This document shows, piece by piece, positions 1-51,143 of a stretch of 51,143 bases of DNA. The notes below the pieces were generated by a model. The model did no database searches. It was given only the letters and a program-made list of their open reading frames with translations, and was not told the origin of the DNA. The number at the start of each line of letters is the position of its first letter. Position 1 is the first letter of the stretch. The position numbers were made by a program, and so were the translations under genes. The stretch spans positions 1-51,143 of the forward strand of contig JACQBS010000044.1 of assembly GCA_016194325.1 (NCBI GenBank), given 5' to 3'. This DNA is from Nitrospinota bacterium (lineage in GTDB: Bacteria > Nitrospinota > Nitrospinia > UBA9942).

Positions 1-534
1 CCCGGCAATTTCTTCCCTGTCTATCTCATGGTACCTGTCAAGCATCTTTATGGCGGGATACGCCCATTTATAGTCCATCTCCTTCATAATCGCTGCAGCC
101 TTCTTATCGCCAACAGGTTCTGGTATTGCAAATATCTTTTGCGATATATCCTTTATATTCTGCCATGCGGTCCTGACAGATTTTAATATCTCTATCTCCT
201 CCTTTGCCTCAGGGATATCCATGCCTTCTAAAACAACAAAGGTCATTTCCATCTCCTTTATTATATCCTCTACTTCTTTTGAGGTATCATTAAATGCATC
301 AATATATCTTTTGTCTCCTGTGATGATGTATTCATTGCTCGGCATGAGGGCTTTATCTATGGCAAGCTGAAGGCTCAGAACCGTATGCAGTTCTTCGGAT
401 ATTGCCTTTGCCTTTAATGAGACGTTGCGGATGGTCTTTGTATTATAGATCATTATGGCGCCGACAATAGCAATGAACGGAAAGATAATTGTAAAGAACG
501 CAATAATGAGTTTTGTGCTGATTTTAAATCTCAT
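1..534 (-). CDS. Membrane sensor protein (periplasmic four-helix sensor; histidine kinase or MCP-like), partial, runs off left edge
   Basis: Not in the ORF track. Manual translation from ATG at 534 gives MRFKISTKLIIAFFTIIFPFIAIVGAIMIYNTKTIRNVSLKAKAISEELHTVLSLQLAIDKALMPSNEYIITGDKRY..., i.e. an N-terminal TM helix then a helical sensor domain. GGAG-rich RBS upstream. Confidence 0.7.
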   Translation of the reverse strand, partial: MRFKISTKLIIAFFTIIFPFIAIVGAIMIYNTKTIRNVSLKAKAISEELHTVLSLQLAIDKALMPSNEYIITGDKRYIDAFNDTSKEVEDIIKEMEMTFVVLEGMDIPEAKEEIEILKSVRTAWQNIKDISQKIFAIPEPVGDKKAAAIMKEMDYKWAYPAIKMLDRYHEIDREEIAG

Positions 535-590
535 CTCCCCTTCTCCATCTCCTTCAGCTTATCCTTCAGCTCCTTCATCCTTAATTCCCT
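531..590 (-). repeat. 60-bp orphan copy of the 3' end of the REC gene (1288-1347)
   Basis: 52/60 identical by eye. Encodes RELRMKELKDKLKEMEKGR* versus RELKMKELKDKLKEMEKGK*. Its TGA overlaps the ATG at 534 (ATGA). Confidence 0.9.
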
Positions 591-603
591 ATAGATTTTT
601 GCC

Positions 604-999
604 TTATGTATATAATGCTAAGGGAAAGTGTTTTGCAATTTCTTTAAAATGCTTATCCTGTGTGTAGAGGGAAATATTATTTTCTATTGAAATCTGTGCA
701 ATTAATAAATCTACAGTGCCAATATTTACTCCCTTTTTAGAAAGGGTAAATCCTATTAAACCTGCATTTTTATATGACTCCTCCCCTGTGGGAATATAGT
801 GGATTAATGGAAGAAATCTATCTAAAAAAGCTAATTCCTTATCTCCAGAGGCTCCTCTATACAACTCCATTGAGATTATCCCTGAAACAGCAGTCCTTTC
901 TTCAATTAAAAGTTTCTTTAGTTTGTCTGAAACTTCACTATCCTTTTTTCTAAAAAACTGTATCCAGACAGAGGTATCTATCAATATCTTATCTTTCAT
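604..999 (-). CDS. vapC: VapC PIN-domain toxin
   Basis: ILIDTSVWI, conserved E (SMELY), VDLLIA and YTQDKHF PIN motifs; overlaps the upstream antitoxin. Confidence 0.92.
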   Translation of the reverse strand: MKDKILIDTSVWIQFFRKKDSEVSDKLKKLLIEERTAVSGIISMELYRGASGDKELAFLDRFLPLIHYIPTGEESYKNAGLIGFTLSKKGVNIGTVDLLIAQISIENNISLYTQDKHFKEIAKHFPLALYT

Positions 1000-1183
1000 G
1001 TCTTGATTTCTCCCAGTCCTTTTTAAATCTCAATTTACCCTCCATCTCCAGAGCCTCTTCAATTCTTTTTTTTTTGACAAAATCTTCAAGGGCAATAATT
1101 ACAGCATCTTTTTTGGTCTTACTCTTAGCCAGTTTGATAGCCTCATCTAACAGTCTATTTGGTATATTCAATGTTGTTTTCAT
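989..1183 (-). CDS. vapB: VapB antitoxin (DUF2191-like ribbon-helix-helix)
   Basis: MKTTLNIPNRLLDEAIKL...TKKDAVIIALE pattern; 64 aa; directly upstream of the PIN gene. Confidence 0.88.
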   Translation of the reverse strand: MKTTLNIPNRLLDEAIKLAKSKTKKDAVIIALEDFVKKKRIEEALEMEGKLRFKKDWEKSRHER

Positions 1184-1209
1184 GATATGCCTCCATTTTT
1201 ATATTATGT

Positions 1210-1244
1210 ATGTCTACAATAAATAATTTTAGACATCCCGTCAA
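1210..1244 (-). promoter_or_regulatory. Putative vapBC promoter with inverted-repeat operator
   Basis: Minus strand TTGACG-17 nt-TATTGT, overlapped by inverted repeat ATGTCTA (1210-1216)/TAGACAT (1230-1236). Confidence 0.6.
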
Positions 1245-1255
1245 TGGCTTTTGGT

Positions 1256-1288
1256 ATTCTGCATTTCGCATTCCGCACTCCGCATTCC
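1256..1288. repeat. Heptamer array (ATTCCGC-type, about 4.5 units)
   Basis: attctgc atttcgc attccgc actccgc attcc, immediately after the REC gene stop. Confidence 0.85.
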
Positions 1289-2058
1289 TATTTCCCTTTC
1301 TCCATCTCCTTCAGCTTATCCTTCAATTCCTTCATCTTCAATTCCCTCTGAATGGTAGCCTTCTTGAACCGCTCAAGCTCCTCTACCCGTGTTTTAAGTT
1401 CCTCCTCAACCTTCTTCCGTATTTCAATCTCAGTGGTCAGGATTGCAGTCCTTTCCCTTATCTTTTCCTCAAGATGCTGTTTAAGAGTCAAAAACTCAAG
1501 ATTCAGTCTGTTTAGCTCCTTGTTCTGATAAACAGTGTTTTCGTATGTGGAGAGGAGGAAATTTATAGTCTGCTCCCTCCCCGCCCTTACAAGATGCTCT
1601 TTACCTGCATAGGAAATCTCAATGCCCTTAAGGTCAGGTCTATTTTTAAAGGCAACACGATGTTGAAGGAGGAATTCAATCTTTAAGATAATATAGTCTT
1701 CATTGAAAGGCTTTGTTATATAATTTTCAGCCCCTACCTCAAGACCATTAAGTATATCCTCTGCCTCTGATAATTGAGTAAGGAGTATTACAGGGATATT
1801 CTTTAATTCTTCAATCTTTTTTATTTCACTGCACATCTTATAGCCATCCATAACAGGCATCAATATATCAGATATAATGAGTGAAGGTTTCTCTTTTTTT
1901 GTCATCTCAAGACCCTCAGCCCCGTTCTTTGCTACAGAGACCTTATATTCTCTTTTTACAAGCATCCGTCTGAGTGTCTCTGCCTGCACCTCACTGTCCT
2001 CTACAACCAAGATAAATTGGGAGTTGGGAGTTTTGAGTTCGGAATTTTCTTTAGCCAT
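1288..2058 (-). CDS. Response regulator: receiver domain plus coiled-coil tail, no recognisable output domain
   Basis: ILVVEDS, SDILMPVMDG (phospho-Asp), LLT, YITKPF; C-terminal coil ELERFKKATIQRELKMKELK. Confidence 0.85.
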   Translation of the reverse strand: MAKENSELKTPNSQFILVVEDSEVQAETLRRMLVKREYKVSVAKNGAEGLEMTKKEKPSLIISDILMPVMDGYKMCSEIKKIEELKNIPVILLTQLSEAEDILNGLEVGAENYITKPFNEDYIILKIEFLLQHRVAFKNRPDLKGIEISYAGKEHLVRAGREQTINFLLSTYENTVYQNKELNRLNLEFLTLKQHLEEKIRERTAILTTEIEIRKKVEEELKTRVEELERFKKATIQRELKMKELKDKLKEMEKGK

Positions 2059-3163
2059 GACTGCCTCCTTCTAAAGATTTTATTATCTCGTTTAATATTC
2101 TTGCTATATCTTCAGGTGAAAGGACATACTTTGCCGCGCCAATCTCTATTGCCGCCTTTGGCATCCCGAAGACTATACTGCTGTTTTCATCCTGAGCTAT
2201 TGTGATTCCTCCCGCTCTTGATACTGACAGCATCCCTTCAGCACCATCACGTCCCATACCTGTCAGGAGTATAGCCATTACCTCATTTTTGTAATAATCT
2301 GCAATAGACCTCATTGTAACAGTTATTGATGGCCTGTGGCCATCGTAGAGAGGCTCTGATGTAGAAAAGAACCTCCCCTCTGCATCAACTTTTAAATGGG
2401 TCTCTGGCTGAGGAAAATAGACCGTCCCGGACTCAGGGGATTCCCCTGCCTCTGCAAACTTAACTTTTATCCTGCACAATGAGGCAAGCCATTCAATAAA
2501 ACCATTTGCAAACTCATTTCCAATATGCTGGACACATATAATAGGCATAGGAAAGTTTGCAGGGATCTGCGAGAGAATGGTCTGTAATGCCTGCGGTCCT
2601 CCTGTTGAGGCGCCGATGGCAATAACCTTAACAGTATTGAGTTGGGAGTATTGAGTTTTAAGTAAGGGGACTGGAATCCCTTCACTCCCGACTCCCGACT
2701 CCCGACCCACGACTTCTTTATGCCTGCGAATAGGCACAACTCCTGCAACCATCCTCACCTTTGAGATAAGCTCAAGTCCCTTCTTGTCATACTCTGACTC
2801 AATGCCGCTCCTCGGCTTTGCAAATACATCAACCGCACCTGCCTGCAGGAGCTTGAAGATATTAGCTGAACCCTCCTGAACAGATACACTGACAACAAGG
2901 ATTGGTTTTGGAAATCTGCGCATAACCTCTTTTGTAAACTCATACCCATCCATGACAGGCATGTGGAGGTCAACGCAGAGGACATCAGGATTTAGTTCCT
3001 CAACAAGTTCAAGCCCCTCCTTTCCATTCTTTGCAGTCCCAACAACCTGAATATCAGGTGCATTAGAGAGTATCCTCCCAAGTATCGTGAGGGCGATAGT
3101 GGAATCGTCCACCAATAAAACCTTTATTAATGCGGAATTCGGAGTGCGGAACGCGGAATTCAT
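2051..3163 (-). CDS. cheB: Chemotaxis response regulator / protein-glutamate methylesterase CheB
   Basis: REC domain followed by IGASTGGP, VQH, RPS and LTGMGRDGA esterase motifs. Confidence 0.96.
   Translation of the reverse strand: MNSAFRTPNSALIKVLLVDDSTIALTILGRILSNAPDIQVVGTAKNGKEGLELVEELNPDVLCVDLHMPVMDGYEFTKEVMRRFPKPILVVSVSVQEGSANIFKLLQAGAVDVFAKPRSGIESEYDKKGLELISKVRMVAGVVPIRRHKEVVGRESGVGSEGIPVPLLKTQYSQLNTVKVIAIGASTGGPQALQTILSQIPANFPMPIICVQHIGNEFANGFIEWLASLCRIKVKFAEAGESPESGTVYFPQPETHLKVDAEGRFFSTSEPLYDGHRPSITVTMRSIADYYKNEVMAILLTGMGRDGAEGMLSVSRAGGITIAQDENSSIVFGMPKAAIEIGAAKYVLSPEDIARILNEIIKSLEGGSHG
3129..3160. repeat. Heptamer arm (GCGGAAT-type), inverted partner of 3538-3569; encodes the CheB N-terminus
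   Basis: aatgcggaattcggagtgcggaacgcggaatt; 27/32 match to the reverse complement of 3538-3569. Confidence 0.9.
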
Positions 3164-3513
3164 TTTTTATTGCTCCTTGCTGTTTTAATCGAGGAAACGG
3201 TAATCGCCAAAAGTTCGTTGGCTTCCTTAATTAGAGGTTCAACCTGATCCGACTTAAGAGAACCACTTTCAACCAATAACTCCATCCAATAGATTGCCTC
3301 ATCCGCCTCTTTTTCAACAATCCCCATTTTAGAAATAAAATCAGCAGGCGATTTTGCTCGGCTCGCAGACCTATAATTAGCTCCAACAGATGTTCCTGAC
3401 CTGATTAATTGTTTGCCGATAATATCTGTAGTCCGCCCTTTAGATAATTGCTCAACTAATTTAATTACTTCCAAGGCAAACTTCTTTGTTCTATTTTTAA
3501 GATGTTCACTCAT
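3160..3513 (-). CDS. Four-helix-bundle protein (23S rRNA IVP / TIGR02436 family)
   Basis: LKNRTKKFALEVIKL...QLIRSGTSVGANYRSASRAKS..DFISKMGIVEKEADEAIYWMELL signature; 117 aa. Confidence 0.92.
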   Translation of the reverse strand: MSEHLKNRTKKFALEVIKLVEQLSKGRTTDIIGKQLIRSGTSVGANYRSASRAKSPADFISKMGIVEKEADEAIYWMELLVESGSLKSDQVEPLIKEANELLAITVSSIKTARSNKK

Positions 3514-3537
3514 TTTTTAGTTCTTCTTCGTTATTTT

Positions 3538-3569
3538 AATTCCGCATTCCGAGTTCCGCATTCCGCATT
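3538..3569. repeat. Heptamer arm (ATTCCGC-type) between the cheA stop and the four-helix-bundle gene
   Basis: aattccgcattccgagttccgcattccgcatt. Confidence 0.9.
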
Positions 3570-5755
3570 TAGATGAGTCTTTCCACTATCTCCAGAAATG
3601 CCTTCTGGTCAAATGCAGGCTTATCTATGTATGCATTTGCTCCAACATCCATTCCCTTCTTTCTGTCTTCATCAGAGGATAGGGTTGTAACAAGGATAAC
3701 AGGAAGCTCTTTATATTTTGTGTCCTTACGAATCTTCTCAGTGAGGGTTAAACCGTCCATATTCGGCATAATTATATCAGAGACAAGTGCATCAAACGAC
3801 TGTGAACTTAGCTTATTCAAGGCATCCATACCATCAACTGCTATAACAACCTTATACCCTGCACCCTCAAGGATTCGCCTTTCCTGCGTCCTTGTTACTA
3901 TGCTGTCCTCAACAAGGAGTATAGTCTTCTTTTTAATTTCCTTCTCAGCCGGTATCTCAGGCGGAGTAGGAGCCTCCTGTCTTCTTAATGCCTTAAGCAT
4001 ATCATTCGGGTTTAAGACCATGCACACCTCGCCTGTAGCAAGGAGTGTAGCCCCTGAGACATTACGAACGGATTTAAGTATAGCACTCTGCGGCTTCAGA
4101 ATAACCTCCTGCTCATCAATAAGGTCATCCACAATAAGCCCCATCCTTTCATTGTTGACAGAGAGGATGATGCATGGAAATGCGGAGTGCGGAGTGCGGA
4201 GTGTAGAATGAGAAGCAGGATTGTTTAGTTTTAATTCCTCATTCCGCATTCCGAATTCCGCATTCCGCACTTCAAGTAATTCTTTCAGTCGTGCCACAGA
4301 AATCGGCTGGCTGTCAATCTTTACTGTCTGTCTGCCTGCAACTGTGAATATATCATCACGGGTAATCATACGGCTCATTTCCACATATTCTACAGGGATA
4401 GCGTATCTTCTGCCGCCAAAGGCTGCTATAAGAACCCGCATTGTTGATACTGTAACAGGCAGTTTAATCCTGAATCTGCAACCTGCATTTGGAAAGGACT
4501 CCAGAGTAATATTTCCCTTTAGCCTCTCCACATTTGTCCGAACCACATCAAGACCTACTCCCCTTCCTGAAACATCTGAGACAAAGGAACTTGTTGAAAT
4601 ACCTGATTGAAATATGAGGGATTCAATCTGAGCCTTTGTCATTCCCGAAAGCTCTGCCTCACTGTATATATTCCTTTTTACTGCAGCCTGTTTGACAGCC
4701 TCTATATCCAGACCCTTTCCGTCGTCAGAGACCTCTATTACAACATTTGATGCTGTCTGCATCCCTTTAAGTTTAATAGTCCCTGTGCGTGGTTTGCCAA
4801 GCCTCTCCCTATCTTCAGGCTTTTCTATACCGTGGTCTATGGAATTTCTGATTATATGCATCAGAGGGTCTTTCATCTCTTCTACAATTCGCTTGTCTGC
4901 AACTACATCTTCTCCCTCAATAATAAGATTTACATCTTTTGACTGCTGTCTCGTCATATCCCGCACCATCTTTGGATAGAGATTAAAGATGGTGGTAAGG
5001 GGAATCATCCGTATCTTTCTGATTCCTTCATCAATCCTGTCCGAAATAAAATCAAGTCTTGAGCTGTCCCCTCCAATTTTGGATTTTAGATTTTGGAGTT
5101 TGGATTTAAGTTCCGCACTCCGCACTCCGAATTCCGCACTTCTTTTTTCAAGTTCTTCCGCAATTTCAATAATCTCATCTATCTCAGGGATACGGCTGGA
5201 TATATGCGCCTTTGTTACTGTAAGCTCACCTGTCTGGGTCATCAGTGCATCAAGCATCTTTGTATCCACACGAATTGTCTCAATCCTGAACTCCTCTATT
5301 GTTGATTTTGGAATTTGGAATTCATCAATTTTGGATTTTAGATTTTGGAATTTGGATTTTTCTATTTCTGGTTTTAAATCCAAAATCCCCAATCCAAAAT
5401 CTAAAATTTTTGTAACATCTACCCCTGCCGCTTCTCCTGTAACCGCCTCATGTATAAGATTTCGTATTGTATCCAGAGCCTTTAACATAGAATCAACTAC
5501 TTCAGGACTAAGTGCCATCTCGCCTTTTTTGACAGCTCCGAGTATATCCTCAAGCTTATGGCTAATAATCTCAACATCAACAACCCCTACCATCCTTGCT
5601 GCACCTTTTAAGCTGTGAGCTTCACGGAATACCTCCTCAAGGGTTGCATTGTCTTTCGGCTCTTTCTCAAGGCAGAGAAGTCCGTCACTGAGCCTTTGCA
5701 AATGCTCACCTGCCTCTATCTTGAATAAGTCACGGAGTTCTTTGTCTTCAATCAT
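3569..5755 (-). CDS. cheA: Hybrid CheA histidine kinase with C-terminal receiver (WspE-like)
   Basis: Hpt FREAHSLKGAA, HATPase HIIRNSIDHGIE/DDGKG/SGRGVGLDVV, CheW domain, REC domain; three repeat-derived in-frame insertions. Confidence 0.96.
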   Translation of the reverse strand: MIEDKELRDLFKIEAGEHLQRLSDGLLCLEKEPKDNATLEEVFREAHSLKGAARMVGVVDVEIISHKLEDILGAVKKGEMALSPEVVDSMLKALDTIRNLIHEAVTGEAAGVDVTKILDFGLGILDLKPEIEKSKFQNLKSKIDEFQIPKSTIEEFRIETIRVDTKMLDALMTQTGELTVTKAHISSRIPEIDEIIEIAEELEKRSAEFGVRSAELKSKLQNLKSKIGGDSSRLDFISDRIDEGIRKIRMIPLTTIFNLYPKMVRDMTRQQSKDVNLIIEGEDVVADKRIVEEMKDPLMHIIRNSIDHGIEKPEDRERLGKPRTGTIKLKGMQTASNVVIEVSDDGKGLDIEAVKQAAVKRNIYSEAELSGMTKAQIESLIFQSGISTSSFVSDVSGRGVGLDVVRTNVERLKGNITLESFPNAGCRFRIKLPVTVSTMRVLIAAFGGRRYAIPVEYVEMSRMITRDDIFTVAGRQTVKIDSQPISVARLKELLEVRNAEFGMRNEELKLNNPASHSTLRTPHSAFPCIILSVNNERMGLIVDDLIDEQEVILKPQSAILKSVRNVSGATLLATGEVCMVLNPNDMLKALRRQEAPTPPEIPAEKEIKKKTILLVEDSIVTRTQERRILEGAGYKVVIAVDGMDALNKLSSQSFDALVSDIIMPNMDGLTLTEKIRKDTKYKELPVILVTTLSSDEDRKKGMDVGANAYIDKPAFDQKAFLEIVERLI
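4179..4272. repeat. In-frame inverted heptamer arrays within cheA (CheW domain loop)
   Basis: (tgcggag)n ... (attccgc)n; peptide VRNAEFGMRNEEL...HSTLRTPHSAF. Confidence 0.9.
5075..5141. repeat. In-frame heptamer arrays within cheA (mixed ATTTTGG and ACTCCGC arms)
   Basis: Peptide SAEFGVRSAELKSKLQNLKSKI. Confidence 0.85.
5303..5408. repeat. In-frame inverted heptamer arrays within cheA (linker after Hpt)
   Basis: (attttgg)n ... (ccaaaat)n; peptide ILDFGLGILDLKPEIEKSKFQNLKSKIDEFQIPKS. Confidence 0.9.
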
Positions 5756-5763
5756 AAGAAATA

Positions 5764-5796
5764 CCAGTAACGAGTGACGAGTTACAAGTAACGAGT
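5764..5796. repeat. Heptamer arm (GTAACGA-type); direct repeat of 6181-6213
   Basis: ccagtaacgagtgacgagttacaagtaacgagt; 31/33 identical to 6181-6213. Confidence 0.92.
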
Positions 5797-5818
5797 TTAA
5801 AACCTTTGCAAATCACTG

Positions 5819-6172
5819 TCATTTTCTCACCGATTTTTGGAGGCCGATAATCATTTTAGATATCTCATCTAATTCTTTCAGCAATACATCTTCCGTTTGA
5901 GAATCAAGAAATTGCAGATTCTTACTGATGATAATCTGTGTTTCTAATTCTGCAACACTCCCTTGAGAAATATGTAGAAAATTTATAAATTCTTTTGAAC
6001 TGTTTCGTGCTGACCCCTCTGCAATATTGCTTGGAATTGATATAGATGCTCTACGCATTTGAGAAGTTAAGCCAAACTTTTCTTCTGGAGGAAATGAAGA
6101 AGTAATTTTATATATTTGTTCTACAAATTTTATCGCTCTTTTCCAAACATCTAATTTATGATGTGGTTTCAT
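5819..6172 (-). CDS. Four-helix-bundle protein (23S rRNA IVP / TIGR02436 family)
   Basis: HHKLDVWK...FPPEEKFGLTSQMRRASISIPSNIAEG..R...EFINFLHISQGSVAELETQ signature. Confidence 0.95.
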   Translation of the reverse strand: MKPHHKLDVWKRAIKFVEQIYKITSSFPPEEKFGLTSQMRRASISIPSNIAEGSARNSSKEFINFLHISQGSVAELETQIIISKNLQFLDSQTEDVLLKELDEISKMIIGLQKSVRK

Positions 6173-6180
6173 ATATAACC

Positions 6181-6257
6181 CCAGTAACGAGTGACGAGCT
6201 GCAAGTAACGAGTATTAATACTTGTCACTCGTTACTCATCACTTGTTACTCGTCACT
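6181..6257. repeat. Inverted heptamer hairpin (GTAACGA/TCGTTAC)
   Basis: Arm 6181-6213, short AT spacer, complementary arm 6220-6257. Confidence 0.92.
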
Positions 6258-6261
6258 TTCT

Positions 6262-7758
6262 TTAAACCATTCTTTTAAGCTCCTGTGCTGCATCATTCAG
6301 CCTCTGTATTCCTATCTTTGTCTGGCTTATGCCTGCCGCAGTCTCCTTTGCACCTGCATTGATACTCCCCATCGCATCTGTAACCTGCTTTATTGCCGCA
6401 ACCTGCTGTTTCATGTTGAGGGATACCTGCTGGGCATTCTCATATACACTATTTGCTATTCCTGATAATGAACCGAAAGACTCCCCTGCCCTGTGGGCAA
6501 TCTCTGATACATCCTCCACAGTCTTTGTCCCCGCCTCTGTCACCATTACAGCAGAGTTAGTAGCCTTCTGAATATCGGCTACAATTGTGTTCACCTTCTC
6601 TGCTGACTTCTTTCCCTGGTCTGCAAGCTTCCTCACTTCCTGTGCAATTACAGAAAAACCCTTCCCGCTCTCCCCTGCCCTCACAGCCTCAACCGCAGCA
6701 TTTAGTGCAAGCATGTTGATTTGCCCTGCAATGTCTGTCACCATATTTGCTATGCCTCCAATCTGACCTGTCTGCTCGCTTAATTTAAGTATCTGCTCCC
6801 CTATCGCACCAACCTTCTGCTTGAGGTTAGACATGCCGGCAGATGCCTGATTCGCCATCTTTATCCCCTCCTCCGTGGTTGATAGTGCCTGCTTTGATAT
6901 TACTGTTACTGCATCTGCCTGCTCTGCAGATCTCCTTGTTGATGCACTAAGCTCATCCATAGTTGTTGTTGTCTCATTTGCAGAGACTGCCTGTGCCGAT
7001 GCAGTTCTTTCATGTTGTTCAACTGTTGAGGCTATTTCAGTTGAGATTGAAGACATGGAGGACACTGATTCTGTAACCCTGCCTGTAATGCTGCTGATGA
7101 TCCAGTAGCCTATTCCCAAGGCAAGCAGTATGCCGCCGACGATACTGGCGATGGTGATATTCCTGATGCGGGCATAGCTGGTATCTGCCTTATCCTTCTC
7201 GTTTTTAGCTGTATCCACCTGGAGCTGCATCAGCGCCTCGAGGTCATGTTCCGACTCCTTGAGAAGCGGAAGAGTCTTACTCGTAATATATATGCTCGCT
7301 TCGTCAAACTTCCGCTGCTTCAGCAGCGCTACTGCCGGACCCCGGCCTTCGCTCCTGAATTTTTCCCGTTGCGTGACATAGTTTTCGGCAAGTTTCTTCT
7401 CCTCTGCGGTCAGGTACGTCGCCATATACTGTTCCCATAGCTTGTCAATCTTTTTCACATTTTCCTCCACTGCATCGGTGTGCTTGGTTACGGGGTGATC
7501 CGCCTCGTGCAGCTTGCTTTCAGGAATTTTGGGGTCATGCAACCTGGCCAGCAGCAATTCATGGAAGTTTTCCCTCCGCAGGTTGTCTATCTTTGCCAGC
7601 AGCACGGACGGCACAAGCTCGTCGTTATAGACGGTCTCAAGGCTGGCAGCGGTCTCCCTCTCCCCTCTCATACCCAATACTCCTACAACGATCAGGAGTA
7701 TCAACAAGAACCCCACCAGAGAGTACAACATCACTCCTATCTTCATATTTTTAACCAT
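6262..7758 (-). CDS. Methyl-accepting chemotaxis protein (4HB/TarH-like sensor, no obvious HAMP)
   Basis: Two TM helices; signalling hairpin IAGQINMLALNAAVEAVRAGESGKGFSVIAQEVRKLA. Confidence 0.95.
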   Translation of the reverse strand: MVKNMKIGVMLYSLVGFLLILLIVVGVLGMRGERETAASLETVYNDELVPSVLLAKIDNLRRENFHELLLARLHDPKIPESKLHEADHPVTKHTDAVEENVKKIDKLWEQYMATYLTAEEKKLAENYVTQREKFRSEGRGPAVALLKQRKFDEASIYITSKTLPLLKESEHDLEALMQLQVDTAKNEKDKADTSYARIRNITIASIVGGILLALGIGYWIISSITGRVTESVSSMSSISTEIASTVEQHERTASAQAVSANETTTTMDELSASTRRSAEQADAVTVISKQALSTTEEGIKMANQASAGMSNLKQKVGAIGEQILKLSEQTGQIGGIANMVTDIAGQINMLALNAAVEAVRAGESGKGFSVIAQEVRKLADQGKKSAEKVNTIVADIQKATNSAVMVTEAGTKTVEDVSEIAHRAGESFGSLSGIANSVYENAQQVSLNMKQQVAAIKQVTDAMGSINAGAKETAAGISQTKIGIQRLNDAAQELKRMV

Positions 7759-7788
7759 GATGAACCTCCTTTCTTAATCTTGGAATTA

Positions 7789-8928
7789 TTATGCTTTTTC
7801 ATCTACAACCAATTCTTTATTTGTGAGTATCTTTTTTAAGTCAAGGACACTCAGCATCTTTTCATTATACGGAAACTCTCCTTTTATATATTCATGGCTT
7901 ATATCGCTGACTGCCGCGGGGACAGGTCTGAACTCTAATGGGCTTATATTTAGCACCTCAAGGACATCGTCCACTGTTACACCCACAAGGAGGTCATTTA
8001 TATGAGCAACAATCACCTTTTTTAAATGCGGAATGTGGATTGCGGATTGCGAAATCAAAGCTTTTAATTCCGAGTTCCTCATTCCGAGCTCCGCACTTGA
8101 AAGGTTCAACATCCCTCTTATATCCACGATGGTTAAAATATCCCCGCGGAGGTTCATATCTCCAACTATATGCGGAGGTGTGCAAGGGACAGGGGTAATA
8201 TCCCTCATCTCTGAAAACTCCTTTACCGTATCAAGGCTCACACCATAGTATTCTCCATTTAAACTGACAACTGATAGAGGTATCTGATTGGCAGGGGCAA
8301 GACTCTCAGAAGGCTGCATCAGACTTATTGCCCTCTGGTGGAAAATTGCCATATCTTCAGGAGAAAACCCTTCAAATGCAGAATGCGGAGTACTGAGTGC
8401 TAAATGTTCAATCGGTAAGGTTTCTAATTCCGCATTCCGCAATCCGAATTCCGCACTTATAATCATTTTGTGGTTAAGGAGCATAATAATCTCCTCACCA
8501 ACCTTTACCTCGCCTGATACAAAATGGGGATGGATATCCTTTTTGCCATAAGATGGTGCCGGCTCAATATCTGATTCAGGTATGCCGACCACATCATGGA
8601 CATCATTTACAATAATCCCGTATTCAATTTCTGATTTTGGATTTTGGATTTCGGATTTAATCTCAGCACTCAACACTCTGGATTCCGCACTAAGAATAAT
8701 AACCTTGTCCGAGAGATGATAACGTTCAGGCGAATGGCCAAAACGCACTCTCAGGTCAACCACAGAGACAATCTTCTCCCTGAGATTTAAAACACCTGAT
8801 ATATATGGAGGAACTTCTTCTACAGGGGTAAGAGCAGGGAGCCATATAATCTCTTTGACAGATAGAGAATCAACAGCAAATAGAAGATTACTGAGGGTAA
8901 ATGTAAGAATGTGTCTGCTTGAAGACAT
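7789..8928 (-). CDS. cheW: Tandem CheW-CheW coupling protein
   Basis: Two CheW cores (VPPYISGVLNLREKIVSVVDL; TPPHIVGDMNLRGDILTIVDI); three repeat-derived insertions. Confidence 0.93.
   Translation of the reverse strand: MSSSRHILTFTLSNLLFAVDSLSVKEIIWLPALTPVEEVPPYISGVLNLREKIVSVVDLRVRFGHSPERYHLSDKVIILSAESRVLSAEIKSEIQNPKSEIEYGIIVNDVHDVVGIPESDIEPAPSYGKKDIHPHFVSGEVKVGEEIIMLLNHKMIISAEFGLRNAELETLPIEHLALSTPHSAFEGFSPEDMAIFHQRAISLMQPSESLAPANQIPLSVVSLNGEYYGVSLDTVKEFSEMRDITPVPCTPPHIVGDMNLRGDILTIVDIRGMLNLSSAELGMRNSELKALISQSAIHIPHLKKVIVAHINDLLVGVTVDDVLEVLNISPLEFRPVPAAVSDISHEYIKGEFPYNEKMLSVLDLKKILTNKELVVDEKA
8025..8691. repeat. Three in-frame heptamer elements within cheW (8025-8098, 8375-8458, 8626-8691)
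   Basis: Peptides SAELGMRNSEL...SQSAIHIPH, SAEFGLRNAEL...HLALSTPHSAF and SAESRVLSAEIKSEIQNPKSEI. Confidence 0.88.
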
Positions 8929-8940
8929 ATTTCCACTCCC

Positions 8941-9005
8941 TTTCGCCGTTCGTCATTCGTACTTCGTAAATCGTCTTTATAGTATGCGATGTGCGAAGTA
9001 CGATT
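8941..9005. repeat. Intergenic inverted heptamer array (TTCGTAC-type) between cheR and cheW
   Basis: ttcgccg ttcgtca ttcgtac ttcgtaa ... tgcgatg tgcgaag tacga. Confidence 0.75.
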
Positions 9006-10472
9006 TTATTTCAGCATTTCCTGAACATGCCTTATTAATTCCTCTATTGTCAGTTCAGTATATGGCTCTATCCGTTCATCTGATGGTAATGTCTTAAGAA
9101 GATTCAATGCCGAATTTCTCATCTTAAATGCCCTCTCTCTATCCCCCTTTCCCTCGTATATAATCCCCATCTCCAGATATGCAGGGATATGAGAAGGATT
9201 GAGATATATCACCTTCTTTAACATCTCCTCTTCATCTTCAAGCCTTCCATTTTCACGGGAAATCTGTGCAAGGAGATAGTAAGGTTCAGCATTAAATTTA
9301 TCAATCTCTATCGCCTTTTTTAAATTGGACTCTGCCTTTCCGTATTCACCTATATTCGCATAGGTCTGACCTATGAGACAGTGTGCATCAAAGTATTCAG
9401 GATTCGTTAGTAAGATATATTCTAACTTCTCAATTGTCAATGGATAATTACCTTTATTATATAGCTCCTTTGCCTCAGACATAATTGATTGCAGAGTAAG
9501 GATTGAGAAGTGTGGAATTTGGATTTCGTCAATTTTGGATTTCGGGGCACCCGCCACAGTGGGTCGTTGGAATTTGGATTTTAAATCCAAAATCGGTAAT
9601 CCAAAATCCAAAATTGGGGTTCCCGCACTCCTAACTCCTAACTCCGAACTTTTCTGATATACCACTGACTCCGGAAATACCTTCGGTCTCAGATTGGCAA
9701 TAGCCTGCTGGGGCAGTTCTGCATGTCCTGTCATCAAATAACCACCGTCATTAAGTGTTTCATTAAATTTTGATGTAACTTTGGAAACTACATCTGAAAT
9801 AAAATATATAAAGACATTCCTGCAAAGAATAAGGTCCATATTATGGATGGCAGAGCTGTAATAAGGATATGTATCATTGATTAAATCGCCAACTTCAAAC
9901 TTAACCATCTCTGTAATATTTTTGTCAAGCCTCCATCCTTCCTTAGCCTTACGAAACCATTGCTTTTTTATATCTTCGCTTACCATACGAAATGACCAAT
10001 CCCTATAATAACAGCGTCTTGCTTTTTTGAGAGCATCTTCATTAATATCCGTCCCAAGGATAAGGATGTCCCAGTCTTTTATGGATGGAATCAGCTCATT
10101 TAATAGGATGGCAATGGAATAAGCCTCCTCTCCTGTTGAGCATCCTGCACTCCAGATTCTTAAGGTTCTTTTGTCCTTACGCAGTTCAATCAATTCAGGA
10201 AGGATGGAAAACTTGAGCAGTGAAAACTGCCCTCTGTCACGGAAAAAGTATGTCTCGCCAGTGGTCAGGCATTTAGTAATCTCCTGCCATTCAGCTTTAC
10301 TCTTATTATCTTTCTTAAAAAAATGATAATACTCCTCAGAGGATGAAATATTGAGAGACCTTATTCTTGCTGAAACTGTCTCAATAAATTTATCCCTATC
10401 CTGTTCTCTTATATTAAGACCCGTCTGCTCTGAGATGACCTTTATCAACATCTTTAGAAAAGCGTCTTTCAT
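9006..10472 (-). CDS. cheR: CheR methyltransferase with C-terminal TPR (WspC-like)
   Basis: TTGETYFFRD, IWSAGCSTGEEAYS, DLILCRNVFIYF; TPR helices after a repeat-derived linker. Confidence 0.96.
   Translation of the reverse strand: MKDAFLKMLIKVISEQTGLNIREQDRDKFIETVSARIRSLNISSSEEYYHFFKKDNKSKAEWQEITKCLTTGETYFFRDRGQFSLLKFSILPELIELRKDKRTLRIWSAGCSTGEEAYSIAILLNELIPSIKDWDILILGTDINEDALKKARRCYYRDWSFRMVSEDIKKQWFRKAKEGWRLDKNITEMVKFEVGDLINDTYPYYSSAIHNMDLILCRNVFIYFISDVVSKVTSKFNETLNDGGYLMTGHAELPQQAIANLRPKVFPESVVYQKSSELGVRSAGTPILDFGLPILDLKSKFQRPTVAGAPKSKIDEIQIPHFSILTLQSIMSEAKELYNKGNYPLTIEKLEYILLTNPEYFDAHCLIGQTYANIGEYGKAESNLKKAIEIDKFNAEPYYLLAQISRENGRLEDEEEMLKKVIYLNPSHIPAYLEMGIIYEGKGDRERAFKMRNSALNLLKTLPSDERIEPYTELTIEELIRHVQEMLK
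9495..9650. repeat. Nested in-frame repeat element in the cheR linker
   Basis: Outer ACTCCTA-type array, inner ATTTTGG/CCAAAAT hairpin, innermost palindrome acccgccacagtgggt (9549-9564). Confidence 0.85.
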
Positions 10473-10473
10473 A

Positions 10474-10588
10474 ACAGGCTGTTGAAAAAGACATATTTGG
10501 TCATGTTGCCCTGAGGATTCTGAACCAAGTAATGTCGCCCTGAATTTATTTCAAAGTTAGATGACACTTTCAGGGTTCAGCATGACAT
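10474..10588. repeat. REP-like palindromes and IS-end-like motif between vapC and cheR
   Basis: aacaggctgttgaaaaa; tgtcgccctgaatttatttca...ttcagggttcagcatgaca (GTCA-type REP-like; overlaps the vapC stop). Confidence 0.5.
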
Positions 10589-11013
10589 TCAGAAGGCAGT
10601 AAAATAAATCCTTCTTTTCTTGCTGCCTCTCTTAATCTTAAGTCAAGGCATACAAAATGATGCCCCTTGGCTTTTTTTCCTGCCCATATAAGTGCAGCAG
10701 ATAGTTGTAATGAATCGGCAGCCTGTAGGGGATGGGTCATAAGAAGTCGTCCTGCTATATCTCTCATGTCTTCACTGGGTTCAACCTCTGTCCAAGTATT
10801 AGATAGTATGGTGAGTAGATGTCTTGTCTGGTCTTCGTCTCTGGACTTTAAAAAACCCTCACGTCTTAAACGGGCAAAGGCAGAATAACATTCTATTAGA
10901 CTCCCCCACCATACAGCTATGGCAACATCCTCTTTGATAATATGATGAATACTCTTAGTTTGAGGCTCATCTATGCACATAGGTATAATCGCTGAAGAAT
11001 CCCAGAACATCAT
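10570..11013 (-). CDS. vapC: VapC PIN-domain toxin
   Basis: FWDSSAIIP, IECYSAFAR, LQAADSLQLSAA, FVCLDLRLREAA. Confidence 0.9.
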   Translation of the reverse strand: MMFWDSSAIIPMCIDEPQTKSIHHIIKEDVAIAVWWGSLIECYSAFARLRREGFLKSRDEDQTRHLLTILSNTWTEVEPSEDMRDIAGRLLMTHPLQAADSLQLSAALIWAGKKAKGHHFVCLDLRLREAARKEGFILLPSECHAEP

Positions 11014-11303
11014 CTGCCTTTCTCCCTCTCTTTTAAAAGGGTGGCAAGTGCCAGACCCTTTTTATCCTTTGGACGATTTATATCCCAGAAATCTGATGGG
11101 AGCTTACCTGTGCCGATTTTTACCAGTCCTGCTCTCTCAAGCGTCAAGAGGTGAGAGGGTATTTTTATTTCATCCCTTTTTAAAGGGACTATTTTGGCAA
11201 TAGGCTTTCCCCTGTCAGTAACAATAACCTCTTCGCCTGCCTTCACCTTTGACAGATATTCACTGATTGATGCCTTTAATTTGGAAACTGCGGCAGTCTT
11301 CAT
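11010..11303 (-). CDS. Phd/YefM-family antitoxin
   Basis: MKTAAVSKLKASISEYLSKVKAGEEVIVTDRGKPIAKIVP; start placed at the ATG after GGAGG (ORF track starts at 11318). Confidence 0.9.
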   Translation of the reverse strand: MKTAAVSKLKASISEYLSKVKAGEEVIVTDRGKPIAKIVPLKRDEIKIPSHLLTLERAGLVKIGTGKLPSDFWDINRPKDKKGLALATLLKEREKGR

Positions 11304-11336
11304 AAATTTGTCCTCCATGCCTATTTAGATGTGACC

Positions 11337-11365
11337 AATATAGTCTATTTAAAAGATGATGTCAA
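11337..11365 (-). promoter_or_regulatory. Putative sigma70 promoter of phd-vapC
   Basis: TTGACA-17 nt-TATATT on the minus strand. Confidence 0.6.
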
Positions 11366-11520
11366 ATGAGAAACTGTAATAACAACGAGTTCTCCAATTC
11401 ACACATTTTTTGGGTTTATTAAATACTATAAAAATACCATTAAAAAAATGACGAAGGGGATAAAAAGTGCTATTATTTACAAAGATGTATGAGGCTCATT
11501 TAACATTTATATAGACAAAA

Positions 11521-12021
11521 GTGATGATTATATATGAAGAGGTTTTAAAGTCATTTCATAAGGAAAAGATAAAATATGTGATTGTAGGAGGTATTGCTGT
11601 TAATCTACTCGGTTCCTTAAGAGGGACATCCGATCTGGATATTCTCGTTGAGATGAGCGATGAGAATCTTGCAAAGATTGTTAGAATTTTAAAAAGGAAT
11701 GGTTATCGTGTAAAACAACCGGTTGATCCAATGGGGATTGCAGATAAGAATATAAGAGAGGACTGGATTAAAAATAAGCATATGAAGGCATTTAACTTTT
11801 ATAAGGAGGAAGGGCTTAAAGAAGTTGATATAATTATAGATACACCTATATCTTATAAGGATGCCCAAAAGACAGCCCTTCGTATAAAGGCAGGCGGGAT
11901 TGCATTGCCCATAATCTCTATAGAAAATCTTATAAAGATGAAAAGAATTACCAGCAGGACAGTAGATAAACTTGATATAGAAGAATTAAAGAAAATCAAA
12001 AAATTAAGAAAGGATAAGTGA
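11521..12021 (+). CDS. Nucleotidyltransferase-fold protein (DUF6036-like)
   Basis: YVIVGGIAVNLLGSLRGTSDLDIL, VDII, LIKMK...R..DKLDIEEL. Confidence 0.8.
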   Translation: MMIIYEEVLKSFHKEKIKYVIVGGIAVNLLGSLRGTSDLDILVEMSDENLAKIVRILKRNGYRVKQPVDPMGIADKNIREDWIKNKHMKAFNFYKEEGLKEVDIIIDTPISYKDAQKTALRIKAGGIALPIISIENLIKMKRITSRTVDKLDIEELKKIKKLRKDK

Positions 12022-12200
12022 TGTTTAAGTGGGAGAGTGAAAGTGAACGTTTGAAGAGGTTTATGAAAATTCCGCCAAAGAAAAAATTAGAGTGGCTTTA
12101 CCAGATGAACGAATTTATCACAAAACACTCATCCAAACACAGCATTTCCTTAAGGCGTAAGCTGAGGAGGTTAACCCAAAAAGATGCATTTAAAAAGTAA
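12018..12200 (+). CDS. Small basic hypothetical protein coupled to the nucleotidyltransferase
   Basis: GTGA overlap with the upstream stop; LKRFMKIPPKKKLEWL pattern of small NTase partners. Confidence 0.6.
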   Translation: MMFKWESESERLKRFMKIPPKKKLEWLYQMNEFITKHSSKHSISLRRKLRRLTQKDAFKK

Positions 12201-12262
12201 AAAAGTTCATAATTTAAACAAACACAATAAGAAATTAGGAATATAGACTGTAGTTCTATCTT

Positions 12263-12904
12263 TTATTCCTTCCATCCGTGGTTGCCGACCAATTTTACAA
12301 AGACACAGCCGCAAATATTCGTTGTAGTTATGCCATCTCTGCCCTTTTCCAATTTAACAAGTGTCTGGGAAAATTCATCACCTATGGGTATCACCATCCT
12401 GCCGCCGACTGCAAGCTGGTCAATCAGGGATTTTGGAATGTCAGGGGCGCCTGCTGTTACAATTATTGCATCATAAGGGGCATGCTCTATCCAGCCGTAT
12501 GTCCCGTCAAATATCTTTATGGCTATATTCAGATAGCCGAGAGAGTCAAGCCTATCCCTTGCCTTTACTGCAAGGGATTTAATCCTCTCAACTGAATATA
12601 CCTTTTCACAGAGTTCTGCAAGGACGGCAGACTGATAGCCTGAGCCGGTCCCGATTTCAAGAACCTTTTCATCTCCCTTGAGTTCAAGACTCTCTGTCAT
12701 CAGGGCTACCATATAGGGCTGTGAGATTGTCTGCTTCTCGCCGATTGGCAGAGGATGGTCTCCATAAGCCCTGCTCCTTAAAGCCTCTTCAACAAAGAGG
12801 TGCCTTGGAACCTTACCCATCGCATCAAGAACCCGTCTGTCCCTAATTCCTCTGCCTATAAGCTGTTCTTCTACCATTATCTTTTTATCACTTTCATAAT
12901 CCAT
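12263..12904 (-). CDS. pcm: Protein-L-isoaspartate O-methyltransferase
   Basis: [33 protein letters not shown]. Confidence 0.97.
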
Positions 12905-12910
12905 TTAATA

Positions 12911-12970
12911 AAGCTAAAAGCTGAAAGCTAAAAGCTAAAAGTTGCTTTGAGCTTTGAGCCTTGAGCTTTT
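12911..12970. repeat. Intergenic inverted heptamer array (AAAGCTA/TGAGCTT)
   Basis: aagctaaaagctgaaagctaaaagctaaaag ... ctttgagctttgagccttgagcttt fills the gap between two genes. Confidence 0.88.
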
Positions 12971-12975
12971 ATTGG

Positions 12976-14352
12976 TCAATTTAATCTCTTTAAAATCTCC
13001 CTTGCCGACATAACTCCCGATACTGACGCCTGAATCAATCCCCTGCTGACCCCTGCACCGTCACCGATGGCAAAAAGATTTGGTATTTCAGTCTCCAATG
13101 ACTTTGTCAATTTTAACTGGAGAGAATAAAATTTCACCTCTATGCCATAAAGGAGCGTATGCTCCGAGCATACACCCGGTGCGAATTTATCCAATGCCTT
13201 CAGCATCTCCATGATATTTGCTAAAAACCTATACGGAAGGACAAAGCTCAGGTCTCCCGGTGTAGCTGTTTTTAGAGTGGGGACTGTGATTCCCTTCTTC
13301 ATCCTTTCAGGTGTTGACCTCCTCCCCTTTAAGAGGTCGCCGAGACGCTGGACAATCACACCTTCACCGAGAAAATTTGCAAGTCTTGCTATATACTTGC
13401 CATAAGATATTGGCTCATTAAATGGTTTTGTAAACGATGTGCTTACAAGAAGGGCAAAATTTGTATTTTCACTCCTCTTTGCAGTATAGCTGTGCCCGTT
13501 TACTGTGAATATTCCGTCAGCAGACTCCTGAACAACCTCTCCATAAGGATTTACGCAAAATGTCCTTATCTGGTCGTCAAACTGCCTTGAATAGTAAATT
13601 AGCTTTGGCTCGTAAATAATATCCGTTACAAAAGATAGTGTTGAGGCAGGCAATTCCACCCTTACACCTATATCAACAGGATTCATCAGAGGTATCAACC
13701 CAAGTTTACGATACTCCCTGTCAAGCCAATCAGCCCCTCCCCTTCCCGGCGACAATATAACAAAATCTGATGTAAATTCCCTCCCATCTTCTGTCCTGAC
13801 CCCGCTGACTTTTGAACCATTTAGAATAATAGATTCTACCTTCTTATTAAACTGTATTTCTATCCTCTCTTCAAGACTATTTTTGAAATTTTGTAAGACC
13901 TCAGGACATCTGTCTGTTCCAATATGCCTTATCCTTGTTGGGATGAGTTTAAGATTATTCTGGGAGGCTTTTACTTTAAGTTTTTCAATTTCAACTGTAT
14001 CGGTCCCATAGGTATTTTGGGGGGCGCCATGTTTTATATAACAGCTGTCAACATAGTCAATTAAACCAGCCAATTCTTTTTCATCTAAATACCTGCTTAG
14101 GAATCCTCCAACTTCACTTGATAATGTCAGTTTCCCATCACTAAATGCCCCTGCCCCACCCCACCCGGATAATGTTGGAGATGCTTCTGACTTCTGACTT
14201 CTGACTTCTGACTTCTGAATTAGTTCTATTCTCTCCTTCAGCCCCCTCCCCTTCTCCAATAAAAGGACTTTTATATCTTTTTTTTTGATTAGTTCTAATG
14301 CCGCAAAAATTCCTGATGGCCCTGCACCAACAATAATAACATCATATTTCAT
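12976..14352 (-). CDS. NAD(P)/FAD-dependent oxidoreductase (uncharacterised FAD dehydrogenase family)
   Basis: YDVIIVGAGPSG, GWGGAGAFSDGKL, HIGTD, FAIGDGAGVSRG; start reassigned to MKYDVII because the ORF-track start lies in a REP. Confidence 0.88.
   Translation of the reverse strand: MKYDVIIVGAGPSGIFAALELIKKKDIKVLLLEKGRGLKERIELIQKSEVRSQKSEASPTLSGWGGAGAFSDGKLTLSSEVGGFLSRYLDEKELAGLIDYVDSCYIKHGAPQNTYGTDTVEIEKLKVKASQNNLKLIPTRIRHIGTDRCPEVLQNFKNSLEERIEIQFNKKVESIILNGSKVSGVRTEDGREFTSDFVILSPGRGGADWLDREYRKLGLIPLMNPVDIGVRVELPASTLSFVTDIIYEPKLIYYSRQFDDQIRTFCVNPYGEVVQESADGIFTVNGHSYTAKRSENTNFALLVSTSFTKPFNEPISYGKYIARLANFLGEGVIVQRLGDLLKGRRSTPERMKKGITVPTLKTATPGDLSFVLPYRFLANIMEMLKALDKFAPGVCSEHTLLYGIEVKFYSLQLKLTKSLETEIPNLFAIGDGAGVSRGLIQASVSGVMSAREILKRLN
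14184..14218. repeat. Perfect (CTTCTGA)x5 inside the oxidoreductase CDS
   Basis: Five exact units; peptide QKSEVRSQKSEA. Confidence 0.95.
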
Positions 14353-14370
14353 TCGAAAATCCCATACCTT

Positions 14371-14463
14371 ATCTCCTCCCCCTTTGATGGGGAGGGAGTT
14401 CAAGGGTGGGGGTGAGTTTCTTTCACCCTCCCCTCAGTCCCCTCCCATCAAGGGAGGGGAGAT
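14371..14463. repeat. REP-like inverted pair of GC-rich palindromes
   Basis: atctcctcccc..tttgatggggaggga...gggtgggggtga / tcaccctcccctcagtcccctcccatcaagggaggggagat. Confidence 0.85.
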
Positions 14464-14488
14464 GACTATCATCAATCAGTTATCTTAA

Positions 14489-16279
14489 TTATTCTGATTT
14501 TCTTATATCCACCAGCTTCAATTGTATCCTCTTGTTGCCTTTCCAGTTATTCATTATCGGTGTATAAACAATATCGTATTTACTGCTGTAATCAATCTTG
14601 TCTATCAAATAGGAGAAATTGAAGCCTACTACCTCCATTACCTCCGAGCCGTCATCCACATCCATTCTTATATGCACATTATTTTTCCCCATAATTATAG
14701 GCTCACCCTTAATCTCAACGTCCATTGAGCAGAGCAGAGGCGGAGGATTTGATGGACCAAATGGCCCTATCCTGTTCATCTCTTCAGTGAGTGAATAATC
14801 TAATTCTGCCAATCCAATACTTGCATCTATATCAATCTTAGGAATACAGTCATCCGTATTTAATACCTCTGTTGTTACTTTCTGAAAATACTCTTTAAAT
14901 TTATCTATCATGCCGCTTTTTATGGTCAGTCCTGCCGCATATTTATGCCCGCCGAAATCAACAAGAAAATCCCCGCACCTCCGTAAACTTTCATACAGAT
15001 GAAAAGATGGTATCCCCCTTGCCGAGCCTCTGCCATATTCTCCATCAACAGAGATTAATATTGTAGGCTTGTTGTATTCCTCTACAACCTTTGATGCCAC
15101 AATACCTATAACGCCAAGATGCCAGTTTGATGATGAGAGGATAATTGCCCTGTCATTTTCCATAGAGCATTGGCTCTCAATCATGGCTCTAACCTCTTTT
15201 AGAATATCATTCTGTATAAGCTGTCTCTTTCTATTCTCAGAATCCAGATGTCTTGCGATTTCCAGAGCCTCATCCTCATTGATTGTAGTCAAAAGCCTGA
15301 CAGCCGCATCTGCATCCCCAAGCCTTCCTGCCGCATTGATCCTTGGCCCGATGAGAAATCCCACATCCGTTACAGTAACCTCTCTCCCATTTATACCCAC
15401 AATGTTTTTCAATGCCTTCAATCCTGCCTTATCCGTCTTGCTGATTTCCTTCAGCCCGTATTTTGCAATTACATGATTCTCTCCCAGCAGAGGTGCTATA
15501 TCTGCTATTGTCCCGAGTGAAACCAAATCAAGGTGTTTTTTGAGATTGGGAATTTTTTCCTGTGACAGCCCGATTTCTTTAAAGGCACGGCGGAGAGATT
15601 TTATAAGCTTGAATACGATTCCAACGCCAGCCAGTGATTTAAAGGGATATTTGCAATCCTCCTGTCCGGGATGAAGAATGGCAACTGCCTCCGGGAGATT
15701 GGCTGATAATTGATGATGGTCGGTGATGATTAAATCAAGCCCCATCTCCTTAATCGCCTTTCCCTCTTTTACTGCGGTTATTCCGCAGTCAACAGTTATA
15801 ATCAGCTTCCCCCCCTGCTCCTTTATCTTGGTTATGGCATTTAAGTTAAGCCCATAACCCTCCCCTGCCCTTTTAGGTATGTAGTAAGAGGCATCTACAT
15901 TCATCTCCCTGAAAAAGAGTATTAAAAGAGATGTGGAAGTAATGCCGTCAACATCATAGTCACCGTATATAAATATCTTTTCCTTTGATTTTATAGCATG
16001 CATGATTCTCTGGACAGCCTTCTCCATATCCTTCATCTGATATGGGTCATGAAAGCTGTTCAGTGTAGAATTGATAAAATTACCTGCACTGTCAAGATTA
16101 TCAATCCCTCTATTGATGAGAAGCTGTGCGGTGAGAGGTGAGATGCCGAGTCCCTTTGAAAAAAACTCCTGCAGCTTAAAGTTAGGCTCAATAAAATTCC
16201 ACCTTTTCTTTATACCCTTCAGAGTGGTGATGACCCGCCTCGCTGTATCTGAATTATTTAATTCAGTAGATGTATTCAT
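14489..16279 (-). CDS. recJ: Single-stranded-DNA exonuclease RecJ
   Basis: YGDYDVDG, ITVDCG, ITDHH, GTIAD, PRINAAGR, GGHKYAAG. Confidence 0.97.
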   Translation of the reverse strand: MNTSTELNNSDTARRVITTLKGIKKRWNFIEPNFKLQEFFSKGLGISPLTAQLLINRGIDNLDSAGNFINSTLNSFHDPYQMKDMEKAVQRIMHAIKSKEKIFIYGDYDVDGITSTSLLILFFREMNVDASYYIPKRAGEGYGLNLNAITKIKEQGGKLIITVDCGITAVKEGKAIKEMGLDLIITDHHQLSANLPEAVAILHPGQEDCKYPFKSLAGVGIVFKLIKSLRRAFKEIGLSQEKIPNLKKHLDLVSLGTIADIAPLLGENHVIAKYGLKEISKTDKAGLKALKNIVGINGREVTVTDVGFLIGPRINAAGRLGDADAAVRLLTTINEDEALEIARHLDSENRKRQLIQNDILKEVRAMIESQCSMENDRAIILSSSNWHLGVIGIVASKVVEEYNKPTILISVDGEYGRGSARGIPSFHLYESLRRCGDFLVDFGGHKYAAGLTIKSGMIDKFKEYFQKVTTEVLNTDDCIPKIDIDASIGLAELDYSLTEEMNRIGPFGPSNPPPLLCSMDVEIKGEPIIMGKNNVHIRMDVDDGSEVMEVVGFNFSYLIDKIDYSSKYDIVYTPIMNNWKGNKRIQLKLVDIRKSE

Positions 16280-17817
16280 CTACCCGACTCTGTTAATACA
16301 GATATGATTTGATTCTGTATATTCCATACCTTGCCGATATCACATTTAAAATCATTCATTATTATAGAGAATGCAAATATCTCGCCCCTGTTTATATTAC
16401 AATTTTCACAGGAATTACATTTAATACAGGCTGCATAACCGGAGATGGCGCTTACACCATCCAATGTCCCTGTCTTACCCCTGACCATCTCCTGAGACTC
16501 TGAGCCGTTCATCCTCTCTTTGAGAGAGCCGTCAACACCCATCACACTTAAAGAAGAGATATACTCAGACTGAAATCTGAAATCATCATACATGGACGAT
16601 AGAACCTTCACAATCTGTGATGATGTAATTCGGTTTAATCTTGAAAGCCCCGAACCGTCAGCAATCGTATATGTCCCCTTTTGTATTCCAATCTCATCAA
16701 GATATTCCCCTGCTACCTCCAGCCCCTTTTCAGTAGTCCCCGGTGCACCTTTAATTTCAGCCCCCATAGTTTTGAGTATCTGTTCTGCTATGAAGTTGTT
16801 GCTTATCTTATTTAAGTCGCGGACAATAATAGACAGGGGAACTGATTCATGGTCAAGAAATTCCTCTGTGCCTTCCGGCTGGACACCTGTCTTGATATTT
16901 CCCTTAATGGTAATCCCTTCCCTTTCAAGAAACTCCTTAAATACGGTAGCTGTATATAACGGAGGGTTTGATATGTTGCGGTAATAGTGCATCCTCTTCT
17001 TTCCTGCAGTTACCTCTCCGCTTACAATAATCTTATCTCCCCCGCCATCTTCAACCCTGTCAACAGTAATGGTGGTCCCTACCCTTCTCCTGTTTGTAAC
17101 AGCCTTGTTTATAACCTCTACAAAACTCGTAGGCGGATTTGTAATTACCTTTGGCCTCTCCCTGTGGCTTTCAGCCGAGTCCACATAGACTGTAATGGTA
17201 TTAAAGTTTAATGAGAGTGCACCTATCCTTGCATTATATGCCCGTGAATTATCATCTTCCAGTTTCCAGCCGTTACCTGTTCTCTCACTGTCAAAAAAAC
17301 TTTCATCTGCAATAATATCGCCTGTAATTTCATCTATGCCTGAGTTTCTGATTTCCCCTACTATCAGCAATAATTCTTCCGTAACAAGCTTTGGGTCACC
17401 ATATCCCTTGATATATAAATTGCCATTGAGGATATTGCCATTAATAGTTCCATCATGGGCAACAGTTGTTTTAAATTTGTAATTGGGTTTAAGTTTTGAG
17501 AGGGCTGCAGCACTTGTTATCAGCTTCATATTGGATGCAGGGATGAGGAGTTCATCACTATTTCTCTCATAAACAGTCGCACCTGTCTTAAGAGAAACAA
17601 TTTTAATTCCTATCTTTGCATTACTCAGGCATCTGTTTTGAATAATACTGTCTATTCCCTGCTTAAGACTTGCAGGGACAGGCTTTTCACTGATTGCTGA
17701 AGGCTGAAAACTGAAAGCAGAGGAAATAAAGATGCAAGATGCAAGATTCAAGATGCAAGATACAAAGATTTTAATTTTTAAACTTGAAACTTGAAGCTTG
17801 AAACTTGGAACTTTCAT
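16276..17817 (-). CDS. dacB: D-Ala-D-Ala carboxypeptidase/endopeptidase (PBP4, peptidase S13)
   Basis: PASNMK (SxxK), SNN, DGSGLSR, KTGTL. Confidence 0.95.
   Translation of the reverse strand: MKVPSFKLQVSSLKIKIFVSCILNLASCIFISSAFSFQPSAISEKPVPASLKQGIDSIIQNRCLSNAKIGIKIVSLKTGATVYERNSDELLIPASNMKLITSAAALSKLKPNYKFKTTVAHDGTINGNILNGNLYIKGYGDPKLVTEELLLIVGEIRNSGIDEITGDIIADESFFDSERTGNGWKLEDDNSRAYNARIGALSLNFNTITVYVDSAESHRERPKVITNPPTSFVEVINKAVTNRRRVGTTITVDRVEDGGGDKIIVSGEVTAGKKRMHYYRNISNPPLYTATVFKEFLEREGITIKGNIKTGVQPEGTEEFLDHESVPLSIIVRDLNKISNNFIAEQILKTMGAEIKGAPGTTEKGLEVAGEYLDEIGIQKGTYTIADGSGLSRLNRITSSQIVKVLSSMYDDFRFQSEYISSLSVMGVDGSLKERMNGSESQEMVRGKTGTLDGVSAISGYAACIKCNSCENCNINRGEIFAFSIIMNDFKCDIGKVWNIQNQIISVLTESGR
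17690..17814. repeat. Heptamer arrays forming most of the DacB N-terminal/signal region
   Basis: (aacttga)x4 inverted to (caagatg)x4, plus a (gctgaaa)-type array. Confidence 0.85.
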
Positions 17818-18359
17818 TTCTCATCCCTCCTTAAAACCAATCCTATTATCATCAGCCCCATTATACCTGAAATTGCATTTAAAAATACATCACTCAACTC
17901 CCCCACCCTGTTTGGCAGGAGATGCTGAATAAATTCATCTATAAAGGATATAACCAAAATAATAATAAATGCTATTAGATAGCTGTTTTTAAATTTTAAC
18001 AGCCTTGTAATAATATTATTCTTTTCAACTGCATTATGCGAGAAGTAGCTGAATAAGCCATATTCAAAAAAATGAAACTTTTCTGCCGGAAGCTTCTGCC
18101 TGAAAATTAATAAGGCATAAACAAATGATAAGACAAAAAACCAGACATAAACAGAAATTCTGGATTCTTTCCTTATAAATGCCAAATAGCCGATAATCAT
18201 CAGGAATACAATAAATGAAATTATATAACAGACTGAGCTAAGAGGGAAAGATAAATTTTTATAATAAATTTCCAGGAGTAAGGGCATGAGAGGGAGGGTT
18301 ACCAATATGAGAAGAGTATATATTCCCAATGATAACCACACCCTTCCCTTTTTATCCAT
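17814..18359 (-). CDS. VanZ-family membrane protein
   Basis: EKFHFFEYG, DEFIQHLLPNRVG..SDVFLN; multiple TM helices. Confidence 0.85.
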   Translation of the reverse strand: MDKKGRVWLSLGIYTLLILVTLPLMPLLLEIYYKNLSFPLSSVCYIISFIVFLMIIGYLAFIRKESRISVYVWFFVLSFVYALLIFRQKLPAEKFHFFEYGLFSYFSHNAVEKNNIITRLLKFKNSYLIAFIIILVISFIDEFIQHLLPNRVGELSDVFLNAISGIMGLMIIGLVLRRDEK

Positions 18360-18360
18360 G

Positions 18361-18428
18361 TGTCAAAGTGTCAAAGAGTCAAAGTATCAGAGCTAATTTT
18401 AACTTTGACACTCTGATACTCTGATACT
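18361..18428. repeat. Intergenic inverted octamer array (TGTCAAAG/CTCTGATA)
   Basis: tgtcaaag tgtcaaag agtcaaag tatcagag ... ctttgaca ctctgata ctctgata. Confidence 0.9.
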
Positions 18429-21400
18429 ATTTTAGGGGTGGAACATCCCTGACATCTTTTCTACCCCAGTGGACAAGCCAATCAAAGAGGCGGAGGAGTC
18501 TTGAGTTATTCTTCTTCTGGTCAACCCAGTGGCCGCATAATCCAATTGTCCTTGCAATGATGAAGAATCCATTCAATCCCTCAATATCAAATCCTAAGTC
18601 TCTTAAGACTGCCCCCATCATTCCATCAACATTCAGAATCAGATTATCCTTCTTTGCCACTGTTGCCTTTTCTATCTCAAGTGCAAAGTTTAGTATGGGC
18701 GTATTTAACTCATTTTTCCTGATAAACTGGATTGTTGATTGAACCCTTAAATCAGGACTCTTCTTTGAGAACTTCCTGTGCCCTATTCCCGGGACAGGGC
18801 CAACCTCTTTTTTCATATATTCAAGAAATGCAGGAACATCACCTGAATAGTTTTTATAACCATATTCAAAATACCGTGCAGCATCGGTAACTGCACCGCC
18901 AAATCTCGGGCCTATCATTATCAAGCCTGCCGCTACAGATTGTGACAGAGGGATGCCTGCACACGAAGCAATTATTGTTGCCAATGCACCACTGACGCAT
19001 GGACCATTGTCTACAGTCAATATAACCAATCTCTTTATCAGCTGTGCCTCAGCCGGAGAGGGCAGACGGCCTGTTAACTGAAGCCCTATCACATGCTCAA
19101 TCCCATACCCTTTTTCTACAAGGTCAACAGCCCTGTAGCCGTAATAGACCGGCTCATCACCCTTATTAAATGTATTACAGGTAAAGAGTGATGGGATAAC
19201 TACAGATTTTGTCTTTATTAAATCCTCTATTGGTTTCGGCAGTTCGGCATTAGCTGGTTTTGGCTCAACATCCTGAACAATCTTTCCTTCTTTTACAAGC
19301 TTTAAATATACATCCTCAATAATTGGACCAAGGTCGCCAAAGGTAGGAGCCACAATAATACCCGTCTTGTTAAGAAGGTCCATTTTATATCTTGTTGTCC
19401 CTCTTCCACTGGCATCAAGTTTTGCACCTGCATGGCCAAACTTCATCCCCTTCGGCAGTTTTTCCTGACTTATGCCGGCAATTGCTGCTATTACCTTTAT
19501 CCTCCTCTGCTTTGCAGAATACCATTCTGCTACACCTTCCTCTAAATTACCCCCCATCTCTCCGATAATAACAACAGCATGTGTCTGAGGGTCATTTTCA
19601 AAAAATTCCAGATATGTAACATAATCGGAGCCCGGGAATGAATCACCGCCAATACCTATTGCAGTTGTTGTCCCGTCTGCCCATTGTGAGAGCATCCACA
19701 TTATCTCATTGAGCAGTCCACCCGACTTTGTTAACACACCAAAAGAACCCGGACGATGGAGTCGTGATTTAATAAGATTGTCATAGGAACCCCCTGCCAC
19801 TCCCATCCTGCACTCACCGGCAGAGAACATACCAATTGCAGACGGGCCATTAAATATCTTTCCCTTATTTCTTGCAAGGTGAAGGAGTTTCTTTGCATCA
19901 ATCTCAGGGACACCTTCGGTAATCATGGATACAAACCTAATCTGCGGTAAGTTCAATGCCTCTACTGCTGTCCCATATGCCGCCTTTCTGTTTACATATA
20001 TCAATGCCTCATTTATCTCAGGATGCCCGGCAATAGCCTCCTGTGCTGTCTTATATGTCGGCATTAATATGGTCTCGGCACCATAAGGTATTGTCTCATT
20101 CCCGCTGGCGTTTGGGTCTACAAGACAAACAACATTATACGGCAGTCCTGAAAGGTAGCTGAATTCTGCCATCCTCCTCGCAGGATTTAAACCCTGTGCA
20201 CCGTATATCATAATCTTAGAAGTTCTGTTGCAGAATGGCAGTCTCCTCTCCTTCTTAACAGGTGCAGGATAGACAGCCTTCGGTTTCTGAAACTCTGTCT
20301 TCCCTTCCAATGCCATGTTTACAATGGCAGTCAAGGGGGTATTTCTGTCATAAACATAAATATCAAAGCCCTCTTCCCTGAGTGCCCTCATCATGTCAAG
20401 CCCTGCCTTTTCATTAGGACCGCCCCTTCTTACCCATATCTTTACACCATTCAAATGCCCCTGCTCTCTTGCCCAATGAAGCCCCTTAATAATACCCGTA
20501 AAGGTCGCCTTCACATCTGTAAAGTTTGCTATTGCACCTCCAACTATCAAATGCTGAATATTGGGCTGCACTGCAACAATCTTTGTAAGCTCAAAAACCG
20601 CATCTGCCGGAGGGTCACCACTGTATTCTGTATAATTTAATGGGATACCTCCCAACTGGACTACTGCATCAGTATAGAAAACAGATGCACCGCCGCCGGC
20701 AGGAAGTATAGCCACCTTTGGTTTTCCTTCTAAATTTAAAACTGTGAATTTAACTGTCCCCTTGGTTAGATTACTGTTTACTGTCTTTATATGAATCTCT
20801 TCGTCTGTAAGGGGACGGGCAAAGTCAGATAGAAAGTTGAATGTCCAGTCGGAATGCCTGTATTGTGCATCTTCATCTACCATCAGAACTGCATCCATTC
20901 CGACAAAACCATCTTTGGTTATCCCTAACGGATTAATTTCAAGATATGTGGTATCTTCGCCTGTAAATGCCTCGTAAAGTTTCTTTATAAAATCAGATAG
21001 GTTGGATATTTCTTTCTCAGGCACTGATGCCTTCTTTAAAAATTGTTTTAATGCTGAATCATTAACGCCGTCAACAGGAATTGTATATGTATTTACCGAA
21101 TCCCAGTTCTCCTCAATCTCTATCCCGCCCTTTACAGAAAAAAGGACATCGGTTCCCTCCCTGACGGATTGAAGGGCTAAATAATACTCCTTCTGTGTAT
21201 TAACCTTCTCCTCAATAATCACCTCAGAGATAATGACAGGGTGTCCATTTATCTGGACCTGGTGAAAAAGCATCTTCTTTGCCTCTGCAGTTACATCCTT
21301 CGCCGATAGCCCCACCTTAACCAAGCCAAGTTTCCCTCTTCCCTTGAAATTACCATGTGCCTTCACCACATATTCCCTATTGCTGTTCAGTTCTATCTCA

Positions 21401-21498
21401 TCAAGCTGAGCCTTCTCTGTAATCAGCCAGTTTGCAGGCACAGGTATCTGATATTTTTTTAATAATTTTTTACCGAAATATTCGGCAACCTTTGCCAT
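18427..21498 (-). CDS. acl: ATP-citrate lyase, AclB and AclA fused in one polypeptide
   Basis: AclB part: GRGKLGLV, EINPL, AGGGASVFYTD, NYTEYSGDP, GGAIANFT, RRGGPN. AclA part: EGVPE, KSGG, IGIGGD, FGHAGA, GPRFGGAV, PGIGH, LILNVDG. Confidence 0.93.
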   Translation of the reverse strand: MAKVAEYFGKKLLKKYQIPVPANWLITEKAQLDEIELNSNREYVVKAHGNFKGRGKLGLVKVGLSAKDVTAEAKKMLFHQVQINGHPVIISEVIIEEKVNTQKEYYLALQSVREGTDVLFSVKGGIEIEENWDSVNTYTIPVDGVNDSALKQFLKKASVPEKEISNLSDFIKKLYEAFTGEDTTYLEINPLGITKDGFVGMDAVLMVDEDAQYRHSDWTFNFLSDFARPLTDEEIHIKTVNSNLTKGTVKFTVLNLEGKPKVAILPAGGGASVFYTDAVVQLGGIPLNYTEYSGDPPADAVFELTKIVAVQPNIQHLIVGGAIANFTDVKATFTGIIKGLHWAREQGHLNGVKIWVRRGGPNEKAGLDMMRALREEGFDIYVYDRNTPLTAIVNMALEGKTEFQKPKAVYPAPVKKERRLPFCNRTSKIMIYGAQGLNPARRMAEFSYLSGLPYNVVCLVDPNASGNETIPYGAETILMPTYKTAQEAIAGHPEINEALIYVNRKAAYGTAVEALNLPQIRFVSMITEGVPEIDAKKLLHLARNKGKIFNGPSAIGMFSAGECRMGVAGGSYDNLIKSRLHRPGSFGVLTKSGGLLNEIMWMLSQWADGTTTAIGIGGDSFPGSDYVTYLEFFENDPQTHAVVIIGEMGGNLEEGVAEWYSAKQRRIKVIAAIAGISQEKLPKGMKFGHAGAKLDASGRGTTRYKMDLLNKTGIIVAPTFGDLGPIIEDVYLKLVKEGKIVQDVEPKPANAELPKPIEDLIKTKSVVIPSLFTCNTFNKGDEPVYYGYRAVDLVEKGYGIEHVIGLQLTGRLPSPAEAQLIKRLVILTVDNGPCVSGALATIIASCAGIPLSQSVAAGLIMIGPRFGGAVTDAARYFEYGYKNYSGDVPAFLEYMKKEVGPVPGIGHRKFSKKSPDLRVQSTIQFIRKNELNTPILNFALEIEKATVAKKDNLILNVDGMMGAVLRDLGFDIEGLNGFFIIARTIGLCGHWVDQKKNNSRLLRLFDWLVHWGRKDVRDVPPLK

Positions 21499-21610
21499 AT
21501 CTATACACTCCTTTCAAAAAGAAATTTTGATTTTAAACAGATTTAATAAAATACCAAAAATTAAATCCTTTATCAACAATTAAAAACTATCCCAAACAGA
21601 TTCTTTATTA

Positions 21611-21644
21611 TTACAGTGGCAGAAGTAAATTCCTGCCATTGTAA
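21611..21644. terminator. Stem-loop downstream of icd
   Basis: ttacagtggcag / ctgccattgtaa inverted repeat; no clear U-tract. Confidence 0.45.
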
Positions 21645-21668
21645 GCCTCTATAATTTCCTGTAATCTC

Positions 21669-22895
21669 TTATTGTAAATTAGACTCCAATTTCTTTGCAA
21701 CGGCCTTAATGAACTGTTCTGTATCTACATAAGAATTTTCCGGCGGCTTAGGTGTATCATGAATTAACCTTGCAAGGTCGCCGGTAACAGTCCCTGATTC
21801 AATTGTCTTTATATTTGCATCTTCTAAGACATTTGCAAATTTTACCAGATCAGGTGTGTTATCCAGTTCACCCCTTCTCCTCAATGCACCTGACCATGCA
21901 AAGATAGATGCTGTTGGATTGGTTGAGGTCTTTTTACCCTGCTGATGCAAACGGTAATGCCTTGTAACTGTTCCATGTGCTGCCTCTGTCTCCATCTTTC
22001 CATCCGGACTTACCAGAACCGATGTCATTAATCCGAGAGAGCCAAAACCGCTGGCAATCATATCACTCATTACATCTCCGTCACGATTCTTGGTTGCCCA
22101 GAGAACCCCGCCTGGATGTTTTACTATCTGTGCTACTGTATCATCAATAAGTGTATACCAGTATGTGATGCCTGCCTTTTCAAAATCAACTTTTCTTTTA
22201 TTTACCTCTTCCTGAAAGATATTCATAAAAAAAGAATCATACTGTTTTAATATAGTTTGTTTGGCAGAAAACCAGAGGTCAGTCCTTCTCTGTAATGCAT
22301 AGGTGATGCTTGCCTGTGCAAAGGAGCGGACAGATTTCTCTGTATTATGCATACCCATAGTTACCCCCTTACCCTTGAACTCATGAACAGTCAATGCAGT
22401 GGGTTGTGAGCCATCCGCAGGCTTATAAACCAATTCAACTGTCCCCGGTCCCGGCACAGTGAATTCAGTAGCCTTATACTCATCTCCATAGGCATGACGT
22501 CCAATGATTATCGGCTTTTTCCATGAATTTACTGCCGGTTTAATATTCTTGCATATAATAGGCTCTCGGAAAATTGTCCCGTCAAGGTGGGCACGAAGAG
22601 TAGCATTTGGGCTTGGCCATTGCTTGCTGAGCTTATATTCCTCCACCCTTGCCTTGTCGGGTGTAATAGTAGCACACTTTACACCTACGCCATGTTTTGC
22701 TATTGCCCTGGCGGCTTCAAGTGTTATCTGGTCTTTGGTCTCTTCTCTCTTTAGAAGCCCTAAATCATAATACTCCAGATTTACATCAAGATAGGGTGAA
22801 ATCAGATGTTCTTTTATCCATGCCCACATTACGCGCGCCATTTCATCACCGTCAATCTCTACAATAGGATTTTTAACATTAATCTTTTTTGCCAT
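21669..22895 (-). CDS. icd: NADP-dependent isocitrate dehydrogenase (type II)
   Basis: [46 protein letters not shown]. Confidence 0.96.
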
Positions 22896-22917
22896 TTTAT
22901 ACCTCCTCCTTAAAAAA

Positions 22918-23030
22918 GAACAAAAGAAAAAGATTAAGGAGAAATGGGGAAATTAGGGAAAAGGGGGAAATATTTTTAAAATAATTTTTTCTTTCTCCAT
23001 TTCTCCCTGTTTGTTCTCCCTTTCTCCTCA
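22918..23030. repeat. Inverted nonamer array (GGAGAAATG-type), related to 23511-23675 and 25845-26030 but oppositely oriented
   Basis: gaacaaaagaaaaagattaaggaga (22918-22942) is the exact reverse complement of 26006-26030. Confidence 0.8.
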
Positions 23031-23114
23031 ATGGTTTTTATAATTTCTTTAACAGTAAAAAAATCACCTCCCCAACTCAGATTTAATCAAGGCACTCTGA
23101 TAGTATAAAAATTA

Positions 23115-23300
23115 TCACCCTTGCTTCTCTGCATCCGTAAGCACCCCTTTTAGTCGGATAAGTACCATATCATCAATGATATATGTTTTTGTCTCCTTGG
23201 GGCCTCTCCCCATATATTCTATTTCAAATTTTGTCAGGGCATTACTAATCTCAGCCTCTATCTGCCCTTTTGTTTTTATTTTTTGTCCTTTTATCTTCAT
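23115..23300 (-). pseudogene. Truncated DUF2294/MpsC-family gene
   Basis: KTKGQIEAEISNALTKFEIEYMGRGP...YIIDDMVLIRLKGVLTDAEKQ is the N-terminal half of the family; it stops at about 61 aa versus about 120 aa typical. Confidence 0.75.
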
Positions 23301-23350
23301 AAAAAACAAAAGCCAATAGCAACCTAAAGTCTAATGATCACTATTGGCTT
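23301..23350 (-). terminator. Intrinsic terminator in the 5' leader directly before the DUF2294 start
   Basis: AAGCCAATAG-TGATC...GGTTG-CTATTGGCTT followed by TTGTTTTTT and then ATG. Confidence 0.8.
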
Positions 23351-23415
23351 ACCTTACTGCTCAGTCCTGTATTTCAGATCAGGTTCTGCTCAGCCCTGTC
23401 TACCAGCAAGTAGTT
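23301..23415 (-). ncRNA. Candidate cis-regulatory leader RNA (riboswitch/attenuator-like)
   Basis: Relatively GC-rich structured segment between promoter and terminator: CTAC-ttgctg-GTAG, CCTG-N10-CAGG, direct repeat CTGAGCAG x2. Confidence 0.5.
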
Positions 23416-23427
23416 ATTTTTCAATTC

Positions 23428-23456
23428 ATATTATATAAACCTTTTTTTATTGTCAA
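23428..23456 (-). promoter_or_regulatory. Putative sigma70 promoter driving the leader
   Basis: TTGACA-17 nt-TAATAT (TATAAT also present at 15-nt spacing). Confidence 0.65.
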
Positions 23457-23510
23457 GAAAAACCTTCTGCAAAAAACAGCGGAAAAAACTCTTTTGTTTT
23501 TAATGTATAG

Positions 23511-23675
23511 GAAATTATTAAAAACATATAAGGAGAAAGGGGAAAGAAGATGGAGAAATGGAGAGATAAATCAGAGTATCAAAGAGTCAAAGTGTCATAG
23601 TGTCAAAGTTTTTTTACTCTGACACTTTTAATATTTTTCTCCTTTTCTCCCTTTTCTCCATTCTCCTTAATCTTT
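23511..23675. repeat. About 165-bp nested hairpin element, copy 1 (direct repeat of 25845-26019)
   Basis: Outer 9-mer arms (ggagaaa.../...ttctcc) and inner 8-mer arms (gtcaaagt/actctgac); colinear with copy 2. Confidence 0.92.
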
Positions 23676-25830
23676 AAATGGGTTGAGTATCGATTTTGGG
23701 CATTGAGCCGCTTTTTCTATACCTTTTTAATTTCAAGGATATTCCCCTGCCTTCGAAGCTGATCTCAGATACTCCCCTGTCGAATAGTATAGACCTGTAA
23801 GCAATACAATCCTTATTTTTAAGGATTCTGCTCTGAAGGATGAGCTTGCCATTAACTCTTTTAAAACCATGTTCTCCAATTAAATTTTTGTATCCGATAT
23901 AAGGCTGGACAGATTCCATGAGTAGAGATTTAATACCTGAAACCATATCAAAATATGGAATAGTTGTATGCCACATCAGCCGCTCATTTACATAAAACGG
24001 TATCTTTTCAAGTCCTATACTCAGCATATATAACCCGCTTTGTCTGCCCCCTGCATAACCGTAAAACGATACCGAGCGATCACTCCTTGAAAAATAAAGT
24101 CTATCGTTATAAAGACCCGATTCAATGAATAAGATACCCTTTGAATCCATATCATAGCTCCATGTTTCCAGATGTGATTTTCCATTTACTGTCAGTTGAT
24201 AAGCCTGCTTATCTCCAAGCTCAAAACCCACTGTATCCTTTACCGCAGCATCAGACGGTATATTCATAACCGTCTGCCCTTCCTCCGGAATACCAAGAGG
24301 AATATAATATTCACAATTCTCCTGTTTAATCAGAAAGTCAGAGAAACATACAGGTATTGAATGGCTCTCCAATATGCCAAAAGACTGAAACTGTATGTGC
24401 AGATGCGGATAAGGTGCGCAGCCCGAGCTCCCCGCAAAACCTGCAATCTGCCCCTTTTTCACGGCTGTATTGGGTGAAACCTCAATCCCCTGCTGCCTCA
24501 GATGACCGATAACCGAAAAAATGGAGGGGTTATGTTTTATAATGATATGATTTCCCCAACTGAATTCCAGATTTGTCGCGGTTACAGGGTTATCATGAAT
24601 GGAAGACTCCGCAGCAACAACAACCCCATCGCCCACCGATGTTACCGGCATTTTATAGCAGTAATGGTCTTCCAGTTCCTCACCATTGCCTTTATAGATA
24701 CTTCCATTCCTGTCTTTTACTACAAAATCAAGACCCCATTTATATATCCCTTTGTGAGTATGCCTCCCATCTATCCCCTGACTGACAAACCACCAGCCCA
24801 TAAAAGGCAGGATAAAACCATAATCAACCTTTCCGTATCTGTCTTTTTCTCTTAAAAAATGTCCGAAGTTTTTCTCGGGCGAAGAAAATAAGGTAACCCT
24901 GTGCAACCCATTTGCAACAATATTTTGCTGCAGAGAAATGAGCATAAAGAGTGTAACGATATTAAAAGGCGCTGCAAGCACAGGGAGCGAAAGGACATTC
25001 TGAAAAACATTGCCTATTACAACAGAAAATAATGCAGAGATGATAGCGACAGAGAGACTCCACCAATTAGGCACAAAAAAGACTGTACCAAGGGCAAGGG
25101 ATGTCAATATAACATTGAATCCGTTATTTAATATGAATGCTGTATATTGGGGGAAGGTCATGGAAAAGGTAAAACATGATAGAAATGAGATAACTGTAAT
25201 GAATACCATAATCCTTGAGTAGAACAGAAGGGCGATAAGTATCATTAATCCTGCCAATTCATCAGGATTAAAAATTACAAGTCCGATATTTTTCAAAAAT
25301 ATCCTGTGCAAATCCCTGCTAAAAACATGCAGGGACGAGTTTTCAATCTGCAGGCTGTCAACAGGTAAAGTTGCTCCATGAGATGTTCCGTTGCCGCTGA
25401 TTATCAGTAACCATGAAAGCAGAACAAAGGGAATGCTCATCGAGGGGAGTGAATATGCCTTTAAAAATCCCGATATTGCGGCTATAACAAATACGAGGAG
25501 TACCGAAAATAATACAATTAAATAGACCAGATGTATGTCTTTTGAGCCGCTGTAGTAACTTACCGACATTCCAAGGAGAACACCATTAAGACCATACAAA
25601 CCGCTCAGCAGCTCTGCGCGATTATATCCAATATAATAGGCAAAAAGGTTGACGGACAAACACCCTAAAAACCCATTTAAGCCTGCATAGGGATTGATAA
25701 ATGATGATAGAAGAACGATTAGACCAAAGGATCTGCTGTCGGAAAAAAAGATTTGAGAATAACTATGAAGGGCAGCCTCGACGAAAAAGCCTGTCTTTCC
25801 TCTTTTTAAAATATCTTTAATCGCTGCCAT
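23674..25830 (-). CDS. Urea-transporter-family membrane domain fused to an M23 peptidase domain
   Basis: UT-like SQIFF and GLYGLNGVLLG with about 10 TM helices; M23 motifs HTHKG..WGLDF, GNHIII, PHLHIQ; C-terminal extension of unknown type. Confidence 0.85.
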   Translation of the reverse strand: MAAIKDILKRGKTGFFVEAALHSYSQIFFSDSRSFGLIVLLSSFINPYAGLNGFLGCLSVNLFAYYIGYNRAELLSGLYGLNGVLLGMSVSYYSGSKDIHLVYLIVLFSVLLVFVIAAISGFLKAYSLPSMSIPFVLLSWLLIISGNGTSHGATLPVDSLQIENSSLHVFSRDLHRIFLKNIGLVIFNPDELAGLMILIALLFYSRIMVFITVISFLSCFTFSMTFPQYTAFILNNGFNVILTSLALGTVFFVPNWWSLSVAIISALFSVVIGNVFQNVLSLPVLAAPFNIVTLFMLISLQQNIVANGLHRVTLFSSPEKNFGHFLREKDRYGKVDYGFILPFMGWWFVSQGIDGRHTHKGIYKWGLDFVVKDRNGSIYKGNGEELEDHYCYKMPVTSVGDGVVVAAESSIHDNPVTATNLEFSWGNHIIIKHNPSIFSVIGHLRQQGIEVSPNTAVKKGQIAGFAGSSGCAPYPHLHIQFQSFGILESHSIPVCFSDFLIKQENCEYYIPLGIPEEGQTVMNIPSDAAVKDTVGFELGDKQAYQLTVNGKSHLETWSYDMDSKGILFIESGLYNDRLYFSRSDRSVSFYGYAGGRQSGLYMLSIGLEKIPFYVNERLMWHTTIPYFDMVSGIKSLLMESVQPYIGYKNLIGEHGFKRVNGKLILQSRILKNKDCIAYRSILFDRGVSEISFEGRGISLKLKRYRKSGSMPKIDTQPI

Positions 25831-25844
25831 GAAACATTGTAAAA

Positions 25845-26030
25845 GAAATTATAAAAAACATATAAGGAGAAAGGGGGAAGAAGCTGGAGAAATGGAGAGA
25901 TAAATTAGAGTATCAAAGAGTCAAAGTGGCAAAGTTTTTTTTACTATGACACTTTGATACTCTGACACTTTTAATATTTTTCTCCCTTTTCTCCCTTTTC
26001 TCCATTCTCCTTAATCTTTTTCTTTTGTTC
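25845..26030. repeat. Nested hairpin element, copy 2; overlaps the decarboxylase stop codon
   Basis: Same architecture as 23511-23675 with a different distribution of octamer units. Confidence 0.92.
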
Positions 26031-27384
26031 CCTTTCGGGAAAGGGATAATCGTTCAGGGAGTCTCTCTTTTTGCTTTAAATACGATACATCTTCTGGATC
26101 CCGTATTACATCCAATTCTCCATTCTGTCCGATTAGAAGTATCGTCGGTCTCATTCGTATAAACTGTGTCCACTGGGTTAAATTGTATGCGCCAAATGGT
26201 TTTATAACAAGATTATCCCCCCTGTTAAGAATAGGCAGTTTTACCAGATCTCTGATCACATCTATCTGCATGCAGAGAGGACCGTATATTACATGGTCCT
26301 CCATAAAATAACCCCTGTCTTGAACCGGAAGTATCTCAAGGTCATACCAGAAACTCGTAACCATAATATTTACCCCTGCATCGAGAACAAGTGCCCTTAC
26401 ACCTGAGGGCAATCTCTTTGTTGCACCAACCGTAGTTATTAAATATCCTGCCTCATCTACCAATGCCCTGCCTGTTTCAAGAAATAACAGAGGCAGCTTG
26501 TCGTGTGGAAAAGCCCCCAATACTATATTGCAAACGGCTTCTGCATAGGCATCAAAAGTCGGCGCCAGATAACTTGTGGGAAGATATGTTGACTTGAGTC
26601 TGTTCCTCGATGCAAAACCTCCGCCTATATTAAAATACTTAAGGGTTATTCCAAAGTCATCTTTAAGTCGTGATGCGAATGCGCAAAGGCTTATAACCTC
26701 CTGCTGATAGAACTTTGGGTCAAGTATGAATGTTCCGATATGTGAATGTAATCCTGTAAGCTTGAGCTTGGCGCCGGATACAATTCTCTTTGCCACTTCA
26801 TATGCCTGCCCGTTTTCAAGGTTCAAGCCGAATCTGTCCCACGCAGGATACATGCCGGTATCCATGTTTATTCTTATCCCTATTTCCACCTGTCCGCCAA
26901 ATGCAGCGGCTATCTTTTCAAGGGCATAAACCTCGTCAAGACTGTCAATATTTATAACCGCACCATCTCTTACGGCTGTAAGAAGGAAAGTGTCGGGTTT
27001 ATATGGACCATTGACCACTATCCTTTTCCCCTCTATACCTAAGACTTTTGCCATCTCATATTCGTGTTCAGATACCACCTCTGCCCATGAGCCTTCCTGA
27101 TGCATAATGGAGCATATTGCATTCAGATAGTTGGTCTTATACGACCATGCAATCTGAACCTTCGGATATCTGAGGCCGAATGCCCGCTGTAATTCGGCAT
27201 GCCTTTCTCTTATTGTGGATTCAGAAAATACCACAAGGGGAGAACCGTATTCCTTTACAAGTGCCTCTACAGGGACACCATCTATCTCGTAACAGCGGTT
27301 GAGCCCCGACGGCCTTCCGAATTCGTTCATCATCCCCGCCGTATGACGCACTATACTCGGCTTTTCATAACTATCCTTACTCAT
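26011..27384 (-). CDS. Fold-type III PLP decarboxylase (diaminopimelate/ornithine decarboxylase family) with leader-like N-terminal extension
   Basis: WSYKTN (PLP Lys), HSHIG, NIGGGF, ETGRALV, GPLCMQID, GAY; N-terminus MSKDSYEKPSIVRHTAG. Confidence 0.9.
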   Translation of the reverse strand: MSKDSYEKPSIVRHTAGMMNEFGRPSGLNRCYEIDGVPVEALVKEYGSPLVVFSESTIRERHAELQRAFGLRYPKVQIAWSYKTNYLNAICSIMHQEGSWAEVVSEHEYEMAKVLGIEGKRIVVNGPYKPDTFLLTAVRDGAVINIDSLDEVYALEKIAAAFGGQVEIGIRINMDTGMYPAWDRFGLNLENGQAYEVAKRIVSGAKLKLTGLHSHIGTFILDPKFYQQEVISLCAFASRLKDDFGITLKYFNIGGGFASRNRLKSTYLPTSYLAPTFDAYAEAVCNIVLGAFPHDKLPLLFLETGRALVDEAGYLITTVGATKRLPSGVRALVLDAGVNIMVTSFWYDLEILPVQDRGYFMEDHVIYGPLCMQIDVIRDLVKLPILNRGDNLVIKPFGAYNLTQWTQFIRMRPTILLIGQNGELDVIRDPEDVSYLKQKERLPERLSLSRKGTKEKD

Positions 27385-28435
27385 AGTGTAATTCTCCCTC
27401 TACATTTAAAGTCTCCAGTTGTTTTATATTCAGTATATTCTCATCGGTATACCTCGTAAATATTACCCCGATTTTATAATCCTTATTTGCCTTTTTTATC
27501 CCCTCACCAAGTGCAAGCCTGACCAATAGCCACGGAAGGTTTACTCCGGCTGCCTTTGAAAGATACACCCATGCAGGAAAACGGGGATTTACCTCTAAAA
27601 GGTAGAATTTGTCGGTCCTCTTTTTTTTCAATATCTCAAGCTCTACAGGACCCCGCCACTCTGTTGCATCAAAAAATCGTCCGGCAATCCTGTCAAGTTC
27701 GTCGTCCCTGATGGTAACCCCTGCCCATCCCTTTCCCTTATCCGTTGTGAGGAGTTTTCTCATACAGACCATCCCGACCATGCCCCCCTTTCCATCACCT
27801 ACAGCCGTAACATTGAATTCATCCCCCTCCATATATTTCTGGAGGATTATGGGCATTCCCCATCTGTCGCTGATCTTTAAGATGAATTTATTTACCTCAT
27901 CCATGTTATGGGCTTTATATGCCTCATAGAATATTCCTTTAACCATAATGGGGAAGCCTAATTCTTCTGCTGCCTTACCTGCCTTGTCTACTTCCTTTAT
28001 AACACGACCGGCAGGAACCAAAATATCGGCGTCCTTTTCAAGCCCACCGATATTTGTCTTTGAGCACATAGACAATTGTTCCTTTGTTGGTATAAAGGTC
28101 GTAATACCACTCCGATGAATTTTATCTTCAATATTTATGAAGTTATATATCTCGGAATCCAAAGTAGGTATAATCATATCCATAGCCGTTTTTTCATGAA
28201 TCTTCAGCAATCTCTGGAGGAGACAATCTGCACCTTCCGAAGGGTAAGGCAGAAGATAAACATGCTTGAAATAACCCATCTTATAAAGACCTGCATCGAG
28301 AGAATCGTATCCCAATCCTATCCCCTGCACCCTTCCCGCAGAACCCTCTTTTATACAGCGTATAACAGGTATGCCGGGTGCAGGGCTGTCTGTTGAATTG
28401 AGACCTGTAACGCCAATGGTAATATTACGACGCAT
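27377..28435 (-). CDS. ATP-grasp carboxylate-amine ligase
   Basis: GFPIMVKG, ILQKYMEGDEF, ELEILK, LLEVNPRFP. Confidence 0.9.
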   Translation of the reverse strand: MRRNITIGVTGLNSTDSPAPGIPVIRCIKEGSAGRVQGIGLGYDSLDAGLYKMGYFKHVYLLPYPSEGADCLLQRLLKIHEKTAMDMIIPTLDSEIYNFINIEDKIHRSGITTFIPTKEQLSMCSKTNIGGLEKDADILVPAGRVIKEVDKAGKAAEELGFPIMVKGIFYEAYKAHNMDEVNKFILKISDRWGMPIILQKYMEGDEFNVTAVGDGKGGMVGMVCMRKLLTTDKGKGWAGVTIRDDELDRIAGRFFDATEWRGPVELEILKKKRTDKFYLLEVNPRFPAWVYLSKAAGVNLPWLLVRLALGEGIKKANKDYKIGVIFTRYTDENILNIKQLETLNVEGELHYE

Positions 28436-28676
28436 CTATCTTAAATCCCATACCTCTCATAAGGGACACAAACTCCTTCACATCTTCCATTGCAGTCCCT
28501 TTATCAGTATCAAATTCCTGCGATAAATGATTCACAGCTTCCGTAAGACTGATCCCATCTTGTAATTTCCTTACTATAAAAAGGGCCGTCCTATTAAGCC
28601 AGAATGTCTGTCCTGTTGAGGGGTCGAAGACAAAACCTGTATCGCTTACTGCTATATCCGTTAATTGTCTGTTCAT
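28425..28676 (-). CDS. Stand-alone PqqD-family protein / RiPP recognition element
   Basis: GFVFDPSTGQTFWLNRTALFIVRKL...LSQEFD....AMEDVKEFVSLM: three beta strands plus three helices; 83 aa. Confidence 0.88.
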   Translation of the reverse strand: MNRQLTDIAVSDTGFVFDPSTGQTFWLNRTALFIVRKLQDGISLTEAVNHLSQEFDTDKGTAMEDVKEFVSLMRGMGFKIDAS

Positions 28677-28699
28677 GTATGGAAATTACAAGTCCTTTG

Positions 28700-31135
28700 T
28701 CATTTCCCTTTCATCTCATTCAACCCTAATAGGGAGCCGGCATATCCCGGGGCAAGCTGAAGCGATTTATTAAACATGGCAACTGCCTTTTCTTTATTTT
28801 CCATCTTCAGATAACCCCATCCCATACCATCATATGGCGCCGCCCAAATATCGTCAGCCTTATGCATACCCGCAAGCCTTTCAAATGTCTTAATGGCACT
28901 GGAATAGTCCTTCAGATTATAATATGCCCAGCCAAGAGTGCCGATAGCCTCGCTATATTTATCAAAACCATATTCCTTATCAGGGGCATTCTTGAGAAAT
29001 GCCGATAATTCCTTCACCGTATCTTCGTATTTCTTATCTTTAAAATAGATATAACCGGTAAGGAGACCGATGTCCTGATAGCTCACGCCCTTTTCCCTGA
29101 TGCCCTTTGCCTTCCGGAGGGCATTTTCGTATTGACCATAATTATAATACGCCCATGCCATAGTGATAAGGAGGTCATTCAGCTCTTTCTTCTCATTCAT
29201 CAGGCTGACAAGCTCACTATTGTCAACACCATGGGGATAGAGATTGATAGCAGAAGATAGATTTGCCTTCCCCTCATCGGTTCTACCCAGTTTTATCAGC
29301 GAGAATCCGACCCCTCTGTAAGGCTCCGCCAGATTGGGATTAATCTGTACGGCGCGTCTAAACTCAATAAGACTGTCGCCGTAGCTCCCTGTCTTGAAAT
29401 AACTCCAGCCGAGGACTATTTCGGCATCCAGGTCAAGAGGAAATGCCTTCACAGCCTCTTTCAGATTCTTGATTGCCTCCAAATAATTGTTCTTACCGTA
29501 CAGGGCATATCCCAAACCAAGTCTTGCATCGGAATCGGTATTACTTGCCGCGATAATGGCTCTGAAATGTTTCTCGGATTCATCATAATTCTTCAATCTG
29601 AGCTTGCTCCACCCGAGCCCCCTTTCTACCTGCTGCCTTGCCTCATCGGTAATATCCTTCTTCTTTGCCTCCTCATTAAAATTCTCTATAGCCTTATCAT
29701 ACAATCCGAGATAGTATAACCTCCATCCTTCCCCTGCCTTTCCAAGTTTTGCATTACTTACCGCAGATAGGCCGGAATAGGCGTCGAGATATTTCGGATC
29801 AAGCTTGATTGCCTTATTAAACTGCTCCTCGGCATCGGGATATCTTTTCATGCTATAGAAGACCCAACCGAGTCCACTGTTCGCATCGGACCAGTCAGGA
29901 TTATTTTTAAGGACGTTTTGAAATTCTTTCATCGCATTCTGATAATCGTTTTTTAAAAAATATGCCCATGCCATAGTTGTCCGTGCATTACTGTATAAGC
30001 TATATGCCCCTGACTGGTCGTAAACAGTCTCAAATACTGCGGGGAGGTTTGGGTTAATTGAAAGGGATTTCCCGCAATATTCAATAGCAGTATCATACTT
30101 CTTTAGCTTATAATCTGTATAACATGCCCCCCTCATCAGGCTTGCATTATCCCTATCTTTCTTGATCCCCCTCTCGAATATATCAAAACCCTCCTTGTTG
30201 AGCCCCGCAAAATATAGCGCCCATCCCAAATCCTGATAAACGGATTTGTATTCAGGAGATCTTTCAATCGTCTGCAAAAACTCGTCATTCGTCAGATAGC
30301 CGGGTAAAAGAGACATCACGGAATAGAATTCATTTAAGGCGCCCTTTTTATCGCCTTTCTTGTCAAGGGAGAGGGCAAGTCCGTAATGCGGGTCTGCAAG
30401 ATAGGGGTTTATTGCTATCTGTTTTTTAAAGCCATCTATTGCCTTTGCCGTTTCTCCCTCCCTGTAATAACACCATGTTATCTGATTTTCTATATCATAC
30501 TGTTTTGCATTAAATGTTAAGGAGCGATTAAATGCATCGAGAGCCTTTTTGTAATTTTTCATCTGAAACTCGACAAGCCCTATCCCTTTGTATGCATCAT
30601 AATTCTCCCTTTTTTCATTAGATCTCTCAAAATGCCCTTTTGCCTCGCTATACCCCTTATTGCCATAATAACTATAACCCAGTCCAAGATGAAGACGCCA
30701 CAACTCTTTCCCTGGTAACAGCGGATCCTTACCCTCTATTAAATTTTTAAAGGAGCCTATTGCCCCTTTGAAATCACCCGCATAATACTGATTCCATGCC
30801 TTATTAAAGTTCTCGTATCTCTTTTCGATAACAGCGGCACTCCCCTGTTTTGCACCTATATGAAAAGGAGATTTTCTTAAAATGTCCTGAAAGAGATTAT
30901 CTGCCTCGGTAACCTTCCCCATCATAAACATACTCCATGCCATTCCATTCAGGGCATCAAAATTCTTTTGGTCGGCTTTATATATCCTCTCAAACTCTGT
31001 ATATGCCTCACTGTATTTCTTCTCCTCATAAAGCCTTCCTCCCTTCTTAATATCCTGGGCAAAACCGGGATTACTAAAAGCCACAGCCGACAAAACCATG
31101 AAAAATACACTTGCTGCAATAAATTTTTTAAACAT
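28700..31135 (-). CDS. Secreted long TPR-repeat protein
   Basis: Signal peptide (..GFA-Q) and many TPRs with a recurring LGW/LGY-x-Y motif. Confidence 0.9.
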   Translation of the reverse strand: MFKKFIAASVFFMVLSAVAFSNPGFAQDIKKGGRLYEEKKYSEAYTEFERIYKADQKNFDALNGMAWSMFMMGKVTEADNLFQDILRKSPFHIGAKQGSAAVIEKRYENFNKAWNQYYAGDFKGAIGSFKNLIEGKDPLLPGKELWRLHLGLGYSYYGNKGYSEAKGHFERSNEKRENYDAYKGIGLVEFQMKNYKKALDAFNRSLTFNAKQYDIENQITWCYYREGETAKAIDGFKKQIAINPYLADPHYGLALSLDKKGDKKGALNEFYSVMSLLPGYLTNDEFLQTIERSPEYKSVYQDLGWALYFAGLNKEGFDIFERGIKKDRDNASLMRGACYTDYKLKKYDTAIEYCGKSLSINPNLPAVFETVYDQSGAYSLYSNARTTMAWAYFLKNDYQNAMKEFQNVLKNNPDWSDANSGLGWVFYSMKRYPDAEEQFNKAIKLDPKYLDAYSGLSAVSNAKLGKAGEGWRLYYLGLYDKAIENFNEEAKKKDITDEARQQVERGLGWSKLRLKNYDESEKHFRAIIAASNTDSDARLGLGYALYGKNNYLEAIKNLKEAVKAFPLDLDAEIVLGWSYFKTGSYGDSLIEFRRAVQINPNLAEPYRGVGFSLIKLGRTDEGKANLSSAINLYPHGVDNSELVSLMNEKKELNDLLITMAWAYYNYGQYENALRKAKGIREKGVSYQDIGLLTGYIYFKDKKYEDTVKELSAFLKNAPDKEYGFDKYSEAIGTLGWAYYNLKDYSSAIKTFERLAGMHKADDIWAAPYDGMGWGYLKMENKEKAVAMFNKSLQLAPGYAGSLLGLNEMKGK

Positions 31136-31168
31136 AAAACCTCCTTTCCCGGGTGGGAATAAAATTTG

Positions 31169-32245
31169 TCAATTACCTTTAGAGATTCCAAGCTCTTTTA
31201 ACCCTGCCTGAGAGCTGTAGTAATCAGGAAATAGCTCAAGGGCATTTTTAAATGCCTGCTCGGCATCGGATTTTTTGCCCAGCTTTAAATAGCTCCAGCC
31301 CAATCCATCGTATATATCGTATGAATACCTATATTGACTCAATCCCTTTTCAAGCTTATTGAGTGCATCTTTATAATTTCCCTTCTTAAATAATACCCAT
31401 CCCTCTGCTGCGTAAACCTCTGACCACGCGGGATAAAGAGATTCTATCTTGCCGTATTCCTCCATAGCATCATCATAATCTCCCGACCTGAGCATCTCAT
31501 TTCCTCTGGATAAGACCCCCTCTTTTATTATGGAAAGCTGTTGTTTTCCTGCAATAGCCCCCTGACTTTTCATATCCTTTTCAATTGCCTTGTTATAATA
31601 GTAATCCGCATTATTATAATCCTTATCGCCAAAATACCCGTTTCCGAGGGCGACATAAATATCTACACTCTCTTTTCCCGAAAGCCTCTGTGCATTTTTA
31701 AATGAGCCGATCGCGGTCTGAAAATCGAATTCCGCCATAGCTATATAACCGAATATCAGATTGCTGTCAGACGACATAGGGTTCTCCGATAAAGCGGTAA
31801 CAAGATATTTTTTCGCATTATTTAGATCGCCTAATTTAAAATAGCTGTAGGCAATACCTTCCAATGCCCCTGTGTGATTTCTGTCAATCTCACTTAATTT
31901 CTTAAATGTCTTAAGGGAATCCATATATCTATTGAGCTTGAAGTATGTCCATCCGACCCCTTCGAGGGAATCGGCCGTCCCGCCGTCCAATCTACGAAGT
32001 GTCTCAAATTTTGACATGGCATCATGATACCTCTCCATTTTGAAATAGCTCCAGCCTGCCATTAAAAGGGCATATCTGTTGTCAGGATTTATAGATAAGG
32101 CATGCTCATAGTTTGCCGCGCTCTCATCATATCTGCCAAATGTAAAGTTTCGATTACCATAAGATGTATAATGATGAGAAGTGCTGCATCCAAAATTAAT
32201 GAAAAAAATGAACAGAATAATTAAAACAACACTCGTCTTTTTCAC
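31169..32245 (-). CDS. TPR-repeat lipoprotein
   Basis: MKK-hydrophobic-NFGC lipobox; TPRs with GWSYFK motifs. Confidence 0.85.
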   Translation of the reverse strand: MKKTSVVLIILFIFFINFGCSTSHHYTSYGNRNFTFGRYDESAANYEHALSINPDNRYALLMAGWSYFKMERYHDAMSKFETLRRLDGGTADSLEGVGWTYFKLNRYMDSLKTFKKLSEIDRNHTGALEGIAYSYFKLGDLNNAKKYLVTALSENPMSSDSNLIFGYIAMAEFDFQTAIGSFKNAQRLSGKESVDIYVALGNGYFGDKDYNNADYYYNKAIEKDMKSQGAIAGKQQLSIIKEGVLSRGNEMLRSGDYDDAMEEYGKIESLYPAWSEVYAAEGWVLFKKGNYKDALNKLEKGLSQYRYSYDIYDGLGWSYLKLGKKSDAEQAFKNALELFPDYYSSQAGLKELGISKGN

Positions 32246-32259
32246 CTATAATCCCCCTT

Positions 32260-33909
32260 TTAAAACTTGTAAGCAACAAAAAACTCCATCTGGCTGGCAC
32301 TATCAGAAGAGCCATCGGCTCGAACAGTCTGGCTCATGGCGGCGCCCCAATTGGAGGCAGGATCACTTCTAACGGTTTTATAGTATTCGCCGGGCATAAA
32401 ATACCCGCCGTGCACACCGAATGTAACACCCTTTGTAATAGAGTATGTCGCATATACATCTATCTCATTGCCTAAATCTTTTGAAAGGTATCGGATGTTA
32501 TTATTTGCATCAAGCCCGATGCCGGCATTCATTGCCTTAAGGCTCCAATAGTCTATCATTATAAAAGATGTCTCAGAAGGTGTTATATTTAATCCAATGT
32601 TGTAGGCGCTTATGTTCTCCCATACATGAGGGTCATTAAAAGCTCCAGGCCGCCTGATGCCGTAGTTCATAGTATAGCCTCCTGCCATTGCAACCACAGG
32701 AACGGGTGCTATATGTGCGAAGGAATCTACAAGATTTGTATTTAGTGGAGAAAAGACCGTGAATGCGTTATTTTCCGTTCTTTTCAATGAGCCTGCATTA
32801 TATTTTTGATAGTCATCTGTGCTGACTTCGTTTCCTGAGGCAATGACCAGCTTCGCCCGCGGTGTAAACATCCCAAAATGTCCATTTACCGCTGTATGAA
32901 TAAGATAACCCTTATGTTTTATATCCCCCCAATTCTGATTATCCTCCCCCTTTGTCTCACCCGCATTCTTAGCTGCCTCAAGCTCAAAAGTAAAATAGGG
33001 AGAATCTACAACCGCACTTAAGCCGTAAGTGTAAATCTCATCTCTTTTAGCCCTGAAGGATGTATTACTATTTGCAAAATATCCATGCTGCTTTCTTTTT
33101 TCAAAGGCTGTCCTGTCATAGAGCAGTCCAATATATGGCTGAAGTGTAACAATAGCTGTTTTGTTGTTGACAGGTCTTAATTTTAAATCTGCTGCCACCA
33201 TATAGGCATCGCTATCGGCAGACCTCCCCAGCCACTTGGAATGGGTATCTTTCCTTATCTCGGAATTAACATTTTCAACATCGAGGATTGAATATCTCAG
33301 CCTGACGATATCTTCATATGAATAGGTTGCCCCATAATTATTATACTGCCCGCCAAGGGCATATCCATTGCCAATCACATAAGGAGATTGCCCTATCTGT
33401 ATGCTATTACTTAATGTTGGATAAAACTTTAGCCATACTTCGCTGATCCATGGATATAAAATTGAATCAGACCCTCCTTTCTTAACACGGGAACCCTCAA
33501 CCGCGGTTGTAATCTCATTAAGAGGCGCAGCATAATGAGAAGGACCTTCGCTCGTAATTTTAATAAAGAATTGATGCCTTGATTTATAAATAATCTTAAG
33601 TGGGATATTATAAATGTATGAGAAATAGCCCAATTCGTCACCCCCGCTGTTTTTCAGGTCGCCCGTGTTATTTGCCCTGTTATATGACAATCTGATATCC
33701 GGAGTGATACCCAGCTTCCAGTTCTCTTCAAGGGTTTGAGCTGAGATTGCAAAGGCATCAAAAAAGAAACATGGAACAAACAGTGTTATCAGAGCCAGAG
33801 TTATATTGATCCGGCACTTTCGCCCTCCCATAAAATTTTTACTATAAGAAAAAAGTGCTGACTGAAAGACAAATTGCATAATTTGGGTTAATATTTTTTT
33901 ATCTCGCAT
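32260..33909 (-). CDS. Outer-membrane beta-barrel, alginate-export (AlgE)-like; start uncertain
   Basis: Signal-like segment ending DAFA, amphipathic strands, DLGNEIDVYATY, GGYFMPGEYY, terminal VAYKF. Confidence 0.7.
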   Translation of the reverse strand: MRDKKILTQIMQFVFQSALFSYSKNFMGGRKCRINITLALITLFVPCFFFDAFAISAQTLEENWKLGITPDIRLSYNRANNTGDLKNSGGDELGYFSYIYNIPLKIIYKSRHQFFIKITSEGPSHYAAPLNEITTAVEGSRVKKGGSDSILYPWISEVWLKFYPTLSNSIQIGQSPYVIGNGYALGGQYNNYGATYSYEDIVRLRYSILDVENVNSEIRKDTHSKWLGRSADSDAYMVAADLKLRPVNNKTAIVTLQPYIGLLYDRTAFEKRKQHGYFANSNTSFRAKRDEIYTYGLSAVVDSPYFTFELEAAKNAGETKGEDNQNWGDIKHKGYLIHTAVNGHFGMFTPRAKLVIASGNEVSTDDYQKYNAGSLKRTENNAFTVFSPLNTNLVDSFAHIAPVPVVAMAGGYTMNYGIRRPGAFNDPHVWENISAYNIGLNITPSETSFIMIDYWSLKAMNAGIGLDANNNIRYLSKDLGNEIDVYATYSITKGVTFGVHGGYFMPGEYYKTVRSDPASNWGAAMSQTVRADGSSDSASQMEFFVAYKF

Positions 33910-33967
33910 CTCATTTTCCTCGTAGGGTTCGATGTGGGTTAAGTTTATAAATTAATTCACGGAGAAA

Positions 33968-34055
33968 ATTATACCACCTTCAAATATTCTGTCAAGTGAA
34001 ACCTTCGATGTAAATTATTACTTGACAAATGTAAACTATTAATGTAAACATAATT
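33968..34055. promoter_or_regulatory. Divergent promoters with a repeated operator-like motif
   Basis: Minus strand TTGACA (33995-33990)-16 nt-TATAAT; plus strand TTGACA at 34022; ATGTAAA(t/c)TATTA at 34008 and 34029 with a partial copy at 34042. Confidence 0.65.
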
Positions 34056-34063
34056 TTACCTCC

Positions 34064-34609
34064 ATGATTACAATTGGTGAAAAATTAAAGGCGTTAAGAG
34101 AAAGTCAGAAATTATCCCTCAGGGATTTAGGGGAAAAGGTAGGTCTATCTGCAAGTTTTTTATCCCAGTTAGAATTGGGGCAGGTGTCACCATCCATTGC
34201 ATCCCTTGAAAATATTGCCTCTGCCTTAAATATACACATCACATATTTTTTTGACGAACCGGAAAAGACAGACAGTGTTGTAATGAGAAAGAATGAGAGG
34301 AGGAGGATATACAGCAAAGGCTCAAAGGCAATTATACAGCCGCTTGCACATGAGATAAGCAAGAAAAAAATTGAGCCATTTATGCTGACGCTGGAGGTTG
34401 GTGGAGAGGGCGGAGAGCACCCATACTCATCCCGACATGGAGAGGAGTTTGGAATTATTATGCAGGGAAGGGTTAAGTTCACACTTGAACAGAATGAATA
34501 TACGCTGGAAGAAGGGGATAGTGTATATTTCAACTCCACAAAACCTCACAATTGGAAAAACATGGGAAAGAAAGAGGCAATAATTATATTGGTGATTCCC
34601 GCACCATAA
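34064..34609 (+). CDS. XRE-family HTH regulator with cupin domain (PuuR-like)
   Basis: IGEKLKALRE..LSLRDL....LSASFLSQLELGQVSPS; cupin HGEEF, EGDSVYFNSTKPH. Confidence 0.93.
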   Translation: MITIGEKLKALRESQKLSLRDLGEKVGLSASFLSQLELGQVSPSIASLENIASALNIHITYFFDEPEKTDSVVMRKNERRRIYSKGSKAIIQPLAHEISKKKIEPFMLTLEVGGEGGEHPYSSRHGEEFGIIMQGRVKFTLEQNEYTLEEGDSVYFNSTKPHNWKNMGKKEAIIILVIPAP

Positions 34610-34790
34610 AGAACAAAAACTTAATTTGGAACCACAGATTGACACAGATTAACACAGATTTTAAAACCTTTATTTATTATTAGGAAAACAGGAAGACATG
34701 AAGGGGAAAAGCCATTAAAAGAATATTCATGGTTTCACGGCTTTCTTATCAATCTTTTTAATCTGCGATAATCTGCGAAATCTGCGGATA
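34607..34790. repeat. Nested decamer hairpin element (ACACAGATTA/ATCTGCG) with inner inverted arms
   Basis: accacagatt gacacagatt aacacagatt ... aatctgcgat aatctgcgaa atctgcgg; inner ggaagacatgaa/ttcatggtttc. Confidence 0.85.
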
Positions 34791-34807
34791 TATATTTTTC
34801 TAAACAA

Positions 34808-36865
34808 ATGATGACTCTATCACCTTTTGTTTTAGTATCTCTCTCAATACTTATCATTGCATTTACACTAATTTTGGTGCCTCTGTTTGCCCGACACCAA
34901 AAAATCCTTATATATGTATCCTTTCCTCTCATGGCAATATCTTCTGCGATTGCTGTCATAGCTGGAATATGGTCGGTGGCAGTTGGTATTCCAGAATCAA
35001 CTATCCTTTCCATTGGTTTACCTGATTTACCATTTCATTTGAGGCTTGACCCGTTATCAGGTTTCTTTCTAACTGTCATCGGACTTCTGAGTTTTTTTGT
35101 ATCCATCTATTCTACAGGTTATTGTAAAGGATATGCAGGCAAACGGTCGGTAACTCACCTTGTAATATTTTACTCTCTTTTTATTGCAGGAATGTTTCTT
35201 GTCGTCCTATCAGACGACGCCTTCTTCTTTTTAATCTCATGGGAACTCATGGCTATAGCATCCTATTTCTTGGTAATGTTTGAGGATGAGCTTATAGAAA
35301 ACAGGAGGGCAGCATTTTTATATCTCGTAGTTGCCCATATCGGAGCTATTGCCATACTTTTATCTTTCGGTGTATTGGCAGGCGCAACCGGCCTTGAGGG
35401 TTTTAGCGGTTATACATTTGATGCAATGAGACAGACAGAGTTCCCTCTTAAATGGGCAACCGTTGCATTCCTCCTCGCATTTTTTGGATTTTCTGCAAAG
35501 GCAGGTGTGATTCCGCTTCATGTATGGCTGCCTGAAGCTCATCCTGCCGCCCCTTCCAATGTCTCTGCATTAATGAGCGGTGTTATGCTGAAGACGGCTA
35601 TTTACGGCATTATCCGTGTAACCTTTGACCTGATTAAAGTCTTTCCCTTGTGGTGGGGAGCTATGGTACTCGTCCTTGGTCTTATTACAGCCATCATGGG
35701 AATATTATATGCCATTATGCAAAATGATATTAAACGAATGCTGGCATATTCATCAGTAGAAAATATCGGTGTCATACTAATCGGAATCGGATTGGCAATT
35801 ATCTTTACATCGTTTCATATCCCTGTACTTGCGGCCCTCTCGCTAACAGCAGTATTTTACCACTCTATCAATCACGCCATGTTTAAGGGGCTGCTATTTA
35901 TGGGTGCAGGTGCCTTGCTCCATGCCACACATAAAAAAAATATGGACGAGATGGGCGGGCTTATCCACTATATGCCATGGACAAGCACGCTTTTTCTCAT
36001 AGGCTCTATATCTATATCAGCCCTCCCTCCATTTAACGGATTTATATCGGAGTGGCTTATATTCCAGGCATTCCTTCTTTCTCCGTCACTTAACAGCCCG
36101 TTACTGAACCTGCTAATTCCAATGGGTGCCGCCCTCCTTGCATTAACTGCCGCACTGGTAGCCGCATGCTTTGTAAAGGGATTCGGGATAGCATTTTTGG
36201 GTCATTGGCGTGGTCTCCATAATCCCCCCTTACACAGAGGGGGATTAGAGGTGAACTGGCCAATGCGTATAGGCATGCTACTACCTGCCCTTATGTGTCT
36301 CATACTCGGTATCTTGCCGACCATGGTAATTGAATGGATGGATAAAATATCAGATGAACTCGTAGGTGGAAAGATTGCAACGACAGCCGGGGCATTTGGC
36401 TGGTTATGGCTTACACCTGTCGCCCACGAAAGGGCATCCTATTCGGGTGCCATTGTTTTATTATGGATTATAGTTGTTGTCATGCTGGTATATATCTTGC
36501 TTCACAGCCGAAAGACTGCTATACACAGGGTTCCATTATGGGACTGCGGCTTTGAAAAGATTACCCCGCGAATGCAGTATAATGCCAACTCATTTTCCAT
36601 GCCTATCAGAAGGATATTTGGATTTCTCTTTAATATCAGGGAACAGGTAAGATTAAGCAATGCTACACTCCATCCCTCTTTCCCTAATAGATTATACTAC
36701 CGCCTTCGCATAAGGGATCGTTTCTGGGGATGGATATATAAACCGATAAGTGAGTCAAGTTATTGGATATCACGAAAGTTCGGAAGGCTCCAGCAAGGGT
36801 ATATTCATGTTTACCTGATTTACTCTTTTATAACCATTATAATTTTACTGGTATTTGCAAGATGA
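34808..36865 (+). CDS. hyfB: Hydrogenase-4 subunit B-like antiporter subunit
   Basis: WELMAIASYFLV, KAGVIPLHVWLPEAHPAAPS, LAYSSVENIG, WDCG, RMQY. Confidence 0.9.
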   Translation: MMTLSPFVLVSLSILIIAFTLILVPLFARHQKILIYVSFPLMAISSAIAVIAGIWSVAVGIPESTILSIGLPDLPFHLRLDPLSGFFLTVIGLLSFFVSIYSTGYCKGYAGKRSVTHLVIFYSLFIAGMFLVVLSDDAFFFLISWELMAIASYFLVMFEDELIENRRAAFLYLVVAHIGAIAILLSFGVLAGATGLEGFSGYTFDAMRQTEFPLKWATVAFLLAFFGFSAKAGVIPLHVWLPEAHPAAPSNVSALMSGVMLKTAIYGIIRVTFDLIKVFPLWWGAMVLVLGLITAIMGILYAIMQNDIKRMLAYSSVENIGVILIGIGLAIIFTSFHIPVLAALSLTAVFYHSINHAMFKGLLFMGAGALLHATHKKNMDEMGGLIHYMPWTSTLFLIGSISISALPPFNGFISEWLIFQAFLLSPSLNSPLLNLLIPMGAALLALTAALVAACFVKGFGIAFLGHWRGLHNPPLHRGGLEVNWPMRIGMLLPALMCLILGILPTMVIEWMDKISDELVGGKIATTAGAFGWLWLTPVAHERASYSGAIVLLWIIVVVMLVYILLHSRKTAIHRVPLWDCGFEKITPRMQYNANSFSMPIRRIFGFLFNIREQVRLSNATLHPSFPNRLYYRLRIRDRFWGWIYKPISESSYWISRKFGRLQQGYIHVYLIYSFITIIILLVFAR
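36220..36247. repeat. In-frame REP-like palindrome in hyfB
   Basis: taatcccccct-tacac-agagggggatta; peptide NPPLHRGGL. Confidence 0.65.
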
Positions 36866-37836
36866 TAGAACTCTATCCATTCTTAATAGAAGCAATCCAG
36901 ATTCTTATTGTCCTTTTATTTGCACCTTTATTTGTAGGATGGATAAGGATGTTAAAGTGCTGGTTTCAGGGACGAACATCTGCAGGATTGTTTCAGCCAT
37001 ACAGGGACATCGTGAAGCTCTTTCATAAAGATGTTATATTGGCTGAAAATGCATCATGGCTTTTCCGTTTTACACCATATCTTGTTTTTGGTGTTACTGT
37101 TCTTGCAGGAGGGATTATACCAATCCTTTCTTTAAGCTTACCTTTTGCAACAGTAGCTGATGTCATTGCAATAGTAGCCTTATTTGCTATAGTACGGTTT
37201 TTTACTGCATTGGCGGGAATGGATATTGGCACAGCTTTTGGCGGCATGGGTTCAAGCCGTGAGATGATGATAGGCTCACTTGCCGAACCTGCGATGCTTA
37301 TGGCAATTTTTACAGTATCATTGATTAGCCAGACCACATCCCTCTCTAATATGGCGGATATGCTCATCCATAAAGAGTTTATTTTAAGGCCTTCAATGGC
37401 ATTTGCACTATTGGCATTCGTATTGATTTCGCTTGCAGAGACAGGAAGAATCCCTGTAGATAATCCTGCTACTCATCTTGAGCTGACAATGATACATGAG
37501 GCAATGATATTAGAATATTCAGGCAGACACCTCGCCCTTATTGAGTGGGCAGGGATGATCAAGCTTTTTCTTTTTACAACCATCGGGATAGCATCATTTT
37601 TCCCATGGGGGATATCAACCTTGCCCTCGAATGCTGCTATCGGGGGATTAGGAAATTTAATCAGCATATCAGCCGGTATCATCTTCCTGATACTTAAACT
37701 TGGATTTTTAGGTATTGGGCTTATATTGATAGAGACAGGTCTGGCGAAGATGAGGATATTTCGTGTCCCTGAGTTTTTAGGAGGCGCATTTTTGTTATCT
37801 ACTCTGGGCATGCTTTCATATTTTATATTGGAATAA
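36862..37836 (+). CDS. hyfC: HyfC/HycD (NuoH-like) membrane subunit
   Basis: QPYRDIVKL, FGGMGSSRE, ETGRIPVDNPATHLELTMIHEAM; start set at the ATGA overlap with the hyfB stop. Confidence 0.92.
   Translation: MIELYPFLIEAIQILIVLLFAPLFVGWIRMLKCWFQGRTSAGLFQPYRDIVKLFHKDVILAENASWLFRFTPYLVFGVTVLAGGIIPILSLSLPFATVADVIAIVALFAIVRFFTALAGMDIGTAFGGMGSSREMMIGSLAEPAMLMAIFTVSLISQTTSLSNMADMLIHKEFILRPSMAFALLAFVLISLAETGRIPVDNPATHLELTMIHEAMILEYSGRHLALIEWAGMIKLFLFTTIGIASFFPWGISTLPSNAAIGGLGNLISISAGIIFLILKLGFLGIGLILIETGLAKMRIFRVPEFLGGAFLLSTLGMLSYFILE
37624..37646. repeat. In-frame short palindrome in a hyfC loop
   Basis: ccctcga-atgctgcta-tcggggg; peptide PSNAAIGG. Confidence 0.45.
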
Positions 37837-37837
37837 T

Positions 37838-38503
37838 ATGTCTATAAATCTTGCGGCACAGATAAATAGTATCATGGCAGCACTTATACTCCTTACAGCA
37901 TTCGGGCTCCTTGTCCAGAGAAGGATGTATGGGCTTCTCCATTTATTTGCATGGCAGGGGCTCTTTCTCTCTGTAAGCACAGCAATAGTAGGGTATGTAT
38001 CAGGTGCACATCACCTGTATATCTCGTCTATTTTAACACTTGCATTAAAAGTAGTTCTAATACCATATATTCTGCACTTCCTCATCAGGCAATTACATAT
38101 CCATAAAGAGGTAGAGCAGCTTGTAAATGTTCCCACCACTATGCTGATTGGAATTGCACTTGTAATATTTTCATACTATTTGACCGCACCTATTCGTGAA
38201 CTTTCAACATTGGTAACCCGCTCTACCCTTGCAGTTGCACTTGCTACTGTCATGCTCGGTCTTCTGATGATGATTACAAGAAGACATGCCGTCACACAAA
38301 TCATAGGATTTCTGGCGTTAGAGAACGGATTATTCTTTGCTGCTACAAGTGCAACCTACGGTATGCCTCTGGTTGTGGAGCTTGGAGTAGCGCTGGATAT
38401 TTTAATAGCTGCATTTATCTTTGGAATATTTTTCTTTCAGATTCGCACAACCTTTGACAGTCTGGATGTAGAACAGATGACAAAATTGAAGGAGGAAGAC
38501 TAA
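37838..38503 (+). CDS. hyfE: HyfE-like membrane subunit
   Basis: QIIGFLALENG, MPLVVELGVALD. Confidence 0.9.
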   Translation: MSINLAAQINSIMAALILLTAFGLLVQRRMYGLLHLFAWQGLFLSVSTAIVGYVSGAHHLYISSILTLALKVVLIPYILHFLIRQLHIHKEVEQLVNVPTTMLIGIALVIFSYYLTAPIRELSTLVTRSTLAVALATVMLGLLMMITRRHAVTQIIGFLALENGLFFAATSATYGMPLVVELGVALDILIAAFIFGIFFFQIRTTFDSLDVEQMTKLKEED

Positions 38504-38506
38504 CAA

Positions 38507-38578
38507 AGTAGGCAGTAGGCAGTAAGCAGTAGGCAGTAGGTTTTTTACTGCTTACTCCATACTGCATACTGCTTACTA
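38507..38578. repeat. Intergenic inverted heptamer array (AGTAGGC/TACTGCT)
   Basis: agtaggc agtaggc agtaagc agtaggc ... tactgct tactcca tactgca tactgct. Confidence 0.92.
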
Positions 38579-38585
38579 TCTTTTT

Positions 38586-40034
38586 ATGACTCTTCTTATT
38601 TTACTTGGTGTATCTTTTTTCTCTGCTATTATCCTTGCCTTTGTTGGGGACAGAAAATTTGCACCTGAGATAAATATTCTTGGCTCTGCAGCAACTTTTG
38701 CTGCAGGGGTTGGACTAGCTATAGAAGTCTATATGCATGGACCAATGACGGCAGGTGGAAAATTCTTTTTCGTTGACGCCTTTAATGTCTATCTATCTGT
38801 CCTTACATCATTCGTCTCTATGACAACGGCTGTCTTCAGCAGGAGATATATGAGGTGGGAAAGGGAACATGGGCGCGTAGGCCATTGGGGTATGAGATTC
38901 TATCATGCCATGTTTCAACTCTTCATCTTTGCCATGCTCTTGGCACTCCTGACAAACAATGTTGGTGTTTTATGGATAGCAATGGAGCTTGCCACCCTCT
39001 CTACAGTCTTACTTGTTTCACTCTATCGCACACCGACTGCAATTGAGGCCGCATGGAAATATTTTATCCTCTGCGGTGTAGGGATTGCCTTGGCTCTATT
39101 TGGAACAGTTCTGCTCTACTTTGCCGCAGAAAAGGTTTTAGGTGAGGGCGGTGAGGCGCTCCTATGGACAAACTTAAGCCAGGTAAGTGATAAGCTTGAG
39201 CCGACTGTCCTTTCACTTGCCTTTGTATTTCTGATGGTAGGATACGGCACAAAGGTTGGTCTTGCCCCCCTTCACAACTGGCTTCCAGACGCCCATAGCG
39301 AAGGACCCACACCTATATCAGCAGTCCTTTCAGGCCTTTTGCTTAATATTGCACTCTACGCATTGGTGAGATGCAAGGTCCTTGTGGATGGTGCCACAGG
39401 CACTCATCAGGCAGGCTATATAATGATGGGGTTTGGGCTTCTCTCTATTCTTGTCGCTGCCTTTTCGCTATTGAGGCAGAAGGATGTAAAACGGATGTTT
39501 GCATATTCATCCATAGAGCATATGGGTATAGCAACCTTTGCATTCGGTCTTGGCGGACAGATAGCCACCTTTGGCGCACTTTTGCACATGCTTGTCCATA
39601 GCCTGACAAAGTCATCAATATTTTTTACAGCAGGACATGCCTCCCAGATGCACAGAACACAGGAGATGGATAAAATCAAAGGACTTCTCAGGGGAAATCC
39701 CCTTGTCGGCTGGGGGTTGATGTTTGGAGTCATGGCTATTGTGGGCATGCCTCCATTCGGGGTTTTTGTAAGCGAGTTTTTAATACTGACTGCAACGATG
39801 AAGGATGCACCTCTTTTAACCCCGTTGCTCTTGATAGGGCTTGGAGTCGCATTCGCAGCCCTTTTCAGAAGGGTTCAACCGATGGTTGCAGGCTTAGTCC
39901 CCGCAAACCAGCATCCATTAAAAGCAGCCCATATACCGGTCATTCTTCATATGTTATTGGTTCTTATTATAGGATTATATATGCCCGATTTTCTGTCACA
40001 GTGGTTTCATACGGCAGTGGAGTTGTTGAAGTAA
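38586..40034 (+). CDS. hyfF: HyfF-like antiporter subunit
   Basis: EAAWKYFILCGVG, GTKVGLAPLHNWLPDAHSEGPTP, AYSSIEHMG. Confidence 0.92.
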   Translation: MTLLILLGVSFFSAIILAFVGDRKFAPEINILGSAATFAAGVGLAIEVYMHGPMTAGGKFFFVDAFNVYLSVLTSFVSMTTAVFSRRYMRWEREHGRVGHWGMRFYHAMFQLFIFAMLLALLTNNVGVLWIAMELATLSTVLLVSLYRTPTAIEAAWKYFILCGVGIALALFGTVLLYFAAEKVLGEGGEALLWTNLSQVSDKLEPTVLSLAFVFLMVGYGTKVGLAPLHNWLPDAHSEGPTPISAVLSGLLLNIALYALVRCKVLVDGATGTHQAGYIMMGFGLLSILVAAFSLLRQKDVKRMFAYSSIEHMGIATFAFGLGGQIATFGALLHMLVHSLTKSSIFFTAGHASQMHRTQEMDKIKGLLRGNPLVGWGLMFGVMAIVGMPPFGVFVSEFLILTATMKDAPLLTPLLLIGLGVAFAALFRRVQPMVAGLVPANQHPLKAAHIPVILHMLLVLIIGLYMPDFLSQWFHTAVELLK

Positions 40035-40047
40035 AAATATGGAAACC

Positions 40048-40152
40048 CTAAAGAATAAAAACCTAATTAGCCACGGATTAACACGGATTTACACAGAAAA
40101 AATTTAAAACAAGATATGCCGTTTTTTTTTATCTGCGTAAATCTGCGGCTAA
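40048..40152. repeat. Decamer hairpin element between hyfF and hyfG
   Basis: ttagccacggattaacacggatttacacaga ... atctgcgtaaatctgcggctaa. Confidence 0.88.
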
Positions 40153-40172
40153 AGATTTTATAATTTCTTTAT

Positions 40173-41732
40173 ATGAACAATATAATTTCTTTATTTGGAA
40201 ATGAGGCGAGAAAGGACAACAGCCAGTATCCCGCCACTGTGACGCTCTATCAAATCCCCAAAGAACGGTTTACAGAAGCAGCAAAGTCAATGAAAACTTC
40301 CGGAGCGAGGCTTGTTGCAGAGTGGGCTGTGGATGAGACTCCATTTGGCAGAGGCTTTGGCATTTATGCCTGTTATGCAAAAGATTCAGAGTATCTGATT
40401 TTAAAAACATACACACCTCTTGAAGACCCGACATTCCCAAGTCTTACTAAAAAATTTGTCCCTGCCTATCGTTTTGAAAGACAGATGAGAAGTCTTATGG
40501 GTGTTGTCCCTCTGGGACATCCAGATTCACGGCCATGGATAAAGCATGAAGACTGGCAGGAGGATGTCTATCCCCTTAGAAAGTCCTTTGATGCCTCAAA
40601 ATCCATCTCAAGAGTAAAAGGTGAATATCAATGGATAAAAGCAGAGGGTGAAGGGGTCTATGAGATACCTGTGGGACCTGTCCATGCAGGTATTATTGAG
40701 CCGGGTCATTTCAGATTTCAGGCAGTTGGTGAGGATATTCTTAATCTTGAAGAAAAACTTGGTTATGTCCATAAAGGCATAGAAAAGAGATTTGAATCCA
40801 TTTCATGGAAGGAAGGGGCAAGACTTGCAGGGAGGGTATCGGGTGATTCTACAGTTGCCCATGCTATTGCATACTGCATGTCAATTGAGTCAATGACAGG
40901 ATGCAATCCGACTAAAAGGGCATTGTGGCTGAGGGCATTGATGCTTGAAAGGGAGAGGATTGCAAACCATCTCGGAGATATAGGGGCAATCTGTAATGAT
41001 GTCGCCTTTGCATTTCTCTTATATCAATTTTCAATACTTAAAGAAAAACTCCTCCGCACAAATTACAAACTCTTTGGTCACAGGTTTATGATGGACAAGA
41101 TTATACCGGGCGGAGTTGCTGTTGATATTAACTCTGATGCCAAAAATGAGATATTATCGGAGATGGATTGGCTTACAAATGAATTGGAGAGGCTCGTCAT
41201 TATCTATGATGAAAACTCTTCACTTGATGACAGATTAAGAGATACCGGTGTGCTTACCACTGAAAAGGCAAAGGAATTATCTGTTGTAGGATTTGTAGCA
41301 AGGGCAAGTGGTCAGGGTATAGACTGCCGTATCCAGAGTCCATTTTCACCTTATGACCATATCATTCCGAAGATGACAGTCTTAAATTCAGGGGATGCCC
41401 ATGCAAGGGTGTGGGTAAGAATTGAGGAGGTAAGAGATTCTATTAGATTAATCAGGGAGATATTGAATAGTCTTCCTGATGGTAAAATTACAGAAAGTCT
41501 TACCCCTCCATCAACTGATAAGTCCGGTTTTGCAGTTGTAGAGGGGTGGAGAGGCGAGATTGTTTATTGGATTCAGTCGGGACTAAAGGGTGGAATAAAC
41601 CGCTGCATGGTTAGAGATCCATCCAGTGTAAACTGGATTGCACTTGAGGAGGCAATCCATGGAAATATTGTCCCCGATTTCCCGCTCTGTAACAAGAGTT
41701 TTAATCAGTCATATTCGGGGCATGATTTGTAA
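40173..41732 (+). CDS. hyfG: HyfG/EhrL-like large subunit (NuoC/D-like) lacking NiFe-binding cysteines
   Basis: GPVHAGIIEPGHF, HKGIEK; RVSGDS in place of RxCxxC; C-terminal DFPLCNKSFNQSYSGHDL in place of DPCxxC. Confidence 0.9.
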   Translation: MNNIISLFGNEARKDNSQYPATVTLYQIPKERFTEAAKSMKTSGARLVAEWAVDETPFGRGFGIYACYAKDSEYLILKTYTPLEDPTFPSLTKKFVPAYRFERQMRSLMGVVPLGHPDSRPWIKHEDWQEDVYPLRKSFDASKSISRVKGEYQWIKAEGEGVYEIPVGPVHAGIIEPGHFRFQAVGEDILNLEEKLGYVHKGIEKRFESISWKEGARLAGRVSGDSTVAHAIAYCMSIESMTGCNPTKRALWLRALMLERERIANHLGDIGAICNDVAFAFLLYQFSILKEKLLRTNYKLFGHRFMMDKIIPGGVAVDINSDAKNEILSEMDWLTNELERLVIIYDENSSLDDRLRDTGVLTTEKAKELSVVGFVARASGQGIDCRIQSPFSPYDHIIPKMTVLNSGDAHARVWVRIEEVRDSIRLIREILNSLPDGKITESLTPPSTDKSGFAVVEGWRGEIVYWIQSGLKGGINRCMVRDPSSVNWIALEEAIHGNIVPDFPLCNKSFNQSYSGHDL

Positions 41733-41744
41733 AAACATAAAAGC

Positions 41745-41828
41745 AACCACAGATAAACGCAGATAAACACAGATTTTAAAAAAAATTAAAGTTTTTTCTG
41801 TGTAAATCTGTGTGAATCTGTGGTTTCA
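41745..41828. repeat. Decamer hairpin element between hyfG and hyfI
   Basis: aaccacagat aaacgcagat aaacacagat ... tctgtgtaaa tctgtgtgaa tctgtggtt. Confidence 0.9.
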
Positions 41829-41840
41829 TTGAGTCTTTAA

Positions 41841-42365
41841 ATGTTAAGAATACTTCATCAGATATTCAGGACAGGTATTGTTACTGAGCCTCTCCCTTCT
41901 GCGGTAGAGACTGAGATAGAGTTTATAGGGCATAGGTTAGAAGATGCTATAAGAAAGCGTTTCCACAGGAGTCTTACTATCAGAGAGGTGGATGCAGGCT
42001 CATGCAATGGCTGCGAACTGGAGATTCATGCACTGAATAATCCGATTTACAATTGCGAGAGATTCGGCATACACTTTACAGCATCTCCAAGATTTGCGGA
42101 CATACTCCTTGTTACAGGACCTGTTTCCATAAATATGGAGACAGCCCTTCTAAGAACATACAATGCTGCACCTAATCCAAAGCTCGTGATTGCAGTCGGA
42201 GAGTGCGGCTATAACGGAGGTATATTTGGAGAAAGTTACGCATCCCTCGGAGGAATCGGTAAAATCATTCCTGTAGATGTCTATATTCACGGCTGCCCGC
42301 CAAAACCTGCTGATATTCTGAATGGTATTCTCAAGGCAATTGAGGGCAGTGAACCGATTTGCTGA
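41841..42365 (+). CDS. hyfI: HyfI/EhrS-like small Fe-S subunit (NuoB family)
   Basis: AGSCNGCE, SPRFADILLVTG, VGEC, GCPP. Confidence 0.92.
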   Translation: MLRILHQIFRTGIVTEPLPSAVETEIEFIGHRLEDAIRKRFHRSLTIREVDAGSCNGCELEIHALNNPIYNCERFGIHFTASPRFADILLVTGPVSINMETALLRTYNAAPNPKLVIAVGECGYNGGIFGESYASLGGIGKIIPVDVYIHGCPPKPADILNGILKAIEGSEPIC

Positions 42366-42368
42366 AAA

Positions 42369-44951
42369 TTATAAAGAAGATTTTCTTCGGAAATACGCCT
42401 TTTCTATCTCTACTGCGATAAACACACTGAATGATACAGTTATGCAAATAAACAGTTCTATTGCACTTAGGGGAGCTGTCTTGAATATCCTCTGCAATAT
42501 TGGAATATAAGTAATCATAAGCTGAAGTGAAAATGTCAATACCTCTGCACTGAGGAGTGCCTTATTTGAAAGAAGCCCAAGGGTAAATATTGATTCTCTC
42601 TCGGAGCGGATAGCCATAACATGAAACATCTGGAAACCTGCAAGGGTAAAGAATACCATGCTCCTCGCATGTTCAAGGTCATCATGCTTTAGTCCCCATT
42701 CCATTACACCGAGTGTGCCAAAGGACATCAAGAGTCCAACCCATATAATATGCTGCCATAATCCCCTTGCAAAAATACTTTCCTTTGGGTCTCTTGGTGG
42801 TCTATTCATTACATCCTTCTCTGCAGGCTCTACTCCTAATGCCAGTGCTGGAAATGAGTCTGTTACCAGATTTATCCATAGTATTTGAATAGGTAAAACA
42901 GGCAGGGGCATACCTATCATAAGTGCAAAAAACATTGTAAGTATCTCCCCTGAATTTGTTGAAAGCATATACCTTATAAATTTTCTTATATTGTCATAAA
43001 TTACCCTTCCTTCATGAACTGCCTTAACAATAGTTGCAAAGTTATCATCCCTTAATATCATATCAGATGCATCTTTGCTTACATCTGTCCCTGTTATCCC
43101 CATTGCAATACCTATGTCAGCCTTTTTCAATGCAGGGGCATCATTTACACCGTCACCTGTCATCGCTACAATATGCCCTCTTTCCTTCAATGCTGAAACA
43201 ATATGTATCTTGTCTTCAGGTGATACTCTCGCAAATACCCTTACAGTGGGCAGAAGATTATTGAAATGAGCAGTCTCTAATATCTCCATATCTCTGCCTG
43301 TTATAATCTGCCCGTTCTCGTTTGTTATGCCAAGACGCTTTGCAATAGCCTGTGCTGTAATCGGATGGTCACCTGTAATCATAACAGGCACAATACCCGC
43401 CTTCATACATATCTTTACAGCCTCATAAGCCTCTTCTCTTGGGGGGTCTATCATCCCAACAAGACCAAGGAATATAAAATCCTTTTCAACATCTGACATT
43501 GATAACCCCTTTTCAATTTCCTTATATGCCACTGCAAGAACCCTTATGCCATCAGCAGCCATCTTTTCATTTTCTTTAAGAATTTGTCCTTTCATATTGC
43601 TATCTATTGAACAGATTTCAATCACACTGTCAACGGAGCCTTTCATAAACATCAGATAAATCTTCGGATTGTCGGGAGAGGAATGGATGGTTGTCATCCT
43701 CTTTTTAAAGGAGTCAAAGGGGATTTCATTTATCCTCGGATAACTCTTTTCCAGTTCATGCTTATGAATGCCAATCTCTGATGCAGCCTTAAGTAAGGCA
43801 ATCTCTGTCGGGTCTCCAATCCCCCTATCATTATCAATTGAGGCATCATTACATAAAGTTATAGCCTTAAATATGAGATTCATATTCGATGTATCAAGAC
43901 TCCATTCCTTCTTTAACTCCCTTCCATCATATATAAACTCCACTTTCATCTTATTCTGCGTGAGTGTTCCTGTCTTATCTGAGCAGATAGCTGTTACACA
44001 GCCGAGTGTCTCCACAGCAGGGAGTTTACGGATAAGTGCATTCACCTTTGACATCCTGTAGGCACCGAGGGCAAGGACAATGGTAATGACTGCTGGAAGA
44101 CTCTCAGGTATTGCGGCTACTGCCAGACTTATAGAGGTAAGTGACATAAGTTGAAGTGATTCTCCTCTCCATATACCTGCAATGAATATTATTAAACAGA
44201 TCAGCAGTGCCGCCGCTGCAATCCTCTTCCCCATTGCATCAAGTTTTATCTGAAGGGGGGTTTTAATTTTTTCTGTCTCCTGAAGGAGATTCGCAATTCT
44301 GCCCAATTCTGTGGACATTCCTGTAGTTACTACAACCCCTACCCCTCTGCCGTAAGTGATTACAGTTCCCTTAAATGTCATATTCCTGCGGTCTGCAAGA
44401 GATGTCTCCTCGTTTATAATATTTGTGGATTTTTCTACAGGTGTGGACTCCCCTGTAAGAGGCGACTCATCTATCATGAGATTTGGACTCTCAATAAGCC
44501 TTATATCCGCAGGCACTATTTCTCCTGCAGTAAGAACTGCTATATCTCCGGAGACAATATCAGTGGAAGGTATCTGGTGGTGCTTGCCATCTCTTATAAT
44601 TGTTGCGGTGGGTATCTCAAGTTTTTTTAAGGCTGACAGTGCCCTCTCTGCCCTGTATTCCTGAAAAAAACCAATCACTGCATTCAATAAAACAATAGCG
44701 AGAATTACTATCGTATCTATTAAATCCCCTATGAAGGCAGATATGACTGCAGCAATTATCAGTATTAAAATGAGGAGATTTGTAAATTGCTCAAAAAATA
44801 TAAGAAATGGACTCTTCCCCGGTTTTTCCTCAAGCCTGTTATACCCGTATTGAGTTATCCTTTTTTGAGCCTCACCTGCAGAAAGTCCGTTTCTATCTGT
44901 CTTGAGCTCCTTATAAAGCTCTCCCTCTGTCATCTGATACCACGGTTTCAT
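42369..44951 (-). CDS. P-type IIA cation (Ca2+-like) transporting ATPase
   Basis: [45 protein letters not shown]; start set at MKPWY. Confidence 0.95.
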
Positions 44952-45085
44952 ATTTATTCCTAACAAGTCCCAATTGCATCAGATGTTAGCAAACTTCATT
45001 AACTAAGGCAATGATAACTGAAAGACAAACTATAGGCTTAGATGCGATAAAATTGGCAGGAAATATGGCGGTTGTTTTTTATTGC

Positions 45086-45280
45086 TTACTTTCCTTCAGC
45101 GGATTTGTTTAGTGATTCCATAAGCCTGGCAATATCTGCATTATTTTTCTTTGCGGCAATCTCAAGACTCTCATGTCCCCCGCAGCACGAATCTATATTA
45201 TACTGATTAAATACCCCGACCGTCTTCGGATATTTTGCAATTACCTGATTTATGCTCATTTCTTTTGTAATCTCTGCCAT
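45086..45280 (-). CDS. Stand-alone ScdA_N/DUF542-like protein
   Basis: VFNQYNIDSCCGG..SLE motif; GGAGG RBS. Confidence 0.8.
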   Translation of the reverse strand: MAEITKEMSINQVIAKYPKTVGVFNQYNIDSCCGGHESLEIAAKKNNADIARLMESLNKSAEGK

Positions 45281-45396
45281 CTTTATTCCTCCGCAAAATT
45301 TATCTGCATTACCCTTTTTTTTATAAGAGATAACGAATGCTTTTACTTTATTATTTTTTATGATAGTATTTTAAACTATAGTTGTCAAGAGCCGCC

Positions 45397-45624
45397 ATGT
45401 CTGAAAAACTAATTGTAGATAAACCTACTATCACAAAAAGGCCTGTAACAGGTGTTAATGAGGTAGATAGCCATATTGAATCGTTATCAAAAAAACTATC
45501 TCTTGGCATGAGAAATGACTTTTACCAGATGATCAGCAGCAATAAGCCAAAAACTATTTCTGAATTAAAAAATATTTTTAAGTCCCTCATAGAGCATCAT
45601 AAAAAACAGGTACCGAGACTGTAG
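45397..45624 (+). CDS. Hypothetical protein
   Basis: Open frame filling the intergenic space; no recognised motif; start uncertain. Confidence 0.45.
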   Translation: MSEKLIVDKPTITKRPVTGVNEVDSHIESLSKKLSLGMRNDFYQMISSNKPKTISELKNIFKSLIEHHKKQVPRL

Positions 45625-45728
45625 AAAAGGACAAAAACCTAATGAAACCACAGATTCACACAGATGGACACAGATAGTAATTAAAGTTACAAGTTATCTG
45701 CGTTTATCTGCGTTCATCTGTGGTTGCT
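45625..45728. repeat. Decamer hairpin element upstream of pgsA
   Basis: aaccacagat tcacacagat ggacacagat ... atctgcgttt atctgcgttc atctgtggtt. Confidence 0.9.
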
Positions 45729-45738
45729 TTTATAATTT

Positions 45739-46296
45739 ATGCATCGTCTAAACCTACCAAATAAGATTACAATAATACGAATATTTCTGATTCCCCTCTT
45801 TTTAGTATTTTTAATATCCTCAGCTAAGATAAGCCCATTATTTGCAGCCTCTATATTTGGTGTGGCGGCATTTACAGATTGGCTTGACGGTTATCTTGCA
45901 AGGACCACCAAGCAGGTTACAACCCTTGGCAAGTTGTTAGACCCGATTGCAGATAAGATACTTGTTACAGCAGCACTTATACCTTTGGTTGAACTTGACA
46001 GAATATCTGCATGGATAGCTGTAGTAATAATAGGAAGGGAATTTGCCGTAAGCGGGCTCAGGACTGTAGCAATGTCTCAGGGGATTGTAATTGCTGCGAG
46101 CTGGTGGGGAAAATATAAAATGGTGTTTGAGATAATTGCAATAATGTTTTTAATCCTGAATTATAAAATTTTATTTGTAAATTTTTTGCTTTTGGGCACA
46201 ATAGCAATTTGGGTTGCAATGGTCATGAGCCTTGTTTCAGGAATAGACTACTTTATAAAATTCTGGAATCAATTTAATATAAAATTAAGTCAGTAA
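45739..46296 (+). CDS. pgsA: CDP-diacylglycerol--glycerol-3-phosphate 3-phosphatidyltransferase
   Basis: NLPNKIT, TDWLDGYLAR..VTTLGKLLDPIADK, GREFAVSGLR. Confidence 0.96.
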   Translation: MHRLNLPNKITIIRIFLIPLFLVFLISSAKISPLFAASIFGVAAFTDWLDGYLARTTKQVTTLGKLLDPIADKILVTAALIPLVELDRISAWIAVVIIGREFAVSGLRTVAMSQGIVIAASWWGKYKMVFEIIAIMFLILNYKILFVNFLLLGTIAIWVAMVMSLVSGIDYFIKFWNQFNIKLSQ

Positions 46297-46322
46297 GACT
46301 ATTCTTTAAAGGGAGAAAAAAC

Positions 46323-47618
46323 TTGAAAAGACTGATTCATATTCTTGCAGCGGCGGCATTAATATTTTCAGATGAGAGCAGTTGGGCGGATGAAAAAACA
46401 GGGTCAAAAAATCAGACATACGGCAGTGAGTTTGAAGAACTCAAGCATAGGGTTGAAGAACTTGAAAAAAGGATAAAAGATGGAGAAGTGGTTGATGAAC
46501 TTGGGCATAAACTCCATCCTATCCACAGTATTTATGGCTTAAAGATAAGCGGCGGGGTCACAATGACAGCACAGGGGGCAGACTATAAAAACAATAAGGG
46601 TGCCGGAGCATTATCAGCTGATATTGTAATAGAATCACCGGTTGGAAAAGATGGAAGGGTGATTTCGGTTCTGGATTTTCAGAGAGGTGCAGGGCTTCAA
46701 AACCTGCCATCCTTCTTTACATCACCTAATGGAAACACAACAGGAGCAAATAACGATATAGAATCATTTAATAATGACCAGCTTCATGTAGCACAATTCT
46801 ATTACGAGCACAATATAGTTTCAAGTCTTGTAGTATCGGTAGGGCAATTAGACCCTACAGTCTTTTTTGATATCAACCTCTATGCAAATAACGAAAGGGT
46901 GCATTTCCTTGCGAATCAATTTGCAAACAACCCCACGATAGAATTCGGGGCTTCTGAAAACTTCTATGGACCAGGCATAAGGCTGACTTACTCACCTGCT
47001 GAACTGCTGGACATAACTGTTGCTGCTTTTGAAGGTGACGGTAATTATGCAGATATCTTTGAAAATCCGTTTCTCATGGCAGAGGCTGATTTTAAAATAA
47101 AACCCTTTGATAAAGACGGAATCTACAGGGTCTATTACTGGAGCAGAAAGGCACGTCCTGATTTAACCTATGTTGCAAATCCGAATGATGCAACCTTAAT
47201 AAACAAAGAAAATAGTGGTGTGGGTCTAAGTATTGAACAGCTAATCACAGATACAGTCGGTATATGGCTAAGGGGAGGTACCCAGAACGAAAAGGTAGCA
47301 CAATTTGATAAACACATAAGTGGAGGTTTAAACATTACAGGAGATGCATTTAACAGGCCTAATGATGTAATTGGGCTTGGTTATGGCATGACTTCAATGG
47401 GAAAAGACTATAAGGATTATAAAACGAGTTCCTCTACAGGCTTTTCTTCAGACACAGAGCAATATATGGAACTTTATTATAATATCTCAATCGGTGAAGC
47501 CGCACACTTTAAAGGGTTTCATATTTCACCCGACATGCAGTATGTAATTAACCCTAACGGTAATGCCAATGCCAGCAAATTGTTCATATACGGCATAAGG
47601 CTGCAGGCATTTTTTTAA
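46323..47618 (+). CDS. OprB-family porin
   Basis: Signal peptide, coiled coil, GQLDPTVFFD.N.YAN.E..FL, EQYMELYY, ISPDMQYVINP, terminal F. Confidence 0.85.
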   Translation: MKRLIHILAAAALIFSDESSWADEKTGSKNQTYGSEFEELKHRVEELEKRIKDGEVVDELGHKLHPIHSIYGLKISGGVTMTAQGADYKNNKGAGALSADIVIESPVGKDGRVISVLDFQRGAGLQNLPSFFTSPNGNTTGANNDIESFNNDQLHVAQFYYEHNIVSSLVVSVGQLDPTVFFDINLYANNERVHFLANQFANNPTIEFGASENFYGPGIRLTYSPAELLDITVAAFEGDGNYADIFENPFLMAEADFKIKPFDKDGIYRVYYWSRKARPDLTYVANPNDATLINKENSGVGLSIEQLITDTVGIWLRGGTQNEKVAQFDKHISGGLNITGDAFNRPNDVIGLGYGMTSMGKDYKDYKTSSSTGFSSDTEQYMELYYNISIGEAAHFKGFHISPDMQYVINPNGNANASKLFIYGIRLQAFF

Positions 47619-47624
47619 TTTAAT

Positions 47625-47653
47625 TTGACAGGAAAGACAGTTTAAATTATAAT
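47625..47653 (+). promoter_or_regulatory. Consensus sigma70 promoter for the tRNA pair
   Basis: Perfect TTGACA-17 nt-TATAAT, 15 nt upstream of tRNA-Gly. Confidence 0.85.
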
Positions 47654-47668
47654 TTAAAAATCTGTTAA

Positions 47669-47743
<75 letters not shown>

Positions 47744-47746
47744 TAT

Positions 47747-47855
47747 TTTGCCACAGACTTTCACTGACTAAATACTTAAAAAGAGAATTAGAAATTAGCG
47801 AATAAGCAAATTAGCCTGTTTTCTATTGATTCAGTCTGTGAAAATCTGTGGCAAA
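47747..47855. repeat. Nested hairpin element between the two tRNAs
   Basis: tttgccacagactttcactgact ... agtctgtgaaaatctgtggcaaa with an inner aattag(a/c) array. Confidence 0.8.
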
Positions 47856-47867
47856 AAAGTTTTTTTG

Positions 47868-47942
<75 letters not shown>

Positions 47943-47989
47943 CACTTAACTAACAACTAATTGTGGTTAGTTATAAGTTGTCGGTGAGT

Positions 47990-49672
47990 TTATAGTTCCA
48001 TTTTTTTAAGTGCCTTAGTTCCCAGAATCATAGGTATAAAGGTTGCTGCAAGGGACAGGAGAAATATAAGGGCATAGCAGATGTATATCTCTATTCCTCC
48101 GATATTATAGAAGAGAAATCTTTTGTAGAAATGGACATATACAGGCCTTGATTCCAACACCACAATCACCCCTATGAAGATAAAGCTCATTATCATGTAA
48201 AGGATTCCGCCAGTGCTCATTGCAACCTCTGCAATATTTTCGTATTTAAAGACAGGATATATTGTCCCCATCCCTATCCCCATCCCAACAAGCCCTGCTG
48301 TTATGAGGAATATGGAAATTATAGATATTGCCATTATGTAACTATCAGCATCTAAAAATAAGTTGGATACTATTACCAGAATTTCAGCCAGAATTAGCAG
48401 CGGGATAAAATACATCCAGAATTTCTCCCACAGAAATTTTTTAAAGTCTATTGGCGATGAATAGATAGCCCAGAAATATTTACCCTCAAGACTCACAGCA
48501 GTGAAAACGAATCTGACAGCAATTGCAGAAAGGACAACACCTGCAAGCCCATGATTTAGCACAGAGGTAAGGTTTTTCAAGAATAAACTATCCAAAGGCA
48601 AATTTCTTATATTGAACACATAGACAATTACAAGTGCACCAAGCATGAACAACTGCGACCACTGGGCAGTATCCCTGAAAAATAGTTTTATGTCCTTCAT
48701 AAATAGGTTCTTCTGTACTGTAAATAACTTTTTGAGAAATCTTTCTATTACTATATAGAAAACAGGCTCTCTCCTTCTCTTTGAAGTTTTAAAAGATTCA
48801 TGTGCAGATGCCCAGCCTGCATGGTATATCTTCTTTGAAGATAAAACCACCAAAACAAAAAATAGGAAGGCTATTAAAAATAAATAGAATATATAAGTAA
48901 TTGAGGAGTCAATCATCCCATTAGCACCATTTATAATTGCCTTCGCAGCCCATGAGCTTGGAAGGAGAGGATAATCTGGAACCTTAAGACCCTCAACAAA
49001 TTGGACTATCACATCATCAGGGACATCCTTTCCAAGAAGCACCTCAGGTTTTAAAAATCTGAAAAACATTACAAGTCCAGCACCGAAGATTAGCCCTAAG
49101 AATGTCATTACCTGATATGTCTTCTTTGCAGGAAAGAATCTCATGAGAAGCATTGTAATTAAAACACCAATAGCGGCCGGTATTACAATAAATGGCAATA
49201 TGACAGGAATGAGGAGAAGATAATAAGACAGGCTGGCATTATATACAACTCCATATGCAGTAAATATTGGAAGGCCGAATATCAGAATCATCCATGAACT
49301 GTTTATTGCAGTCTGTAAGAATTTTGATATGAATACTGTTGATATTTTAAATGGAAAAGACATGAGCAATTCCAAATCGGAAGATAGATAGATAGTAGAT
49401 ATGGCTGTGATTACATTGGAAAATAAGAGCATGGAGAGGAAGGTAAGAAATATTATGCTTAGCAACTGAGTTATAAGGAGTTCTCCAACATCAAGCGGCA
49501 GTCTGTAGAGATAAGTTATTATCCGATAGAAAAAGATGTAATCGCCAATAACGAATAGAAGGGCTAATGTAAAGAGAATAGATAACTTGAAAAGCTTCTT
49601 CCTGAACCCATATACAATACTGTTGTGGATTATTGTGCTGCGGAGTTTAAGGATTTGAAGGAGTTGAGTCAT
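47990..49672 (-). CDS. Putative ABC-2-type exporter permease
   Basis: About 12 TM helices; LYLSSDL-like motif, LPSSW, KDIKLFFRD..QWSQ, SLEGK. Confidence 0.85.
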   Translation of the reverse strand: MTQLLQILKLRSTIIHNSIVYGFRKKLFKLSILFTLALLFVIGDYIFFYRIITYLYRLPLDVGELLITQLLSIIFLTFLSMLLFSNVITAISTIYLSSDLELLMSFPFKISTVFISKFLQTAINSSWMILIFGLPIFTAYGVVYNASLSYYLLLIPVILPFIVIPAAIGVLITMLLMRFFPAKKTYQVMTFLGLIFGAGLVMFFRFLKPEVLLGKDVPDDVIVQFVEGLKVPDYPLLPSSWAAKAIINGANGMIDSSITYIFYLFLIAFLFFVLVVLSSKKIYHAGWASAHESFKTSKRRREPVFYIVIERFLKKLFTVQKNLFMKDIKLFFRDTAQWSQLFMLGALVIVYVFNIRNLPLDSLFLKNLTSVLNHGLAGVVLSAIAVRFVFTAVSLEGKYFWAIYSSPIDFKKFLWEKFWMYFIPLLILAEILVIVSNLFLDADSYIMAISIISIFLITAGLVGMGIGMGTIYPVFKYENIAEVAMSTGGILYMIMSFIFIGVIVVLESRPVYVHFYKRFLFYNIGGIEIYICYALIFLLSLAATFIPMILGTKALKKMEL

Positions 49673-49873
49673 TTTTCTTAGTCTTTTCTTTCTGTCGGTT
49701 CAATTTTAGAAACTTTTTTTTAATTATATATGCCCAGCAAATAATTTCAACAGAATTTTATGTCAGGAGATTAAGATAACGACAAACCCTTGACTTTAAT
49801 ATCATATCCTTTCATAATTAGTTTTAATGAGTTTATCCGCAGAATTATATGAGTAAACATATCAACATATTTT

Positions 49874-50296
49874 ATGGAAAGAAACAAACTTAAAAAATTA
49901 TCCGAGCATCTTGGCAAATATCCTGTCATACTGGCATACCTCTTTGGGTCTGAGGCAAAAGGCAAATCGGGTCCTTTAAGCGATATAGACATTGCCCTGT
50001 TTATTGATAAAGGCATTAGCAGAGAAGAGCGATTTGACCTGCGGCTCAGGGTATCAAATGAATTATCGTCAATCATGGGTGTAATGGTTGACCTTGTTAT
50101 ATTAAACGATGCACCCATACAGCTTTCTTTTGAAATCATAAAGAATGGAAAATTAATATCTTGCAGTAATAAAGAGACTAAGGTCGATATGGAGGTAGAG
50201 ATACTATCCAGATATCTTGATAGAAGATATTATGATAAAAGACATGCAGAACTGACTCTGGAGAAGATAGCGGCAGGAGGATTTCAATCCCCATGA
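49874..50296 (+). CDS. mntA: MNT nucleotidyltransferase antitoxin (MntA-like)
   Basis: YLFGSEAKG....SDIDIA (GSx10DxD), VDLVILN. Confidence 0.9.
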   Translation: MERNKLKKLSEHLGKYPVILAYLFGSEAKGKSGPLSDIDIALFIDKGISREERFDLRLRVSNELSSIMGVMVDLVILNDAPIQLSFEIIKNGKLISCSNKETKVDMEVEILSRYLDRRYYDKRHAELTLEKIAAGGFQSP

Positions 50297-50718
50297 CTAT
50301 AAAAGAAAAGATAAGCAGAAAATTAGAGAGCCTGCAAGAGTATGTGGGTTATTTGAAGGGTTACCAGAATTGCACGATAGATGAATTGAAAAGAGACCCC
50401 ACACTGAGAGGGGCAGTGGAAAGGTATCTGCATCTTTCTGCCGAATGTATTATAGATATTGCCGAGATTATGATTTCGGAGCTTAATCTCAGAAAACCTG
50501 AAGAATACAAAGAAAGCATAGATATACTTGGAAAGACGGGGATTATACCGGATGAATTTGCATTTTATTTCTCACCGGTGGCTGGTTTCAGGAATATCCT
50601 CGTCCATGAATATGCAAAGATAGATTTGACAGAAGTGCATAGACACCTTCAAAAGGACATTGGAGATTTTGAGAAGTTCTCTAAATATATCATTGATTAC
50701 CTGAATAAGACTGGTTGA
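50293..50718 (+). CDS. hepT: HEPN/DUF86 RNase toxin (HepT-like)
   Basis: GFRNILVHEY (Rx4HxY), AVERYL; ATGA overlap with the MNT gene. Confidence 0.92.
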   Translation: MTIKEKISRKLESLQEYVGYLKGYQNCTIDELKRDPTLRGAVERYLHLSAECIIDIAEIMISELNLRKPEEYKESIDILGKTGIIPDEFAFYFSPVAGFRNILVHEYAKIDLTEVHRHLQKDIGDFEKFSKYIIDYLNKTG

Positions 50719-51090
50719 TTTATAATTAAATGTTTAAGGGATTCAGTCCATTTTCTGTCATTTTTACTTTACTAATACACAAACGTTTTCATTGATTGAC
50801 TTGCGCTATGCTTTTTGTTTATGTAGAGAAAACTTGTTAACTATATAGATTATAAGGTTATGCTTTTATTCACTCAACCGACGAACCAAATTCCCCGATC
50901 ATGGAGGTCATAGCATGAAATCCGTAGACGGCAAATTCGAATCCATTCAGGATTTTTTAGTTGATTATGTTGTAAAACATAAAGGACAGGTTGACTAGAA
51001 TCTTGAGGATATACTATATTTAGTTGAAATTGAAAAAGTGGCTCCCATGTGGAATAATCCACATACCTAATAAAAAGAAAGGAGCCACAA

Positions 51091-51143
51091 ATGAAGGATA
51101 GCACAAAGAAAAGGAAAAAAGCAATAATAGGGATTCAAGCGGC
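51091..51143 (+). CDS. 5' end of an ORF running off the window (possibly a transposase)
   Basis: AAGGAG RBS then MKDSTKKRKKAIIGIQA; the RBS lies within inverted repeat GTGGCTCC/GGAGCCAC. Confidence 0.4.
   Translation, partial: MKDSTKKRKKAIIGIQA

What the first reader, a model, noticed from the sequence alone, without database searches (positions are those of the whole stretch)
27310..28676. Decarboxylase N-terminus mimics a RiPP leader (YEKPSI) next to a stand-alone RRE, with no precursor gene visible
Seen: the enzyme begins MSKDSYEKPSIVRHTAGMMNEFGRP, an extension of about 30 aa before the catalytic fold. Intergenic gaps in the cluster are too short or repeat-filled to hold an obvious precursor. 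Established: lasso-peptide leaders use YxxPxL to dock on PqqD-like RRE (B1) proteins. Inference: RRE-leader recognition is repurposed either to assemble a decarboxylase-ligase complex for substrate channelling, or to deliver the enzyme's own N-terminus to the ATP-grasp ligase for modification. Either would be a non-canonical use of RiPP machinery and is the strongest candidate for a new enzymatic system here.
Basis: partly seen in the sequence, partly recalled or inferred. Interest (0 to 1): 0.85.

Follow-up and report, generated by a model that had tools for sequence, protein, structure and literature searches.

The report
Decarboxylase with built-in RiPP-leader tag
A decarboxylase found in a very widespread but unstudied gene cassette carries at its front end a short, strictly conserved tag that looks like the docking signal of lasso-peptide precursors, and it sits beside the small protein that normally reads such signals, so the peptide-recognition protein probably grips an enzyme here instead of a peptide.

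Summary
On the minus strand lie a PqqD-type RRE (28425-28676), an ATP-grasp ligase (27377-28435), a PLP decarboxylase (26011-27384) and a urea-transporter/M23-peptidase fusion (23674-25830). The decarboxylase is not the housekeeping LysA, which lies on another contig. Its nearest solved relative is FslC.

Its first 24 residues form an add-on module, Y-E-[KR]-P-x-I-x-[RK]-x3-G-x2-N-K-F-G. The module is absent from LysA, FslC and BtrK and has low confidence in the AlphaFold model. Its YxxPxΦ part is present in 174 of 175 anchored relatives, against 16 of 700 other ORFs. The one exception comes from a genome in which no PqqD or ATP-grasp was found.

PqqD lies beside the decarboxylase in 130 of 133 loci. 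It resembles lasso B1 proteins most closely. No separate precursor ORF recurs in 161 neighbourhoods. Natural ligase-decarboxylase fusions keep the tag internally.

A complex prediction gave only weak support (0.47; best control 0.01).

Best reading (about 0.5): the tag is a cis "leader" that docks the enzyme on the RRE-ligase pair. The product is unknown. I found no paper on this cassette.

The parts
28425..28676 (-). Stand-alone PqqD-family RRE, 83 aa
   Evidence: PF05402 scores 46.2 bits (cut-off 23.4). NF033530 (lasso PqqD chaperone) scores 47.1 bits, below its cut-off of 70. The family profile's best solved hits are TbiB1 (5v1u, E 1.8e-12) and TfuB1 (6jx3, E 2e-11). Its stop overlaps the ATP-grasp start by 11 nt.
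27377..28435 (-). ATP-grasp ligase, 352 aa
   Evidence: PF15632 ATPgrasp_Ter 44.5 bits and PF02786 24.8 bits. PRK12767-type 'CPS-like' models match far below their cut-offs, and no graspetide-maturase model matches at E<=0.01. Adjacent upstream of the decarboxylase in 131 of 133 loci with enough upstream DNA.
26011..27384 (-). Fold-type III PLP decarboxylase, 457 aa; a paralogue of LysA and closest to FslC
   Evidence: PF02784 and PF00278. LysA model 199 bits against cut-off 297.9; FslC model 212.5 against 500. Best PDB hit is 7kh2 (FslC), E 2.1e-55, sharing the C-M-Q motif after the catalytic Cys where LysA has C-E-S/T. The PLP lysine and other core residues are invariant in 28 relatives.
27313..27384 (-). 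N-terminal 24-residue module (residues 1-24) of the decarboxylase: Y6-E-K-P9-x-I11 ... G17 ... N-E/K-F-G23
   Evidence: Frequencies in 181 unique sequences: Y 0.97 (otherwise W or F), P 1.00, hydrophobic residue at position 11 0.98, G17 0.96, N 0.90, K 0.93, F 0.91, G23 0.91. Residues 24-33 are variable. The spacing from the aromatic residue to G23 is 17 in 163 of 164. pLDDT is below 50.
27352..27369 (-). YxxPxI core (residues 6-11), the proposed RRE-binding segment
   Evidence: The complex prediction gave weak support: 0.47 against a best control of 0.01.
23674..25830 (-). Urea-transporter-fold membrane domain fused to an M23 metallopeptidase domain and a beta-rich C-terminal domain, 718 aa
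   Evidence: PF03253 172 bits and PF01551 46.4 bits. The AF2 model has mean pLDDT 84. Foldseek matches dvUT (3k3g, TM-target 0.85) and ShyA/LytM. The M23 His/Asp positions are invariant in 26 relatives. It follows the decarboxylase in 117 of 123 loci with enough downstream DNA.
28700..31135 (-). TPR-repeat protein, 811 aa, whose N-terminus looks by eye like a signal peptide (no predictor run), immediately upstream of PqqD
   Evidence: Many TPR Pfam families. TPR proteins also flank the cassette in other loci, mostly downstream.
31169..32245 (-). TPR protein, 358 aa, whose N-terminus looks by eye like a lipoprotein signal (no predictor run)
   Evidence: TPR families.
32260..33909 (-). 549-aa protein with a faint Alginate_exp match; possibly an outer-membrane barrel
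   Evidence: PF13372 scores 22.8 bits, below its cut-off of 25.2. No homologue was found in the 80 related loci, so its membership in the system is unproven.
25841..26010 (.). 170-nt intergenic repeat element with nested inverted repeats, between the decarboxylase and UT/M23 genes
   Evidence: A second copy with 87% identity lies at 23511-23666, just after the UT/M23 stop.

Best explanation
The decarboxylase carries a built-in, leader-like docking tag. Shown: residues 1-24 are an add-on, probably flexible module joined to the catalytic fold by a variable linker. Inferred: its Y-x-x-P-x-I segment is bound by the neighbouring PqqD-type RRE in the way lasso B1 proteins bind the YxxPxL of their precursor leaders. 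Inferred: the RRE-tag pair docks on, and possibly switches on, the translationally coupled ATP-grasp ligase, so the three proteins work as one unit.

For the chemistry I infer an order of ligase first, decarboxylase second. The ATP-grasp enzyme would make an amide between a carboxylate and the side-chain amine of a diamino acid. The FslC-like decarboxylase would then remove the alpha-carboxylate. The product would be handled by the membrane UT channel/M23 peptidase protein and the TPR envelope proteins. No separate precursor peptide is involved. The identity of the product is unknown.
For: (1) The tag is under strong selection and specific to this clade. [YWF]xxPx[ILVMF] occurs in 174 of 175 anchored relatives. 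The extended motif occurs in 195 of 203; five of the eight misses still have YxxPxI, two are truncated, and one is L035. In a second set of 80 metagenome loci, 78 have it and the other two N-termini were not captured. Background is 16 of 700. LysA, FslC and BtrK do not align to it, nor does the genome's own LysA. Lower-identity sister groups among the 50%-cluster representatives either start directly at the fold or carry their own YxPPxΦ tag.

(2) Co-occurrence. PqqD is found in 130 and ATP-grasp in 131 of 133 loci with at least 1.7 kb upstream, across more than 15 phylum-level groups named in record titles.

(3) Natural exceptions behave as predicted. In the genome of L035 (G001) neither PqqD nor ATP-grasp was found, and the YxxP part has decayed while the G..NKF part remains. 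In G002 the three genes are dispersed and the tag is kept. Three other cyanobacterial genomes with PqqD keep the tag. A divergent clade whose neighbours are P450, methyltransferase and GNAT genes instead of UT/M23 keeps both PqqD and the tag.

(4) The PqqD profile's best solved relatives are the lasso B1 RREs TbiB1 and TfuB1. TfuB1's cleft holds the YxxP motif plus a Leu of the leader (passages read in PMC6784204). Many RRE groups bind W/Y/L-xx-P/L/I sequences (passage in PMC12710340), and W variants occur here.

(5) The tag has pLDDT below 50 in the monomer model, while the fold averages 83.5. It is followed by a variable linker.

(6) Complex prediction with PqqD and decarboxylase residues 1-45 returned WEAK support. 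The score was 0.47 and the best of 3 controls 0.01. The mark was reached by 58 of 80 solved complexes and 2 of 110 mismatched pairs. Scores of 0.60 or under came from only 7 of those 80 solved complexes and from both mismatches that passed. The runs agree in at least 90% of contacts, and the partner's pLDDT is at least 51.

(7) No recurrent small ORF with a YxxP start was found in 161 neighbourhoods.

(8) Order of the chemistry. This family and FslC share C-M-Q where LysA has C-E-S/T. That the LysA Glu binds the distal ammonium is recalled, not tested here.
Against: No experiment was done. The complex score is only 'weak support', and it may reflect the model's memory of solved B1-leader complexes (5v1v, 6jx3). 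No interface was returned.

Seven natural ATP-grasp-decarboxylase fusions keep the tag internally, and one of them has PqqD directly upstream. Simple tethering of ligase to decarboxylase therefore cannot be the whole function.

The PqqD-less case is a single genome, a MAG, and its UT/M23 gene looks split into two frames. The loss of the tag may be part of general decay.

The second half of the module (G..NKFG) is as conserved as the first and is not explained by RRE binding.

A homodimer model was not made, so a role of the N-terminus at the partner subunit's active site is not excluded.

The substrate and product are guesses by analogy.
Confidence: 0.5

Rival explanations
1. The N-terminal module is an intrinsic functional part of the decarboxylase, such as an active-site lid across the dimer, an oligomerisation arm or an autoinhibitory arm. 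Its likeness to a leader is then coincidental. PqqD would serve the ATP-grasp enzyme alone, or bind a tiny or distant peptide that has not been found.
For: The G..NKFG half is as conserved as YxxPxI and has no RRE precedent. The tag is retained in covalent ligase-decarboxylase fusions. 21/22-residue YxxP precursors were overlooked for years in the fosfazinomycin cluster (passage in PMC13622209), so absence of an ORF is weak evidence. Only a monomer was modelled.
Against: The YxxP half decays exactly in the genome where no PqqD was found, while G..NKF stays. The tag is low-confidence in the model and followed by a variable linker. No recurrent small ORF was found in 161 loci down to 10 aa. The RRE is most similar to B1 proteins that read this very motif. 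Sister decarboxylase groups function without any such N-terminus.
Confidence: 0.25
2. The tag is a true leader and the decarboxylase is itself a processed substrate. The RRE presents the N-terminus, the cytoplasmic M23 peptidase domain cuts at F22|G23, and the ATP-grasp ligase may act on the new end. That would be lasso-like logic (RRE + protease + ATP-dependent amide ligase) applied to a whole enzyme, for example as zymogen-like activation or release.
For: The register matches lasso precursors. There, YxxPxL spans positions -17 to -12 and Gly1 starts the core (passage in PMC10368454). Here the conserved Gly lies 17 residues after the aromatic residue in 163 of 164 sequences. The cassette holds a protease domain with conserved metal-site residues and an ATP-dependent ligase. 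M23 enzymes favour Gly-containing bonds (recalled, not tested).
Against: No acidic residue is conserved 7-9 positions after G23. No modifiable side chain in the tag is invariant. The clade without UT/M23 still keeps the tag. In fusions, cleavage would merely separate the two enzymes. That the M23 domain is cytoplasmic is inferred from UT topology, not shown. The matching spacing could be coincidence; roughly 1 in 15 is my own estimate.
Confidence: 0.12
3. The cluster is a cryptic lasso-peptide or graspetide RiPP cluster whose precursor lies elsewhere in the genome.
For: There is a B1-like RRE and an ATP-grasp enzyme.
Against: No PF13471 (B2 protease) match was found in the 89.85%-complete genome. 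PF00733 gave only two marginal matches of 22-24 bits on other contigs. No graspetide-maturase NCBIfam model matched at E<=0.01. No precursor-like ORF was found. The cassette's constant partner is a decarboxylase, not a RiPP tailoring set.
Confidence: 0.05

Closest known systems
Lasso-peptide B1 RRE bound to the precursor leader (TbiB1-TbiA, TfuB1-TfuA; PDB 5v1v, 6jx3)
   Same: A small stand-alone PqqD-fold protein whose nearest solved relatives are these B1 proteins. The ligand motif is aromatic-x-x-P-x-Leu/Ile. A conserved Gly lies 17 residues downstream, as from Tyr(-17) to Gly1.
   Different: The motif is the N-terminus, or in fusions an internal linker, of a 457-aa enzyme rather than of a short precursor. 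There is no B2 protease, no Asn-synthetase-like cyclase and no Thr(-2).
FslA/FslC rhizoferrin pathway (N-citrylornithine decarboxylase FslC, PDB 7kh2)
   Same: FslC is the closest solved relative of the decarboxylase (E 2.1e-55) and shares the C-M-Q active-site motif. The logic is an amide-forming ligase followed by decarboxylation of the amino-acid moiety.
   Different: The score is far below the FslC model's cut-off (212.5 against 500). The ligase here is an ATP-grasp enzyme, not an NIS synthetase. FslC has no YxxP tag, since its alignment starts at residue 35, and no RRE partner.
Butirosin BtrI/BtrJ/BtrK (carrier protein, ATP-grasp ligase, PLP decarboxylase)
   Same: An ATP-grasp ligase is paired with a fold-type III decarboxylase that acts on a tethered amino acid. 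BtrK is a detectable relative (7ru7 and 2j66, E about 1e-21). A small adaptor protein sits in the operon.
   Different: The small protein is a PqqD-fold RRE, not an acyl carrier protein. No conserved attachment residue was seen on PqqD or on the tag.
PqqD-PqqA-PqqE and other RRE-dependent enzyme complexes
   Same: An RRE acts as a bridge that binds a peptide and an enzyme at once. This part is recalled; PqqD structures appear as weaker hits.
   Different: The bound peptide would belong to a second enzyme of the pathway.
Engineered leader-fused RiPP enzymes (leader fused in cis to LctM or LynD) - recalled, no paper read here
   Same: A leader sequence is covalently attached to an enzyme.
   Different: Those are laboratory constructs in which the leader activates its own enzyme. 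Here the arrangement is natural, ancient and widespread, and the tagged enzyme is not the RRE-bearing one.

Membership tests
PqqD / RRE family (PF05402) | Sequence match above the curated threshold | tested here: met
   46.2 bits against a cut-off of 23.4.
PqqD / RRE family (PF05402) | Binds a peptide recognition sequence through the beta3/alpha3 groove | tested here: inconclusive
   Complex prediction gave weak support, 0.47 against a best control of 0.01, and no interface was reported.
Lasso-peptide biosynthetic cluster | B1 RRE of the lasso type (NF033530) | tested here: not met
   47.1 bits, below the cut-off of 70, although TbiB1 and TfuB1 are the nearest solved relatives.
Lasso-peptide biosynthetic cluster | B2 transglutaminase-fold leader peptidase (PF13471) | tested here: not met
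   No match in the own genome, which is 89.85% complete.
Lasso-peptide biosynthetic cluster | Asn-synthetase-like lasso cyclase (PF00733) in the cluster | tested here: not met
   Only two marginal matches (23.7 and 21.9 bits) on other contigs, in frames of 285 and 232 aa.
Lasso-peptide biosynthetic cluster | Short precursor with a YxxPxL leader, Thr(-2) and Gly1 | tested here: not met
   No recurrent small ORF was found. The only YxxPxI sequence is the enzyme's own N-terminus, and position -2 is K or E.
Graspetide (ATP-grasp RiPP) cluster | ATP-grasp maturase of the MvdC/D or related NCBIfam families, plus a precursor | tested here: not met
   None of those models appears among the 20 NCBIfam hits at E<=0.01. 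No precursor was found.
Diaminopimelate decarboxylase LysA (TIGR01048) | Score above the equivalog cut-off | tested here: not met
   199 bits against 297.9. A true LysA scoring 527 bits lies on contig C34.
N-citrylornithine decarboxylase FslC (NF041039) | Score above the cut-off | tested here: not met
   212.5 bits against 500. It is the best PDB relative all the same.
Fold-type III PLP decarboxylases (PF02784 and PF00278) | Both domains present with conserved core residues, including the PLP lysine | tested here: met
   107.3 and 37 bits. The K83, H215, GGG, E303, C371 and Y400 columns are invariant in 28 relatives. The roles of these residues are recalled.
M23 metallopeptidases (PF01551) | Domain match and conserved metal/catalytic His and Asp | tested here: met
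   46.4 bits. H359, D368, H443, H476 and H478 are invariant in 26 relatives. The first motif has a longer H...D spacing than the canonical HxxxD (the canonical form is recalled).

The most novel reading that the evidence does not exclude
The tag is a genuine lasso-register leader carried by a whole enzyme. The RRE presents the decarboxylase's N-terminus to the cassette's own M23 peptidase and ATP-grasp ligase. The enzyme is then cut at F22|G23 and/or ligated. This would be a protein-sized 'RiPP substrate', or a leader-gated zymogen, controlling a pathway found in hundreds of bacterial species.
Probability: 0.12. Interest if true: 0.9.

Novelty: new variant of a known kind. Interest (0 to 1): 0.72.

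Why it matters
RREs are treated as markers of ribosomal peptide natural products, and genome miners look for a short precursor next to them. Here a B1-like RRE is locked to a metabolic enzyme that carries the recognition sequence itself. The cassette is spread over Bacteroidota, Myxococcota, Aquificota, Nitrospirota, Leptospira, Planctomycetota, cyanobacteria and more.

If the docking is real, three things follow:
- It is a natural case of a leader in cis on an enzyme.
- It explains one class of 'orphan' RREs that have no precursor.
- It gives a handle (the tag, PqqD, the fusions) for working out an unknown, widely conserved pathway that ends at a urea-channel/M23 membrane protein.

The claim can be tested directly with a 24-residue peptide and an 83-residue protein.

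Tried and rejected
Chance resemblance was rejected for the conservation (174 of 175 against 16 of 700).

Wrong start codon was rejected. An SD sequence sits at the right distance, homologues start at the same place, and the internal Met17/18 has no spaced SD.

Housekeeping LysA was rejected.

PqqD as a LysW-like carrier with a conserved C-terminal acid was rejected. The C-termini vary and no conserved attachable residue exists.

Covalent scaffolding on the tag was judged unlikely.

A link between the G..NKFG half and UT/M23 was considered. The strict sub-motif occurs in 89 of 117 UT-positive loci and in 2 of 5 UT-negative loci. That is too few to say, so I dropped it as evidence.

The motif tally inside (159 of 159) is unreliable. 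It read through upstream non-coding sequence and counted a spurious match in L035. I use instead.

In one search, 28 of 203 sequences failed my anchor pattern and were left out of the count. By eye most show the motif. P0013 is a fragment and L051 is cut by a contig end.

Foldseek on the UT/M23 model found only the UT and M23 folds. The C-terminal beta-rich domain stayed unassigned.

Pfam found nothing for the roughly 300-aa protein that follows UT/M23 in other loci.

Literature searches for this cassette, or for an RRE that binds an enzyme's own terminus, found nothing relevant. Only PMC Creative-Commons papers and bioRxiv were searched.

What I read of each paper:
- Passages in PMC12710340, PMC12998343, PMC6784204, PMC13622209 and PMC10368454.
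- Outline and abstract only of PMC13097080.
- Supplements were closed. Table S3 of PMC12998343 (UT-M23 proteins) and the RRE group tables of PMC12710340 may bear on prior sightings, and I could not see them.

Full report
WHAT IS THERE. All genes of interest are on the minus strand:
- a 549-aa protein with a faint alginate-export match (32260-33909);
- two TPR proteins (31169-32245 and 28700-31135);
- an 83-aa PqqD-family protein (28425-28676);
- a 352-aa ATP-grasp ligase (27377-28435);
- a 457-aa fold-type III PLP decarboxylase (26011-27384);
- after a 180-nt repeat-filled gap, a 718-aa fusion of a urea-transporter-fold membrane domain, an M23 peptidase domain and an unassigned C-terminal domain (23674-25830).

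The PqqD stop overlaps the ligase start by 11 nt. The ligase stop overlaps the decarboxylase start by 8 nt. The decarboxylase ATG has a GAGGGAG box 9 nt upstream.

THE OBSERVATION. The extension is real. Profile and PDB alignments to LysA, FslC, BtrK and ornithine decarboxylases begin at query residue 31-49 in 33 of 34 matched PDB sequences. The genome's true LysA (527 bits, contig C34) lacks the segment. In the AlphaFold2 model (mean pLDDT 83.5) residues 1-4 and 7-26 have pLDDT below 50. One YxxPxI on its own would mean little, since 16 of 700 unrelated ORFs have such a pattern in their first 25 residues.

THE TAG IS CONSERVED.
- The 120 best homologues (52-100% identity; source names include Nitrospirae, Deltaproteobacteria, Elusimicrobia, Chlorobiales, Myxococcota and the Aquificota species Phorcysia) nearly all begin with the same module.
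- In a 28-sequence alignment Y6 and P9 are invariant.
- I pooled 120 proteins, 80 genome loci and 3 cyanobacterial loci. Of these, 175 could be anchored on the downstream GSP motif, and 174 carry [YWF]xxPx[ILVMF]. The distance from the aromatic residue to the Gly of N-K-F-G is 17 in 163 of 164.
- Frequencies in 181 unique sequences: Y 0.97, E 0.86, K or R 0.92, P 1.00, hydrophobic residue at position 11 0.98, R or K at position 13 0.92, G17 0.96, N 0.90, K 0.93 (E in the window's own clade), F 0.91, G23 0.91. Positions 24-33 are variable, and the distance to the fold varies by up to three residues.
- A second, independent set of 80 metagenome loci gave 78 with the tag. The other two N-termini were not captured.
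- Among representatives of 50%-identity clusters, alignments that include residues 1-6 stop at about 43% identity. Below that, some sister groups start directly at the fold (for example P0145 and P0150). Others carry a different YxPPxΦ N-terminus (P0143, P0149, P0155).

THE CASSETTE IS CONSERVED. Of 133 loci with at least 1.7 kb upstream, 131 have the ATP-grasp gene and 130 the PqqD gene next to the decarboxylase. Of 123 loci with at least 2.5 kb downstream, 117 have the UT/M23 gene. TPR proteins usually follow. Record titles span Bacteroidota, Ignavibacteria, Myxococcota, Desulfobacterota, Nitrospirota, Aquificota, Thermotogota, Calditrichia, Planctomycetota, Verrucomicrobia, Gemmatimonadota, Leptospiraceae, cyanobacteria, Melainabacteria, Gammaproteobacteria and others.

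NATURAL EXPERIMENTS.
(a) L035/G001, a Pseudanabaena MAG. Neither PqqD nor ATP-grasp was found anywhere in the genome. The decarboxylase N-terminus has lost Y and P but keeps G-L-M-N-K-F-A-G. The caveat is that its UT/M23 gene appears split, so this may be a decaying locus, and it is a single case.
(b) Three other cyanobacterial genomes, out of 301 sampled, have the family. All three have PqqD adjacent and an intact tag.
(c) In G002 (Aquificota) the three genes lie on different contigs and the tag is intact.
(d) Seven natural ATP-grasp-decarboxylase fusions (836-934 aa) keep Y/W-x-x-P-x-Φ inside a long low-complexity linker. The contig of one of them has PqqD abutting the fusion's start.
(e) A divergent clade (L125, L129, L130, L135) is followed by P450, methyltransferase and GNAT genes instead of UT/M23. 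It keeps PqqD and the YxxPxΦ tag, while the NKFG half is looser.

THE RRE. A profile of 29 cassette PqqDs finds the lasso B1 proteins TbiB1 (E 1.8e-12) and TfuB1 (E 2e-11) as best solved relatives, ahead of PqqD itself. Passages I read say three things. The YxxP motif plus a conserved Leu of lasso leaders fits the hydrophobic cleft of TfuB1 (PMC6784204). YxxPxL spans positions -17 to -12 with Gly1 starting the core (PMC10368454). Many RRE groups bind W/Y/L-xx-P/L/I sequences (PMC12710340). The decarboxylase tag therefore matches the motif. It also matches the Tyr-to-Gly register of 17.

BINDING PREDICTION. Complex prediction with the PqqD alignment and decarboxylase residues 1-45 returned 'weak support'. 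The score was 0.47 and the best of three controls 0.01. The mark was reached by 58 of 80 solved complexes and 2 of 110 mismatched pairs. Scores of 0.60 or under came from only 7 of those 80 and from both mismatches that passed. The runs agree in at least 90% of contacts, and the partner's pLDDT is at least 51. Because B1-leader complexes are solved, this may show likeness rather than binding.

NO PRECURSOR. Two scans of intergenic small ORFs found no family recurring beyond near-identical contigs. The first covered 12-110 aa with the full motif. The second covered 10-90 aa with [YW]xxP in the first 19 residues, over 161 neighbourhoods including the window. The largest family covered 4 loci. 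The fosfazinomycin story, in which 21/22-mers were long overlooked (PMC13622209), is a reminder that this is not proof. The genome has no PF13471 match and only marginal PF00733 matches elsewhere. This is not a lasso cluster.

WHAT THE ENZYMES MAY DO. The decarboxylase's closest solved relative is FslC, the N-citrylornithine decarboxylase (E 2.1e-55). Both have C-M-Q after the catalytic Cys, where LysA has C-E-S/T. BtrK, which decarboxylates a carrier-bound glutamate, is also a relative. By analogy, the ATP-grasp enzyme makes an amide on the distal group of an amino acid and the decarboxylase then removes the alpha-carboxylate. This is inference, and the substrate is unknown. The M23 domain keeps its His/Asp positions. 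From the ten-helix UT topology and the basic N-terminus I infer that it faces the cytoplasm, but this was not tested. UT-M23 fusions have been noted in print without a function (PMC12998343).

VERDICT. The best reading is a cis leader-like docking tag read by a B1-like RRE, which assembles or activates a ligase-decarboxylase unit. I give the docking component about 0.5. The fusions show that tethering alone is not enough to explain the tag. The lack of an invariant reactive residue argues against ligase modification of the tag. Cleavage at F22|G23 remains an open, bolder possibility. I found no paper describing this cassette or an RRE that reads an enzyme's own terminus. The searched library excludes most subscription journals.

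Noticed in passing
window 25841-26010 and 23511-23666 (partial copies near 23018-23050 and 18397-18424): A repeat element of about 165 nt with nested inverted repeats flanks the UT/M23 gene on both sides as two direct copies (87% identity). It is possibly a REP/MITE-like element.
   Followed up: partly
P0121-P0124 and P0126-P0128; L100:487-3126: Natural single-chain ATP-grasp-decarboxylase fusions (836-934 aa) have long Pro/Ala/Ser/Glu-rich linkers that still contain the Y/WxxPxΦ tag. P0125 looks like a frameshifted decarboxylase-UT read-through.
   Followed up: partly
L125, L129, L130, L135 (metagenome loci): A divergent PqqD-ATP-grasp-decarboxylase trio is followed by cytochrome P450, TylF-like methyltransferase and GNAT genes instead of UT/M23. 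This is a natural-product-like context for the same three-gene module.
   Followed up: partly
P0140, P0143, P0149, P0155 (50%-cluster representatives): More distant decarboxylase subfamilies (40-42% identity) begin with their own Y-x-P-P-x-Φ N-terminus and lack the NKFG half. Other sister groups have no N-terminal extension at all. Their genome contexts could not be fetched.
   Followed up: no
L181 (own genome, contig C149:4649-7849), ORFs 1186-1428, 1432-1707, 1843-2577: A second PqqD-family gene (PF05402, 53.4 bits) lies between an 80-aa ORF that looks by eye like a twin-arginine signal and a 244-aa protein that appears by eye to hold a P-loop motif and has no Pfam match. It is an unrelated, uncharacterised RRE system.
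   Followed up: partly
window 18427-21498 and 21669-22895 (minus strand): A single-chain 1023-aa ATP-citrate-lyase-type protein (ATP-grasp, citrate-binding, CoA-ligase and citrate-synthase domains) lies next to an isocitrate dehydrogenase. This suggests a reductive TCA cycle in this organism.
   Followed up: no
window 34064-34609 (plus strand): An HTH_3 plus cupin regulator lies divergently upstream of the outer-membrane/TPR/PqqD gene string. It is a candidate regulator of the operon.
   Followed up: no
ATP-grasp protein, residues about 60-66 (window about 28238-28258): The ligase itself holds a conserved Y-L-L-P-Y-P stretch, also seen in the fusions. It lies inside the folded N-domain and is probably not a docking motif, but it fits the YxxP pattern.
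   Followed up: no
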